37,665 nucleotides of DNA, taken from positions 1 to 37,665 of the IMG/VR virus record IMGVR_UViG_3300045988_106261, one strand, 5' to 3'. The DNA is from a virus. Positions within the stretch are counted from its first letter, which is position 1, and every line of letters starts with the position of its first letter. The position numbers and the translations under genes are program-made. Of this stretch, positions 1-37,665 are shown piece by piece. The notes below the pieces were generated by a model. It did not search any database. It saw only the letters and a program-made list of their open reading frames with translations, and had not been told where the DNA came from.

Positions 1-55
1 TGCGGGTAGTGGGGGTCGAACAATTAAAATTGATGTGCTATCGTCAAAAACGCAC
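1..55. repeat. attL core (left copy of the 55-bp direct repeat)
   Basis: tgcgggtagtgggggtcgaacaattaaaattgatgtgctatcgtcaaaaacgcac is identical base for base to 37611-37665. Confidence 0.9.
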
Positions 56-138
56 CATAAACTTACGAAAGAGCGAAGGAATAACGCAGCTTTGTTGGCT
101 TATGCCCAATTCGTTTTTTGACATTTAGAAAAAAAACT

Positions 139-156
139 GTTACCAAAAGTGTTACC
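139..156. promoter_or_regulatory. Tandem TGTTACC repeats, candidate integrase arm-type binding sites (left arm)
   Basis: TGTTACCAAAAGTGTTACC sits directly next to the integrase stop codon. A near-identical TGTTACCAAAAATGTTACC occurs in the same orientation at 37539-37557. Confidence 0.5.
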
Positions 157-160
157 CGAA

Positions 161-1294
161 TCACCCTTGAGCCTTCCTGAATGCAGCGGTGGTCGCAGCC
201 GCCAAATCTTCACGCTGGCCGTCCAGCTCGTGGCGGTAAACCCCTGCGGTATCCATGTTCTTGCTGTGGCCTACCAGCATTTTCAGTTGGCTGTCGGTCA
301 GCACGCCGGACTCGACGCTGACGAACGTATGCCGCATCTCATACAGCGTAACCTGTGGCTCAATTCCGTTATCCTTCTGGTACTTCTTCCAGCGCTTGAA
401 TAAAGCCCTCTGGTTCGGAATCTGGAACAAAGGGGTGGTATAGTTCAGCGGGATACCGGAAGCCTTCAGCAAGGCCACCTGCGCTTCGTATGCCTCACGG
501 GCTTCCTTCCCCATGTCGAACGAACGAATAGCGTTTTCATTCTTTCCGGTGGTTTCTTCATCCATCCGGTTGATGCTGCGGCGCAGATTGACGGTGTTCC
601 CCTTAATGTCGCCGTACCAGAGCCCCACAAGCTCCCCCGGGCGTACACCTGTAGCCACCGTAAAACGATAGGCATAAATATATTCGTCAAAGACTCGCTT
701 TCCATAGTAAAGGCGGCTATCCACGTCAAACAGGATTTTCAATGCAGATGGCTGTAAGATATTTTTCTTCCCCATCCGGGCATTCTTCGGGATCGACAGC
801 TCAGGGAACAGGGCGCTGTACTTGTTCCGGCGGCACCATTTCACAAAGCTGATTTCTGTCGAGCGGATCGTCATAAGGGTTTTGCGGCTCAGAGGTTTGT
901 CACTCGTGCGCTTTCCCCCTTTTTTGAGGCAGCGCTTTTTGAAAGACATGTCAATCGCCTTTTGCAGATCGCCCTCGGTCAGCTCGTCGATGCGGATGTT
1001 CCCACACACCGGGAGAATGTAGTATTCGCCGTATTTGTTGCACTGGATCACATAGGACGTGCCGCAGGTCAGCTTCAGCTCTTCCACCCACTCGGCATAG
1101 AGCGTGGCCACCTTCTTCCTGCCGTCCCGGATGCTGTCATCAAGCCATGCATCCGCTTTTGCGTTTGCTTCACGCTGGCCGGTGCGGCCGGGTGTGCTGC
1201 TGTAAAACCGCTTGCGGGTGCCGTTCTTCTGCACCGCGATGCACCAGCGCTTTTCCTTTTCTACCCAAAATGCCGTGTTGACTCGTTTTTTCAT
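161..1294 (-). CDS. int: Tyrosine-type site-specific integrase
   Basis: A 378-aa ORF starts at ATG 1292-1294 (rc), preceded by GGAGGTG (rc of 1301-1307) with a 6-nt spacer. The ORF-track extension to 1411 has no RBS. Tyrosine-recombinase signature is visible: GVRPGELVGL, LYEMRHTFVS, LVGHSKNMDTAGVYRH (catalytic R, H/R and Y). The gene is adjacent to attL. Confidence 0.95.
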   Translation of the reverse strand: MKKRVNTAFWVEKEKRWCIAVQKNGTRKRFYSSTPGRTGQREANAKADAWLDDSIRDGRKKVATLYAEWVEELKLTCGTSYVIQCNKYGEYYILPVCGNIRIDELTEGDLQKAIDMSFKKRCLKKGGKRTSDKPLSRKTLMTIRSTEISFVKWCRRNKYSALFPELSIPKNARMGKKNILQPSALKILFDVDSRLYYGKRVFDEYIYAYRFTVATGVRPGELVGLWYGDIKGNTVNLRRSINRMDEETTGKNENAIRSFDMGKEAREAYEAQVALLKASGIPLNYTTPLFQIPNQRALFKRWKKYQKDNGIEPQVTLYEMRHTFVSVESGVLTDSQLKMLVGHSKNMDTAGVYRHELDGQREDLAAATTAAFRKAQG

Positions 1295-1410
1295 AAAATC
1301 CACCTCCATACACAAGGGTACACTTTGACAAGCCTGCCCGGAGGTGGTATCATAAATCTGTACGGTTCCCCAACTGTACGATCTGTGATGCCATCCGGCA
1401 AGCAGATTCA

Positions 1411-1444
1411 CTCTCCCGGCGTTGGCGCGCCGGGAGAGTTTTTT
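1411..1444 (+). terminator. Intrinsic-terminator-like hairpin, T-run on plus strand
   Basis: CTCTCCCGGCG (1411-1421), loop ttggcg, CGCCGGGAGAG (1428-1438) form a perfect 11-bp stem, followed by TTTTTT (1439-1444). Confidence 0.6.
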
Positions 1445-1451
1445 ATTGCTA

Positions 1452-1490
1452 CCCGTCCATGTTCCAGCATGGGCGGGAGTTTTTATTTTT
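1452..1490 (+). terminator. Second intrinsic-terminator-like hairpin, T-run on plus strand
   Basis: CCCGTCCATG (1452-1461), loop ttccag, CATGGGCGGG (1468-1477) form a 10-bp stem with one G-U pair, followed by TTTTTATTTTT (1480-1490). The stop codon of the minus-strand gene 1483-2391 lies inside this run. Confidence 0.55.
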
Positions 1491-2391
1491 GAGCCAGATC
1501 AAACAGATATGCGCTTGCTTCTCCAAGCTCAGACTTCTGGCCGTCTGTCATGTAAGGCAAATACGGTTCAAATGCCTGATGATATTTTTCGGCCCAGTTC
1601 TGTTTCGCCTTTGCTGTTTTCAGGCCCTCGATTTTTGCCTGATACTTTTCTTCTGTACGGTGAATGATTTCCTTTACAGCATCATCCCGGAAGCCAAGGC
1701 TGCGATACTTCTTCAAATCAGCTGTAGCGCTTACCGGTGCACCGTACTTTTTGCACTTTTCAAGTTCCATCAAGCGTCCAACGCAAAAATCATATCTTGT
1801 AAAAAAGGTGGCGGGGTCCGTGGTCGTCTGAAGGATTTTGGCGCTTTCCTGAGCCTGCTTCAGAAACTGTGGAGCCAAGACCCTTGCATTCGCACGAGAA
1901 TCCACAAGGCCAGTCTGCCCCATCCATTCAGGATTAGGAGAGTAGAGTTGCGCAGGCTCATTCACTTCATTTACGTTTTCTTCTGTCATGCAGCTTTGCT
2001 TTGCATTGCATTTCGATCTCGGACGAGTAATGGTATTGAACACCATAAAAATCAAAACCATTATAAAGAACGGAATCGTAAAGAAGAAGAACAAGACCAG
2101 CAGAAGCATTCCTGTTGTTCCTGTTGTTTCTGTTGCCGCGCCCTTTCCAACTAGAAACATAGTTGGAAGAATTGCCCCCACAACACACGAAGCAATCAAT
2201 TGTTTGTTCGTAAGGCTGGTTCTTTCCCAGCTGTCAGAGGTTGTGCCGATATTCTGCCGACTTCTTCCCCGTTTTGCTTGACCGAAAGCCACGCGCGAGA
2301 CAGCGTTGGTCGTTCTGGTCACGCTCCTATCAAAGGACTTCATGGTCTGGGCATACTTTTTGGAATGCCCAACAGATTTTCTACTTGACAT
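1483..2391 (-). CDS. Two-TM membrane protein of unknown function, in the lysogeny operon downstream of the repressor (candidate superinfection-exclusion protein)
   Basis: A 302-aa ORF starts at ATG 2389-2391 (rc) with GGAGAGGAG RBS (rc of 2398-2406). Two hydrophobic segments are present (LIASCVVGAILPTMFLV and MLLLVLFFFFTIPFFIMVLIFMVF), followed by a soluble domain of about 170 aa. It lies 19 nt downstream of the repressor stop on the same strand. I recognise no family. Confidence 0.7.
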   Translation of the reverse strand: MSSRKSVGHSKKYAQTMKSFDRSVTRTTNAVSRVAFGQAKRGRSRQNIGTTSDSWERTSLTNKQLIASCVVGAILPTMFLVGKGAATETTGTTGMLLLVLFFFFTIPFFIMVLIFMVFNTITRPRSKCNAKQSCMTEENVNEVNEPAQLYSPNPEWMGQTGLVDSRANARVLAPQFLKQAQESAKILQTTTDPATFFTRYDFCVGRLMELEKCKKYGAPVSATADLKKYRSLGFRDDAVKEIIHRTEEKYQAKIEGLKTAKAKQNWAEKYHQAFEPYLPYMTDGQKSELGEASAYLFDLAQK

Positions 2392-2410
2392 GACAGACTC
2401 CTCTCCAACA

Positions 2411-3043
2411 TCATATATCCCGGCAGAGCCCCACGGCCTTGCCTTCAATGACAACGGCATTCATATCTTCCCGGCTGAGGATGATGCTGCTGAAAGCCGG
2501 ATTTTCCGGCCGCAGTTCAATGAAGTTCTCGTGCAGATAGACATGCTTCAAGGTAGCTTCTTCTCCGATCCGCACAGCAGCAATCTCGCCGTTCTCTACC
2601 TCCGGCTGGCTGCGAATTGCCACCAGATCACCGTCGTGGATGCGGGGCTCCATGCTGTCGCCCTTGCAGGTCAGCGTAAAGGTGGAGTGCCAGCGGGAAG
2701 GCACACAAACCATCTGCTCTACATTTTCTTCCGCCGTGATGGGCGTCCCGCAGGCGATCCGGCCTACCAGCGGCACCCAGTCCATCTCCGGCATAGGCTG
2801 GAAGCCCGGCGGAATAGGGCGGGAGGTCGTAGCAGCGGGCGCATCATCCACAATTGCACTTTTGGGGATGCCGAAATAATTTGCCATCTTCTCTACAGCA
2901 CCCATGCGCGGAATTTTCGTTCCGAGTTCCCATGTGGACACCGCTTTGTCACTGACGCCTGCAATCTTGCCAAGTTCAGCCTGTGACAGGCCGTGCTCCA
3001 ATCGGATTTTTTTAATATTTTCAGCGATGCTCAATTGAATCAC
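2411..3043 (-). CDS. CI/LexA-like prophage repressor (XRE-type HTH plus S24 autopeptidase domain)
   Basis: The N-terminus has the HTH IRLEHGLSQAELGKIAGVSDKAVSTWELG. The C-terminus is S24-like with KGDSMEPRIHDGDLVAI (catalytic Ser) and EATLKHV (Lys). The track start is GTG 3043. AAGGAG (rc of 3044-3049) abuts it, so TTG at 3032-3034 (8-nt spacer) is a plausible true start. Confidence 0.92.
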   Translation of the reverse strand: MIQLSIAENIKKIRLEHGLSQAELGKIAGVSDKAVSTWELGTKIPRMGAVEKMANYFGIPKSAIVDDAPAATTSRPIPPGFQPMPEMDWVPLVGRIACGTPITAEENVEQMVCVPSRWHSTFTLTCKGDSMEPRIHDGDLVAIRSQPEVENGEIAAVRIGEEATLKHVYLHENFIELRPENPAFSSIILSREDMNAVVIEGKAVGLCRDI

Positions 3044-3056
3044 TCCTTATATGTAG

Positions 3057-3085
3057 AGATTACACCAAAAGTAGAAAATTGTCAA
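3057..3085 (-). promoter_or_regulatory. Candidate repressor-maintenance promoter (leftward)
   Basis: On the minus strand: TTGACA (rc of 3080-3085), 17 nt, TAATCT (rc of 3057-3062). The -10 is weak. The predicted transcript start falls almost on the repressor RBS. An operator-like site overlaps the spacer. Confidence 0.45.
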
Positions 3086-3137
3086 CATTCAACCAAAAAT
3101 TTTCTACTTTAAGTTCTTGACATTCTACTAAAAGTGG
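3065..3137. promoter_or_regulatory. Three operator-like sites sharing the TCTACT half-site in the switch region
   Basis: TCTACTAAAAGTGGA (3124-3138 region, between -35 and -10 of the rightward promoter). TCTACTTTAAGTTCT (3103-3117). Inverted copy AGTAGAAAA (3070-3078, rc TTTTCTACT). All approximate TCTACT-N3-AGTAGA. Confidence 0.6.
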
Positions 3138-3145
3138 AGTATAGT
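3117..3145 (+). promoter_or_regulatory. Early rightward promoter (PR-like)
   Basis: TTGACA (3117-3122), 17 nt, TATAGT (3140-3145). It faces the cro-like gene and an operator-like site occupies its spacer. Confidence 0.75.
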
Positions 3146-3178
3146 GTTCTCAAGCCAAAAATGAAAGGAGGTGTAAGT

Positions 3179-3379
3179 TTGGGATTCACCGTTAAACAAG
3201 CCCGCCAGTACGCTGGTTTCACGCAGCGTGAAATGGCGGAAAAGCTTGGCATTTCGCGCGATACATACCGCAAAATCGAGCAGTCGCCCGAATGTGCCAC
3301 TGTCGCCACTGCGAAAAGAATCAGTGAGGTCGTCGGCATCTCGATTGACCAAATTTTTTTCGCCAATAAGTCTACTTAA
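3179..3379 (+). CDS. Cro/XRE-family HTH regulator
   Basis: HTH VKQARQYAGFTQREMAEKLGISRDTYRKIE. The likely start is TTG 3179, 7 nt after GGAGG (3167-3171). The track start GTG 3134 lies upstream of the predicted -10, so it would not be transcribed. ATG 3161 is an alternative start without an RBS. Confidence 0.85.
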   Translation: MGFTVKQARQYAGFTQREMAEKLGISRDTYRKIEQSPECATVATAKRISEVVGISIDQIFFANKST

Positions 3380-3387
3380 AGTAGACT
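3369..3387. promoter_or_regulatory. Perfect 19-bp palindrome carrying the operator motif (distal operator candidate)
   Basis: AGTCTACTT-A-AAGTAGACT contains a perfect TCTACT-TAA-AGTAGA. It straddles the cro stop codon (3377-3379). Confidence 0.5.
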
Positions 3388-3418
3388 ACGCAAGTTCATT
3401 CAATGGGAGGTGAACAAG

Positions 3419-3583
3419 ATGAAAATTGAAATCACTGGTGAGCCCAAAGAAATTGCCGCTCTTGTACTGGCGGTACAAGAGCGGCAACCACAGAGCGCTT
3501 TAGTTCCTAAACGAGTGATTGAAGGTTCCGTCAATGCGGATCACGCAGTGACCTCAAATAATTCAGTAAAGGACTTCGGGTGA
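3419..3583 (+). CDS. Small hypothetical early protein (54 aa, below the ORF-track cut-off)
   Basis: ATG 3419 is preceded by GGGAGGTG (3405-3412). It translates to MKIEITGEPKEIAALVLAVQERQPQSALVPKRVIEGSVNADHAVTSNNSVKDFG. Its 3' end overlaps the convergent gene 3563-4210 by 21 nt. Confidence 0.5.
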   Translation: MKIEITGEPKEIAALVLAVQERQPQSALVPKRVIEGSVNADHAVTSNNSVKDFG

Positions 3584-4210
3584 TGTAATCCATTCTGTTC
3601 CGGAGCTTTGAATCACCAAAACATCACATGCTTCGCTAACAGTTTGATTCATTTGAGCGTAATGCTGAAGTCCTGCGACTGACCGGGTTAAAAAACGAAG
3701 ATAGTCAATAGATTCCTGCAGTGGAAACGCATTGTAATCCACCGGAAACATATCCGTCAACTTAATCACAGTATCTGATTCCCCTGAAAATGCAAGACAT
3801 TTTTCATCCTTCGTATGCTCTGTAATTTCATCCGTTGTCAACGAAGATGAAAGGACACGATTTTTTCCGTCACAAATAGCCGCACCTATAAGGATCACAT
3901 TTCGTCCATTTGCAAATGCTTGAAGCTCTTTTTTGACTGACAGAATCTCATCCTCAAGGGAAAGGCACTCTTCTAGCTGTGCAAGGGTTTTGCGAATAAT
4001 GCAGGCTGTACGTCGTCCACCTGCTAACGATGAGGCTCCTGTATAGGAAATTCCGTGTCCTGCCTTCGTAAGAAAAAGCTTTTGTTCATGCTCTGTTAGG
4101 ACGAAGGATTCCGTCTCATTTGTTTCGGACCGAGTCACCGTTGTTGTTATTCTTCGGTCCGCAGACATCACAATTCCGTATTGATTTGCCAAAGTTATTG
4201 CAAGCGACAT
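3563..4210 (-). CDS. Hypothetical protein with Ntn-hydrolase/proteasome-beta-like N-terminus (cassette gene 2)
   Basis: A 215-aa ORF starts at ATG 4208-4210 (rc) with a GGGAGGTG RBS. The track extension to 4357 runs through the upstream terminator and promoter. The N-terminus M-SLAITLANQYGIVMSADRRITT and KLFLTKAGHGISYTGAS resemble proteasome-beta/HslV strands. The region is AT-rich. Confidence 0.6.
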   Translation of the reverse strand: MSLAITLANQYGIVMSADRRITTTVTRSETNETESFVLTEHEQKLFLTKAGHGISYTGASSLAGGRRTACIIRKTLAQLEECLSLEDEILSVKKELQAFANGRNVILIGAAICDGKNRVLSSSLTTDEITEHTKDEKCLAFSGESDTVIKLTDMFPVDYNAFPLQESIDYLRFLTRSVAGLQHYAQMNQTVSEACDVLVIQSSGTEWITSPEVLY

Positions 4211-4235
4211 TATATTTTCACCTCCCTTCCACCCC

Positions 4236-4264
4236 AGTATACCGCAGAAGGGAGAACACCACAA
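4236..4264 (-). promoter_or_regulatory. Candidate promoter for cassette gene 2
   Basis: Minus strand: TTGTGG (rc of 4259-4264), 17 nt, TATACT (rc of 4236-4241), about 25 nt upstream of the start codon. Confidence 0.45.
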
Positions 4265-4283
4265 GGAGGCGAACAACATGGAC

Positions 4284-4327
4284 AACAACAAAAAGCCCAG
4301 CGAACCTGCGGAAGAGGAACGCTGGGC
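4284..4327 (-). terminator. Intrinsic terminator between the two cassette genes
   Basis: GCCCAGCG (4295-4302) pairs with CGCTGGGC (4320-4327), with an inner CCT/AGG extension. On the minus strand it is followed by CTTTTTGTTGTTG (rc of 4284-4295 region). It lies 34 nt after the upstream gene's stop. Confidence 0.55.
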
Positions 4328-4360
4328 GCTGAAATTCTTAGCTAAGTGATCAACCAAAGA

Positions 4361-5194
4361 TCAGATATCGAAGCAAACACTAACAAAAGTTTTTCCAAGC
4401 GGTGTCAACCGGACAATTCCCTTATCAAAGTCCAGTGATTGCACTTTTCTGTCATTGATCTTTGCTTCGCAGGCTTTCATTTGGAGCAACTCGCTTTCCA
4501 ATATATCTCTCAGTTCATTTTTGATAAATACGTCATACAATTTCTCATCCAACAGCCAACAGTCATAGCGAATTTCTATCAACCCTTGTCGTTCCAATGA
4601 ACTTAAAGATGTGGCTTGAAGGTTGATGTCTGTGGCATGAATCATCTTAGGGTTCTTTAAAAAACAATTTGTAAACGCAGCGCTTTCGCCGTCGTTCTCC
4701 AGAGTGTATTTATACCTTGCAATCGGAAGAGTTCGATCGCCTTTGAACAGTTCCAAATTTTCAGCGTCCAAAGGAGACATCTGCGCAATCATAGCCGAAA
4801 AGGAAGGATGCACCTGACTTTGATATCTTATATCGGCAGAATTTGCAAGCAGATTTTGAAACATCTTTCGGATTTGTGGCTCGTCCATGCAAAATTTTGC
4901 ATTTTCGACAGCGGGGCCAACCACCTGCATACGAGGTTCAACCAAGCATTCTGCTGGTTTTGCATTCAACTTGTCACTCAGTGATTTTTTAAACTCTTCT
5001 AAATCATGTGCTTGTTGCAACCTCATCTTTTCTGCTGAAAAATGGATTTTGCTTGTTGCCATTGCAAGAAGATCTCCAAAAAGAGTTCCAATCTGATTAG
5101 CACCGGGGTTCAGAACAGCCTTTACAGGTTCGTCAATGCAACTTGGTACGGCATTGATGTTAAAGGTGTTGCCGCTATTCTTCTCATCACTCAT
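4361..5194 (-). CDS. Abi_alpha/DUF4393-like protein (cassette gene 1, abortive-infection-associated family)
   Basis: A 277-aa ORF starts at ATG 5192-5194 (rc) with a purine-rich RBS AAAGAAAGGAA. Motifs MFQNLLANSAD and VHPSFSAMIAQMSPLDAENLELF match my recollection of the Abi_alpha (PF14337) core. The start at 5224 or 5275 is less likely because there is no RBS and they lie upstream of or at the predicted transcript start. Confidence 0.65.
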   Translation of the reverse strand: MSDEKNSGNTFNINAVPSCIDEPVKAVLNPGANQIGTLFGDLLAMATSKIHFSAEKMRLQQAHDLEEFKKSLSDKLNAKPAECLVEPRMQVVGPAVENAKFCMDEPQIRKMFQNLLANSADIRYQSQVHPSFSAMIAQMSPLDAENLELFKGDRTLPIARYKYTLENDGESAAFTNCFLKNPKMIHATDINLQATSLSSLERQGLIEIRYDCWLLDEKLYDVFIKNELRDILESELLQMKACEAKINDRKVQSLDFDKGIVRLTPLGKTFVSVCFDI

Positions 5195-5246
5195 CTTATC
5201 ATTCCTTTCTTTGGGAGGTTCCATGGACAAACTTATTCTGATTATA

Positions 5247-5275
5247 AAAATACTCGTCACTGAGCAGAAAGTCAA
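5247..5275 (-). promoter_or_regulatory. Candidate promoter of the minus-strand cassette
   Basis: Minus strand: TTGACT (rc of 5270-5275), 17 nt, TATTTT (rc of 5247-5252). Confidence 0.55.
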
Positions 5276-5359
5276 ATTTTATACAGCAGTCTGCCGTGTG
5301 TGCGAAAGAATCGAACGTTATATTGAAATTCATCGAAAATAAGGAGGTACATATTCACC

Positions 5360-5677
5360 ATGAACGACTTGACCACATTCACTAATCCCGAGTTCGGGCA
5401 GGTGCGCATCGTCGAGATTGACGGCACACCGTGGCTCGTCGGCAAGGACGTTGCCGTGGCGCTGGGGTACAAGAATCCCCAGCGTGCTATCCGCGACCAT
5501 GTTGACGCCGAGGACAAAGGGGTGACCAAAACAGTCACCCCCTCCGGTGAGCAGGAAATGCTCATTATCAACGAGTCCGGTCTGTACAGCCTGATCCTGA
5601 GCAGCAAGATGCCCAAGGCCAAGGCTTTCAAGCGCTGGGTGACCAGCGAGGTGCTGCCCGCCAAGAAGGAGGAATAA
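5360..5677 (+). CDS. BRO-N domain antirepressor-like protein
   Basis: FTNPEFGQVRIVEIDGTPWLVGKDVAVALGY...AIRDHVD...LIINESGLYSLILSSKMPKAKAFKRWVTSEVLP is the typical Bro-N pattern. RBS is AAGGAGG (5341-5347). Confidence 0.88.
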   Translation: MNDLTTFTNPEFGQVRIVEIDGTPWLVGKDVAVALGYKNPQRAIRDHVDAEDKGVTKTVTPSGEQEMLIINESGLYSLILSSKMPKAKAFKRWVTSEVLPAKKEE

Positions 5678-5678
5678 A

Positions 5679-5942
5679 ATGTTGAACCCATCAACCATTC
5701 GCGGCACTTTCAAGCAGATCCCATACTGGAAACTGCGGGGACGGTTCCACAGCTGTGGCTACCGCGATCAGGAAGTGGCCGAGTACATCGGCATTGGCCG
5801 GGACACCATGAGCGGCAGGATGCAGGGGCACAACCCGTGGACAAGCACGGAGATCACTGCAATGTGCGAGCTGCTGGGTATCCGGCAGAATGAAATCGGG
5901 GAGTATTTCTTCCCGCGTGTCGAGAAAGGAGAATCCGCATGA
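5679..5942 (+). CDS. DUF739-like phage HTH protein
   Basis: YWKLRGRFHSCGYRDQEVAEYIGIGRDTMSGRMQGHNPWTSTEITAMCELLGIRQNEIGEYFF follows the DUF739 pattern (KLRGRI ... W ... EI ... LL.I ... I..YFF). RBS is AAGGAGGA. Confidence 0.75.
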   Translation: MLNPSTIRGTFKQIPYWKLRGRFHSCGYRDQEVAEYIGIGRDTMSGRMQGHNPWTSTEITAMCELLGIRQNEIGEYFFPRVEKGESA

Positions 5943-6202
5943 AGATCAAATCCGGCGTATGGTACTGGCTGGCCGTGGCCAGCGGGGCCGTGGGCCTGCT
6001 GTACGGCATGGGGCTGGAGGGCAGCTTCCAGACCGGCGGCACCGTCTCGGACGGCGCGTTCATCACGGCCATGGTGTTGATCCTGCTGGCGGTGTTCTTT
6101 GCCCGGCTGGGCTTTGCCGCCCATGACCGGGAGCAGCAGGAGCGCCGCAAGGTGCACCAGCAGCCCCGGAACACCGTGAAGAGCAGCAGGAAGGCAGGCT
6201 GA
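5939..6202 (+). CDS. Small membrane protein (2 predicted TM helices), unknown function
   Basis: The ATGA start overlaps the upstream stop. Hydrophobic segments are VWYWLAVASGAVGLLYGM and AFITAMVLILLAVFFARLGF, followed by a basic tail. Confidence 0.7.
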   Translation: MKIKSGVWYWLAVASGAVGLLYGMGLEGSFQTGGTVSDGAFITAMVLILLAVFFARLGFAAHDREQQERRKVHQQPRNTVKSSRKAG

Positions 6203-6204
6203 GC

Positions 6205-6534
6205 ATGAGCGATTTCAAGACCTACACCCGCATCTGCGTGGACTGCGGCAAGGTGCTTAACAATGTCGGGCGCTCCGCTCAGCGCTGCCCCGAATGCGGC
6301 AAAAGGCACGCCAACGCTCAGAGCCTTGAATGGGATCGTCGGCGCAATGAAGAACTGCAGGCCCGGCGTCAGGGCCTTGCCGCTGAGCGCAGCAGCCTTG
6401 CCCTTCACGCCGAGGTCCGCGCCGCCGAAAAAGCCGGCCTGAGCTACGGCAAATACATGCTGCTGAAAATGCAGGCAAACAAAAAGCCCGCCGGTGCGCC
6501 AACACCGACGAGCCCAAAGGGTGATGGAATTTGA
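6205..6534 (+). CDS. Zinc-ribbon protein, unknown function
   Basis: CVDCG...17 aa...CPECG forms a four-Cys ribbon, followed by a charged helical region. It is tightly packed in the early operon. Confidence 0.7.
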   Translation: MSDFKTYTRICVDCGKVLNNVGRSAQRCPECGKRHANAQSLEWDRRRNEELQARRQGLAAERSSLALHAEVRAAEKAGLSYGKYMLLKMQANKKPAGAPTPTSPKGDGI

Positions 6535-6578
6535 AAGCCCCATCACCCCGATGATATCACAAAATCGGAGGTTTTACA

Positions 6579-6893
6579 ATGAAAGGAATTTTGATCGAAC
6601 CGGGCAAAGAGCCGGTAGTCACCACCCTGCCGGACAGCCTGTGGGCCATTGAAAACCGGCTGGGCACCCGCAGTGAGATGATCGTGCTGCCCCGCACCCC
6701 GGCGGTGCTGTTCGTGGGCCGGTACGATGGCCCCATCCAGCCCGCCAGCCTGCTGAACCGGACATACCGGGGCCGTCAGCTTTACGGGCCCATCCTCTGC
6801 TATGGCTGGAAGGGCAACAACATCCAGCCCATGAGCAAGGATGTGCAGGCCGAGATGCTGGACCGCCTCAAGGACACGGAGGTGCGGGTATGA
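6579..6893 (+). CDS. Hypothetical early protein (weak DUF3846-like resemblance)
   Basis: RBS is GGAGG (6567-6571). The ORF is 104 aa and its stop overlaps the next start (ATGA). The family call is only a weak pattern impression. Confidence 0.65.
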   Translation: MKGILIEPGKEPVVTTLPDSLWAIENRLGTRSEMIVLPRTPAVLFVGRYDGPIQPASLLNRTYRGRQLYGPILCYGWKGNNIQPMSKDVQAEMLDRLKDTEVRV

Positions 6894-8719
6894 CTACCTA
6901 TATCTGCAAATGCGGACGGCGAGTGAAGAAATCCACCGATGCCAGTACCACTGGCAACCGTCTGTCTGGCTATGCACCCGGCCATGAGTGCTGGGGATGC
7001 CCCTACGCCATGCCATACGGAAACTTTCAATGGGACGAAAGTGCCAAAACTGTCGCCCTGGAGACTCGGGGCTATGAGTGTCGGATGAGCAAGACTCTCA
7101 CTTATGCATCAGAATTCTCTGGCTCCATCAAGGACAAATGCACCTGTCGAGTGCACAGTTTGGACTTCGACTTTTTGTCTCAGGTCTCCGCATGGATCAA
7201 AGATACTTATCCAGACAGAGAGATTTTTGGCTCGTTTTCCAAAGATATTCGTGCATCGGACTATGGATCTGATGGCCGTTACTGCCTGACTATCACCTGC
7301 GCTCAAAATCTGAAAGGTGTTGCCGCAAAAAGAGAGCTGCTTGGTCAGTTTTTTACCCCGAATGGCAGCCGCAAGGACATGACACCGCAGCAGGAAATGG
7401 AAAAGATTCTTGCCGACATTAAAAAAGCAAAGGAGGTTTTCGCATGTGCACCTGCCCAGAATGCGGATGCTGCTGTGACTACGGCAGAGAATGCTGTCCC
7501 GACTGCCACAGCGGCAACGCCGACCACCTCGGAGAGCGGGGCGGATGCAAGCGCATCGACCCCCGCGACATCCCTGCAGAACTGCGAATCGGTCCCTGCC
7601 GCATCGGCGGGCGGTTCTTCTGCGTCGATGCCTTCGGCACCCGGTTTTGACTTTTCCGCTCTGGGCGAGCTGTCCGAACAGGCCGTGGAGACCGATCAGC
7701 AGTTCGATCTGCACTACGGCACCGCACAGGATGAATACCTCATTTCCTGCATCTACGTTGCCAAAATGCACGCCCTGACGGCCAAGGCTGGCCGCTATGG
7801 CGGCGGTACATGGACAAAGTGGTATGAGAGCAAGGGCATGAGCAAATCCAGCGTCTGGAATATGCTGCAAACAGGTGAAGGTTTTAAAGGTTCAACTGTT
7901 GAACAATTAACTTCAATCCCTGAACTTTCTCGCAAGGACCTGAACCTGATTGCCCGCTCCGGCTGCGCCGAACAGCTCACCGCAGCCGCCGGAGACAACC
8001 AGCGGGTGCAGGAGCTGCTGGCCCAGCTCAAGGCCGAGAAAGACCGTGCCGACACCGCCGAAAAGTCCGCTCAGAACGCCCGCAAGGAAAATGCCTATTT
8101 CAAGGAGCTGGTGAAAAGCGCCGAAGCCCAGACCCATAAGGACGCAGAAAAGCGGGAAGAAGCAGAAAGCCGCTACGAATCCGCTCTTGCCGACATCAGC
8201 GGCCTGAAAGAGCAGAACGCCCAGCTGAAAGAGCGCGCCGACTCTGCCGAAGCCCGGGAAGAGGAAGCATGGAAGATGCAGAGCAAGGCCGAGGCCCGGG
8301 CCAAAAATGCCGAGGGCCAGCTTTCCGGCTCCCGGCAGGTGGCCGAAGCGGCCAAGCTCCGTGCCGACAAGTTGCAGGAAGAAAATGCGGCCCTGAAAAA
8401 GCAGCCCATCGCTGCCGTGGTGGACGAGGAGGAAGTGGAGCGCCGGGCAAACCAGCGAGCCCATGATATCGCCACCGACCTTGCCGCCGAGATGACCGCC
8501 GACCTGCAGGCGCGGCTGGAACAGGCCTCTTCCGGCAGCGAACAGGACGCCCGCGATGCCTACGACAGCATCATTCTGGCCGGGCGCTCCATCACAAGCA
8601 TCGTTCAGTCCGCCAAAATGCAGTTCCGCAAACTGCCGGACGACCAGCGGGAGACCGCGATCAACCAGTTCGTTCACACACTCGCATCCGCTCAAGGGGA
8701 GGTATCCGCATGTCTGTAA
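6890..8719 (+). CDS. Large multidomain early protein: Cys-rich N-domain, low-complexity linker, DUF3102-like HTH region, long coiled coil
   Basis: 609 aa. The N-terminus has CKCG...CWGCP...C.C. An Ala/Ser/Thr/Pro linker covers about aa 195-250. GGGTWTKWYESKGMSKSSVWNMLQ resembles DUF3102 (GEW..W). The C-terminal ~230 aa are rich in E/K/A/Q heptad-like repeats. Confidence 0.65.
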   Translation: MTTYICKCGRRVKKSTDASTTGNRLSGYAPGHECWGCPYAMPYGNFQWDESAKTVALETRGYECRMSKTLTYASEFSGSIKDKCTCRVHSLDFDFLSQVSAWIKDTYPDREIFGSFSKDIRASDYGSDGRYCLTITCAQNLKGVAAKRELLGQFFTPNGSRKDMTPQQEMEKILADIKKAKEVFACAPAQNADAAVTTAENAVPTATAATPTTSESGADASASTPATSLQNCESVPAASAGGSSASMPSAPGFDFSALGELSEQAVETDQQFDLHYGTAQDEYLISCIYVAKMHALTAKAGRYGGGTWTKWYESKGMSKSSVWNMLQTGEGFKGSTVEQLTSIPELSRKDLNLIARSGCAEQLTAAAGDNQRVQELLAQLKAEKDRADTAEKSAQNARKENAYFKELVKSAEAQTHKDAEKREEAESRYESALADISGLKEQNAQLKERADSAEAREEEAWKMQSKAEARAKNAEGQLSGSRQVAEAAKLRADKLQEENAALKKQPIAAVVDEEEVERRANQRAHDIATDLAAEMTADLQARLEQASSGSEQDARDAYDSIILAGRSITSIVQSAKMQFRKLPDDQRETAINQFVHTLASAQGEVSACL

Positions 8720-10038
8720 AGATCATGGCCTTAGAGGCCGAAAACGTCAAACGCATCAAAGCCGTTGCACTCACGCCGTCGCCCACCGGGCTCACCATCG
8801 TGGGCGGCAACAACAATCAGGGCAAGACCAGCGTGCTGGATGCGCTGGCGTGGGCCCTCGGCGGCGACAGATTCCGCCCGGACGCCGCCCAGCGGGACGG
8901 GGCCGTGGCTCCCGCCCACCTCAAGGTCAGGCTCTCCAATGGCGTGGTGGTGGAGCGCAAGGGCAAGAACAGCACCCTGACCGTCACCGACCCCACCGGA
9001 CGCCGCAGCGGCCAGCAGCTGCTCAACGCCTTTATCGAGCCGCTGGCGCTGGATCTGCCCCGCTTCATGGAAGCGTCCGACAAGGAAAAGGCGGACATCC
9101 TGCTGCGGATCATCGGCATCGGCACCGAACTCCACACCCGGGATCTTGAGATCAAGGCCCTGTACGACAAGCGCACCTTCACCGGCCAGCTGGCCGCGCA
9201 GAAAAAGCACTTTGCCGAGGAGCTGATCTCCTACCCGGACGCACCGGAGAAGCCGGTCAGCGCCTCCGACCTCATCCGTCAGCAGCAGGAAATTCTGGCC
9301 CGCAACGGCGAGAATCAGCGCAAGCGCCAGCAGTTCCATGAACTGGCCCGTCAGAGGGACGAAGCTATGGCCGAGATGCACCGTCTGGATGAACGCATCG
9401 CCGAGCTGACTGCCCAGCGGGACGAAGTGAGCAAGAAGCACACGCTGCTGTTCACGCAAGCCATGGATGCCAACAAAACGGCAGAGCAGCTTCAGGACGA
9501 ATCCACCGCCGAACTGGAAGCTTCCATCCGGGACATCGAAGAGACCAACCGCAAGGTGCGGGCCAATCTGGAAAAATCCCGGGCCGAGGACGAAGCCGCC
9601 CGGTATGCCAGCGATTACGACAAGCTCACCGAAGCCATCACCCGGAAACGGGCCGACCGCATGGCCCTGCTGAACGGTGCCGACCTGCCCCTGCCGGAGC
9701 TGAGCGTGGAGGACGGCGCCCTTACCTATAAAGGCAAGCACTGGCGGGATATGTCCGGCAGCGACCAGCTGCGGGTGGCCGCGGCCATCGTCCGCCGCCT
9801 GAACCCGGACTGCGGTTTTGTGCTGCTGGACAAGCTGGAACAGATGGACATGACCACCCTGCAGGAGTTTTCCGCATGGCTGGAAGCAGAACACCTGCAG
9901 GCCATTGCCACCCGGGTCTCCACCGGCTGCGAGTGCCAGATCATCATTGAGGACGGCATGGTGAAGGATGCCGAAACCACCCTGCCGCCCGTCACCGAAA
10001 AGCCCCAGCAGAAGAGCTGGACGAAAGGAGCGTTTTAA
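8710..10038 (+). CDS. SMC/RecF/SbcC-like AAA ATPase with inserted coiled coil
   Basis: Walker A is GGNNNQGKTS near the N-terminus. A central coiled coil covers about aa 170-300. The C-terminus has FVLLDKLEQMD (Walker B-like). RBS is GGGGAGG. This is typical of Firmicutes phage recombination modules. Confidence 0.8.
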   Translation: MSVKIMALEAENVKRIKAVALTPSPTGLTIVGGNNNQGKTSVLDALAWALGGDRFRPDAAQRDGAVAPAHLKVRLSNGVVVERKGKNSTLTVTDPTGRRSGQQLLNAFIEPLALDLPRFMEASDKEKADILLRIIGIGTELHTRDLEIKALYDKRTFTGQLAAQKKHFAEELISYPDAPEKPVSASDLIRQQQEILARNGENQRKRQQFHELARQRDEAMAEMHRLDERIAELTAQRDEVSKKHTLLFTQAMDANKTAEQLQDESTAELEASIRDIEETNRKVRANLEKSRAEDEAARYASDYDKLTEAITRKRADRMALLNGADLPLPELSVEDGALTYKGKHWRDMSGSDQLRVAAAIVRRLNPDCGFVLLDKLEQMDMTTLQEFSAWLEAEHLQAIATRVSTGCECQIIIEDGMVKDAETTLPPVTEKPQQKSWTKGAF

Positions 10039-11121
10039 ATGAGCAAGTATGCCATCACCGCCGGGGTACAGGATTCCCCGGTCAAGACCGTGCTGTACGG
10101 CCCGGAGGGTATTGGCAAATCCACCTTTGCCTCTCACTTTCCGGACCCCGTATTCATCGACACCGAGGGCGGCACCAAGCGGCTGAACGTCAAGCGCCTG
10201 CCCCAGCCCACCAGCTGGGCCATGCTGCTGGACGAGGTGGCCGAGGTGCGCAAGGGCAGTATCCCCTGCGGCACGCTGGTCATCGACACCGCCGACTGGG
10301 CTGAACGGCTGGCCATTGACGCCGTCTGTGCCAAGGCCAAGGTGGACGGGCTGGAGGGCTTTGGCTACGGCAAAGGCTACACCTACCTGAAGGAGGAGTT
10401 CGGCAAGCTGCTGGACGCGCTGGAAGAGGTGCTGAACACCGGACACAATGTTCTGATCCTTGCCCACGCGGCCATCACCAAGTTCGAGCAGCCGGACGCG
10501 GCGGGCAGCTACGACCGCTGGACCATGAAGACCACCAAGCAGGTGGAGCCGCTGATCCGGGAGTGGTGCGATATGCTGCTTTTCGTCAACTACCAGACCG
10601 TAGTGGAAAAGAGCGGCAGCGCCCCCAACGCAAAAAACAAGGTGACCGGCGGCCGCCGGGTCATGTACACCACCCATCACCCCTGCTGGGACGCCAAAAA
10701 CCGCTTTGGCCTGCCGGACGAAATGCCATTTGATTATGCCGGCATTGCCGCCTGCATCCCCGGCACCACACCTGCACCCGCACCGCAGCCGGAGCCGCGT
10801 CCCCAGCCGGAAGCCGACATCCTGCCCAGCCCGCAGGCGCAGCCGGAGCCGCCGCAGCCGGAACCGCCCGCCGAGACGGTGCCCAAAGCCCTGCTGGTGC
10901 CCGACCTGATCGCGTTGGGTGTGCCGGAAAAGCTGGCCCCGCTCATGAGCGCCAACAACGTCACCCCGGAGGAGCTGCAGGCTGTGGTGGGCAAGCGGGG
11001 CTATTTCCCCGAGGATATGCCCATCCGGGACTACCCGGCCGATTTCGTAGAGGGCTGTCTGGTGGCCGCATGGCCCCAGGTGCTCCAGATGGTGCTGGAC
11101 AGCCGTGACCTGCCGTTTTAA
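10039..11121 (+). CDS. AAA_24 / Sak4-like RecA-fold ATPase with Pro-rich linker and C-terminal extension
   Basis: LYGPEGIGKSTFA (Walker A) and LVIDTADW (Walker B-like). The repeat PAPAPQPEPRPQPE...PQAQPEPPQPEPP lies at about aa 250-285. The protein ends in ...DSRDLPF. Confidence 0.8.
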   Translation: MSKYAITAGVQDSPVKTVLYGPEGIGKSTFASHFPDPVFIDTEGGTKRLNVKRLPQPTSWAMLLDEVAEVRKGSIPCGTLVIDTADWAERLAIDAVCAKAKVDGLEGFGYGKGYTYLKEEFGKLLDALEEVLNTGHNVLILAHAAITKFEQPDAAGSYDRWTMKTTKQVEPLIREWCDMLLFVNYQTVVEKSGSAPNAKNKVTGGRRVMYTTHHPCWDAKNRFGLPDEMPFDYAGIAACIPGTTPAPAPQPEPRPQPEADILPSPQAQPEPPQPEPPAETVPKALLVPDLIALGVPEKLAPLMSANNVTPEELQAVVGKRGYFPEDMPIRDYPADFVEGCLVAAWPQVLQMVLDSRDLPF

Positions 11122-11230
11122 GGAGCCAACCCTCTCACCGGGCCCGTCCGCCTTGCGGCGGCGCAGCCCCGGAGCTCCCCCCGAAGGGGGAGCCAAGAAT
11201 CAAGGAATTATTATAAAGGAGACTTTACTT

Positions 11231-11719
11231 ATGAATGACATGAACACCACCGACCGCGCCCTGAGCTGGGACGACGAATTTACCAACGAACAGCAGGAGT
11301 TCGTGCTCCTTCCCGAGGGCGATTATGCCTTTGAGGTCACCGGCATGGAACGTGCCCGCTTTGAGGGCAGCGCCAAGCTGCCGCCCTGCTCCATGGCAAA
11401 GCTAACCCTGAAGATCTTCGGCGGGGCCAAGGGCGACACCACCGTCACCGACCGCCTGTACCTGCACACCAAAACGCAGGGCCTGCTGGGCGCTTTCTTC
11501 GAGAGCATCGGCCAGTGCAAGCGCGGCGAGACCTTCCGCCCCCGCTGGAACGAAGTGGTGGGTGCCCGGGGCTGGTGCCGTCTGGGCATCCGGGAGTACA
11601 CCAAGCAGAGCGGCCCTCATGCAGGCGAGACCGGCCAGAGCAACGAGGTGCAGCGCTTCCTGCCGCCGCCGGAACCCAAGGCCGCACCCACTCAGGGCTG
11701 GACGCAGGGGGCATTCTGA
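11231..11719 (+). CDS. DUF669-like phage protein (SSB-like accessory of Sak4 modules)
   Basis: ATG 11231 follows AAAGGAG (11215-11221). The upstream part of the track ORF (from 11105) is a GC-rich hairpin region. LPEGDYAFEVTGME...AKLTLKI resembles DUF669. The position between the AAA_24 protein and the helicase is typical. Confidence 0.65.
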   Translation: MNDMNTTDRALSWDDEFTNEQQEFVLLPEGDYAFEVTGMERARFEGSAKLPPCSMAKLTLKIFGGAKGDTTVTDRLYLHTKTQGLLGAFFESIGQCKRGETFRPRWNEVVGARGWCRLGIREYTKQSGPHAGETGQSNEVQRFLPPPEPKAAPTQGWTQGAF

Positions 11720-13344
11720 TGGGGCAGGAACTGAGACCCTACCAGCAGCAGGCCCGTGAACGCATCCACGCCGAGTGGGAGAACGGCCACACCCGCACCC
11801 TGCTGGTGCTGCCCACTGGCACCGGCAAGACCATCGTGTTTGCGTCCGTGGCCGCCGATCAGGTGCGGGCGGGCCACCGGGTGCTTATTCTGGCCCACCG
11901 GGGCGAGCTGCTGGAACAGGCAGCGGACAAGCTGCAGCGCTCCACCGGCCTTGTCAGCGCCGTGGAAAAGGCAGACGCCACCTGCCTGAACACATGGTTC
12001 CGGGTGGTGGTGGGCAGCGTGCAGACCCTGCAGCGCACCGCCCGGTTGGAACGCTTCCCTCATGATTACTTTGGCACCATCATCATTGACGAGGCCCACC
12101 ACGCCATCACCGACGGCTACCGCCGCATCCTCGACTACTTCGGCAGCGCCAAGGTGCTGGGCGTCACCGCCACCCCTGACCGGGGCGACATGCGCAATCT
12201 GGGCGAGGTGTTCGACAGCCTTGCCTTTGAGTATAAGCTGACCGATGCCATCAAAGAGGGCTATCTGTGCCGCATCATGGCCCAGACCATCCCCCTGAAG
12301 CTGGACATTTCTTCTGTCACCATGAGCGGCGGGGACTACGCCGTGGGAGACCTCGGCACTGCGCTGGACCCCTATCTGGAACAGATCGCCGCCGAGATGG
12401 CCCAGCGCTGCAAGGGCCGCAAAACAGTCGTATTCCTGCCCCTCATCAAGACCAGCCAGAAGTTCCGGGACCTGCTGAACGCCAAGGGCTTCCGTGCCGC
12501 TGAGGTCAACGGCCAGAGCACCGACCGCCGCGAGATTTTGGCCGACTTTGATGCCGGGAAGTACAACGTGCTGTGCAACTCCATGCTGCTCACCGAGGGC
12601 TGGGACTGCCCGTCTGTGGACTGCGTGGTGGTGCTGCGGCCCACCAAGGTGCGCAGCCTGTACAGCCAGATGGTGGGGCGCGGCACCCGGCTCTCCCCGG
12701 GCAAGACCGACCTGCTGCTCCTCGATTTTTTGTGGATGACCGACAAGCACGAGCTCTGCCGCCCGGCGGATCTGGTCTGCGAGGACCGCGCCGTGGCCCG
12801 CCAGATGACCGAAAATCTGGCCGGGAGCGGCTGCCCGCAGGACATCGAGGAAGCCGCCGCCGAGGCCAGCGAGGACGTGGTGACCCAGCGGGAGGAAGCC
12901 CTTGCAAAGCAGCTGGAAGAACAGCGCCGCAAAAAGGCCAAGCTGGTGGACCCCCTGCAGTACGAGATGAGCATTCAGGCCGAGGACCTTGCCGGGTATG
13001 TGCCGGCCTTTGGCTGGGAAGCAGGCCCGCCCACCGAACAGCAGGCCGCCGCGCTGGAAAAGCTGGGCATCCTGCCGGACGCCGTGGAGTCGGCAGGCAA
13101 GGCCAGCCTTTTGCTGGACCGGCTGCACAAGCGCCGGGACGAAGGCCTCACCACCCCAAAGCAGATCCGCTGTCTGGAAAAATACGGCTTCCAACACGTG
13201 GGCAGGTGGAGCTTCGAGCAGGCCAAACACATGATCGACCGCATTGCGGCGGGCGGCTGGCGGGGTGTGCCCAAGGGCGTTACCCCCAGCACCTACACGC
13301 CGCCCGCAGAACCGGCCTTTCCGGATAGCAGCTTTGGATGGTGA
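11719..13344 (+). CDS. Superfamily-2 DEAD/DEAH-type DNA helicase
   Basis: The start ATG 11719 overlaps the upstream TGA (TGATG). Motifs: LPTGTGKT (I), IIIDEAHHA (II), GVTATPDR (III), QMVGRGTR (VI). The track ORF from 11515 is an out-of-gene extension. Confidence 0.9.
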   Translation: MGQELRPYQQQARERIHAEWENGHTRTLLVLPTGTGKTIVFASVAADQVRAGHRVLILAHRGELLEQAADKLQRSTGLVSAVEKADATCLNTWFRVVVGSVQTLQRTARLERFPHDYFGTIIIDEAHHAITDGYRRILDYFGSAKVLGVTATPDRGDMRNLGEVFDSLAFEYKLTDAIKEGYLCRIMAQTIPLKLDISSVTMSGGDYAVGDLGTALDPYLEQIAAEMAQRCKGRKTVVFLPLIKTSQKFRDLLNAKGFRAAEVNGQSTDRREILADFDAGKYNVLCNSMLLTEGWDCPSVDCVVVLRPTKVRSLYSQMVGRGTRLSPGKTDLLLLDFLWMTDKHELCRPADLVCEDRAVARQMTENLAGSGCPQDIEEAAAEASEDVVTQREEALAKQLEEQRRKKAKLVDPLQYEMSIQAEDLAGYVPAFGWEAGPPTEQQAAALEKLGILPDAVESAGKASLLLDRLHKRRDEGLTTPKQIRCLEKYGFQHVGRWSFEQAKHMIDRIAAGGWRGVPKGVTPSTYTPPAEPAFPDSSFGW

Positions 13345-15584
13345 TGCGAATGGAACATGAAAATGAACTCAAAGAAGCGCTGGACTTCATTTCCCCGGCC
13401 TCCCTGACCTATGAGGAATGGACGATGGTGGGCATGGCGCTGAAGGATTCCGGCCTGCCCGTCACCGTCTGGGAAGCATGGAGCGCCCGGGACGGGGGCC
13501 GTTACCACAAGGGCGAGTGTGCCAAAAAGTGGGAGAGTTTCCACGGCAGCACAAAGCCTGTCACCGAGAGCAGCATCTTCCAGCTGGCCTACTCCCACGG
13601 GTGGAGCGGCCCGGCGGGCCATGCGCTGGACTGGGGCGACGAGCTCTCTGCCGGGCCCGGTGCACAAACCGAGGGCCGCGTGGTAGATCCCCGGTGGGTG
13701 GAAGCCCACGAGCTGGATCTGCCCGCAGAGTGGCACCCGGCAGAGCAGATCAAGCGCTACCTGCAAGCCCTGTTTGAGCCGGAGGAATACGTTGCCTACG
13801 TCACCGAGAGCTACCGGAAGGAGGACGGGCGTTTTGCCCCCAACGGCTGCTCCTGTCAGCTGACCGCCGGGCAGCTCATCATGGAGCTGGATCATTACGG
13901 CGATGATATCGGTGCTGCCCTTGGCGACTACAACCCCGAAGCCGGTGCGTGGATCTGCTTCAACCCCATGGACGGCGGAGGCCGCCGCAACGAGAACGTG
14001 ACCGACTTCCGCTACGCCCTCGTGGAGTGCGACAATATGGAGCTGGGCAGGCAGCAGGCCATCATCCGGCAGCTGGAACTGCCCTGTGCCGCGCTGGTCT
14101 ACTCCGGCGGCAAGAGCGTCCACGCCATCGTCAAGGTGGATGCCCCGGACTATGCCGAGTACCGCAGGCGGGTGGATTACCTCTACGCCGCCTGTCAGAA
14201 AAACGGCCTGACCATCGACCAGCAGAACCGCAACCCTTCCCGCCTTTCCCGGATGCCCGGCATCCTGCGCGGTGACAAACGGCAGACCCTGCTGGAAACG
14301 AACATCGGGAAATCCTGCTGGGACGAGTGGCGGGACTGGCTGGAAGCGGAGACCGACGAGCTGCCCGAGACCGAGAGTCTGGCCGACGACTGGGAGAGCC
14401 TGCCCCCGCTGGCCGATGCCCTCATCACCGGGGTGCTGCGCAAGGGCCACAAGATGCTGCTGGCAGGCCCCAGCAAGGCGGGCAAGAGCTTTGCCCTCAT
14501 CGAGCTGTGCATCGCCATCGCCGAAGGCAGGCCGTGGCTGGGCCGGTTCTCCTGCGCACAGGGCAAGGTACTGTACATCAATCTGGAGCTGGACCGGGCC
14601 TCCTGCCTGCACCGCTTCAAGGACGTGTACACTGCCCTCGGCCTGCCCCCGCAGAACCTGCGGAACATCGACATCTGGAACCTGCGCGGCGCGTCCGTGC
14701 CTATGGACAAGCTGGCCCCAAAGCTCATCCGCCGGGCCCAGAAAAAAGGCTACACCGCCGTGATCCTCGACCCCATTTATAAGGTCATCACCGGCGACGA
14801 GAACAGTGCCGACCAGATGGCAAAGTTCTGCAACCAGTTCGACCTTGTGTGCCGTGCGCTGGACTGTGCCGTGATCTACTGCCACCACCACAGCAAAGGT
14901 GCCCAGGGCGGCAAGCGCAGCATGGACCGCGCATCCGGCTCCGGCGTGTTCGCCCGCGACCCGGATGCCATGCTGGACATGACCGAGCTCACCCCCACCG
15001 ATGCCATCCGGGAACAGCTCCATAACAAAGCCGCCTGCCGGGTCATCAAGGCCATGCTGGACAAGCGCGGCCATGGGGATGCCTACGGCCCGGACGATAC
15101 CCTGAGCCGCAGCCGGATGCTGGCCGTTGCCAAAGAACACCTTGGCATGGCCGACCTGCGGGCCATCGATGCCGAAGTGGCCGCCGCCCAGAAGCAGGCC
15201 GACAGCATGACCGCATGGCGCATCGAGGGCACCCTGCGCGAGTTTGCCCGCTTCGACCCGGTGAACCTCTGGTTCGACTACCCCGTGCACAAGCCGGACA
15301 CCGGCCTGCTGGAGGACCTGCAGCCGGACAGCGATTTCAAAACGCTGGGCAGCCGCGGTGCCGCCAAGCGCTGGGGCGATAAAGGCAAGGTGACCAAGGA
15401 CAAAAAGGCCGAACTGGACACCGCCTTTGAAGCCTGCATGATGGACGGCGAAGTTACCGTCTATGCGCTGGCTGAATACATGGATCTGAAGCCCCGCACC
15501 ATCAAGACGCGGCTGAAAGATGACGGACGTTTCTGGATCGATGGCGAGAAAGTGGGCCGCAAGGAGCCCGGCAGCGCAGGTTAA
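13338..15584 (+). CDS. Bifunctional primase (PriCT-2/prim-pol-like N-half) and AAA_25 RepA/DnaB-like helicase
   Basis: The N-terminus EEWTMVGMALKDSGLPVTVWEAWSARDGGRYHKGECAKKWESF follows the PriCT-2 pattern. The central acidic motifs ALVECD and SVHAIVKV are prim-pol-like. The C-half has LLAGPSKAGKSFALIELCIAIA (Walker A) and AVILDPIY (Walker B). Confidence 0.85.
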   Translation: MVMRMEHENELKEALDFISPASLTYEEWTMVGMALKDSGLPVTVWEAWSARDGGRYHKGECAKKWESFHGSTKPVTESSIFQLAYSHGWSGPAGHALDWGDELSAGPGAQTEGRVVDPRWVEAHELDLPAEWHPAEQIKRYLQALFEPEEYVAYVTESYRKEDGRFAPNGCSCQLTAGQLIMELDHYGDDIGAALGDYNPEAGAWICFNPMDGGGRRNENVTDFRYALVECDNMELGRQQAIIRQLELPCAALVYSGGKSVHAIVKVDAPDYAEYRRRVDYLYAACQKNGLTIDQQNRNPSRLSRMPGILRGDKRQTLLETNIGKSCWDEWRDWLEAETDELPETESLADDWESLPPLADALITGVLRKGHKMLLAGPSKAGKSFALIELCIAIAEGRPWLGRFSCAQGKVLYINLELDRASCLHRFKDVYTALGLPPQNLRNIDIWNLRGASVPMDKLAPKLIRRAQKKGYTAVILDPIYKVITGDENSADQMAKFCNQFDLVCRALDCAVIYCHHHSKGAQGGKRSMDRASGSGVFARDPDAMLDMTELTPTDAIREQLHNKAACRVIKAMLDKRGHGDAYGPDDTLSRSRMLAVAKEHLGMADLRAIDAEVAAAQKQADSMTAWRIEGTLREFARFDPVNLWFDYPVHKPDTGLLEDLQPDSDFKTLGSRGAAKRWGDKGKVTKDKKAELDTAFEACMMDGEVTVYALAEYMDLKPRTIKTRLKDDGRFWIDGEKVGRKEPGSAG

Positions 15585-15619
15585 ACAATCCGTAATAAGT
15601 CAGATTACAATTTGTTGTA

Positions 15620-15750
15620 AAAATGCAGAAATAGCCGCTATTTTGCACGACACGAAAAACTGCAATTTTGCAGTTATAGCCGCTATGACTGCAGATTTTG
15701 CAGTGCAAAATAGCCTATATATAATAGCTAAAACTGCAACTGCAATTGTG
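15620..15750. repeat. AT-rich iteron/palindrome cluster (candidate phage replication origin)
   Basis: ATAGCCGCTAT occurs twice (15631-15641, 15676-15686), with a degenerate ATAGCCTAT at 15710-15718. These are interleaved with TGCA-N-TTTTGCA elements (15660-15673 CTGCAATTTTGCAG, 15689-15703 CTGCAGATTTTGCAG, 15733-15747 ACTGCAACTGCAATT). The cluster lies directly downstream of the primase/helicase gene in a 273-nt non-coding gap. Confidence 0.5.
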
Positions 15751-15857
15751 ATGGGGTCTCCCGAAGGATGGGGCGACCACAGCCCCCATCCATTCGGGGA
15801 ACCCTCCCCATCACGTTGGCGCTAAAACCTAAAAAAAAGAAAAACGAGGTGAACCCC

Positions 15858-16268
15858 ATGTACATGCAATTCTTTCTCCCCATGCAGCCGCCCACCACCA
15901 CCCACAACGCAAAGCAGCTGCACGCCTACATGAAGGGCGGGCAGCCGCACGCGGTGCTCCACGACAGCCCGGAACTGAAACAGACCCGTGCCAAGCTCCA
16001 CGCCCATCTGGCACCCCACGCGCCGGAAAAGCCCATCCCCGCAGGCCGTCCGGTGCGTCTGCTGGTCAAGTGGTGCTTCCCTGCCGAGGGCCGCAAAAGC
16101 GGCAGCTGGCGCACCGCAAAGCCGGACACCGACAATCTGGAAAAGGCCCTCAAGGACGAAATGACCCGCCTGCACTTCTGGGCCGATGACGCGCAGGTGT
16201 GCAGCGAGATCGTGGAAAAATTCTGGTCGGACCCCTGCGGCGTGTTCGTCCGGGTGGAGGAACTGTAA
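15858..16268 (+). CDS. rusA: RusA-family Holliday junction resolvase
   Basis: ATG 15858 follows GAGGTG. KPDTDNLEKALKDEMTRLHFWADDAQV is the RusA catalytic Asp pattern. 136 aa. Confidence 0.85.
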   Translation: MYMQFFLPMQPPTTTHNAKQLHAYMKGGQPHAVLHDSPELKQTRAKLHAHLAPHAPEKPIPAGRPVRLLVKWCFPAEGRKSGSWRTAKPDTDNLEKALKDEMTRLHFWADDAQVCSEIVEKFWSDPCGVFVRVEEL

Positions 16269-16687
16269 TGACCTACGAAGAGAAAAAGGCATGGCTCTGG
16301 CGGTACCGGACGGCCAAGCGGTTCGAGCTGCTGCGGCTGGACGAGCTGGCCACGCTGCAGACCGACGCCACCCACACCACCCAGCGCTTTTCCCCTGTGC
16401 CGGGCAGCAGCGGCGACGGACAGGCTCTGCCCCGCAGTGTGGAACGCATCGACGAGGCCCGCCGGGCCGCTGAGGCACAGTCTGCCGTGTGCGATGCCAT
16501 CCGGGCCGAGATCATGGAGGTGTTCCGCCAGCTGGACGATGAGGTGGATTTCATGATCCTGTTCCGGCGGTACATCCTTCTGGAGGACTGGCCGGACATC
16601 GCGGTCAACGTCCGCATTTCCCGCAGCCAGATGTTCCAGCGCCACAGCGCGGCCATCAAAAGACTGGAGATCAAAAGTCCGGACTGA
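16268..16687 (+). CDS. Sigma-70 region-4-like phage late-gene regulator (DUF1492/RinA/ArpU-type)
   Basis: The start ATG overlaps the rusA stop (TAATG). The C-terminus ILFRRYILLEDWPDIAVNVRISRSQMFQRHSAAIKRLE is a region-4-type HTH. The N-half has YR......L..EL..L and SPVPGSSGDG, as in DUF1492 proteins. It is the last gene before the packaging operon. Confidence 0.7.
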   Translation: MTYEEKKAWLWRYRTAKRFELLRLDELATLQTDATHTTQRFSPVPGSSGDGQALPRSVERIDEARRAAEAQSAVCDAIRAEIMEVFRQLDDEVDFMILFRRYILLEDWPDIAVNVRISRSQMFQRHSAAIKRLEIKSPD

Positions 16688-16704
16688 ACCGGAGCGAACC
16701 GGAC

Positions 16705-16733
16705 TTGATAATCCTGTCAACCCCTGCTAAAAT
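16705..16733 (+). promoter_or_regulatory. Near-consensus sigma-70-type promoter upstream of the late operon
   Basis: TTGATA (16705-16710), 17 nt, TAAAAT (16728-16733), in an otherwise GC-rich context. Confidence 0.65.
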
Positions 16734-16744
16734 TTAAAATGCCG

Positions 16745-16788
16745 AAGCCCGCAGGAAAGGTCTACTCCCTTCGATCCTGCGGGCTTTG
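16745..16788 (+). terminator. Strong hairpin in the late leader (weak U-tract)
   Basis: AAGCCCGCAGGA (16745-16756) pairs with TCCTGCGGGCTT (16775-16786) in a 12-bp stem with an 18-nt loop, followed by TGTG. Confidence 0.45.
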
Positions 16789-16819
16789 TGCTGCCCGGCT
16801 GACACAGAGGATCACCTTT

Positions 16820-16858
16820 CCCGACCAACAGCCTGAATGCATCAGTCGGGCGTTTTTT
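16820..16858 (+). terminator. Intrinsic terminator in the late leader
   Basis: CCCGAC (16820-16825) pairs with GTCGGG (16845-16850). A competing CTGA/TCAG helix in the loop would share G16845 with this stem. The hairpin is followed by CG and TTTTTT (16853-16858). Confidence 0.55.
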
Positions 16859-16864
16859 GAATTT

Positions 16865-16895
16865 CCCGCCGTTCGGATCTTCCGGGCGGCTTTTT
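16865..16895 (+). terminator. Second intrinsic terminator in the late leader
   Basis: CCGCC (16866-16870) pairs with GGCGG (16885-16889), followed by C and TTTTT (16891-16895). It lies 26 nt upstream of the terS start. Confidence 0.5.
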
Positions 16896-16921
16896 GATTT
16901 TACGGCAAGAGAGGTGGTGAC

Positions 16922-17308
16922 GTGGCCAATGAAGAAAATCTCATCCCGTTCAACGAACGAACGGAGAGCGAACAGAGACAGATCGCCCAGAAGGGCGGCA
17001 TTGCTTCCGGTGCGGCCCGCCGCCGCAAGCGCAGCATGAAAGAAGCGGCGGACTACTATCTCAGCCTGCCGGAGACCGACCGCCGCCGGGTGAATGCCCT
17101 GCTGCGGGATGAGGTGGACAATGAGGACATCGACAATCAGATGTCGGTGGTCATGGGCATTACTGAAGCCGCCAAGCGCGGTGATGCCCGTGCCGCCGGG
17201 GTGCTGCTGAAGATGCTGGGCGAGGAGACCGTGCAGGAGGACCCGGCGGCGGATGCACTGGAAGCTGCCCGCAAGCTGCTGGGAGGTGTGGACAGTGCCA
17301 TTGACTGA
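16922..17308 (+). CDS. terS: Terminase small subunit
   Basis: GTG 16922 follows GAGAGGTGG. The protein is 128 aa, basic and helical (QKGGIASGAARRRKRSMKEAADYYL), typical of Firmicutes phage TerS. It lies immediately upstream of and overlaps TerL. Confidence 0.8.
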   Translation: MANEENLIPFNERTESEQRQIAQKGGIASGAARRRKRSMKEAADYYLSLPETDRRRVNALLRDEVDNEDIDNQMSVVMGITEAAKRGDARAAGVLLKMLGEETVQEDPAADALEAARKLLGGVDSAID

Positions 17309-18551
17309 GTTTCAGCAGGAGTTCCTTCGCAATTGTTCCCACCGCTGGAACGTCAAGACTGGGGCCACCCGCTCCGGCAAGACCTATCTGGACTGCGCTG
17401 TTACCATCCCCAAGCGCATCTGCGCGGCCCGGGACGAGGGCCTTTGCGTCATGCTGGGCAACACCCTCGGCACGCTGGAACGCAACGTGCTGGAGCCCAT
17501 GCGGGCCCTCTGGGGTCCGGAGCTTGTGGGCGTGGTGCGCACCTCGGCGTCCGGCAACATCGTGCAGCTGTTCGGCCGCAAGGTGTACGTGCTGGGTGCC
17601 GACAACAAAAAGCACATTGCACGCATTCAGGGCGCAGCCTTCGAGTACGCCTATGGGGACGAGATCACCACATGGGACGAGGGCGTGTTCCAGATGCTCA
17701 AGAGCCGTCTGTCCTGTCCGCACAGCCATTTTGACGGCACCTGCAACCCGGATAACCCCCAGCACTGGTTCAAGCAGTTTCTGGACAGCGACGCGGACAT
17801 CTACTGTCAGGCCTACACCATCGACGACAACCCCACTCTGCCGCCGGAGTTCGTGGCTCAGCTGAAAAAGGAGTACGCGGGCACGGTCTACTATAACCGC
17901 TTCATCCTCGGCCAGTGGGCTGCAGCGGGCGGCATCATCTACCGGCCTTTTGCAGACAGCATTGCCGCCGGGGATGGGCGTTTTCTCTGGCCCGCAGCCA
18001 ACCCCTGCCGCCCGTGGCGCATCTACATCGGGGTGGACTTCGGCGGCAACGGCTCCCGGCACGCATTCGTGGCCACCGGCATCCTGCCCTACTACGCGGG
18101 GATCGTGGGTCTGGCATCCGCCCGCATCGACCCGAAGGATCAGGACGCTGACTACCTTGCCGCGCAGCTGATTGATTTCTGCACCGCCGTGTTCGCGCGG
18201 TACGGCGAGATCCACTATATTTTCTGCGACAGCGCCGAACAGACGCTGATCAACCACATCCGCACCCGGCTGCGTGCCTCCCGCCTGAGCTGGCTGGCCG
18301 ACCGGGTGCAGAACAGTGCCAAGATCCAGATCATCGACCGCATCCGCCTGACGTCCATCCTGATGGGCGGCGGGCGCTTTTGGTATCTGCCGGAAGCCGC
18401 CACCCTGCGGGATGCCCTTGCCGCCGCCCTGTGGAGCCAGAAGCACCCCGGCGTGGATGAACGTCTGGACGACGGCACCACCGACATTGATACCCTCGAT
18501 GCCTTCGAGTACACCATTGAACGCGATTACAGGAGACTGACTGCAAGATGA
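17295..18551 (+). CDS. terL: Terminase large subunit (PBSX/Terminase_3-like)
   Basis: The likely start is GTG 17295, 6 nt after GGAGGTG (17282-17288). Walker A is VKTGATRSGKT. The C-terminal nuclease half has IGVDFGGNGS and CDSAEQTLI motifs. Confidence 0.92.
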   Translation: MPLTEFQQEFLRNCSHRWNVKTGATRSGKTYLDCAVTIPKRICAARDEGLCVMLGNTLGTLERNVLEPMRALWGPELVGVVRTSASGNIVQLFGRKVYVLGADNKKHIARIQGAAFEYAYGDEITTWDEGVFQMLKSRLSCPHSHFDGTCNPDNPQHWFKQFLDSDADIYCQAYTIDDNPTLPPEFVAQLKKEYAGTVYYNRFILGQWAAAGGIIYRPFADSIAAGDGRFLWPAANPCRPWRIYIGVDFGGNGSRHAFVATGILPYYAGIVGLASARIDPKDQDADYLAAQLIDFCTAVFARYGEIHYIFCDSAEQTLINHIRTRLRASRLSWLADRVQNSAKIQIIDRIRLTSILMGGGRFWYLPEAATLRDALAAALWSQKHPGVDERLDDGTTDIDTLDAFEYTIERDYRRLTAR

Positions 18552-20038
18552 ACGTTGCTGCTTTTATTGAATACCTGAACAAAACCAAGGACCTGCAGAT
18601 CGACGCCTCCTATTATGCCAAAATTGAAAAATGGCGGCAGTGGTGGCAGGGCTATGTACCCAGCGTGCATAATATCAAGATCACGCGGGAGGACGGCGAA
18701 CACAAGCGCCGCCGGGCGTCCCTGCGGATGCCCAAGCGCGTGTGCGAGGACTGGGCAAATCTGCTGCTCAACGACAAGACCACCTTCCAGATCGGCGACG
18801 CAGCCACCGCCGCCTACCTGCTGGGCAGCAATGAACAGCAGACCGGCGGTCTTTTGCGGCAGCTGCATTTCTGGGAGAACGCCAACAAGCTGGTGGAGAA
18901 AGCCTACTGGTCCGGCACCGGCGCCTTCGTACTGAGCGTGGAGGGCATCAAGGGCACAGACGGCCAGCTGGAAGCAGACCCGGATGCCCGCATCGTACTG
19001 GACTACGACCCGGCATCCTGCATCCTGCCCATCAGCGTGGAGCGCGGCGTCGTGACTGAAGCCGCATTTGTGTCGGAATGTCTGATAGACGGCAGGCCCT
19101 GCGCCTATCTGCAGACCCACGCGGTCAGGGACGGCAGCCGCACTATCATCAACGAATGGTTTGAGATCGGTCAGGGTCAGAACGGCGCACCGGTGTTCAC
19201 GCCGCGCAAAGCGCCTGTAGGTACGGTGACTGAATTGCAGCCGGAGGGCTCCCCGCCGTGGTTCAGCCTGTTTTCCCCTGCCGCCGAGAAGAACATCGAC
19301 GGCGGTACGGGTCTGGGCATGGCCGTGTTCGCGGAAGCTCTGGACGCCGCGCAGGGCGTAGACCTTGCCTTTGACAATTACCGGCAGGACCTTTACCTTG
19401 GCGGCAAGAAGATCTTCTACGACCGCAGCCTGTGCAAGGTGGTGATCGGTGCCGATGGCCAGCCGCATTACATCCCGCCCGACGACATGAGCGCACAGCA
19501 GTTCTTCTCGCTGCCCGGCAAGGAAGCCAGTCTGGATGCCGCGCCGGAGTGGCACGAGTACAACCCGGATCTGCGCACCGAGGACAACCACCGGGCCGTG
19601 CAGGATATGCTGGATCTATTCAGCTTCAAGTGCGGTCTGGGCTGTCACCGGTACAGCTTTGAGCTGGGCAAGGTGGCCACCGCCACCGAGTACACCGGCA
19701 GCCGGCAAGACCTTGTGCAGAGTGCCAACAAGAACCAGATCCCCATTGAAACGGCGCTGATCGGCATTCTGCGGGCCATCCTGTGGGCCGCAAAGAACCT
19801 GCTGGGCGCACCGGTAGACCCGGAGACCAGCATTTCCGTCAACTGGGACGACAGTTACATCGTCAGTGAGCAGGAACGCACAAACCAGCTGCGGGAGGAC
19901 GCCATTGCGGGCCTTGTGCCCCGCTGCCGCTACCTCGCCGCCCGGTACGGCCTGAGCGAAAAGGAAGCCCACGCATGGGCCGAGGAAGCCAAAGCGGACA
20001 GCCACACTGACGAAACTCTCACCTTCGGGGGTGCCTGA
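18548..20038 (+). CDS. Portal protein (SPP1 gp6-like)
   Basis: 496 aa, with an ATGA overlap with terL. The N-terminus YAKIEKWRQWWQGYVPSVH...RRASLRMPKRVCEDWANLLLN is typical of SPP1-type portals. The position is canonical. Confidence 0.9.
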   Translation: MNVAAFIEYLNKTKDLQIDASYYAKIEKWRQWWQGYVPSVHNIKITREDGEHKRRRASLRMPKRVCEDWANLLLNDKTTFQIGDAATAAYLLGSNEQQTGGLLRQLHFWENANKLVEKAYWSGTGAFVLSVEGIKGTDGQLEADPDARIVLDYDPASCILPISVERGVVTEAAFVSECLIDGRPCAYLQTHAVRDGSRTIINEWFEIGQGQNGAPVFTPRKAPVGTVTELQPEGSPPWFSLFSPAAEKNIDGGTGLGMAVFAEALDAAQGVDLAFDNYRQDLYLGGKKIFYDRSLCKVVIGADGQPHYIPPDDMSAQQFFSLPGKEASLDAAPEWHEYNPDLRTEDNHRAVQDMLDLFSFKCGLGCHRYSFELGKVATATEYTGSRQDLVQSANKNQIPIETALIGILRAILWAAKNLLGAPVDPETSISVNWDDSYIVSEQERTNQLREDAIAGLVPRCRYLAARYGLSEKEAHAWAEEAKADSHTDETLTFGGA

Positions 20039-21795
20039 TGCTGCCGCCGAGCTATCTTGACCGGATGCCGGACGCCTTTGTGCAGCTCTGGCAGCAGGTC
20101 GAAGAACAGATCCTGCAGGACGTGGCCCGGCGCATCGGCAAGATGGACGCCGTGACCCCCACTGCAAACTGGCAGCTGTGGCGCTACCAGCAGACCGAGG
20201 CGCTGCGCAACGACGTGGTGAAGCTGCTGGCGAAGTACACCGGCAAGAGCGAAAGCACCATCCGCAGGCTGCTTTTGCAGGCCGCCACTGAAGCCATGGA
20301 GCGGGAGGACGCCATCTATTACCACTACGGCAAAGAGCCGCAGCCCTTTGAAGAAAGCGCAGCCCTCAACAACCTGCTGGACGCCGGTGCGCGGCAGACC
20401 TGCGGCACATGGCAGAACCTCACCGCCACCACGGCAAACACCGTCACAGGCGCGTTCGAGCGCACGCTGGACGCCGCATGGTTCAAAGTGAGCACCGGTG
20501 CCTTTGACTACAAAACCGCCGTCAAACAGGCCGTGGACAGCCTTGCAGACGACATGCCCATGGTCACATATCCCAGCGGCCACAAGGACAGCATCGAGGT
20601 GGCCGCGCGGCGTGCCGTGCTCACCGGTGTAAACCAGACGACTGGCAAGCTGCAGGTGGCCCGCATGGACGAAATGGGCTGCGAATTTGTGGAGACGACC
20701 GCCCACGGCGGTGCCCGTCCTTCTCATGCAGAATGGCAGGGGCGGCGCTTCCACCGGGGCGGCGCGGTGGACTACAAAGGCAAACACTACCCGGACTTTG
20801 AAGCCGCTACCGGCTACGGCACCGGCGCAGGCCTTTGCGGCTGGAACTGCCGCCACACCTTTTTCGCGGTGTTCCCGGAACTGGGCGACCCGCCCCAATG
20901 GACACAGGAACAGCTGCAGGAGCTGAACGCCCGGGACATCGAGTGGAACGGCAAAAAGTACACCGCCTACGAGATATCCCAGATGCAGCGGGCCCGGGAG
21001 CGGAACGTCCGCCGCTGGAAAAAGCGGTATCTGGCCGAGGACGCCGCCGGGCTGGACCCCACCGACAGCGCTGTGCGCCTGAGAGCCGCCCGCCAGAGCC
21101 TTGCAGAGTTTGCACAGGCCACGGGTGGCCGTGTGGACAGCGCCCGCACCAGCGTGCCGAAGTTCGGCAGGAGCGAAGCCAGCAGGGCGAGCGCACAGGT
21201 GCGGAAGGCATCCTCTACATACAGCAGCTTGAACACAAAGGCAAAACCTGTTACAATGCAGTCAATCGCAAATGTTAAGGCATTCAGCTGTGACACGCTG
21301 GATGCTGCTGGGCAACAGCAGCTGAAAAATGCTCACAAACGCCTTCTCATGGTTGCTTCCAAGCAGCCGGAAAATGTTGAAGTGGGCAGGGTGTTCGACA
21401 CCAAGATGAAGCCGCTGACGAAGGATATCACGGGAAGCGCCGAGGGAAGTTCTGTTCAGCTGCCCAACTTTGATACCCCGTATGTTGTTATCCACACACA
21501 CCCTGCCTGCGGTATTTTCTCGCACGGTGATTTGTCGAGTTTCACAAGAAACAAAAATTTGAAGCTCATGACGGCCATTGGTCACAATGGTCATATCTAT
21601 GCTGTTGAGAAAAGCATCAATTATGATGCTGCCGCTGCAAACGGCATTGTTTGGAACCTGAATGCCGAAATAAACCGGCTGAAAAATATCCCTCGCGCGG
21701 AACTGTCAGACGAAAAGCTTCTTGAACAGGCAGAGAAGCTGATCCGACAGGCTATCGGAGACCTTCAGGAAAATGGAGTAAAATACTATGAGTAA
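20038..21795 (+). CDS. MuF/SPP1 gp7-like minor head protein fused to a C-terminal JAB/MPN-like domain
   Basis: The N-terminal ~300 aa include ETTAHGGARPSHAEWQGRRF and GLCGWNCRH (MuF/gp7 motifs). The C-terminal ~185 aa, encoded by an AT-richer segment from about 21235, contain ENVEVGRVF and IHTHPACGIFSHGD (E...HxH-x6-S-xx-D, close to the JAMM motif). Confidence 0.8.
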   Translation: MLPPSYLDRMPDAFVQLWQQVEEQILQDVARRIGKMDAVTPTANWQLWRYQQTEALRNDVVKLLAKYTGKSESTIRRLLLQAATEAMEREDAIYYHYGKEPQPFEESAALNNLLDAGARQTCGTWQNLTATTANTVTGAFERTLDAAWFKVSTGAFDYKTAVKQAVDSLADDMPMVTYPSGHKDSIEVAARRAVLTGVNQTTGKLQVARMDEMGCEFVETTAHGGARPSHAEWQGRRFHRGGAVDYKGKHYPDFEAATGYGTGAGLCGWNCRHTFFAVFPELGDPPQWTQEQLQELNARDIEWNGKKYTAYEISQMQRARERNVRRWKKRYLAEDAAGLDPTDSAVRLRAARQSLAEFAQATGGRVDSARTSVPKFGRSEASRASAQVRKASSTYSSLNTKAKPVTMQSIANVKAFSCDTLDAAGQQQLKNAHKRLLMVASKQPENVEVGRVFDTKMKPLTKDITGSAEGSSVQLPNFDTPYVVIHTHPACGIFSHGDLSSFTRNKNLKLMTAIGHNGHIYAVEKSINYDAAAANGIVWNLNAEINRLKNIPRAELSDEKLLEQAEKLIRQAIGDLQENGVKYYE

Positions 21796-21976
21796 CTGGC
21801 TTACACCGGAACGCATTGCAAAAATGCAGAAGTGGCTTCTTGAACATCCGATCGACCACAAGTATGATGAAATGTGCGACATGCTGGACAGCCCTGCCCC
21901 GCCAGAACAGCTTGCTTCCCGTGCTGCATATGAAGCTTTGAAAGAAATTGGCAAGCTTCCACCCGGCATCGAATAA
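21788..21976 (+). CDS. Small acidic protein translationally coupled to the MuF gene (candidate immunity/partner protein)
   Basis: ATG 21788 overlaps the MuF stop by 8 nt, with GGAG 9 nt upstream. The ORF is 62 aa and is followed by two terminator hairpins. Confidence 0.6.
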   Translation: MSNWLTPERIAKMQKWLLEHPIDHKYDEMCDMLDSPAPPEQLASRAAYEALKEIGKLPPGIE

Positions 21977-21989
21977 CCTTAACCACCAT

Positions 21990-22013
21990 CCACCCGGACG
22001 GTGGTTTTCTTTT
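21990..22013 (+). terminator. Intrinsic terminator
   Basis: CCACC (21990-21994), loop CGGAC, GGTGG (22000-22004), followed by TTTTCTTTTG. Confidence 0.6.
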
Positions 22014-22023
22014 GCCCATTTTT

Positions 22024-22055
22024 AAGCACGATGCAGACCGCACCGTGCTTTTTTC
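22024..22055 (+). terminator. Intrinsic terminator (second of tandem pair)
   Basis: AAGCACG (22024-22030) pairs with CGTGCTT (22044-22050) across a 13-nt loop, followed by TTTT. Confidence 0.55.
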
Positions 22056-22057
22056 AT

Positions 22058-22134
22058 GCCGTTTTAGCTCATGTCGGAAGAGCGCCGGTCTCCAAAACCG
22101 GAAGCGGCAGGTTCGAGCCCTGCAAACGGTGCCA
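22058..22134 (+). tRNA. tRNA-Trp: tRNA-Trp, anticodon CCA, with encoded 3' CCA
   Basis: Hand-folded cloverleaf. Acceptor GCCGTTT/AAACGGT has G1-U72. D-arm is GCTC-ATGTCGGAA-GAGC. Anticodon arm is CCGGT-CTCCAAA-ACCGG, identical to the E. coli tRNA-Trp anticodon arm as I recall it. The variable loop is AAGCG. T-arm is GCAGG-TTCGAGC-CCTGC. The discriminator is G, followed by CCA. Confidence 0.88.
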
Positions 22135-22227
22135 TGCGGCGGGCGGCGCGTACCCCGCCCAAGACCGGATAACTGACAGAGAACAGTGTAAAAAACTGAG
22201 GTCTCACACACGAAAGGAGTTTCCACC

Positions 22228-22791
22228 ATGAAGCGTGAAGACGTGAAGAACAAGATCCCCGGCATCACCGATGAACAGCTGAACTGGATCATGCAGGAGA
22301 ACGGCGCAGACATCAACCGGGAGAAGTCTGCCGCCACGGCCCTGCAGACCCAGCTGGACAACGCAAACGCCCAGCTCAAGACCGCACAGGACGGCCTGAA
22401 AGCCTTTGACGGCGTGGACGTGGCAGGCCTGCAGGATCAGGTCACCAAGCTGAAGGCCGACATGAAGGCGCAGGCCGAGGGCTTTGCCTTCGATAACGCC
22501 CTGAATGCCGCCATCATGAGCAAGAAGGGCCGCAGCGTTAAGGCAGTGCGGGCTTTGCTGGATCTGGACGCCCTGAAGGGCTCTGCCGACCGCAGCACCG
22601 ACATTGCCAAGGCGCTGGACGATGCCGCCAAAGCAAACCCGTGGGCCTTTGGCGATGTGCAGGACGGAGAAAAGAAGAACGCGGGCACCTACTCCACCGG
22701 TGCTGAGCACGGCGACCCGATGCACGGCGAGGACGATGTGGACCCGGTGGAAGCGTCCTTCAAAGCCATGAACCCCAACATCAAAATTTAA
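22228..22791 (+). CDS. Head scaffolding protein
   Basis: 187 aa, acidic and helical (ITDEQLNWIMQENGADINREKSAATALQTQLDNANAQLKTAQD), typical of phage scaffold/GP20-like proteins. It lies directly upstream of the major capsid gene. RBS is AAAGGAG. Confidence 0.8.
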   Translation: MKREDVKNKIPGITDEQLNWIMQENGADINREKSAATALQTQLDNANAQLKTAQDGLKAFDGVDVAGLQDQVTKLKADMKAQAEGFAFDNALNAAIMSKKGRSVKAVRALLDLDALKGSADRSTDIAKALDDAAKANPWAFGDVQDGEKKNAGTYSTGAEHGDPMHGEDDVDPVEASFKAMNPNIKI

Positions 22792-22808
22792 GGAAAGGAT
22801 GATTTTTC

Positions 22809-23627
22809 ATGCCCCATATTGCAAGAGAGCGTTATTCTGAGCTGGTAGATGCAAAGCTGCGCGCCACCATCGTGAAGCGCGTCGGCGTCATCTGCAACAA
22901 CCGTTACGAAGGCAGCCCCAAGGCCGGTGCCGTCAAGGTGCCTGTCCGCGACACCGAGGTGACGGTGGCCGACTACAACAAGAAGACCGGCACCGCCATG
23001 ACCCACGGCGACACCAGCTTCCTGACCGTGAACATCGACAAGGACAAGGCTGTGAACGAGCTGATCGACGGCTTTGACGCCGAGAGCGTGCCCGGCCATC
23101 TGGTGGCCGACCGTCTGGACAGCGCCGGTTACTCGCTGGCCCTGCAGATGGAGACTGACGCTTCTGCCGAGCTGGTAACCGGCGGCACCGCCATGGACAG
23201 CACTGCTGCCCTGACCAAGGCCAACATCTATGACACCATCGTGGACGCCCGCACCAAGCTGTCCGAGACCCATGTACCCACGGATGGCCGTTGGCTGCTG
23301 GTCTCCCCTGAGACCTATGCCCTGCTGCTGAAGAGCCCGGAGTTCATCAAGGCGTCTGCTCTGGGCGACGCCGTGGTGCAGACCGGCGCGGTGGGCCGCG
23401 TGGCAGGCTTTACCGTCTTTGAGGATACCACCCTCGGCGAGAAGGTGGACTTCATCGCGGGCCACCCCAACTGGTTCACCCGCATCGAGGAATGGAGCGA
23501 GCCGGTGGCCGTGAACGATCTGAAGGGCAGCGGCACCTTCATCGGTGCCTGTGCTGTGCAGGGCCGCAAGATCTACGCCCACAAGGTCACCAAGGCCCAG
23601 ACCGTCCTCGTCAAGAGCCACGCCTGA
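22809..23627 (+). CDS. Major capsid protein
   Basis: 272 aa at the canonical position after the scaffold, with a strong RBS. The sequence style (YEGSPKAGAVKVPVRD...DGRWLLVSPETYALLLKS...) matches HK97-fold capsid proteins of Firmicutes siphophages. Confidence 0.85.
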   Translation: MPHIARERYSELVDAKLRATIVKRVGVICNNRYEGSPKAGAVKVPVRDTEVTVADYNKKTGTAMTHGDTSFLTVNIDKDKAVNELIDGFDAESVPGHLVADRLDSAGYSLALQMETDASAELVTGGTAMDSTAALTKANIYDTIVDARTKLSETHVPTDGRWLLVSPETYALLLKSPEFIKASALGDAVVQTGAVGRVAGFTVFEDTTLGEKVDFIAGHPNWFTRIEEWSEPVAVNDLKGSGTFIGACAVQGRKIYAHKVTKAQTVLVKSHA

Positions 23628-23640
23628 GGAGGTCTGATCC

Positions 23641-24015
23641 ATGCTCTACTGCACCTATGACCAGTATGCGGCGGCGGGCGGCACGGTGCCGGAAACGGCG
23701 TTCGGCGTGCTGTGCAGCCGGGCTTCCCGCATGATCGATGCCGCCACCTTTGGCCGGGCCGAGAGCCACGCCGCCGGGTGCGAACCCTGCCGCGAAGCAT
23801 TGGCGGACGCCTGCGCCCGGATCGTCAGCCTGTTGGCCGCTTCATCTGCGGCGGGTGCTGTGCCGGGTGCTGCCAGCGTCTCCAACGACGGCTACAGCGT
23901 CACCTTTGGCAGCAATGCCAGTGTGACCGCCGCCGCCCGGCAGGAAGCCTATGAGATCATCCGCACCGCCCTCGGTGCTGACCCGCACGGCTTGCTGTAC
24001 AGGGGGATTTTGTGA
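23641..24015 (+). CDS. Head-tail connector (gp6-like) protein
   Basis: 124 aa, RBS GAGGAGG. The position and the N-terminus (CTYDQYAAAGG...SRMIDAATFGR) resemble gp6-like connector/DNA-packaging proteins. Confidence 0.65.
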   Translation: MLYCTYDQYAAAGGTVPETAFGVLCSRASRMIDAATFGRAESHAAGCEPCREALADACARIVSLLAASSAAGAVPGAASVSNDGYSVTFGSNASVTAAARQEAYEIIRTALGADPHGLLYRGIL

Positions 24016-24416
24016 TGCAGACAGCCGTTACTGTGGTAAACCTCATCCACGACACCACCACCGAGACGGACAGGCCGGTGTGCTGGGTGTTCCCCGGGTG
24101 CAGCTGGCGGGAATGCCGCTCCACCTCCGGCTCCGGCACCGCCAAGGACCCGGAGCGCACCACCCACATCCGCATCCCGGCCAGCGTGTGCACCATGGGC
24201 TATCTGCCCTACGCCCAGTGGGTGGCGCTGTCTGCGGCGGAAAAGGCCAAGCACTGGACCCTGAAACGCGGCTGGAAGCTGATGCAGGGTGCAGTGCCTG
24301 CCTTGACCGAAGCCGAGTACGCCAAACTCGAAAAAACGCACCTGTGCTGCACAGCGGCGGCTGTCTCGGACGACCGGGAGCCGCTGCTGCCCCACTGGCA
24401 CGTGGAAGGGAGCTGA
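24012..24416 (+). CDS. Head-closure/head-tail adaptor candidate (hypothetical structural protein)
   Basis: 134 aa. It overlaps the previous stop (GTGATG). The call is by position only. Confidence 0.55.
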   Translation: MMQTAVTVVNLIHDTTTETDRPVCWVFPGCSWRECRSTSGSGTAKDPERTTHIRIPASVCTMGYLPYAQWVALSAAEKAKHWTLKRGWKLMQGAVPALTEAEYAKLEKTHLCCTAAAVSDDREPLLPHWHVEGS

Positions 24417-24420
24417 GACT

Positions 24421-24840
24421 GTGAGCAAGCCCATTTTTGAGCAGCCTGCCGGATATCACTTCCGGGCAGACGGTGTGCAGATGTCTCTGGTCTGGCGGAC
24501 AAATTTCGGCGCAGAGAAAACCGCTGCTTTGCAGAAAGCACAGTTCGCCACCGCGCAGAAGGCCGCCGCTCTCATCGACCCGTACGTGCCCTTCGATACC
24601 GGCATATTGAAAAACAGAGTGAATCAAGCCAGCAAGTTTGACGAAGGCTTGCTGGTCTATGACACGCCTTATGCACGCAAGCAGTTCTATCTTCACCCTG
24701 AAGGCGAATGCCTGCACGGTGAAAATGGCCTGCGCGGCTCTTACTGGGGTCAGCGTGCTCTGGCCGATTACGGTGAAGCCATTGCCTACATTGCCACACA
24801 GGCCGTCACCACATTCTGGGGAGGGATGGGTCACTTATGA
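24421..24840 (+). CDS. HK97 gp10-like tail-completion / neck protein
   Basis: GTG start after GGGAG. LIDPYVPFDTGILKN matches the gp10-family VP.DTG.L motif. Confidence 0.65.
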   Translation: MSKPIFEQPAGYHFRADGVQMSLVWRTNFGAEKTAALQKAQFATAQKAAALIDPYVPFDTGILKNRVNQASKFDEGLLVYDTPYARKQFYLHPEGECLHGENGLRGSYWGQRALADYGEAIAYIATQAVTTFWGGMGHL

Positions 24841-25295
24841 GCGAGACTGTCAAGCCCACCATTGCCGCCCTGCGGGCATGGCTCAAGACCTGCCCGATGA
24901 TCGCCGACGAGCAGGAAGCCACCGGTGCAGCCTTCCGCATTGCTGGGCTGGAAGAAGAATCCACCGCCTTTTCCATCGAGGACAGCCCCGGTGACCCCAT
25001 CATCACCGAGTACATCTCCGGCTGGGAAATGGCGAAGAATTATCTCTTTCTCAGCCGCCGGGAGTACAGCGAGGTGGATGCCGTCAGCATCCAGAACAGC
25101 GGCTTTTTCGAGCAGCTCACCGAGTGGGTCATGCGGCAGGACGCCCGGCACAACCTGCCCGACCTCTCGGCCTGCGGCGGGGGCAAGACCCCTACCGGCA
25201 TTGCCGTGACAAACAGCGGCTACATCGTCACAAACAGCGCGGGCAGCTGTAAGATGCAGCTGCAAATGCGCCTGACCTACTACATGCCCAAATGA
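24837..25295 (+). CDS. Tail terminator/completion candidate (hypothetical structural protein)
   Basis: 152 aa, ATGA overlap, directly upstream of the major tail protein. The call is by position only. Confidence 0.55.
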   Translation: MSETVKPTIAALRAWLKTCPMIADEQEATGAAFRIAGLEEESTAFSIEDSPGDPIITEYISGWEMAKNYLFLSRREYSEVDAVSIQNSGFFEQLTEWVMRQDARHNLPDLSACGGGKTPTGIAVTNSGYIVTNSAGSCKMQLQMRLTYYMPK

Positions 25296-25308
25296 AAGGA
25301 GCTTTGAT

Positions 25309-25845
25309 ATGACCGTATCTGAAGCCATTACCAAGTCCGGCATCACGCCCAGCGCGTCGTATACCGGCATTGAGACGGCGAACGACTTCATTCTCGCCTT
25401 CCAGATCGAGAGCACCCAGACCAAGGAAAGCCAGTGGATCGTCTGCGCCGACCATGTGAAGGAGCATTCCGGCTCCCTGAACGCCACCACCGAGGATGCT
25501 CAGTACATCCGTACCGGCAACGTCACCGAAAAGACCGGCACCCAGCGCACCCTTGCCGTCAACGGTGACCGCTGCGTGGGCGATGCTTTTCAGGATTTTG
25601 TGCTGAGCCACAAGATCGTGTACGGCACCGGCAGCGATGTCATTGTGCCCTATATCTATTTCAGCCTGCGCACCGGCAAGGGCGAGAAAGGCAGTGCTAC
25701 CATCATCGTCACCAGCGACGCGGGCGGTGCAGCCGGTTCCAAGGCCACCTTTGCCTGCGACGTGAAAGCCATCGGCAAGCCGGACGAGTTTGACTACAAC
25801 CCCGCCACCCAGTCCGCTGAGCCTGCCAAGGCCGTCAAGGGCTGA
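25309..25845 (+). CDS. Major tail protein
   Basis: 178 aa, RBS AAAGGAG. It lies upstream of the chaperone and tape-measure genes and is followed by a hairpin with a T-run, as expected for a highly expressed tail tube gene. Confidence 0.8.
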   Translation: MTVSEAITKSGITPSASYTGIETANDFILAFQIESTQTKESQWIVCADHVKEHSGSLNATTEDAQYIRTGNVTEKTGTQRTLAVNGDRCVGDAFQDFVLSHKIVYGTGSDVIVPYIYFSLRTGKGEKGSATIIVTSDAGGAAGSKATFACDVKAIGKPDEFDYNPATQSAEPAKAVKG

Positions 25846-25861
25846 TTTTTTTCAAACACAG

Positions 25862-25893
25862 TCCCCGCTCCACACCGGAACGGGGATCTTTTA
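25862..25893 (+). terminator. Hairpin/partial terminator after the major tail gene
   Basis: TCCCCG (25862-25867) pairs with CGGGGA (25881-25886) across a 13-nt loop, followed by TCTTTTA. Confidence 0.45.
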
Positions 25894-25955
25894 TGCCGTG
25901 ATTAGTTTTCTCCGGGGCAGAACCGGGGCACGGCTCAACTGAAAGGAGCCAGAAC

Positions 25956-26519
25956 ATGGTTATTTGTGGACAGGAATTTGAATTTTCCCTGATGAACGCC
26001 AACGACCTTGACCGCTTTGAGGACGCCAACGAGCAAATGCAGCGCCGGAGCGCCGAGGAGTCGGAGCAGTTCCGGCGCGGCGGCGTCCGTCTGGGCGACC
26101 ATGCACGTGCACAGGCACGCATTGCCATGGACTGCATCGACGAGATCCTCGGTGCAGGCGCGTCCGACCGTCTGGGGCTTAACGAAAACTACATGGCCCC
26201 CATCTATGACGTGATCGAGGAACTGGGCAATGCCTTTGCCGCCGAGAAGCAGCGCTATGCCGCAAAGCCTGCCCAGCCCATGAACCGGGAGCAGCGCCGG
26301 GCACAGGCCAAAAAGAACAGGCACAAGCCGCCCGTGAGCTATCCCGCACCGCCTGCCGCCCGGATGGTGGAGCGGGTGGATGCGCAGGTATCCGCAAAGC
26401 AGAAAACCGAGCAGCTGATCGATGCCCGGCAGGCTGTGAATGCCCTGCGGGACGACCCCGATGCCATGCAGCAGCTGGCAGAGTACGCTCTGCAGCTGGC
26501 ATCCGAGCGCCATGTCTGA
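25956..26519 (+). CDS. Tail assembly chaperone
   Basis: 187 aa, acidic N-half. It occupies the position between the major tail protein and the tape measure. RBS is GAAAGGAG. Confidence 0.65.
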   Translation: MVICGQEFEFSLMNANDLDRFEDANEQMQRRSAEESEQFRRGGVRLGDHARAQARIAMDCIDEILGAGASDRLGLNENYMAPIYDVIEELGNAFAAEKQRYAAKPAQPMNREQRRAQAKKNRHKPPVSYPAPPAARMVERVDAQVSAKQKTEQLIDARQAVNALRDDPDAMQQLAEYALQLASERHV

Positions 26520-27123
26520 CCTGCTGCTGGACGAGTTGCCCACCCGGTGGCACGGACACGAGATCGTCCCGGATTTCCGGCCCATGGTCTGGCTGGTCAA
26601 CACCTATGTGCGCGGCCAGACAGGAGATGATCCCATCGGTTTTGCGGTCAGCGCCCTCTGGCGCTTTTACAAAGACCCACACCGTTTTCTGAACGACCCT
26701 CAGAAGATCATCGACGCCTACGGGTACATGATCGAGTTTTATAAGGCGGGCGAAAAAGCAGCCGAGAGCGCCGCAGCTGAAAGCAGTACCGCACCCTCCT
26801 CCGGTCTTGCCTTCGACTACCAGTGTGATGCCGGTTACATCGTGGCGGCGTTCCAGCAGGCCTACGGCATCGACCTGACCCGGGAGCGGGTGCACTGGTT
26901 CCGCTTCCGGGCGCTGTTCGCGGCCCTGCCGGAAGATACCCTCATGGCAAAGATCATGAGCTGGCGCACCATGGACCTGTCCGAGTACGAGGGCAGTATG
27001 CGTGCCCACTATGCCGACCTGCAGGAGCGCTTTGCCCTGCCTGCTGAGCTGAGAGGGGGTGCCGCCCGTGTCGTTTCGGTCGAAGAGCACGATGCCGCGT
27101 TCCTTGCGCGGTTCCGGCACTAG
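26512..27123 (+). CDS. Phage Gp15-like tail assembly protein
   Basis: ATG 26512 overlaps the upstream stop (ATGTCTGA). LLLDELPTRWHGHEIVPDFRPMVWL...WRFY fits my recollection of the Phage_Gp15 family found before tape-measure genes. Confidence 0.65.
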   Translation: MSDLLLDELPTRWHGHEIVPDFRPMVWLVNTYVRGQTGDDPIGFAVSALWRFYKDPHRFLNDPQKIIDAYGYMIEFYKAGEKAAESAAAESSTAPSSGLAFDYQCDAGYIVAAFQQAYGIDLTRERVHWFRFRALFAALPEDTLMAKIMSWRTMDLSEYEGSMRAHYADLQERFALPAELRGGAARVVSVEEHDAAFLARFRH

Positions 27124-27256
27124 CCGCGCCCCGGTGCCCTGCCCCTACTGCGGCCGGGCGCTGCCGGTGTGGGCAGAGCCGCACGCCACAGCTGCCGGCG
27201 TGTGGGTCAAATGCAAAAATCCCGCCTGTAAGCGGGAAATCGAGATAAAACTTTAA
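27092..27256 (+). CDS. Small Com-like zinc-ribbon protein
   Basis: CPYCG...20 aa...CKNPAC, then REIEIKL at the C-terminus. The start is uncertain: ATG 27092 overlaps the Gp15-like gene by 32 nt, the RBS is weak, and GTG 27134 is an alternative. Confidence 0.45.
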   Translation: MPRSLRGSGTSRAPVPCPYCGRALPVWAEPHATAAGVWVKCKNPACKREIEIKL

Positions 27257-27299
27257 GCCTGTGCCCTTGTGCCCGCGCTCCGAATGAGAGGTGGACACA

Positions 27300-30230
27300 G
27301 TGGCAGATTTCAGCATCACCGGCGAAGTAAGGCTGAACAGCGACCCGGCAGAAAAAAGCACCAGCAAGTGGACGGTAGCCGCCGGGCAGATGATCGCGGA
27401 CTTTGCAAAGCAGGCTTCGTCCAAGCTGGCCGAGGTGGTCAAGAGCGGCGTAGACTACAACGCCACCATGGAAAGCTACCTGACCAACTTCAAGGTCATG
27501 CTGGGCAGCGAGGAGGCCGCCGCCACAAAGCTTTCCGAGATCCGCAAAATGGCGGCGTCCACGCCTTTCTCGCTGGACGACCTGACCAGCGGCACCCAGA
27601 CCCTGCTGCAGTTCGGCATTGCGGCAGACGACACCACCGGCGTGCTGCAGCGGCTGGGCGATATCTCGCTGGGCAACGCCGAAAAGCTGCAGACCCTGAC
27701 CCGCGCCTACGGCAAGATGTCCAGCGCCCAGAAGGTCACGCTGGAAAACGTCAACATGATGATCGATGCGGGATTCAACCCGCTGAACCAGATCTGCGAC
27801 GCCACCGGCGAGAGCATGTCCGACCTGTACAAGCGCATTTCGGATGGCAAGGTCAGCTTCAGCGAGCTGGAAGCAGCTGTGGAAGCCGCCACCAGTCAGG
27901 GCGGGCAGTTCTACAACGGTATGCTGGAAGCCAGCCAGACCTTCAGCGGGCGCATGTCCACCCTGAAGGATAATGTCAGCGCCCTGACCGGTGAGCTGAC
28001 CAGCGGCCTGTTTGCGGCTCTGGGTGATTTGGTTGTCAAGCTGAACGAGGTGGTGGTCTCCTTCCTCGACAGCGACGAGAAGATGGCCCAGCTCAAGGAG
28101 ACCATCGGCATTGCCACTGCTGTTGTGGCTGCTGCCGGAACAGCATTCCTGACCTACAAGGGCTATGTGGCTGCCGCTACTGCAATTGAAGTAATCCACA
28201 CAGCCGCGACCACGGCCATGACCGCCGCCCACAAAGCCGCCGAAGCGGGCGCGACCGGTCTTGCAGTCGCGCAGGCAGGTTTGAACGCGGTTCTCAAGGC
28301 GAACCCTATCGGTCTTGTAGTGGCGGCTCTGGCGGCTCTGGCGGCGGGTCTCGTGACGGCCTATAAGACCAGCGAAACCTTCCGCAATGCAGTCAACTCG
28401 GCATTTTCGGCGGTCAAGAACATCGCCCAGAGCGCCATCGGCACGGTGGTGGACTGGATCAATGATCTGGTCGCAAAAATCGAAGGCGCAGCGGCAGCGC
28501 TGGCCAACCTGAAGAACGGCATCGGCGCTGCAGCAGATGCTTATAACTCCGCCTACAACAACGCCATCAACAACTACAACCAGCGCAAGAACGCGAAACA
28601 GTGGGACAGCTCCCACAAAGACCTCGAATGGGACGATGACAACGGATGGGTCCCGAAGGGCACAAGCAGCTCCGGCAACGGCAGCAGCCGTGCCGGGAGC
28701 CAGACAGCCGCGAACCCCTACCCTGCCATCACCAGCGGAGCCAAGAAGGCCAGCAAGGCCACGAAGCAGGCCGCCGCAGAAGTCGTCAAGTCCATCTCGG
28801 ACACCACGACCGAAATCGACGGCAAGATCACCCGCACCACCGAAAACATCACCGAAACGCTCTCCAACGGCAAGACCCAGCAAAAGCAGGTCATCACCGA
28901 GACTTCCCGGCAGATGGTAGATGGTGTGCTGAAGGACGTTAAGACCATCACAGAGGTGGCTGCGGACGGCACCAAGACCGTCAAGCAGACCATGGAGACG
29001 GTGCGGGAGACCGCCAAAACTGTCACTTCCACCTTCGAGACACTGGCAGACGGGGTCAAGACCACCACCCAGACCGTCACCGAGACCCTGACCGACGGCA
29101 CCGAGCAGCAGAAGCAGGTCATCACCGAGACCTACGACGACGTGGTGGACGGTGCCCTCGTGACCATCGAGCGGGTCAAGACCCTCGCCGCAGACGGCAC
29201 CGTGCAGGTGGCCGAGCAGATCAAAAAATCCAGCGCAGACACCTTTGACGGCCTGTGGAAGGAGCTGCAGGACAGCGCCAACACCGGCGTGCTGGGCACC
29301 TTCGATGACCTGTACACCGCCATCAAGAATCAGGACTGGCTCTCCGTCGGCAAGTGGGTGGCAAGCACCATCTACGGCGGCCTGACTGCCGACCAGAAGC
29401 AGCAGGTGCAGTCCTTCGCCCTCGGCATCGTGGATAAGCTCAACAAAGCGCTGGGCGGTGCCCGCGACCAGCTGGTGCAGGGAGCCATCGACCTCGGCAC
29501 CCAGATCGTGAACGGCCTGACCGGCGGCTTCTCTGAGGTCTGGCAGCAGGCGCAGGGCCTCGGCTCCACCCTCGTGTCGGTCTTTCAGGGCATGCAGGAG
29601 CCGCTGAGCGCGGCGGCTCTCGCCATCAGTCAGGGCCTGAGCGGCGGCTTTCTCTCCTGCATGCCCGAGATCCTCGCGGGCGCGGGCAGCGTGATCGTGG
29701 CCATCGGCTCGGCCTTTACCGGGATGCTGGAAGCCATCGGCGCGACGCTGACCGGCTTCGGCATCCCCACCGGACCCGCTATGATTATTGCGGGCGTGGC
29801 GCTGGTGGCCGCGATTGCAGGCATTGTCGCTGCCCTCGGCGTGTCTTTCAGCAAGAAAGGCTCGTCCGGGCGCGGCGGCTCGTCCGGTGGGTCCTCCGGC
29901 TCCGGCAGCATGGGCAGCGTGGACATCACCACCGGCACCGGCGGCCTTGAGGACGCCATCAACGCCAACACCAAGGCGCTGGAAAAGACAAACTCTGCCC
30001 TTGCCGACATGATCCGGCAGGCGGGAGCGCTGGTGCTTTCCGACAACATGCGCCTCGGCTCCACCGTGGCCGCTTCCGGCACCGCACAGGTGGTGTCCGC
30101 CGCCCGCAGCTACCGCCGGGAGGGCGACACCAAGATCATCCAGAACTTCTACAACGGCCACGACACCGCCGCCGCGCAACAGCGGGAAGCCCGCTGGGAA
30201 GCCGACAAGGCCAAGGCCCGCAAACGATGA
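27300..30230 (+). CDS. Tail tape measure protein (TP901-type core)
   Basis: The likely start is GTG 27300, 5 nt after GAGAGGTGG; the track start is GTG 27291. The N-terminal region TPFSLDDLTSGTQTLLQFGI...LGNAEKLQTLTRAYGKMSSAQKVTLENVNMMIDAGFNPL is the conserved TMP core. Central hydrophobic Ala/Gly segments and an internal 76-aa duplication are present. Confidence 0.92.
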   Translation: MADFSITGEVRLNSDPAEKSTSKWTVAAGQMIADFAKQASSKLAEVVKSGVDYNATMESYLTNFKVMLGSEEAAATKLSEIRKMAASTPFSLDDLTSGTQTLLQFGIAADDTTGVLQRLGDISLGNAEKLQTLTRAYGKMSSAQKVTLENVNMMIDAGFNPLNQICDATGESMSDLYKRISDGKVSFSELEAAVEAATSQGGQFYNGMLEASQTFSGRMSTLKDNVSALTGELTSGLFAALGDLVVKLNEVVVSFLDSDEKMAQLKETIGIATAVVAAAGTAFLTYKGYVAAATAIEVIHTAATTAMTAAHKAAEAGATGLAVAQAGLNAVLKANPIGLVVAALAALAAGLVTAYKTSETFRNAVNSAFSAVKNIAQSAIGTVVDWINDLVAKIEGAAAALANLKNGIGAAADAYNSAYNNAINNYNQRKNAKQWDSSHKDLEWDDDNGWVPKGTSSSGNGSSRAGSQTAANPYPAITSGAKKASKATKQAAAEVVKSISDTTTEIDGKITRTTENITETLSNGKTQQKQVITETSRQMVDGVLKDVKTITEVAADGTKTVKQTMETVRETAKTVTSTFETLADGVKTTTQTVTETLTDGTEQQKQVITETYDDVVDGALVTIERVKTLAADGTVQVAEQIKKSSADTFDGLWKELQDSANTGVLGTFDDLYTAIKNQDWLSVGKWVASTIYGGLTADQKQQVQSFALGIVDKLNKALGGARDQLVQGAIDLGTQIVNGLTGGFSEVWQQAQGLGSTLVSVFQGMQEPLSAAALAISQGLSGGFLSCMPEILAGAGSVIVAIGSAFTGMLEAIGATLTGFGIPTGPAMIIAGVALVAAIAGIVAALGVSFSKKGSSGRGGSSGGSSGSGSMGSVDITTGTGGLEDAINANTKALEKTNSALADMIRQAGALVLSDNMRLGSTVAASGTAQVVSAARSYRREGDTKIIQNFYNGHDTAAAQQREARWEADKAKARKR

Positions 30231-30242
30231 AAGGAGGACACT

Positions 30243-31106
30243 GTGCTTTTTAAGGATCATCTCAAGATCGTGACAGATGCCGGTGCCGTCCTGCATCTGG
30301 GCTGGGACTACGACGCCCCCTACTTTCTCGACCCGCTCAACGGCATCGACGTGGAACTGAAAACCGCGCAGGGCATCAATCAGATCGGGGCAACCGTGGA
30401 GGGGCAGAGCGTCTCCGGCGTGTCCCGCACCCTCGATGTGGTGTTCTGGGGCGCGTATGCGCTGGACAACGCCCGGGCGTTCAGCAAAAAGCTGCCCTAC
30501 TTCACCAAGGGCACCCTGTACTTTGGCGACCACTATTTCACCCGGTTCGTGCTGCAAAAACTGCCTTATTTTTCCAGCTACACGCCGCAGCCGCGCTGCT
30601 CGCTCATGCTCTACAGCGAAAAGCCCTTCTGGTACGACCTCAACGCCGTCAGCAGCGTGCTGGGCGGGTATGAGAAAGCGTTCCGTTTCCCCGTCTGCTA
30701 CAACAGCCACATCTACGGCATCAAGCGGGACGGTACGGCGGCGGTGCTGCGCAACGAGGGCAGCCTGCCGGTGCCCTTCACGGCCACCCTGCGGTGCGAC
30801 ATGCCGGTGACACACCCCAAGGTGGTGGACCTGCAGACCGGGGCCTTCATCGGCTTTGACCTGACCCTGCAGCCGGACGAGACGCTGGAGATCTACCGCA
30901 GCACCTCTGACCGGCTGGCCTGCACCCTGACCCGGGCAGGCGTAACCGAGAACATTTTTGCAAAGCTGGACGAGGACAGCACCCTCACCGAGCTGCAGCC
31001 CGGCGATAACGTGCTGAGTATGCAGGCCGAGAACGGCTCCGGCTACCTGCAGGCATCCGTGAGCTTTTACCCGATGGAGGCGGGCATCCTGCCCGAACCG
31101 CTATGA
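30243..31106 (+). CDS. Distal tail protein (Dit, siphovirus tail component)
   Basis: GTG 30243 lies 5 nt after AAAGGAGG. The ORF is 287 aa, immediately after the tape measure, with a typical phage-tail-family N-terminus. Confidence 0.75.
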   Translation: MLFKDHLKIVTDAGAVLHLGWDYDAPYFLDPLNGIDVELKTAQGINQIGATVEGQSVSGVSRTLDVVFWGAYALDNARAFSKKLPYFTKGTLYFGDHYFTRFVLQKLPYFSSYTPQPRCSLMLYSEKPFWYDLNAVSSVLGGYEKAFRFPVCYNSHIYGIKRDGTAAVLRNEGSLPVPFTATLRCDMPVTHPKVVDLQTGAFIGFDLTLQPDETLEIYRSTSDRLACTLTRAGVTENIFAKLDEDSTLTELQPGDNVLSMQAENGSGYLQASVSFYPMEAGILPEPL

Positions 31107-32110
31107 GAATAGACGTTTTGGACGCAGAGACCCTTGCCCGCGTGGGTTATGTAAAAGTATGGCACTCCCTTTACTGGGACAGTCCTTACTACTCCGAGGG
31201 AAGCTTCACGCTGGAGGTGCGGCCCACCGAAGAAAATCTGCGACTTCTGCGGGAAGGCCGGTGGCTGGTGCGCAGCGACGAGAACCCCCGCATCCCCATG
31301 CGCATCTGCTCCCGCGCCAACCAGAACGAGGACGCGAATTTGGTCGTGAGCGGCTACCCGGCAACGTGGCTGCTGACCAAGCGGGTGTCTGCGGTGAGCA
31401 TCAAGAACCAGAACGCGGAAGCCGCCATGCGCAGCCTTGTGAGCGCCGCTAAGCCGTGGCCCCGCCTTGAGCTGGGCACCGAGTACGGCTTTGACACGGT
31501 CTTTGCCAAGCAGACCTCCGGCGGCACGGTGTTCGACTACTGCCAGACCATCGGGCAGGCGTGCGACCTCGGCTTTCGGGTCATTCTGGACGGCAAGGGC
31601 AGCCGCAAGCGCCTGCTGTTCGAGTGCTTCCGGCCCAATTTCGACCCGGCCAGCCGCTACAGCCCCCAGTGGGGCAACCTGCGCAGCCCCGGGTGGAGCT
31701 TTGCCGACACCGACTACGCCAATGTCGCCCTTGTGCAGGGCGCAGGCGAGGGCGATAAGCGGGCCACCGTCTGGGTGGGGGATGTGAACGCCACCGGCTC
31801 CGACCGGCGGGAGATGTACATCGATGCCCGGGACGTGCAGCCGGAGGACGGTGAGACCAGCACCAGCCAGAGCTATCTGGAAAAGCTGGCTGACCGGGGC
31901 GGCGAAAAGCTGCTGAGCCAGCTGCGCACCGGGTCCATCGAGTTTGACGTGGACGACGACACCCTGCAGGTGGGCGATGTGCTGAGCGCCAGCCTGCCCC
32001 AGCTGGGCTACACCGCCATGGTGAGGGTAGCCGACATCATCACCCAGAGCGAGGACAGCGGCACCACCCGCACCATCCGGCTGGGCACGCCCACATGGCA
32101 CAAGACTTAG
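31103..32110 (+). CDS. Gp37-like (ReqiPepy6 Gp37 family) tail-tip/Tal-position protein
   Basis: 335 aa, ATGA overlap with Dit. The N-terminus IDVLDAETLARVGYVKVWHSLYWDSPYYSEGSFTLEV resembles Sipho_Gp37 family proteins. Confidence 0.65.
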   Translation: MRIDVLDAETLARVGYVKVWHSLYWDSPYYSEGSFTLEVRPTEENLRLLREGRWLVRSDENPRIPMRICSRANQNEDANLVVSGYPATWLLTKRVSAVSIKNQNAEAAMRSLVSAAKPWPRLELGTEYGFDTVFAKQTSGGTVFDYCQTIGQACDLGFRVILDGKGSRKRLLFECFRPNFDPASRYSPQWGNLRSPGWSFADTDYANVALVQGAGEGDKRATVWVGDVNATGSDRREMYIDARDVQPEDGETSTSQSYLEKLADRGGEKLLSQLRTGSIEFDVDDDTLQVGDVLSASLPQLGYTAMVRVADIITQSEDSGTTRTIRLGTPTWHKT

Positions 32111-32118
32111 GAGGACTT

Positions 32119-33435
32119 ATGGCCGATATCATTACTTACCCCGAAGACGGCATCCGATATGATGCCGAAGACGCTTCTGGCTACCTTGCCACCCGCCTGA
32201 GCGGCGTATACAGCGCCGAGGAGGATTTCTCCGTCACAGCACAGGGCGGCCTGAGCGTACAGGTGAGCGCCGGTCAGGCATGGGTGCGCCCGGCGCGGTT
32301 CAAGGGCCGCAGCATCATCATGGAGCAGCCCACCACCGTGGTGCTCACCGAAGCGGACCCTGTGCGCAGCCGCATTGACCGCATCGTGCTGCGCTACGAC
32401 GCCGCCGCCAAAAAGACCAGCCTGCAGTTGCTGGACGGCACGCCGGACTCCGCTGCCCCTGCGGCCCCGGAAATCTCCCGCACCGAGCTGGTCTATGACC
32501 TCTGCCTTGCCGAGATCAGACGCCCCGCAGGCAGCACTTCCGTCACCGCCGCCGACATCACCGACACCCGCGCGGACGAAGCCATCTGCGGTGTCATGCG
32601 GGACGGCGTGACGGGGATCCCCACCGCCCAGCTGCAGACGCAGGTAAAGGCCATGCTGGACAGCCTGCAGGCCGAGGTGGACAGCAGGAGCTTTTATACC
32701 AAAGCAGAGGCCGATGCAGAGCACGCAAAGCTGCAGGAGCAGCTAAACAATATCGGCTCGCTAACGTCGAGACAGGTATATTGTCAGAGAGTTGCAGAAA
32801 GCATGACTATCCCGGATGATGTTGATTATGTCGTTCTTACAAACACTGACTGCACCACCATAGACAACACATGCGCTGTTGTAGCGCGCGGAGGCAGTGC
32901 GTATGCTACATCTGGTGACAGAACCGACAAGATTAAATTTGGTGCAGATGGCACGCTGACTGTGACTATCACCAGCGGGTACTATTTTGCAATGTCAAAC
33001 GTTCTCGGTTTCCGGTACGAGGTTTCTGCCGCATTCCCGTGCTTAATCGGTACAATTGTCGTTTATATCTCGGAGTGGAATGGTACTACATCGGACCCCG
33101 TGCCTGACGGCACTGATTTTATTACTTTTTCAGCAAACACTGTAGCAGACGCACGGGAGATCCCTATCAATCGGGGGCAATCCTATGCGTATAAGAATGG
33201 CCTGTCATTTAAGACCGACGGTACGATAGTAGCCAAGCAATACAGCAAAGGCGAATCTATTAAAGTCAACTGCTACAAGTACATGACTCCGAGCGAATGG
33301 AATGCGCACATGACCGAGTTGCAGTCCGCACAGGCCGACGCCGACGAGATGAACGTGGATCAGGCTTATCGCCTGACCCTTCTGGAGTTGAATGTCTCCG
33401 ATACGGATGACACCAATAACGCTGATAACACCTGA
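32119..33435 (+). CDS. Tail fibre / receptor-binding protein 1 (conserved N-half, AT-rich variable C-half)
   Basis: ATG 32119 follows TAGGAGGA. The N-terminal ~215 aa are GC-rich and are followed by a short coiled coil (AEADAEHAKLQEQLNNIG). From about nt 32750 the composition becomes clearly AT-richer and encodes a ~220-aa domain rich in beta-type residues. Confidence 0.7.
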   Translation: MADIITYPEDGIRYDAEDASGYLATRLSGVYSAEEDFSVTAQGGLSVQVSAGQAWVRPARFKGRSIIMEQPTTVVLTEADPVRSRIDRIVLRYDAAAKKTSLQLLDGTPDSAAPAAPEISRTELVYDLCLAEIRRPAGSTSVTAADITDTRADEAICGVMRDGVTGIPTAQLQTQVKAMLDSLQAEVDSRSFYTKAEADAEHAKLQEQLNNIGSLTSRQVYCQRVAESMTIPDDVDYVVLTNTDCTTIDNTCAVVARGGSAYATSGDRTDKIKFGADGTLTVTITSGYYFAMSNVLGFRYEVSAAFPCLIGTIVVYISEWNGTTSDPVPDGTDFITFSANTVADAREIPINRGQSYAYKNGLSFKTDGTIVAKQYSKGESIKVNCYKYMTPSEWNAHMTELQSAQADADEMNVDQAYRLTLLELNVSDTDDTNNADNT

Positions 33436-33452
33436 TAGGGAGGAAAAACATT

Positions 33453-33623
33453 ATGTCTAAAGCAACGGAAATGGTTCTGTATCGCACCTGCAAGCGCATG
33501 ATCGAGCGCGGCAGTACCGATGGTCTGGCGGAGAAGATCGATATCTTCTACGCCACCAACAAGCTGACCGATGAGCAGTATGCCGAGCTGACCGAGATGC
33601 TGACCGAAAAGACCAGCGCCTGA
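33453..33623 (+). CDS. XkdX-like small tail-fibre-associated protein (56 aa, below ORF-track cut-off)
   Basis: ATG 33453 follows AGGGAGGA. It translates to MSKATEMVLYRTCKRMIERGSTDGLAEKIDIFYATNKLTDEQYAELTEMLTEKTSA. The ...F....KLT.EQY.EL pattern and the location between fibre genes resemble the XkdX family. Confidence 0.55.
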   Translation: MSKATEMVLYRTCKRMIERGSTDGLAEKIDIFYATNKLTDEQYAELTEMLTEKTSA

Positions 33624-33657
33624 CCGAACCGAAACAGGACGCAGGAGGTGTTGTTTT

Positions 33658-35331
33658 ATGATTGAGTTCCCCATCACGCTGACATCCGGCGGAAGCGTAT
33701 GCCTGCCCGGGCGGGCATACGCGCTGGCCCTCGGCTACACCAAGAACCGGGGCGTGTACCGCCTTGCCGTCACCGCTTCCGGCGAGTGGGAAGGGCTGGC
33801 TATCCGCTGCTTCTGGCACGTCCCGGACGGTAAAGACCCGGCATCCTCGCTGGTGGACGGCTATGTGGACGTGCCCGCCAGCGTGACCGCACAGCCCGGA
33901 AGCGGGTGCATCACCTTTGAGGGCAGCGACGGCGCAAAGGTGATGACCAGCGCAGACCTGCGGTATCGTGTCAGCGCCAACTCCGGCACAGAGGACGGCA
34001 CCGAGCCGGAGCCGGGCACCCCTGCATGGCAGCAGCTGGTGGATGCCGTCCACGCCGATGCCACCGCCGCAGAGCAGGCCAAGACCGATGCACAGACGGC
34101 AGCGCAGCAATCTGAGGCATCTGCCAAAAAGGCCGGGAAAGCCCTCTCTGACACCATCACCGCCAAAGAGGACGCACTGAAAGCCATCGGTGACAAGCAG
34201 GCCACCGCCACGCAGGCTGTGGACACGGCCCGGGACAAGGCTCTCCAGCAGGTGGAAGCCTCTACAGAAGCCGCTCAGACCGCCGCCAATGAAGCCGCCA
34301 CCAGTGCGGGCAATGCCAGCCAGAGCGCAGCTAAGTCCAGTGCTGCTGCAAGTAATGCCAATGCATCAGCCGAAAATGCTGCGCGTGCACAAGTTACAGC
34401 ATCTCAACTCGCAGGACAGGCAGCGGACAGCGCGTCTGAAGCTCAAAACAGTGCCACTAAGGCTGCTGCGAGCCAACAGGCCGCCGAAAGCAATGCAGCA
34501 GCTGCACAAGGGAGCGCCACAAAGGCCGATGCCTCCGCTTCTACAGCTGTTCAGGGACAACAGCGCGCGGAGGCGGCAGCGACCCGTGCCGAAACCGCAC
34601 AGCAGCAGACTGAAAGTGCCAGCACTGACGCGCTGGATAAAATCAGCTCTGCAAAAACTGATGCCCTAAAAGCATTGGACACGAAGCAGACTTCTGCCAC
34701 CACTGCAGTAGAAAGCGCTAAGGGAAAAGCCCTTGACGCCGTGACTGATGCTCAGGACACCGCTACGCAGGCTGTACAGGCGGAGCAGGCGTCCGCAACC
34801 ACCGCAGTGAAAAAAGCCGGTGCGGAAGTGCTTACATCGATTCCCGAGGACTACCAGACTACCGTGCAGAAGGTCAAGGAACTGGACGCGCAAAAGGTCG
34901 AAACGGATGAAGCGATCAGCGCAGTCAAGGCACGGCAGAACATCATTGTGGGCAGTGAAATAGGCAACCCTATCTCCGTTAACGACGCTTTCACTGCGCC
35001 CATGTGCGGCCTGACCGTGTACGGTAAGAGCACGCAGTCCGGGACCCCCACGCCGGATGCACCCGTGCCTATCGTGAGCGCAGGCGACGGCGGGAGTTTG
35101 ACAGTGAAGGTGACGGGGAAAAATCTGCTAAACCCGTCGCTGTTCCAAAATAATAAATATCAGAATTTCAATGCCGAAACCGGTTATTATGAGATAGATA
35201 GTTCAAATGATTATTGGATAACGGGCATTCAACCGTGCTTACCGAGTACAACCTACCACTTTAATGTATACACAGAAGGCGGTTGTTTTTATGATGAAAA
35301 AAAAGAATGTAATCGGTATTGCCGGATTTGA
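33658..35331 (+). CDS. Tail fibre 2, N-terminal part (long Ala/Gln/Ser/Thr-rich helical shaft); reading frame ends just after an A8 run
   Basis: RBS is AGGAGGTG. About 300 aa are low-complexity helical repeats (AQTAAQQSEASAKKAG...), followed by LTVYGKSTQSGTPTPDAPVPIVSAG...GKNLLNP, typical of the start of a distal fibre domain. The ORF terminates 27 nt after A8 (35297-35304). Confidence 0.75.
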   Translation: MIEFPITLTSGGSVCLPGRAYALALGYTKNRGVYRLAVTASGEWEGLAIRCFWHVPDGKDPASSLVDGYVDVPASVTAQPGSGCITFEGSDGAKVMTSADLRYRVSANSGTEDGTEPEPGTPAWQQLVDAVHADATAAEQAKTDAQTAAQQSEASAKKAGKALSDTITAKEDALKAIGDKQATATQAVDTARDKALQQVEASTEAAQTAANEAATSAGNASQSAAKSSAAASNANASAENAARAQVTASQLAGQAADSASEAQNSATKAAASQQAAESNAAAAQGSATKADASASTAVQGQQRAEAAATRAETAQQQTESASTDALDKISSAKTDALKALDTKQTSATTAVESAKGKALDAVTDAQDTATQAVQAEQASATTAVKKAGAEVLTSIPEDYQTTVQKVKELDAQKVETDEAISAVKARQNIIVGSEIGNPISVNDAFTAPMCGLTVYGKSTQSGTPTPDAPVPIVSAGDGGSLTVKVTGKNLLNPSLFQNNKYQNFNAETGYYEIDSSNDYWITGIQPCLPSTTYHFNVYTEGGCFYDEKKECNRYCRI

Positions 35332-36115
35332 GTTTACAGTTAAAACGCCAGCGAAATGCGCGTATTACTGTGTCAATTTTTCATCAGTGAGATTGCCCTA
35401 CGGCTCGCCAGTCATTGCAACAGTGAGTGAACCTGCCACCTACTCCCCCTACCGTGAACAGCTCCTCACGCTCCCCACACCCAACGGATTACCCGGCATC
35501 CCTGTCACCTCTGGCGGCAACTACGCTGACAGCACAGGCCAGCAGTGGGTATGCGACGAGGTGGACTTGGAGAGAGGGATGAAGGTGAAGAAAATCGCGA
35601 GTTTCGTGATTAACGCTGAAAACGCAAACAATTTTTTTGTGACAAATGACTTCACCGCGATTACTGTTGCCACAAATGCGCGTTTGGCAACGCCACAAAA
35701 AACGAAACGTGACGACCGACAATATGGCAGATGTGTATTTTGTGAAGCGTTACCGTGGAAGACAGATGCGTGGGCTAGCCCCGTAAACGCAATTGGTTTT
35801 GTTGAAGATAATTCTGTTGATTTAACAATCGAAAACTCCTACTTGGGACTAAGTGAAGCAAGTACTAATGCTGAACGAAAAACTGCACTGGTGAAATACT
35901 TTACAGATAATCCTTGCCACGTTGTATACAGAATCGCTACCCCCATCGAAACCCCGCTCACCCCTGACGAAATTGCCGCCTACAAAGCCCTCACCGCGTA
36001 CGGCCCTGACACGGTGGTGCAGGCTGGTGACGGTGCAGGGGTCAAGCTGGACTACCAGCGGGACGTAAATCTCGTCGTCAAAAATCTTGAGGACGCAATC
36101 GCGTCCATGACCTAA
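35264..36115 (+). CDS. Tail fibre 2, C-terminal part (+1 frame), probably the continuation of 33658-35331
   Basis: The ORF is open in the +1 frame from 35264. There is no convincing RBS before ATG 35264, 35291 or 35294. Removing one A from the A8 run joins both ORFs into one 818-aa protein reading ...TYHFNVYTEGGCFYDEKKNVIGIAGFEFTVKTP... across the junction. Confidence 0.65.
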   Translation: MYTQKAVVFMMKKKNVIGIAGFEFTVKTPAKCAYYCVNFSSVRLPYGSPVIATVSEPATYSPYREQLLTLPTPNGLPGIPVTSGGNYADSTGQQWVCDEVDLERGMKVKKIASFVINAENANNFFVTNDFTAITVATNARLATPQKTKRDDRQYGRCVFCEALPWKTDAWASPVNAIGFVEDNSVDLTIENSYLGLSEASTNAERKTALVKYFTDNPCHVVYRIATPIETPLTPDEIAAYKALTAYGPDTVVQAGDGAGVKLDYQRDVNLVVKNLEDAIASMT

Positions 36116-36125
36116 GGAGGTACAT

Positions 36126-36776
36126 ATGGCTGAAATCATGGATGTGTCCCGGCATCAGGGCACGATCGACTGGGCAAAGGTCAAGGCGTCCGGCAGAGTG
36201 GACGGCGTCATGATCCGCGCCATGGGAAACAGCGGGGCGGGCAAAGCCAGCAAGCCGTACCTCGACCCCTATTTCGCCCGCAACTACGCCGAGTGCACCC
36301 GCGTAGGGCTGCCGGTGGGCGTATATGGCTACTTCAAGGCCACCACCAAGGCACAGGCCGACAAGGAGCTGGCCCTGTTCAAGCAGGCGCTGGGCGGCAG
36401 GACGTTCCAGCTGCCTGTGGCGGTGGACATTGAGGACGAGGTGCAGAAGCCGCTGGGCAAGGCCGCGCTGACCGACCTGACAGCTTACATGCTGAGCACA
36501 GTGGAAAGTTGGGGCGTGTACGCTCTGCTCTACACCGGCCTGTGGTTCGGCAACACCTTCCTGTACATAGGCGGTGCAAAGCTGAAACCCTACGACGTGT
36601 GGCTGGCCGCCTACCGCACGAGGAAGCCCGCGCCCGGCTGGCCGTTCGGCATGTGGCAGTACACCAGCACGGCAAGGATGCCGGGGGTGAGCACCAATGT
36701 TGATATGAGCCACGCTTACAAGGACTATGCCAGCATCATCAAGCGTTCCGGGCTGAGTAAAGTGAAGGGGGTGTGA
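36126..36776 (+). CDS. GH25 muramidase endolysin
   Basis: MDVSRHQGTIDWAKVKASG, VAVDIEDE, DVWLAAY and MWQYTSTARMPGVSTNVDMS are the GH25 (Lyz-like) signature. RBS is AAGGAGG. At 216 aa it is a catalytic domain only. Confidence 0.9.
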   Translation: MAEIMDVSRHQGTIDWAKVKASGRVDGVMIRAMGNSGAGKASKPYLDPYFARNYAECTRVGLPVGVYGYFKATTKAQADKELALFKQALGGRTFQLPVAVDIEDEVQKPLGKAALTDLTAYMLSTVESWGVYALLYTGLWFGNTFLYIGGAKLKPYDVWLAAYRTRKPAPGWPFGMWQYTSTARMPGVSTNVDMSHAYKDYASIIKRSGLSKVKGV

Positions 36777-36779
36777 CCA

Positions 36780-37097
36780 ATGGCGAGTATTCTTGCTGCC
36801 GCAGGCATTCCGACGGCGGTGCTGGGGTTTCTCGTCTGGCAGCTGAAGCGGCGCATCGAGCGTCAGGAAGCACGGCAGGAAGCCGCAGAGAAAGCCCGTG
36901 AGGAGTTCGAGACGAACCTGTACGAAAGCTCCCTCGCCGCAATCGCGCTGGGAGAAGCCACCGCCAAAGCCGTGCAGCGCATCCCGGACGCACACTGTAA
37001 CGGCGATATGCACGCCGCCCTCGACTACGCGGCCGAGGTAAAGCATAAGCAGCGCGATTTTGTCGCCAAGCGCGGCATCAGCGCAATCATCAACTGA
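36780..37097 (+). CDS. N-terminally membrane-anchored protein in the lysis module (holin accessory/antiholin candidate)
   Basis: One N-terminal TM segment (ILAAAGIPTAVLGFLVWQL) is followed by a charged helical region. It lies between the endolysin and the holin. Confidence 0.5.
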   Translation: MASILAAAGIPTAVLGFLVWQLKRRIERQEARQEAAEKAREEFETNLYESSLAAIALGEATAKAVQRIPDAHCNGDMHAALDYAAEVKHKQRDFVAKRGISAIIN

Positions 37098-37114
37098 GAG
37101 AAAGGAATCTGACC

Positions 37115-37456
37115 ATGGAAGCAGTATTGACCAATATCTTGAACGTTGTCCCCGGCTGGCTTGCCCTCGCCCTGATGCTGGGCGGCTTTGCCTTTTACGT
37201 CCTCGGTGCCATCCGGTTGGGCTACGGCGCGACCGTCCGCCCGCTGGTGCTTGACCTGATCGAGCGCGCAGAGCATGAGATCCAGGGCACCAAGCGCGGT
37301 GCTGAACGCAAGGCGTGGGTAGCCGCAAAGCTCCGCGCCGCGCTGGACGCCAGCAAGTTCGGCAGGCTCTTCAGCTGGGCGATCACCGACGAGACCATCG
37401 GCAGGGTCATCCAGTTCTGCTTTGACAGGGCGAAGGATGTTGTAGGGAAACAGTAA
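37115..37456 (+). CDS. LL-H family-like phage holin
   Basis: An N-terminal TM segment (VVPGWLALALMLGGFAFYVLGAI) is followed by GTKRGAERKAWVAAKLRAAL...ITDETIGRVIQ, the Holin_LLH-like pattern (G.eK...V ... i.d..i...I). Confidence 0.65.
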   Translation: MEAVLTNILNVVPGWLALALMLGGFAFYVLGAIRLGYGATVRPLVLDLIERAEHEIQGTKRGAERKAWVAAKLRAALDASKFGRLFSWAITDETIGRVIQFCFDRAKDVVGKQ

Positions 37457-37472
37457 ACTCAATACATAGCAG

Positions 37473-37512
37473 CAGCCCCGGGGAGCCTGACGGTTCCTCG
37501 GGGCTGTTTTTG
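37473..37512 (+). terminator. Intrinsic terminator ending the late operon
   Basis: CAGCCCCGGGGA (37473-37484) pairs with TCCTCGGGGCTG (37495-37506) with one mismatch, followed by TTTTT. Confidence 0.75.
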
Positions 37513-37538
37513 CGTTTATGAAGCTGTTTTCAGCGGTG

Positions 37539-37557
37539 TGTTACCAAAAATGTTACC
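37539..37557. promoter_or_regulatory. Tandem TGTTACC repeats, candidate integrase arm-type binding sites (right arm)
   Basis: TGTTACCAAAAATGTTACC lies about 55 bp inside attR and matches 139-156 at 18 of 19 positions. Confidence 0.5.
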
Positions 37558-37610
37558 ATGATAAGAAAAAACACGCCAGTTCTGAACGAGCCAACGTGCT
37601 TTTTCTCTTA

Positions 37611-37665
37611 TGCGGGTAGTGGGGGTCGAACAATTAAAATTGATGTGCTATCGTCAAAAACGCAC
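37611..37665. repeat. attR core (right copy of the 55-bp direct repeat)
   Basis: Identical to 1-55. It lies downstream of the lysis-module terminator. Confidence 0.9.

Follow-up and report, generated by a model that had tools for sequence, protein, structure and literature searches.

Two genes on the minus strand of a Lughvirus-like temperate Faecalibacterium prophage are oriented against the lytic genes, and they raise the question of whether they form one two-gene defence system, as an earlier note on this DNA had proposed, or two cassettes that lie side by side. The window in which they were analysed is the whole stretch of 37,665 nucleotides. Gene 1 (4361-5194, minus strand) starts at position 5194 with MSDEKNSG..., and gene 2 (3563-4210, minus strand) starts at position 4210 with MSLAITLANQYGIVMSADRR...; the coordinates, starts and peptides quoted in the earlier note were all found in the DNA. 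Our analysis makes it very probable that these are two independent cassettes, gene 1 being Abi-alpha and gene 2 a proteasome-like Ntn hydrolase. What was known already is that the Abi-alpha family is a single-gene prophage abortive-infection system; gene 2 is a moron of an uncharacterised enzyme family. Faecalibacterium is a key gut commensal, and to our knowledge its phage-defence repertoire is poorly known.

Base composition and genomic context

The GC content is 0.411 at 4270-5340 and 0.444 at 3406-4269, compared with 0.61 (sd 0.04) at 5341-37665. Both values are lower than the minimum among all stretches of the same size elsewhere in the phage, which bears out the AT-rich stretch noticed earlier. 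The cro/switch region (3044-3405) is also low (GC 0.42) and extends this stretch leftward. From 5360 onward, ATG-initiated ORFs of the plus strand tile tightly, and this tiling and the annotation of the cultured relative FP_Lugh agree in fitting genes 1 and 2 as the only minus-strand genes to the right of the switch. Neither cassette is present in FP_Lugh. The low GC content, the variable presence among near-identical phages (see below) and the lack of both cassettes in FP_Lugh support the proposal that both genes are horizontally acquired, counter-oriented morons.

Gene 1 as a member of the Abi_alpha family

The protein encoded by gene 1 (277 aa) matches Pfam PF14337 (Abi_alpha/DUF4393) with E=1.1e-42 and 146.7 bits against a cutoff of 29, and the match spans profile positions 2-196 of 196, i.e. 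its full length. It also matches the PADLOC model PDC-S47 (PDLC05025; E=3.6e-47) and phrog_2232 (E=5e-57), so that the family that had been recognised by eye was recovered by HMM search. Its AF2 model, built on a shallow alignment of 12 sequences, was poor (pLDDT 47.6). A DUF4393 protein makes up 42% of the prophage protein in a phiNM1 lysogen. Abi-alpha (ef2833) of prophage 6 of E. faecalis V583 is sufficient for abortive infection when carried alone on a plasmid (PMC6356687). Like ef2833, gene 1 is a single, prophage-borne gene of the lysogeny region that encodes a protein of ~270-280 aa; unlike it, gene 1 comes from a host of another phylogroup, Faecalibacterium. These matches support the assignment of gene 1 to the Abi_alpha family as a candidate single-gene abortive-infection system. 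By homology to ef2833, its product would most likely abort the infection of a superinfecting phage by premature lysis, unaided; premature lysis is the sole observation bearing on mechanism in the ef2833 founder system.

Gene 2 as a stand-alone proteasome-beta-like Ntn hydrolase

Gene 2 encodes a protein of 215 aa, for which conservation, an AF2 model, Foldseek and a family profile all point to a stand-alone hydrolase of the proteasome-beta type with a predicted Ser1 nucleophile. The AF2 model is of high quality (pLDDT 92.7, pTM 0.89), and all 50 of its best 50 Foldseek matches in the PDB are 20S proteasome subunits (best E=1e-8, probability 1.0, query-normalised TM 0.54-0.67). In an alignment of 21 sequences the residues M1, S2, G12, I13, A17, D18, R19, K44, F46, G58, G143 and C195 are invariant. 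Among 111 distant family members K44 remains invariant, and S2, D18 and G58 are each at least 90% conserved.

At the level of sequence, the homology of gene 2 to proteasomes appears through its family profile and its distant members. The protein itself has no match to PF00227 (Pfam Proteasome), or to anything in Pfam at E<=1, and no direct match in PADLOC, PHROG or NCBIfam. A broader profile was needed since the narrow-family profile gave only non-significant matches among PDB sequences, all to proteasome alpha subunits (E ~0.2). The broad family profile matches proteasome beta (E=5.6e-7), pairing Asp18 and Lys44 of the family with proteasome Asp17 and Lys33, and the conserved Gly58 corresponds to proteasome Gly47; Ser2 is placed on Thr1 by register only, as the printed profile alignment begins at profile position 3. 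PF00227 is matched by 14 of the 111 distant members (best E=5.8e-6), and a virome homolog 37% identical to gene 2 already carries the label 'Proteasome beta type-2 subunit'. The profile search proposed for gene 2 was thus negative for the protein itself and positive for part of its family. Taken together, the modelled fold, the family profile and the conserved residues support the earlier reading of a proteasome-type Ntn fold in which Ser replaces Thr1. Given the specificity of methionine aminopeptidase, Met1 would be stripped to leave Ser1 as the catalytic nucleophile, with no propeptide.

Compared with 20S proteasome beta subunits and HslV (PF00227), the modelled protein has the same alpha-beta-beta-alpha sandwich and equivalents of Asp17, Lys33 and Gly47, with a Lys-to-Gly spacing of 14 residues in both, and, as in HslV, its predicted nucleophile directly follows the initiator Met. 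It differs in having Ser instead of Thr1 and an insertion of ~10 residues between the Asp and the Lys, which the model shows as a beta-hairpin. The narrow-family gene tables examined show no HslU-like AAA+ unfoldase immediately next to the gene, and for the broad family, whose flanks contribute 99 ORFs, no AAA+ unfoldase appears in the 25 Pfam families that are commonest there. Another proteasome-like enzyme with an N-terminal nucleophile is connectase, which is monomeric, archaeal and linked to methanogenesis. An N-terminal model of connectase (MJ0548; PF09894) is matched by 7 of 111 members of the gene 2 family, and the PDB profile of the family matches 6zvz (E=0.001) over residues 1-34; this similarity is confined to the N-terminal strands. 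Fuchs, Alva and Lupas (2021) described uncharacterised proteasome homologs, including the Firmicute clusters FC1-FC5 (represented by WP_075525441.1, WP_000217171.1, WP_098409529.1, WP_076223917.1 and WP_106036939.1) and the phage-borne PPH and AAH (PMC8665760). Compared by description, these are, like gene 2, divergent bacterial or phage proteins with Thr1/Ser1, Asp17 and Lys33 and no AAA+ partner, whereas the moron context and hot-spot architecture of gene 2 are not described in that paper. Gene 2 gives one of many orphan proteasome homologs a concrete context, namely that of a self-contained, lysogen-oriented gene.

Promoter-like sites, ribosome-binding site and terminators

Each of the two genes would have its own promoter-like site, ribosome-binding site and intrinsic terminator, all on the minus strand. 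The promoter-like site of the abi-alpha cassette, TTGACT-17-TATTTT (5247-5275), was found by the scanner with 9/12 matches and falls within the block that is gained or lost as a unit. The predicted end of the abi-alpha transcript is a terminator-like hairpin, GCCCAGCG...CGCTGGGC, followed by a T-run (4283-4327), and RNA folding gave it -23.3 kcal/mol with z = -3.3 relative to shuffles, in agreement with the hairpin seen earlier between the genes. The second promoter-like site, TTGTGG-17-TATACT (4236-4264), was identified from the sequence; it is kept in all cassette copies that lack abi-alpha, the alignments of the contigs L024, L065 and L016 reaching 4269-4280. It is followed by a strong ribosome-binding site, GGGAGGTG (4219-4226), which was present as the earlier note had it. 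Of the two promoters claimed, both sequences are there, but the second is below the threshold of the scanner, and promoter-like sites in the region are no commoner than in shuffles (6 vs 3.7 +/- 1.6), so that the promoter calls are weak when taken alone.

The predicted intrinsic terminator of the Ntn transcript (3446-3487) is a strong one, with a perfect 15-bp stem, TTGCCGCTCTTGTAC / GTACAAGAGCGGCAA, followed by TTTCTTT, with a 90-nt fold of -34.9 kcal/mol. The stem is conserved through G-U or compensatory changes in four other contigs (L016, L025, L166 and L172). With its own signals, the Ntn cassette takes up only 864 bp. As transcription runs opposite to the lytic genes, either cassette could be expressed from the prophage.

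A possible function of gene 2

The family of gene 2 comprises ~660 clusters and reaches as far as the Bacteroidota, with a member in Parabacteroides. A collection with one genome per species yielded it at 2 loci only. A tblastn search of a cultured-phage database with gene 2 gave no match. Flanking the broad family are 99 ORFs, which include 5-7 type I MTases, 4 HsdS, 3 RES and 2 OLD/AAA_21, with the limit that neighbouring loci counted here may not be independent. In sister phages, genes of the types Abi_2, RhuM, DUF4145 and Abi_alpha are also found around the switch, in the region that extends from the integrase as far as the early genes.

Based on the consistent placement as a moron and on the defence-type genes next to which distant members of the family lie, gene 2 may encode a lysogen-expressed peptidase or amidase acting in phage-phage conflict, a role that we regard as possible although short of probable. 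What the enzyme cleaves might be a protein of the incoming phage or, after triggering, one of the host. Assigning it to defence is guilt by association, and we found no relevant literature that links proteins of the proteasome-like or Ntn type to phage defence. The more specific proposal, that gene 2 is a new single-gene effector of anti-phage or superinfection immunity, a self-contained moron of gut temperate phages whose distant relatives, in loci of type I R-M and other defence types, would play the same part in bacteria, is tentative and on balance unlikely. If it is true, gene 2 would be the first enzyme of the proteasome family with an assigned role in the antiviral immunity of prokaryotes.

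Gene 2 could instead be an accessory enzyme of the phage or of lysogeny, contributing to lysogenic conversion and not to immunity, for example as a protease with regulators of the phage or the host as its substrates, or as an amidase acting on a gut small molecule like other Ntn hydrolases. The substrates of Ntn hydrolases are indeed very diverse, none of the 111 family members matched a PADLOC model, and for proteasome homologs Fuchs et al. found no gene context that was informative (PMC8665760). In Faecalibacterium phages gene 2 adjoins the genetic switch, a location that would also suit such an enzyme. In other phages, however, the family is found in the tail module and not at the switch, which makes a switch-specific regulatory role unlikely. 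Moreover, the structural matches are to proteasome subunits and not to Ntn families of the acylase or amidase type, and distant members adjoin R-M, RES and OLD genes. We therefore consider an accessory role rather unlikely as well, though one that deserves to be weighed.

The small convergent ORF and the moron hot spot

Downstream of cro, a small ORF of 54 aa (3419-3583, plus strand) with the Shine-Dalgarno sequence GGAGGTG is convergent with the Ntn gene and overlaps its 3' end. It lies tail-to-tail with the Ntn gene in 59 of the 69 loci of the narrow family, in clades in which the Ntn identity ranges from 37% to 99% and in both switch-module and tail-module contexts, and it is always oriented as the lytic genes are. 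As a dedicated partner of the Ntn protein the small ORF looked promising at first: it might be a true conserved partner that acts as a lytic-cycle antidote and turns the Ntn protein off during prophage induction, as its frequent pairing and constant orientation would fit. Its N-terminal 23 aa, however, are also fused to unrelated C-termini and also adjoin other counter-oriented morons without an Ntn gene, and it was found in none of 89 broad-family loci. In addition, codons 10-23 of the small ORF contain the Ntn terminator at 3446-3487, so that their conservation is explained by a perfect terminator hairpin on the opposite strand, without a protein partnership. The antidote is for these reasons quite improbable, and the small ORF is better read as a boundary marker of a moron hot spot with an embedded terminator.

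Each counter-oriented moron has its terminator inside the 5' end of a forward-facing small ORF, and the junctions between cassettes coincide with Shine-Dalgarno-like AAGGAGG repeats. Such a hot-spot architecture explains how morons are swapped among these Faecalibacterium phages.

One system or two cassettes

The abi-alpha cassette (4263-5368), which comprises a promoter-like site, the gene and a terminator, was delimited as a mobile unit by its presence or absence among contigs, and it is flanked by a 7-bp direct repeat, AAGGAGG on the plus strand, at 4263-4269 and 5341-5347. The Ntn cassette (3406-4269), with a promoter-like site, the gene, a terminator and the small-ORF boundary, was delimited by contig alignments. 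The sibling phage L024 has flanks that are ~98% identical and an Ntn cassette with 98% identity to 3406-4269, to which 5341-5368 is joined directly; what is missing is exactly the 1.07-kb Abi block, at the 7-bp repeat. The segment 3406-4269 is the only stretch in common with L065 (93%) and with L016 and L025 (70-71%).

Each gene is also found alone at high identity. Nine contigs (L024 and L158-L165) carry an Ntn gene that is 99% identical and no Abi_alpha, and L065, with a copy at 95% identity, is the tenth such contig. At 69% identity, the Ntn homolog P0007, which is indexed in 201 blocks, stands alone in all 8 of the contexts listed. The Abi block occurs without the Ntn gene in seven IMG/VR contigs (L185-L191; 97-98% identity in DNA, 98-99% in protein), where its boundaries fall at 5368 and at 4260/4263. 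The Abi_alpha homolog P0223 (71% identity, indexed in 2109 blocks) occupies the same prophage region and has two unrelated ORFs, of 123 and 108 aa, downstream of it; that these are a split Ntn gene was rejected, as hhalign gave a probability below 1%. Zinc-ribbon proteins encoded upstream of distant homologs of the Ntn gene were likewise considered as divergent Abi_alpha and rejected, since they matched zinc ribbons only; they are also found without Ntn genes.

Among 50 Abi_alpha loci examined, the Ntn gene was present in one, the Lacrimispora prophage, which was counted once although it is represented by three loci (L064, L066 and L214). Apart from this prophage, the partner gene was absent from ~60 further Ntn and 49 further Abi loci. 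The sampled loci argue against co-conservation of Abi_alpha and Ntn genes as neighbours across lineages, and our in silico reading argues against a single transcription unit for genes 1 and 2, as a terminator hairpin and a promoter-like site with a strong ribosome-binding site lie between them.

It has become very improbable that the two proteins act jointly as one defence system in which, say, the Ntn peptidase would process or activate Abi-alpha, or vice versa: the genes are neighbours in the same orientation here, their order is identical in the Lacrimispora prophage, and a chimeric ORF (P0028) places the stacked arrangement in at least one other assembly, but copies of either gene with 95-99% identity are found without the other and have sharp cassette edges, further loci lack the partner, the intergenic signals separate the genes, and Abi-alpha alone on a plasmid is sufficient (PMC6356687). 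The single cassette of the earlier note was accordingly given up. The segment 3406-5368 very probably consists of two separate single-gene morons stacked in an insertion hot spot just downstream of cro, and what appeared as a new two-gene system is a stack of independent cassettes. Adjacency inside moron hot spots is weak evidence of a functional link.

The one other adjacency is that in the prophage of Lacrimispora xylanisolvens, where an Ntn homolog (39% identity) has an Abi_alpha-like gene (32%) immediately upstream. This copy of the Ntn gene is decayed, with an internal deletion, while the Abi gene is intact, and the nearest intact relative of this Ntn gene, P0049, has no Abi neighbour, both of which speak against joint action. 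The adjacency in this prophage may nevertheless reflect some loose functional tie between the families.

Phage setting of the two counter-oriented genes

The left end of the window carries the lysogeny module of a temperate phage, with a tyrosine integrase (161-1294, minus strand), an unknown 325-aa protein between integrase and repressor (1483-2460, minus), a CI-like repressor with HTH and Peptidase_S24 domains (2411-3043, minus) and a Cro-like HTH protein (3134-3379, plus). Plus-strand early genes run from 5360 onward, beginning with Bro-N (5360-5677) and DUF739 (5679-5942). The two minus-strand genes described in an earlier note, made from the sequence alone, are both present, between cro and the Bro-N gene, and the peptides quoted for them are exact. 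Gene 1 (abi-alpha, 4361-5194) encodes 277 aa and gene 2 (the Ntn gene, 3563-4210) encodes 215 aa. No counter-oriented gene is found at the equivalent position of Faecalibacterium phage FP_Lugh, beside which megablast places this phage (86% identity across window 2413-16461).

That these genes are morons, horizontally acquired inserts in a prophage, as the note had proposed, is borne out by their low GC and by presence/absence polymorphism among near-identical phages. The GC fraction is 0.411 at 4270-5340 and 0.444 at 3406-4269 compared with 0.61 ± 0.04 in the remaining phage, and both values lie under every same-size window elsewhere in the phage, confirming the AT-richness noticed at first reading.

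The 325-aa protein has predicted hydrophobic segments, a GC3 of 0.49 and a DUF6773 match that is sub-threshold only. Since sister phages carry an Abi_2, RhuM or DUF4236-exonuclease protein in the equivalent slot (loci L009, L012 and L016), 1483-2460 could represent a third slot for morons or defence genes.

Identity of the two proteins

Gene 1 had been recognised as Abi_alpha (DUF4393), and its matches agree: Pfam PF14337 aligns end to end (E=1.1e-42, 146.7 bits, cutoff 29), PADLOC gives the candidate system PDC-S47 (E=3.6e-47) and PHROGs gives phrog_2232. Its AF2 model was poor (pLDDT 47.6, from a shallow alignment) and was set aside. The family was founded on ef2833, from prophage 6 of E. 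faecalis V583. Supplied alone on a plasmid, this gene acts against a Picovirinae phage by abortive infection, in which lysis is premature, and Abi-alpha is reported to be widespread among Gram-positive prophages (PMC6356687). Because of these family matches and because ef2833 acts alone, gene 1 is, as judged by homology, a new member of the already known single-gene system Abi-alpha. In a phiNM1 lysogen, a DUF4393 protein ranked first in abundance among the prophage proteins.

The gene 2 protein has no direct match in Pfam, PADLOC, PHROGs or NCBIfam. Its close homologs form 30 clusters, and an exhaustive profile search of the family recovered 662 cluster representatives (50% identity, E<=1e-3), nearly all with the N-terminus M-S-[LFIV] or M-T. 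Residues M1, S2, G12, I13, A17, D18, R19, K44, F46, G58, G143 and C195 are invariant in the close family; of these, K44 also stays invariant across 111 distant members, where S2, D18 and G58 each reach a conservation of at least 90%. Numbered without the Met, Ser1, Asp17, Lys43 and Gly57 correspond to Thr1, Asp17, Lys33 and Gly47 of the proteasome; 10 residues are inserted, and the Lys-to-Gly spacing is identical. AF2 models the protein with confidence (pLDDT 92.7, pTM 0.89), and 20S proteasome subunits account for all of the model's best 50 matches in the PDB (E down to 1e-8, probability 1.0). The 111-sequence family profile finds proteasome beta chains at E=5.6e-7, placing Asp18/Lys44 opposite proteasome Asp17/Lys33 and Ser2 on Thr1 by register; individually, 14 of the 111 distant members match Pfam Proteasome and seven match the connectase N-terminal model. 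The fold guessed in the note, with Ser for Thr, is therefore upheld, and gene 2 is predicted from conserved residues and modelled structure to be an Ntn hydrolase of the proteasome type in which Ser replaces Thr1.

The best BFVD match of gene 2 is a virome protein with 37% identity and a TM of 0.91, A0A8S5LJV3 (Siphoviridae sp. ct3o911). Its automatic annotation, 'Proteasome beta type-2 subunit [Siphoviridae sp.]', comes without a function, so a proteasome-type fold label for this family is already in the databases. Fuchs, Alva and Lupas catalogued 22 orphan homologs of the proteasome, among them the Firmicute clusters FC1-FC5 and, from phages, PPH and AAH, and found neither a function nor an informative context for them (PMC8665760). 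Gene 2 is a new, uncharacterised member of this known superfamily in a previously undescribed context.

Two cassettes rather than one system

Abi_alpha and Ntn do not form a system. The sibling IMG/VR contig L024 matches the window at about 98% identity on either side and lacks the 1.07-kb Abi block, window 3406-4269 being fused straight to 5341-5368; the junction lies within a 7-bp direct repeat, AAGGAGG (plus strand), found at 4263-4269 and 5341-5347. Beyond L024, Ntn stands without Abi in eight contexts of a 99% identical protein (L158-L165), in a 95% copy from a Faecalibacterium MAG (L065) and in eight contexts among those listed for the 69% homolog P0007, counter-oriented and in the same region throughout. 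Conversely, seven IMG/VR contigs carry the Abi block alone at 97-98% DNA identity, ending at window 5368 and 4260/4263. Behind the abundant 71% Abi homolog, which is indexed in 2109 blocks of the collection, come two small ORFs that are unrelated.

In silico, the genes also have separate signals. A good terminator, a hairpin with T-run, lies behind abi-alpha (4327-4283, minus; -23.3 kcal/mol, z = -3.3), a promoter-like site and a strong RBS (GGGAGGTG) lie upstream of the Ntn gene, and a very strong terminator (3487-3446, minus; 15-bp perfect stem and TTTCTTT) follows it. The two sigma-70-like promoters described in the note are weak evidence: the region does hold six promoter-like sites, but shuffles give 3.7 ± 1.6 and the second promoter is under the scanner threshold.

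Only one of 50 Abi_alpha loci has an Ntn homolog, so the neighbour co-occurrence suggested as a check speaks against a pair. The sole recurrence is the Lacrimispora xylanisolvens DSM 3808 prophage (NZ_PTJA01000016; L066 4015-5500, the same prophage as L064 and L214), where a gene resembling Abi_alpha (32% identity) stands immediately ahead of a homolog of Ntn (39% identity). There the Abi gene is intact and Ntn is internally deleted and split (5001-5216 and 5276-5500); the nearest intact relative of this Ntn lacks an Abi neighbour. P0028 (ENA assembly, 216 aa) is an in-frame chimera of Abi-alpha 1-157 and Ntn 156-215, either an assembly artefact or a deletion derivative of a stacked arrangement, and would show that such stacking exists elsewhere, though in destroyed form.

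Five lines of evidence, namely the sibling L024, Ntn without Abi, Abi without Ntn, the separate signals and the experimentally shown sufficiency of Abi-alpha by itself (PMC6356687), agree in speaking against a two-gene defence system. The interpretation in the note is thus partly supported: it was right on the identity of both proteins and on their being morons, and the two-gene system fails.

A possible role for gene 2

Gene 2 has no propeptide and its signals are self-contained; MetAP would expose Ser1, and the protein would be made in the lysogen. The family is counter-oriented in two different phage modules and polymorphic in presence. In sister phages, the region from integrase to early genes holds Abi_2, RhuM, DUF4145 and Abi_alpha genes. 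The 99 immediate neighbours of distant Ntn members, from loci that are not necessarily independent, include 5-7 type I methyltransferases, four specificity subunits, three RES-domain and two OLD/AAA_21 proteins, integrases and a terminase. Both sets of neighbours lend circumstantial support to an involvement in conflict between phages or between phage and host. A function in defence or superinfection immunity is a possibility that we put forward tentatively; none of the Ntn family members matched PADLOC models, and our literature search turned up no publication that connects proteasome-like proteins with phage defence. Some other accessory enzymatic role is nearly as likely. Abi-alpha is already known, and the upside rests entirely on a stand-alone Ser1 proteasome homolog being an immune effector, if true.

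Broad-family proteins have 230-260 aa and the motif EGIVMA[AS]DSR ... TVGGPIDILVI. Since type I R-M methyltransferase/specificity, RES-domain, Trypsin_2 and OLD/AAA_21 genes often directly adjoin them (kinds pooled over loci, e.g. L079, L091, L094, L095, L113 and L151), gene context suggests that distant members are embedded in defence loci.

A small forward ORF at a probable hot-spot boundary

After cro comes a 54-aa ORF with the SD GGAGGTG (3419-3583, plus), which overlaps the Ntn gene at the latter's 3' end. Of 69 narrow-family loci, 59 have this ORF together with Ntn, among them phages with the cassette in the tail module. Its first 23 residues (MKIEITGEPKEIAALVLAVQERQ) are nearly invariant across about 350 protein clusters with unrelated C-termini, and this N-terminus also lies beside Ntn-less counter-oriented morons (141-aa and 324-aa ORFs, Abi_alpha, a 61-aa ORF and a zinc-ribbon protein). 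Coding is dual at 3419-3583 (plus) and 3446-3487 (minus), codons 10-23 (…KEIAALVLAVQERQ) lying opposite the terminator hairpin and T-run; related phages keep the stem through G-U and compensatory changes. The Ntn-less loci, the unrelated C-termini and the embedded terminator speak against the ORF as the real partner of Ntn. A protein-level role of the peptide could still exist; the simplest reading is that the N-terminus is a common hot-spot boundary that also serves as moron terminator. Because the 23-aa N-terminus is nearly constant while the C-termini are unrelated, comparison of the loci suggests that cassettes are exchanged just past codon 23.

AAGGAGG followed by an ATG at 4280 (window 4263-4351, plus) opens a 23-codon mini-ORF (MDNNKKPSEPAEEERWALKFLAK), which shares sequence with the abi-alpha terminator. 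It starts similarly to a 49-aa ORF, MENHKKPSW... (L009 6709-6858), which closes the counter-oriented gene block holding the 71% Abi homolog, and the design of a terminator within a small forward ORF therefore seems to be repeated per moron.

A second hot spot for counter-oriented morons occurs in the tail modules of other gut phages (L001-L004, L005 and L177-L184), with the tape-measure gene on one side and a very large tail protein on the other. Double zinc-ribbon proteins of 171-220 aa are encoded there, some accompanied by the Ntn gene and some not, and retropepsin-like Asp_protease_2 ORFs and the small-ORF family of 3419-3583 flank the site.

Follow-up and report, generated by a model that had tools for sequence, protein, structure and literature searches.

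We propose that the C-terminal part of a phage minor head protein in the window (the whole stretch of 37,665 nucleotides that was analysed) is a new JAB-fold cargo domain, and that the small gene overlapping its stop codon encodes a likely immunity or inhibitor partner, both inside the known MuF polymorphic-toxin scheme. The probability that we attach to this reading is about 60%. Because the domain travels with its 62-residue partner as a swappable AT-rich cassette, we consider it a new type of cargo and not a new kind of system. A preliminary description of this DNA had offered two options for the pair, a counter to ubiquitin-like conjugation defence or a toxin/immunity-like module; the latter is favoured here and has clear comparative support. 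The features are collected in Table 1.

Table 1. Features of the head gene, its C-terminal cassette and the flanking signals, in window coordinates.
Feature	Position	Strand	Basis
MuF2-type minor head protein with C-terminal JAB-like domain, 585 aa	20038..21795	+	ORF list
Phage_min_cap2 (MuF2) carrier domain, aa 2-358	20041..21111	+	PF06152, PHROG 581
Linker, aa 359-404, with left cassette breakpoint at ~21192	21112..21249	+	MT836120.1 alignment, model pLDDT
Candidate sigma-70-like promoter: TTGAAC (21229-21234), 17-nt spacer, extended -10 TGTTACAAT (21249-21257)	21229..21257	+	Consensus scan
JAB/JAMM-like domain, aa 405-585	21250..21792	+	AF2 model, Foldseek, family alignments
E448, invariant Glu, predicted catalytic base, within ENVEVGRVF	21379..21381	+	Family alignment, AF2 model
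HTHPACGIFSHGD: predicted metal ligands H486, H488 and D498, plus S495	21493..21531	+	Family alignments, AF2 model
GGAG Shine-Dalgarno sequence, 9 nt 5′ of the partner ATG	21775..21778	+	Read from sequence
62-aa acidic partner, candidate immunity protein/inhibitor	21788..21976	+	ORF list, homologues, linkage, AF2
Intrinsic terminator 1: hairpin 21981-22006, then T-run	21981..22015	+	-14.4 kcal/mol, z -4.0
Intrinsic terminator 2: hairpin 22024-22050, then T6	22024..22056	+	-13.2 kcal/mol, z -5.6

The carrier protein and its phage

Identical copies of the 585-aa gene occur on three metagenome contigs (L001-L003), each with the portal gene directly 5′. In Pfam, PF06152, which is the MuF2 class of Jamet 2017 (PMC5576092), matches the ORF with E 9.4e-125 and 416.8 bits (cut-off 26.3) over model positions 1-364 of 366, and PHROG 581, “minor head protein”, matches the carrier with E 1e-116. 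The portal ORF, 18548..20038, abuts the start of the MuF ORF at 20038, in agreement with the gene tables of the three contigs. The earlier assignment to the MuF superfamily is thus borne out by a score above the gathering threshold and by the portal gene directly upstream. The phage is temperate, with an integrase at 161..1411 of the window. The head module runs in the order portal, MuF, 62-aa gene, scaffold and capsid, with no prohead protease gene called in it. Within the linker, the alignment with the sibling phage MT836120.1 loses homology past ...GRSEASRAS, and aa 385-398, the first 14 residues of our structural model, have pLDDT values below 50.

The JAB-like domain

The preliminary description had pointed to the ENVEVGRVF segment and, downstream of it, to an HxH motif whose spacing is one residue short; both are present as it described them. 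The Glu, the two His and the Asp are invariant across the domain family (66 divergent members), with Ser or Thr in nearly all, and this invariance led us to reject a chance match. In the AF2 model, E448 starts the strand after helix 1, as in JAMM enzymes. The HxH-x6-S-xx-D spacing, against a canonical x7, is kept in 65 of the 66 members and is therefore not a local accident. The family signature reads HxHPx4[FL][ST]xxD, with (I)HNHPSG as consensus.

The AF2 model of the domain (pLDDT 89.9) shows the topology and order of elements of a JAB protein: HxH closes a strand and S..D opens a helix. It further has a helical extension at the N-terminus and two helices at the C-terminus. In a Foldseek search of the PDB the top matches are all JAB proteins, namely CSN5 (E 0.015), the JAB domain of BubC (E 0.13) and RadC, of which RadC (2qlc) is the best when normalised to the target (TMt 0.44). 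They are weak matches (E 0.015-0.21, probability 0.44-0.77, TM ~0.29 of the query). Weaker viral fold matches are to Rpn11-like and DUB-like proteins, at E ~0.01.

Profile searches were less telling. No JAB-clan HMM of Pfam matches at its curated threshold, Prok-JAB reaching 13.1-13.3 bits against a cut-off of 25. Prok-JAB is the sole Pfam family matched more than once (4 of 34 members, family-best E 0.0048), and the RadC and DUF4329 models each match a single member of the 34, with E 0.13 and E 0.22, respectively. With hhalign, the family profile aligned to the single sequence of E. coli YicR with 65% probability over 13 columns; since the HxHPSG segment alone was aligned to the YicR and lambda K single sequences, these alignments are too weak to place the clade. 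Searches by sequence against PDB chains, made with the single sequence and two family profiles, returned only spurious helical-repeat or very weak matches. The C-terminal domain has no toxin-domain match in Pfam or NCBIfam, and there is no model for its family in Pfam, NCBIfam or PADLOC. A JAB-like character is nonetheless supported by motif conservation, predicted topology and the identity of all the top PDB matches. The JAB/MPN assignment of the preliminary description holds on these three counts, but not at the level of a JAB-clan HMM at threshold. The combined HMM and structure searches give the same divided answer, with JAB proteins at the top of the Foldseek results, but at E 0.015-0.2, and with Prok-JAB at 13 bits instead of 25.

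Close homologues of the domain number 59, and the wider family comprises ~700 clusters at 50% identity (E <= 1e-3), the members of which are always called “hypothetical” where the source named them. Single-sequence scans for related loci gave three partial, more distant matches in one case and none in a second. Among 66 longer members, the recurrent N-terminal domains are Phage_min_cap2 (33), Phage_Mu_F (26), VG15 (4), portal (2) and the LPD3 polyvalent protein (1). None of the 66 has a secretion-system carrier domain; we saw the domain on virion carriers or by itself and nowhere else, a distribution which fits a phage-specific effector as well as it does a generic toxin. Of the known MuF toxin domains, most are also present in other families of polymorphic toxins. 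The idea that the domain is normally free-standing, raised by split genes in two loci (L004 and L008), was rejected, the split in L004 being a 1-nt frameshift.

The 62-residue partner

The small acidic ORF was described earlier as overlapping the stop codon by 8 nt, and we find it so; its product has a net charge of about -4. Homologues of the partner form 39 clusters. It lies 3′ of the domain in 13 of 13 loci and in 77 of 79 further viral contigs, with the stop-codon overlap always present in the viral contigs. Overlapping ORFs of 61-64 aa follow even JAB-like members that are just 26-32% identical, and these remote partners align with the 62-aa family with an hhalign E of 6e-5 over 56 columns. 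Where the domain is 73-77% identical, the partner is 92% identical. Immunity proteins are typically fast-evolving, and such strong conservation at close range is atypical of them.

In its AF2 model (pLDDT 84), the partner folds into a bundle of three helices. Foldseek found no match to this model below E = 1; the partner thus has no recognisable immunity fold, and a ubiquitin-like fold is disfavoured by the same result. At the C-terminus, the tail L57-P58-P59-G60-x-E62 hardly varies and is predicted to lack structure; related loci have N or D in place of G60, and distant partners end in GLL, not PPG. A role as DNA-binding regulator was rejected, as the protein is acidic and has no helix-turn-helix fold match.

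A swappable AT-rich cassette

Comparison with MT836120.1 delimits a cassette at ~21193-22045, its left breakpoint at ~21192 and its right one at ~22040-22045. The two phages have the MuF2 scaffold and the downstream genes in common, with 75% identity over a 3.6-kb match that runs up to the left breakpoint. Between the sharp breakpoints, MT836120.1 carries another C-terminus and another small ORF, of 68 aa, neither of which has a Pfam family. Comparing MuF C-termini across related phages therefore reveals a domain swap. This swap, and the near-constant linkage of the partner, agree with the earlier notion of a cargo domain with a coupled gene. Base composition also changes: over roughly 21150-22000, GC drops to 0.46-0.52, from ~0.63-0.71, and the cassette as a whole has a GC content of 0.481 against 0.629 upstream and 0.625 downstream, so that the AT-richer C-terminal segment first noticed by eye is real. 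The contrast is seen in every phage locus, with GC contents of 0.47-0.50 for the cassette and 0.57-0.64 for the flank upstream of it.

The C-terminal extension varies among otherwise homologous MuF carriers, and the same domain is found on MuF1, MuF2 and VG15 proteins. The pair of domain and partner occurs on MuF2 and VG15 carriers as well as in a non-phage chromosomal island, and it has also been located between TerS and TerL, away from the head genes. Comparison of these loci shows domain and partner moving together, as one unit, from carrier to carrier. One chromosomal locus (L116) holds a tandem array of orphan cassettes. Two of them are 5′-truncated carrier-JAB-partner cassettes, one has the last 39 aa of the JAB domain alone with an intact partner, and an ADPrib_exo_Tox fragment (an ADP-ribosyltransferase toxin) is present with its own small ORF. 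Arrays of orphan cassettes are a pattern typical of polymorphic toxin loci. The retention of the partner beside a truncated JAB domain suggests a use for the partner on its own. On one contig, the JAB domain and the partner are fused in frame; the assembly bearing it appears rich in fragmented genes.

The candidate promoter overlaps codons P404-V405-T406-M407, at the left edge of the cassette. The call rests on a consensus match and on nucleotide conservation: the codons CCT GTT ACA ATG are identical in 7 of 7 loci, in which 74 of 85 amino-acid-invariant codons vary, and they are kept in 33 of 33 unique IMG/VR sequences, with TTGAAC or TTGAAT as the -35 element in 29 of the 33. This conserved promoter-like DNA could instead be a recombination junction. 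At the other end, the two terminators proposed 3′ of the small ORF are both hairpins with T-runs and are real by folding energy. The right breakpoint falls inside terminator 2, where homology with MT836120.1 resumes, and a hairpin with a T-run is present in 35 of 35 unique 3′ flanks of related contigs. A simple terminator scanner flagged terminator 1 alone. With its candidate promoter, its terminators and a GC content of 0.48 against 0.63, the cassette qualifies, as far as DNA features go, as a moron-like unit.

Relation to known systems

The closest known arrangement is that of the MuF polymorphic toxins (PMC5576092), also recognised as a “MuF phage-capsid-like” mode of delivery (PMC3482391). 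In both, a MuF2 carrier follows the portal gene of a temperate phage, the variable C-terminus is swapped, a small gene occupies the immunity position, and orphan cassettes lie elsewhere; indeed, MuF toxins carry downstream immunity genes (PMC5576092). The difference is in the cargo: a JAB-like domain is absent from the toxin domains in that paper and its supplements, and the 66 members studied here have no other secretion-system carriers. In the literature that was searched, we found no paper describing a fusion of MuF and JAB.

JAB-fold toxin clades with immunity proteins are known, Tox-JAB-1 and Tox-JAB-2 (Pfam DUF4329) being JAB-fold toxin domains of polymorphic toxins (PMC3482391). As is predicted for the domain described here, they combine a JAB/deaminase-like fold with the residues E, H[ST]H, S and D; like it, they have a dedicated partner and are divergent from the JABs specific for ubiquitin-like proteins (Ubl). 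Unlike it, they sit on RHS, T6SS or T7SS toxins with Imm65 or NTF2-type immunity proteins, whereas the partner here is a 62-aa three-helix protein and the HxH-to-Ser spacing is x6. RadC (PF04002; E. coli YicR; PDB 2qlc) offers another likeness, as the (I)HNHPSG consensus matches the RadC signature. RadC-like JAB domains are also found in phage and plasmid polyvalent proteins (PMC5512222), so that both they and the present domain occur in proteins injected by mobile elements. RadC differs in its x7 spacing (PSG...PS..D) and in having no 62-aa partner. The RadC and Tox-JAB clades are predicted not to act on ubiquitin-like tails (PMC3482391, PMC5512222).

The Ubl-specific JAB/JAMM peptidases (CSN5/Rpn11, Cap3, BilB and BubC) have the same catalytic constellation and, by prediction, the same core topology. 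In contrast with them, the domain here has no Ubl, E1 or E2 context, its spacing is one residue shorter, and its HMM matches are sub-threshold. None of the called genes of related loci encodes an E1, an E2 or a Ubl. A PADLOC scan gave no JAB-type matches, though its library should hold the JAB components of defence systems, and neither PADLOC nor NCBIfam returned a relevant family.

Proposed function and alternatives

In our proposal, ~21193-22045 would be a mobile cassette of two genes, joined to the end of a MuF2-type head gene whose phage is temperate and infects gut Clostridia. The MuF part would bind the portal, so that the capsid would enclose a few copies of the fusion, and the JAB-like domain would be ejected with the DNA into the next host, where it would act as a metal-dependent hydrolase, either effector or toxin. 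The 62-aa protein would bind and neutralise it; lysogens would make this protein from the promoter at the left edge of the cassette and thus would be protected. The substrate of the JAB-like enzyme may be a peptide or isopeptide bond, or nucleic acid, action on the latter having been predicted for the RadC and Tox-JAB clades.

It is tempting to think instead of an injected JAB isopeptidase that strips Ubl conjugates of host defence, whether Bil-type or Cap2-type (type II CBASS), with the 62-aa protein as chaperone or regulator. The top PDB fold matches are, after all, true Ubl peptidases (CSN5 and BubC, the activity of the latter being described in PMC11601596), the catalytic residues are all kept, and the restriction of the domain to virion carriers implies that it acts as soon as infection begins. 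Against this, related loci have no Ubl, E1 or E2 among their called genes, the PADLOC models gave no JAB-type match, and HNHPSG with the short spacing is closer to RadC and Tox-JAB than to DUB-type JABs; nor would it explain a strictly co-inherited partner or orphan cassettes in which the partner is intact. We therefore regard it as unlikely. The same counter-defence claim of the preliminary description finds no support in gene context, for want of E1, E2 and Ubl genes and with a partner that is predicted to be three-helical and not a beta-grasp. The broader idea of a large JAB clade, so far unannotated and reserved for capsid cargo, that has co-evolved with a gating partner of ~62 aa and on injection removes a protein modification put in place by host immunity (for example, a Ubl conjugate) seems to us similarly improbable; if true, the clade would be a first-minute virion-delivered deconjugase and not a growth-inhibiting toxin.

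The conserved tail of the partner raises another thought, that the 62-aa protein is a substrate, cofactor or co-effector, processed for instance at LPPG(V/I)E, and that both proteins act in the target cell. Trimming of a C-terminal tail behind a Gly is common among JAB enzymes (PMC11601596), the tail of the partner hardly varies and is predicted to lack structure, the partner as a whole is highly conserved, and one contig has the two fused in frame. However, the Gly is not kept in related loci and distant partners lack the PPG ending, the fusion comes from an assembly with apparently many fragmented genes, and the partner kept beside a truncated JAB domain points to usefulness alone, so that this role is, in our judgement, quite unlikely. 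Very improbable is a housekeeping role, in which the domain would serve virion assembly, for instance as a protease for head maturation or self-processing, with the small protein as assembly chaperone. It would account for the lack of a called prohead protease gene in the head module and for a domain always on capsid-internal proteins, but MT836120.1, with closely related head genes, replaces both domain and partner with unrelated sequences, and the cassette is therefore dispensable for assembly. Moreover, the pair also occurs off the head genes (in the chromosomal island, and between TerS and TerL), and the composition of the cassette is foreign to the phage.

Implications

Some two thirds of all C-terminal extensions on MuF head proteins were without a recognised domain (PMC5576092). 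One large group of these C-termini now gains a predicted fold, a catalytic motif, a cognate partner and cassette boundaries. This JAB-like group is common in phages of human-gut Clostridia, and with it a JAB-fold enzyme would join the cargo that phages may inject with their DNA. The module is compact, with a 181-aa domain and a 62-aa partner in two genes, and can readily be tested for toxicity, immunity and substrate. Should a ubiquitin-like conjugate turn out to be the substrate, the module would be of direct relevance to the ways in which phages counter Bil- and CBASS-type defences. A genuine internal promoter would give the lysogen a route to express the protective half of a gene fusion alone.

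A MuF2 Head Protein with a Low-GC Cassette

The 585-residue ORF that starts at the end of the portal gene encodes a MuF-type head protein, as the preliminary description had it: residues 2–358 match Pfam PF06152 Phage_min_cap2 (E 9.4e-125) and PHROG 581 'minor head protein', and PF06152 is known within the MuF superfamily as the 'MuF2' class (PMC5576092). Its C-terminal part (aa 405–585, the JAB-like domain), the acidic 62-aa ORF downstream (the partner) and the terminators make up a cassette of nt ~21193–22045. The AT-richer character noticed in the C-terminal segment is borne out, since GC falls from ~0.63–0.71 to ~0.46–0.52 over ~21150–22000, and the cassette has 0.481 against 0.629 and 0.625 in its 3-kb flanks. 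The partner ORF, with its 8-nt overlap of the stop codon, and two stable T-run hairpins were likewise found as described.

After the tRNA gene come the scaffold and capsid genes. A tRNA upstream of the scaffold gene varies in identity among related loci fetched from databases (L-numbers), being Trp(CCA) in L004 and L012, Ala(CGC) in MT836120.1 and Thr(CGT) in L011; L008 and L010 have none in this interval. The window encodes a tyrosine integrase and, therefore, the phage is temperate. Near the integrase is a gene for an Abi_alpha (abortive infection alpha) protein (PF14337, E 1e-42; 4361–5275, minus strand), probably a prophage-borne defence gene.

Features of the window and of related loci (window coordinates unless a locus is named)
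Feature	Position	Strand	Remarks
Tyrosine integrase	161..1411	-	
Portal gene	18548..20038		ORF list; stop codon is the start of the 585-aa ORF
MuF2 head protein ORF, 585 aa	20038..21795	+	ORF list
Promoter candidate	21229-21257		TTGAAC-17-TGTTACAAT; overlaps codons P404-M407
Metal-binding motif	21493-21531		HTHPACGIFSHGD; E448 38 residues upstream
Partner RBS	21775-21778		GGAG
Partner ORF, 62 aa	21788..21976		ORF list; 8-nt overlap with stop codon of 585-aa ORF
Terminator hairpin 1 + T-run	21981-22006		After partner; z -4.0
Terminator hairpin 2 + T-run	22024-22050		After partner; z -5.6
tRNA-Trp(CCA)	22058-22134	+	CCA end encoded; between cassette and scaffold gene
Alternative cassette on same MuF2 scaffold	L017 (MT836120.1) 4832-5390		~110-aa C-terminus + 68-aa ORF
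Tandem array	L116 6786-10318		NCBI GCA_037022285.1, contig JBAMEH010001501.1; adjoins serine recombinases
Ten short motif carriers	e.g. L020 3501-4352		Proteins P0017, P0019, P0191, P0248, P0253, P0254, P0256-P0258, P0262

The JAB-like Domain

The last 186 residues have 59 close homologues, and a profile search covering 1.84 billion representatives gave 700 clusters at E ≤ 1e-3 (222 at E ≤ 1e-10). Every source-given name in the family is 'hypothetical protein'; Pfam, NCBIfam and PADLOC hold no model for the domain, and its overlap with PHROG 5057 ('unknown function') is weak. The motif HTHPACGIFSHGD and its upstream glutamate were both located where they had been reported. Aligning 66 divergent members showed no variation at L437, E448, H486, H488 or D498, and 65 of them have HxH-x6-[ST]-x2-D, with the consensus IHNHPSGxxFSxxD; therefore, the HxH-to-Ser spacing, described as one residue short, is a clade signature. 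In P0021, a carrier-less island copy seen on three independent contigs (L005–L007), a 3-residue duplication in the motif (IHTHPAHPAGGIFSHGD) alters the His-to-Ser spacing.

A confident AlphaFold2 model of aa 385–585 (pLDDT 89.9, pTM 0.85) places a long helix, a strand opening with E448, a β-hairpin and a strand ending in HTH before a helix from S..D, a hairpin (turn GHNGH), two long helices and a last strand, a predicted order that is the JAMM arrangement. The top PDB fold matches are JAB proteins throughout, and the matches include CSN5 (E 0.015), the JAB domain of BubCD (E 0.13) and RadC 2qlc (E 0.21, TM 0.44 of target); cytidine deaminases, which have the same fold as JAB proteins, rank lower. 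Predicted viral structures gave 15 matches at E < 1e-3, most of them to the C-termini of 'minor capsid proteins', and weaker ones to a crAss-like 'proteasome regulatory subunit' and a giant-virus 'deubiquitination hydrolase'. Model topology and top PDB matches favor the JAB/MPN-like identity first proposed, whereas the Pfam matches of 34 members, with Prok-JAB the only recurrent one (four members, best E 0.0048) and RadC and DUF4329 (Tox-JAB-2) found once each, are all below threshold. The assignment of the JAB fold is well supported but not proven.

The Partner and the Moron Layout

The partner has 39 homologous clusters, nearly all of 59–63 aa, and the terminal LPPG(V/I)E hardly varies. All 13 loci retrieved with only the domain as query have the partner downstream of it. 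A scan of IMG/VR by a pattern within the domain, NAHKRLLM, gave 80 loci with the domain, and the partner is present in 77 of the 79 with an intact 3′ end, with the stop-codon overlap in all 77. At close range, the partner is better conserved than the domain (92% versus 73–77%), and at longer range less so (44–50% versus 56–61%). Overlapping ORFs of 61–64 aa also follow members only 26–32% identical to the domain, and hhalign matched these to the partner profile in 56 columns (E 6e-5, probability 65%). The partner model (pLDDT 84) shows a three-helix bundle and a flexible tail, and a fold search found no structural match for it; going by this model, the partner is not a ubiquitin-like fold.

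At the candidate promoter, the codons CCT GTT ACA ATG are identical in seven loci, whereas 74 of 85 amino-acid-invariant degenerate codons vary in the same loci. Among 33 unique IMG/VR sequences, chosen by a motif 75 nt downstream of the element, CCTGTTACAATG is kept in all and a -35 of TTGAAC or TTGAAT in 29. Alternatively, this conservation could mark a recombination junction. The island copy lacks the element and has its own upstream region. A hairpin with a T-run is found in 35/35 unique 3′ flanks, with differing stem sequences. Promoter-like element, coding region, RBS, partner, terminators and foreign GC are, as read from the sequence, a classic moron layout. Lysogens would transcribe the distal part of the gene from the candidate promoter, and the partner's own GGAG would serve for its translation.

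Carriers and Mobility

The recurrent N-terminal domains of 66 longer members are Phage_min_cap2 (33), Phage_Mu_F (26) and VG15 (4), more rarely portal proteins (2) or an LPD3-containing polyvalent protein (1), and no secretion-system trafficking domains were reported among them. The CxC core motif of MuF is also found in VG15 members. Shorter members are free-standing, in phages between TerS and TerL or on a chromosomal island. The domain is consistently linked to proteins that lie inside the capsid and presumably enter the cell together with the DNA (PMC5512222, PMC3482391). Upstream of the domain, 11 members, mostly short free-standing proteins, have a motif resembling RD[ED]xGR[FW]T; ten, of 233–316 aa, have it ~100 residues upstream of HxH, and in the eleventh, the 532-aa P0190, the search pattern is much further upstream. 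The motif-bearing proteins checked in context stand alone, on a chromosomal island or between TerS and TerL, and the motif could serve in packaging or as a pre-toxin element.

In L022 (1961–3064) and L023 (1910–3013), an IS605-type OrfB/TnpB gene (Cas12f1-like_TNB) lies between TerS and TerL of a phage; a free-standing JAB/partner pair precedes it by ~450 nt, with one 99-aa ORF between. The carrier–JAB gene is split in some relatives (L004 5900–6000; L008 5602–6882): in L004, the linker has lost 1 nt (GTGAACTGA versus GTGAAACTG), and in L008 and L009, two independent contigs, gene calling divides the VG15 part into two ORFs. Sequencing errors, pseudogenes or programmed events could each account for these splits.

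A homologue of the terminase-portal-MuF2 region is found on MT836120.1, a phage contig from the human gut. A 3.6-kb match, 75% identical, ends at ~21192; in direct alignment, homology is lost after ...GRSEASRAS and returns at ~22040–22045, immediately before the tRNA. The comparison of MuF C-termini for domain swapping, suggested earlier, finds the two phages to differ between these points: MT836120.1 has a ~110-aa C-terminus (…DHVLQRWAERGMGP…) unrelated to the JAB-like domain and a Cys-rich 68-aa ORF, unrelated to the partner, that overlaps the MuF2 stop codon. Neither has a Pfam or NCBIfam match, and GC is likewise low (0.51). The JAB–partner pair itself is found on MuF2 (window, L004), on VG15 (L008–L010) and carrier-less in an island that also encodes a Gp49/HTH pair, TnpV, Fic, an integrase and a type I R-M system. 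Cassette GC is 0.47–0.50 versus 0.57–0.64 upstream in every phage locus; the island copy, at 0.55, equals its surroundings. By these comparisons, the pair behaves as a swappable cassette.

Orphan toxin/immunity arrays are typical of polymorphic toxin loci (PMC3482391), and the tandem array of locus L116, with three JAB/partner cassettes of different subtypes, is by its gene content of this type and is the most informative of the loci. Unit 1 has a 5′-truncated VG15 gene, linker, JAB domain and partner; unit 2 a linker remnant, an ADPrib_exo_Tox fragment and an 87-aa ORF; unit 3 only the last 39 aa of the JAB domain with an intact partner; and unit 4 a second truncated VG15-JAB-partner. In the final cassette, JAB and partner are fused in one frame. 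The array shows the JAB pair in a slot that is also used by a recognised type of toxin, the ADP-ribosyltransferase toxin of the ADPrib_exo_Tox fragment. A ~50-aa segment occurs in two copies. The assembly seems rich in fragmented genes, and individual frameshifts there call for caution.

Proposed Role of the Cassette

The comparisons establish the architecture, conservation, linkage and mobility of the cassette; for its action, the precedent is what is established for SPP1 gp7, MuF proteins and MuF toxins (PMC5576092). By this precedent, the MuF part would dock on the portal, a few copies would be packaged, and the fusion would exit with the DNA. The JAB-like domain would be an active Zn hydrolase, because the catalytic residues are all invariant across the family (~700 clusters), and the partner its cognate inhibitor or immunity protein. 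As to substrate, the consensus HNHPSG resembles RadC, whereas the best fold matches are peptidases, and the BubCD JAB domain is a demonstrated Zn peptidase (PMC11601596). RadC and Tox-JAB clades are argued to lack the ubiquitin-tail tunnel, with nucleic acids as possible substrates (Zhang et al. PMC3482391; Iyer et al. PMC5512222).

It is possible that the domain is a deconjugase acting against ubiquitin-like host defence, as had been proposed, but gene context in the related loci lends this no support, a PADLOC scan gave no JAB-type match, and the partner is predicted to be a three-helix bundle. The conserved tail of the partner and the one in-frame fusion suggest that it could be a substrate or cofactor of the enzyme; however, the tail varies, and cassettes exist in which only the partner is intact. 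An assembly protease is contradicted by the replacement of the cassette in the sibling phage MT836120.1 and by the occurrence of the domain away from head modules.

Polymorphic toxins delivered by MuF proteins and followed by immunity genes are already known, as are JAB-fold toxin domains on other carriers. For this JAB-like family, its partner, its exclusively capsid-internal carriers and the moron-like unit, we found no description in the literature searched or in the domain libraries. The finding would be of greater importance only if the substrate were a host immune modification.
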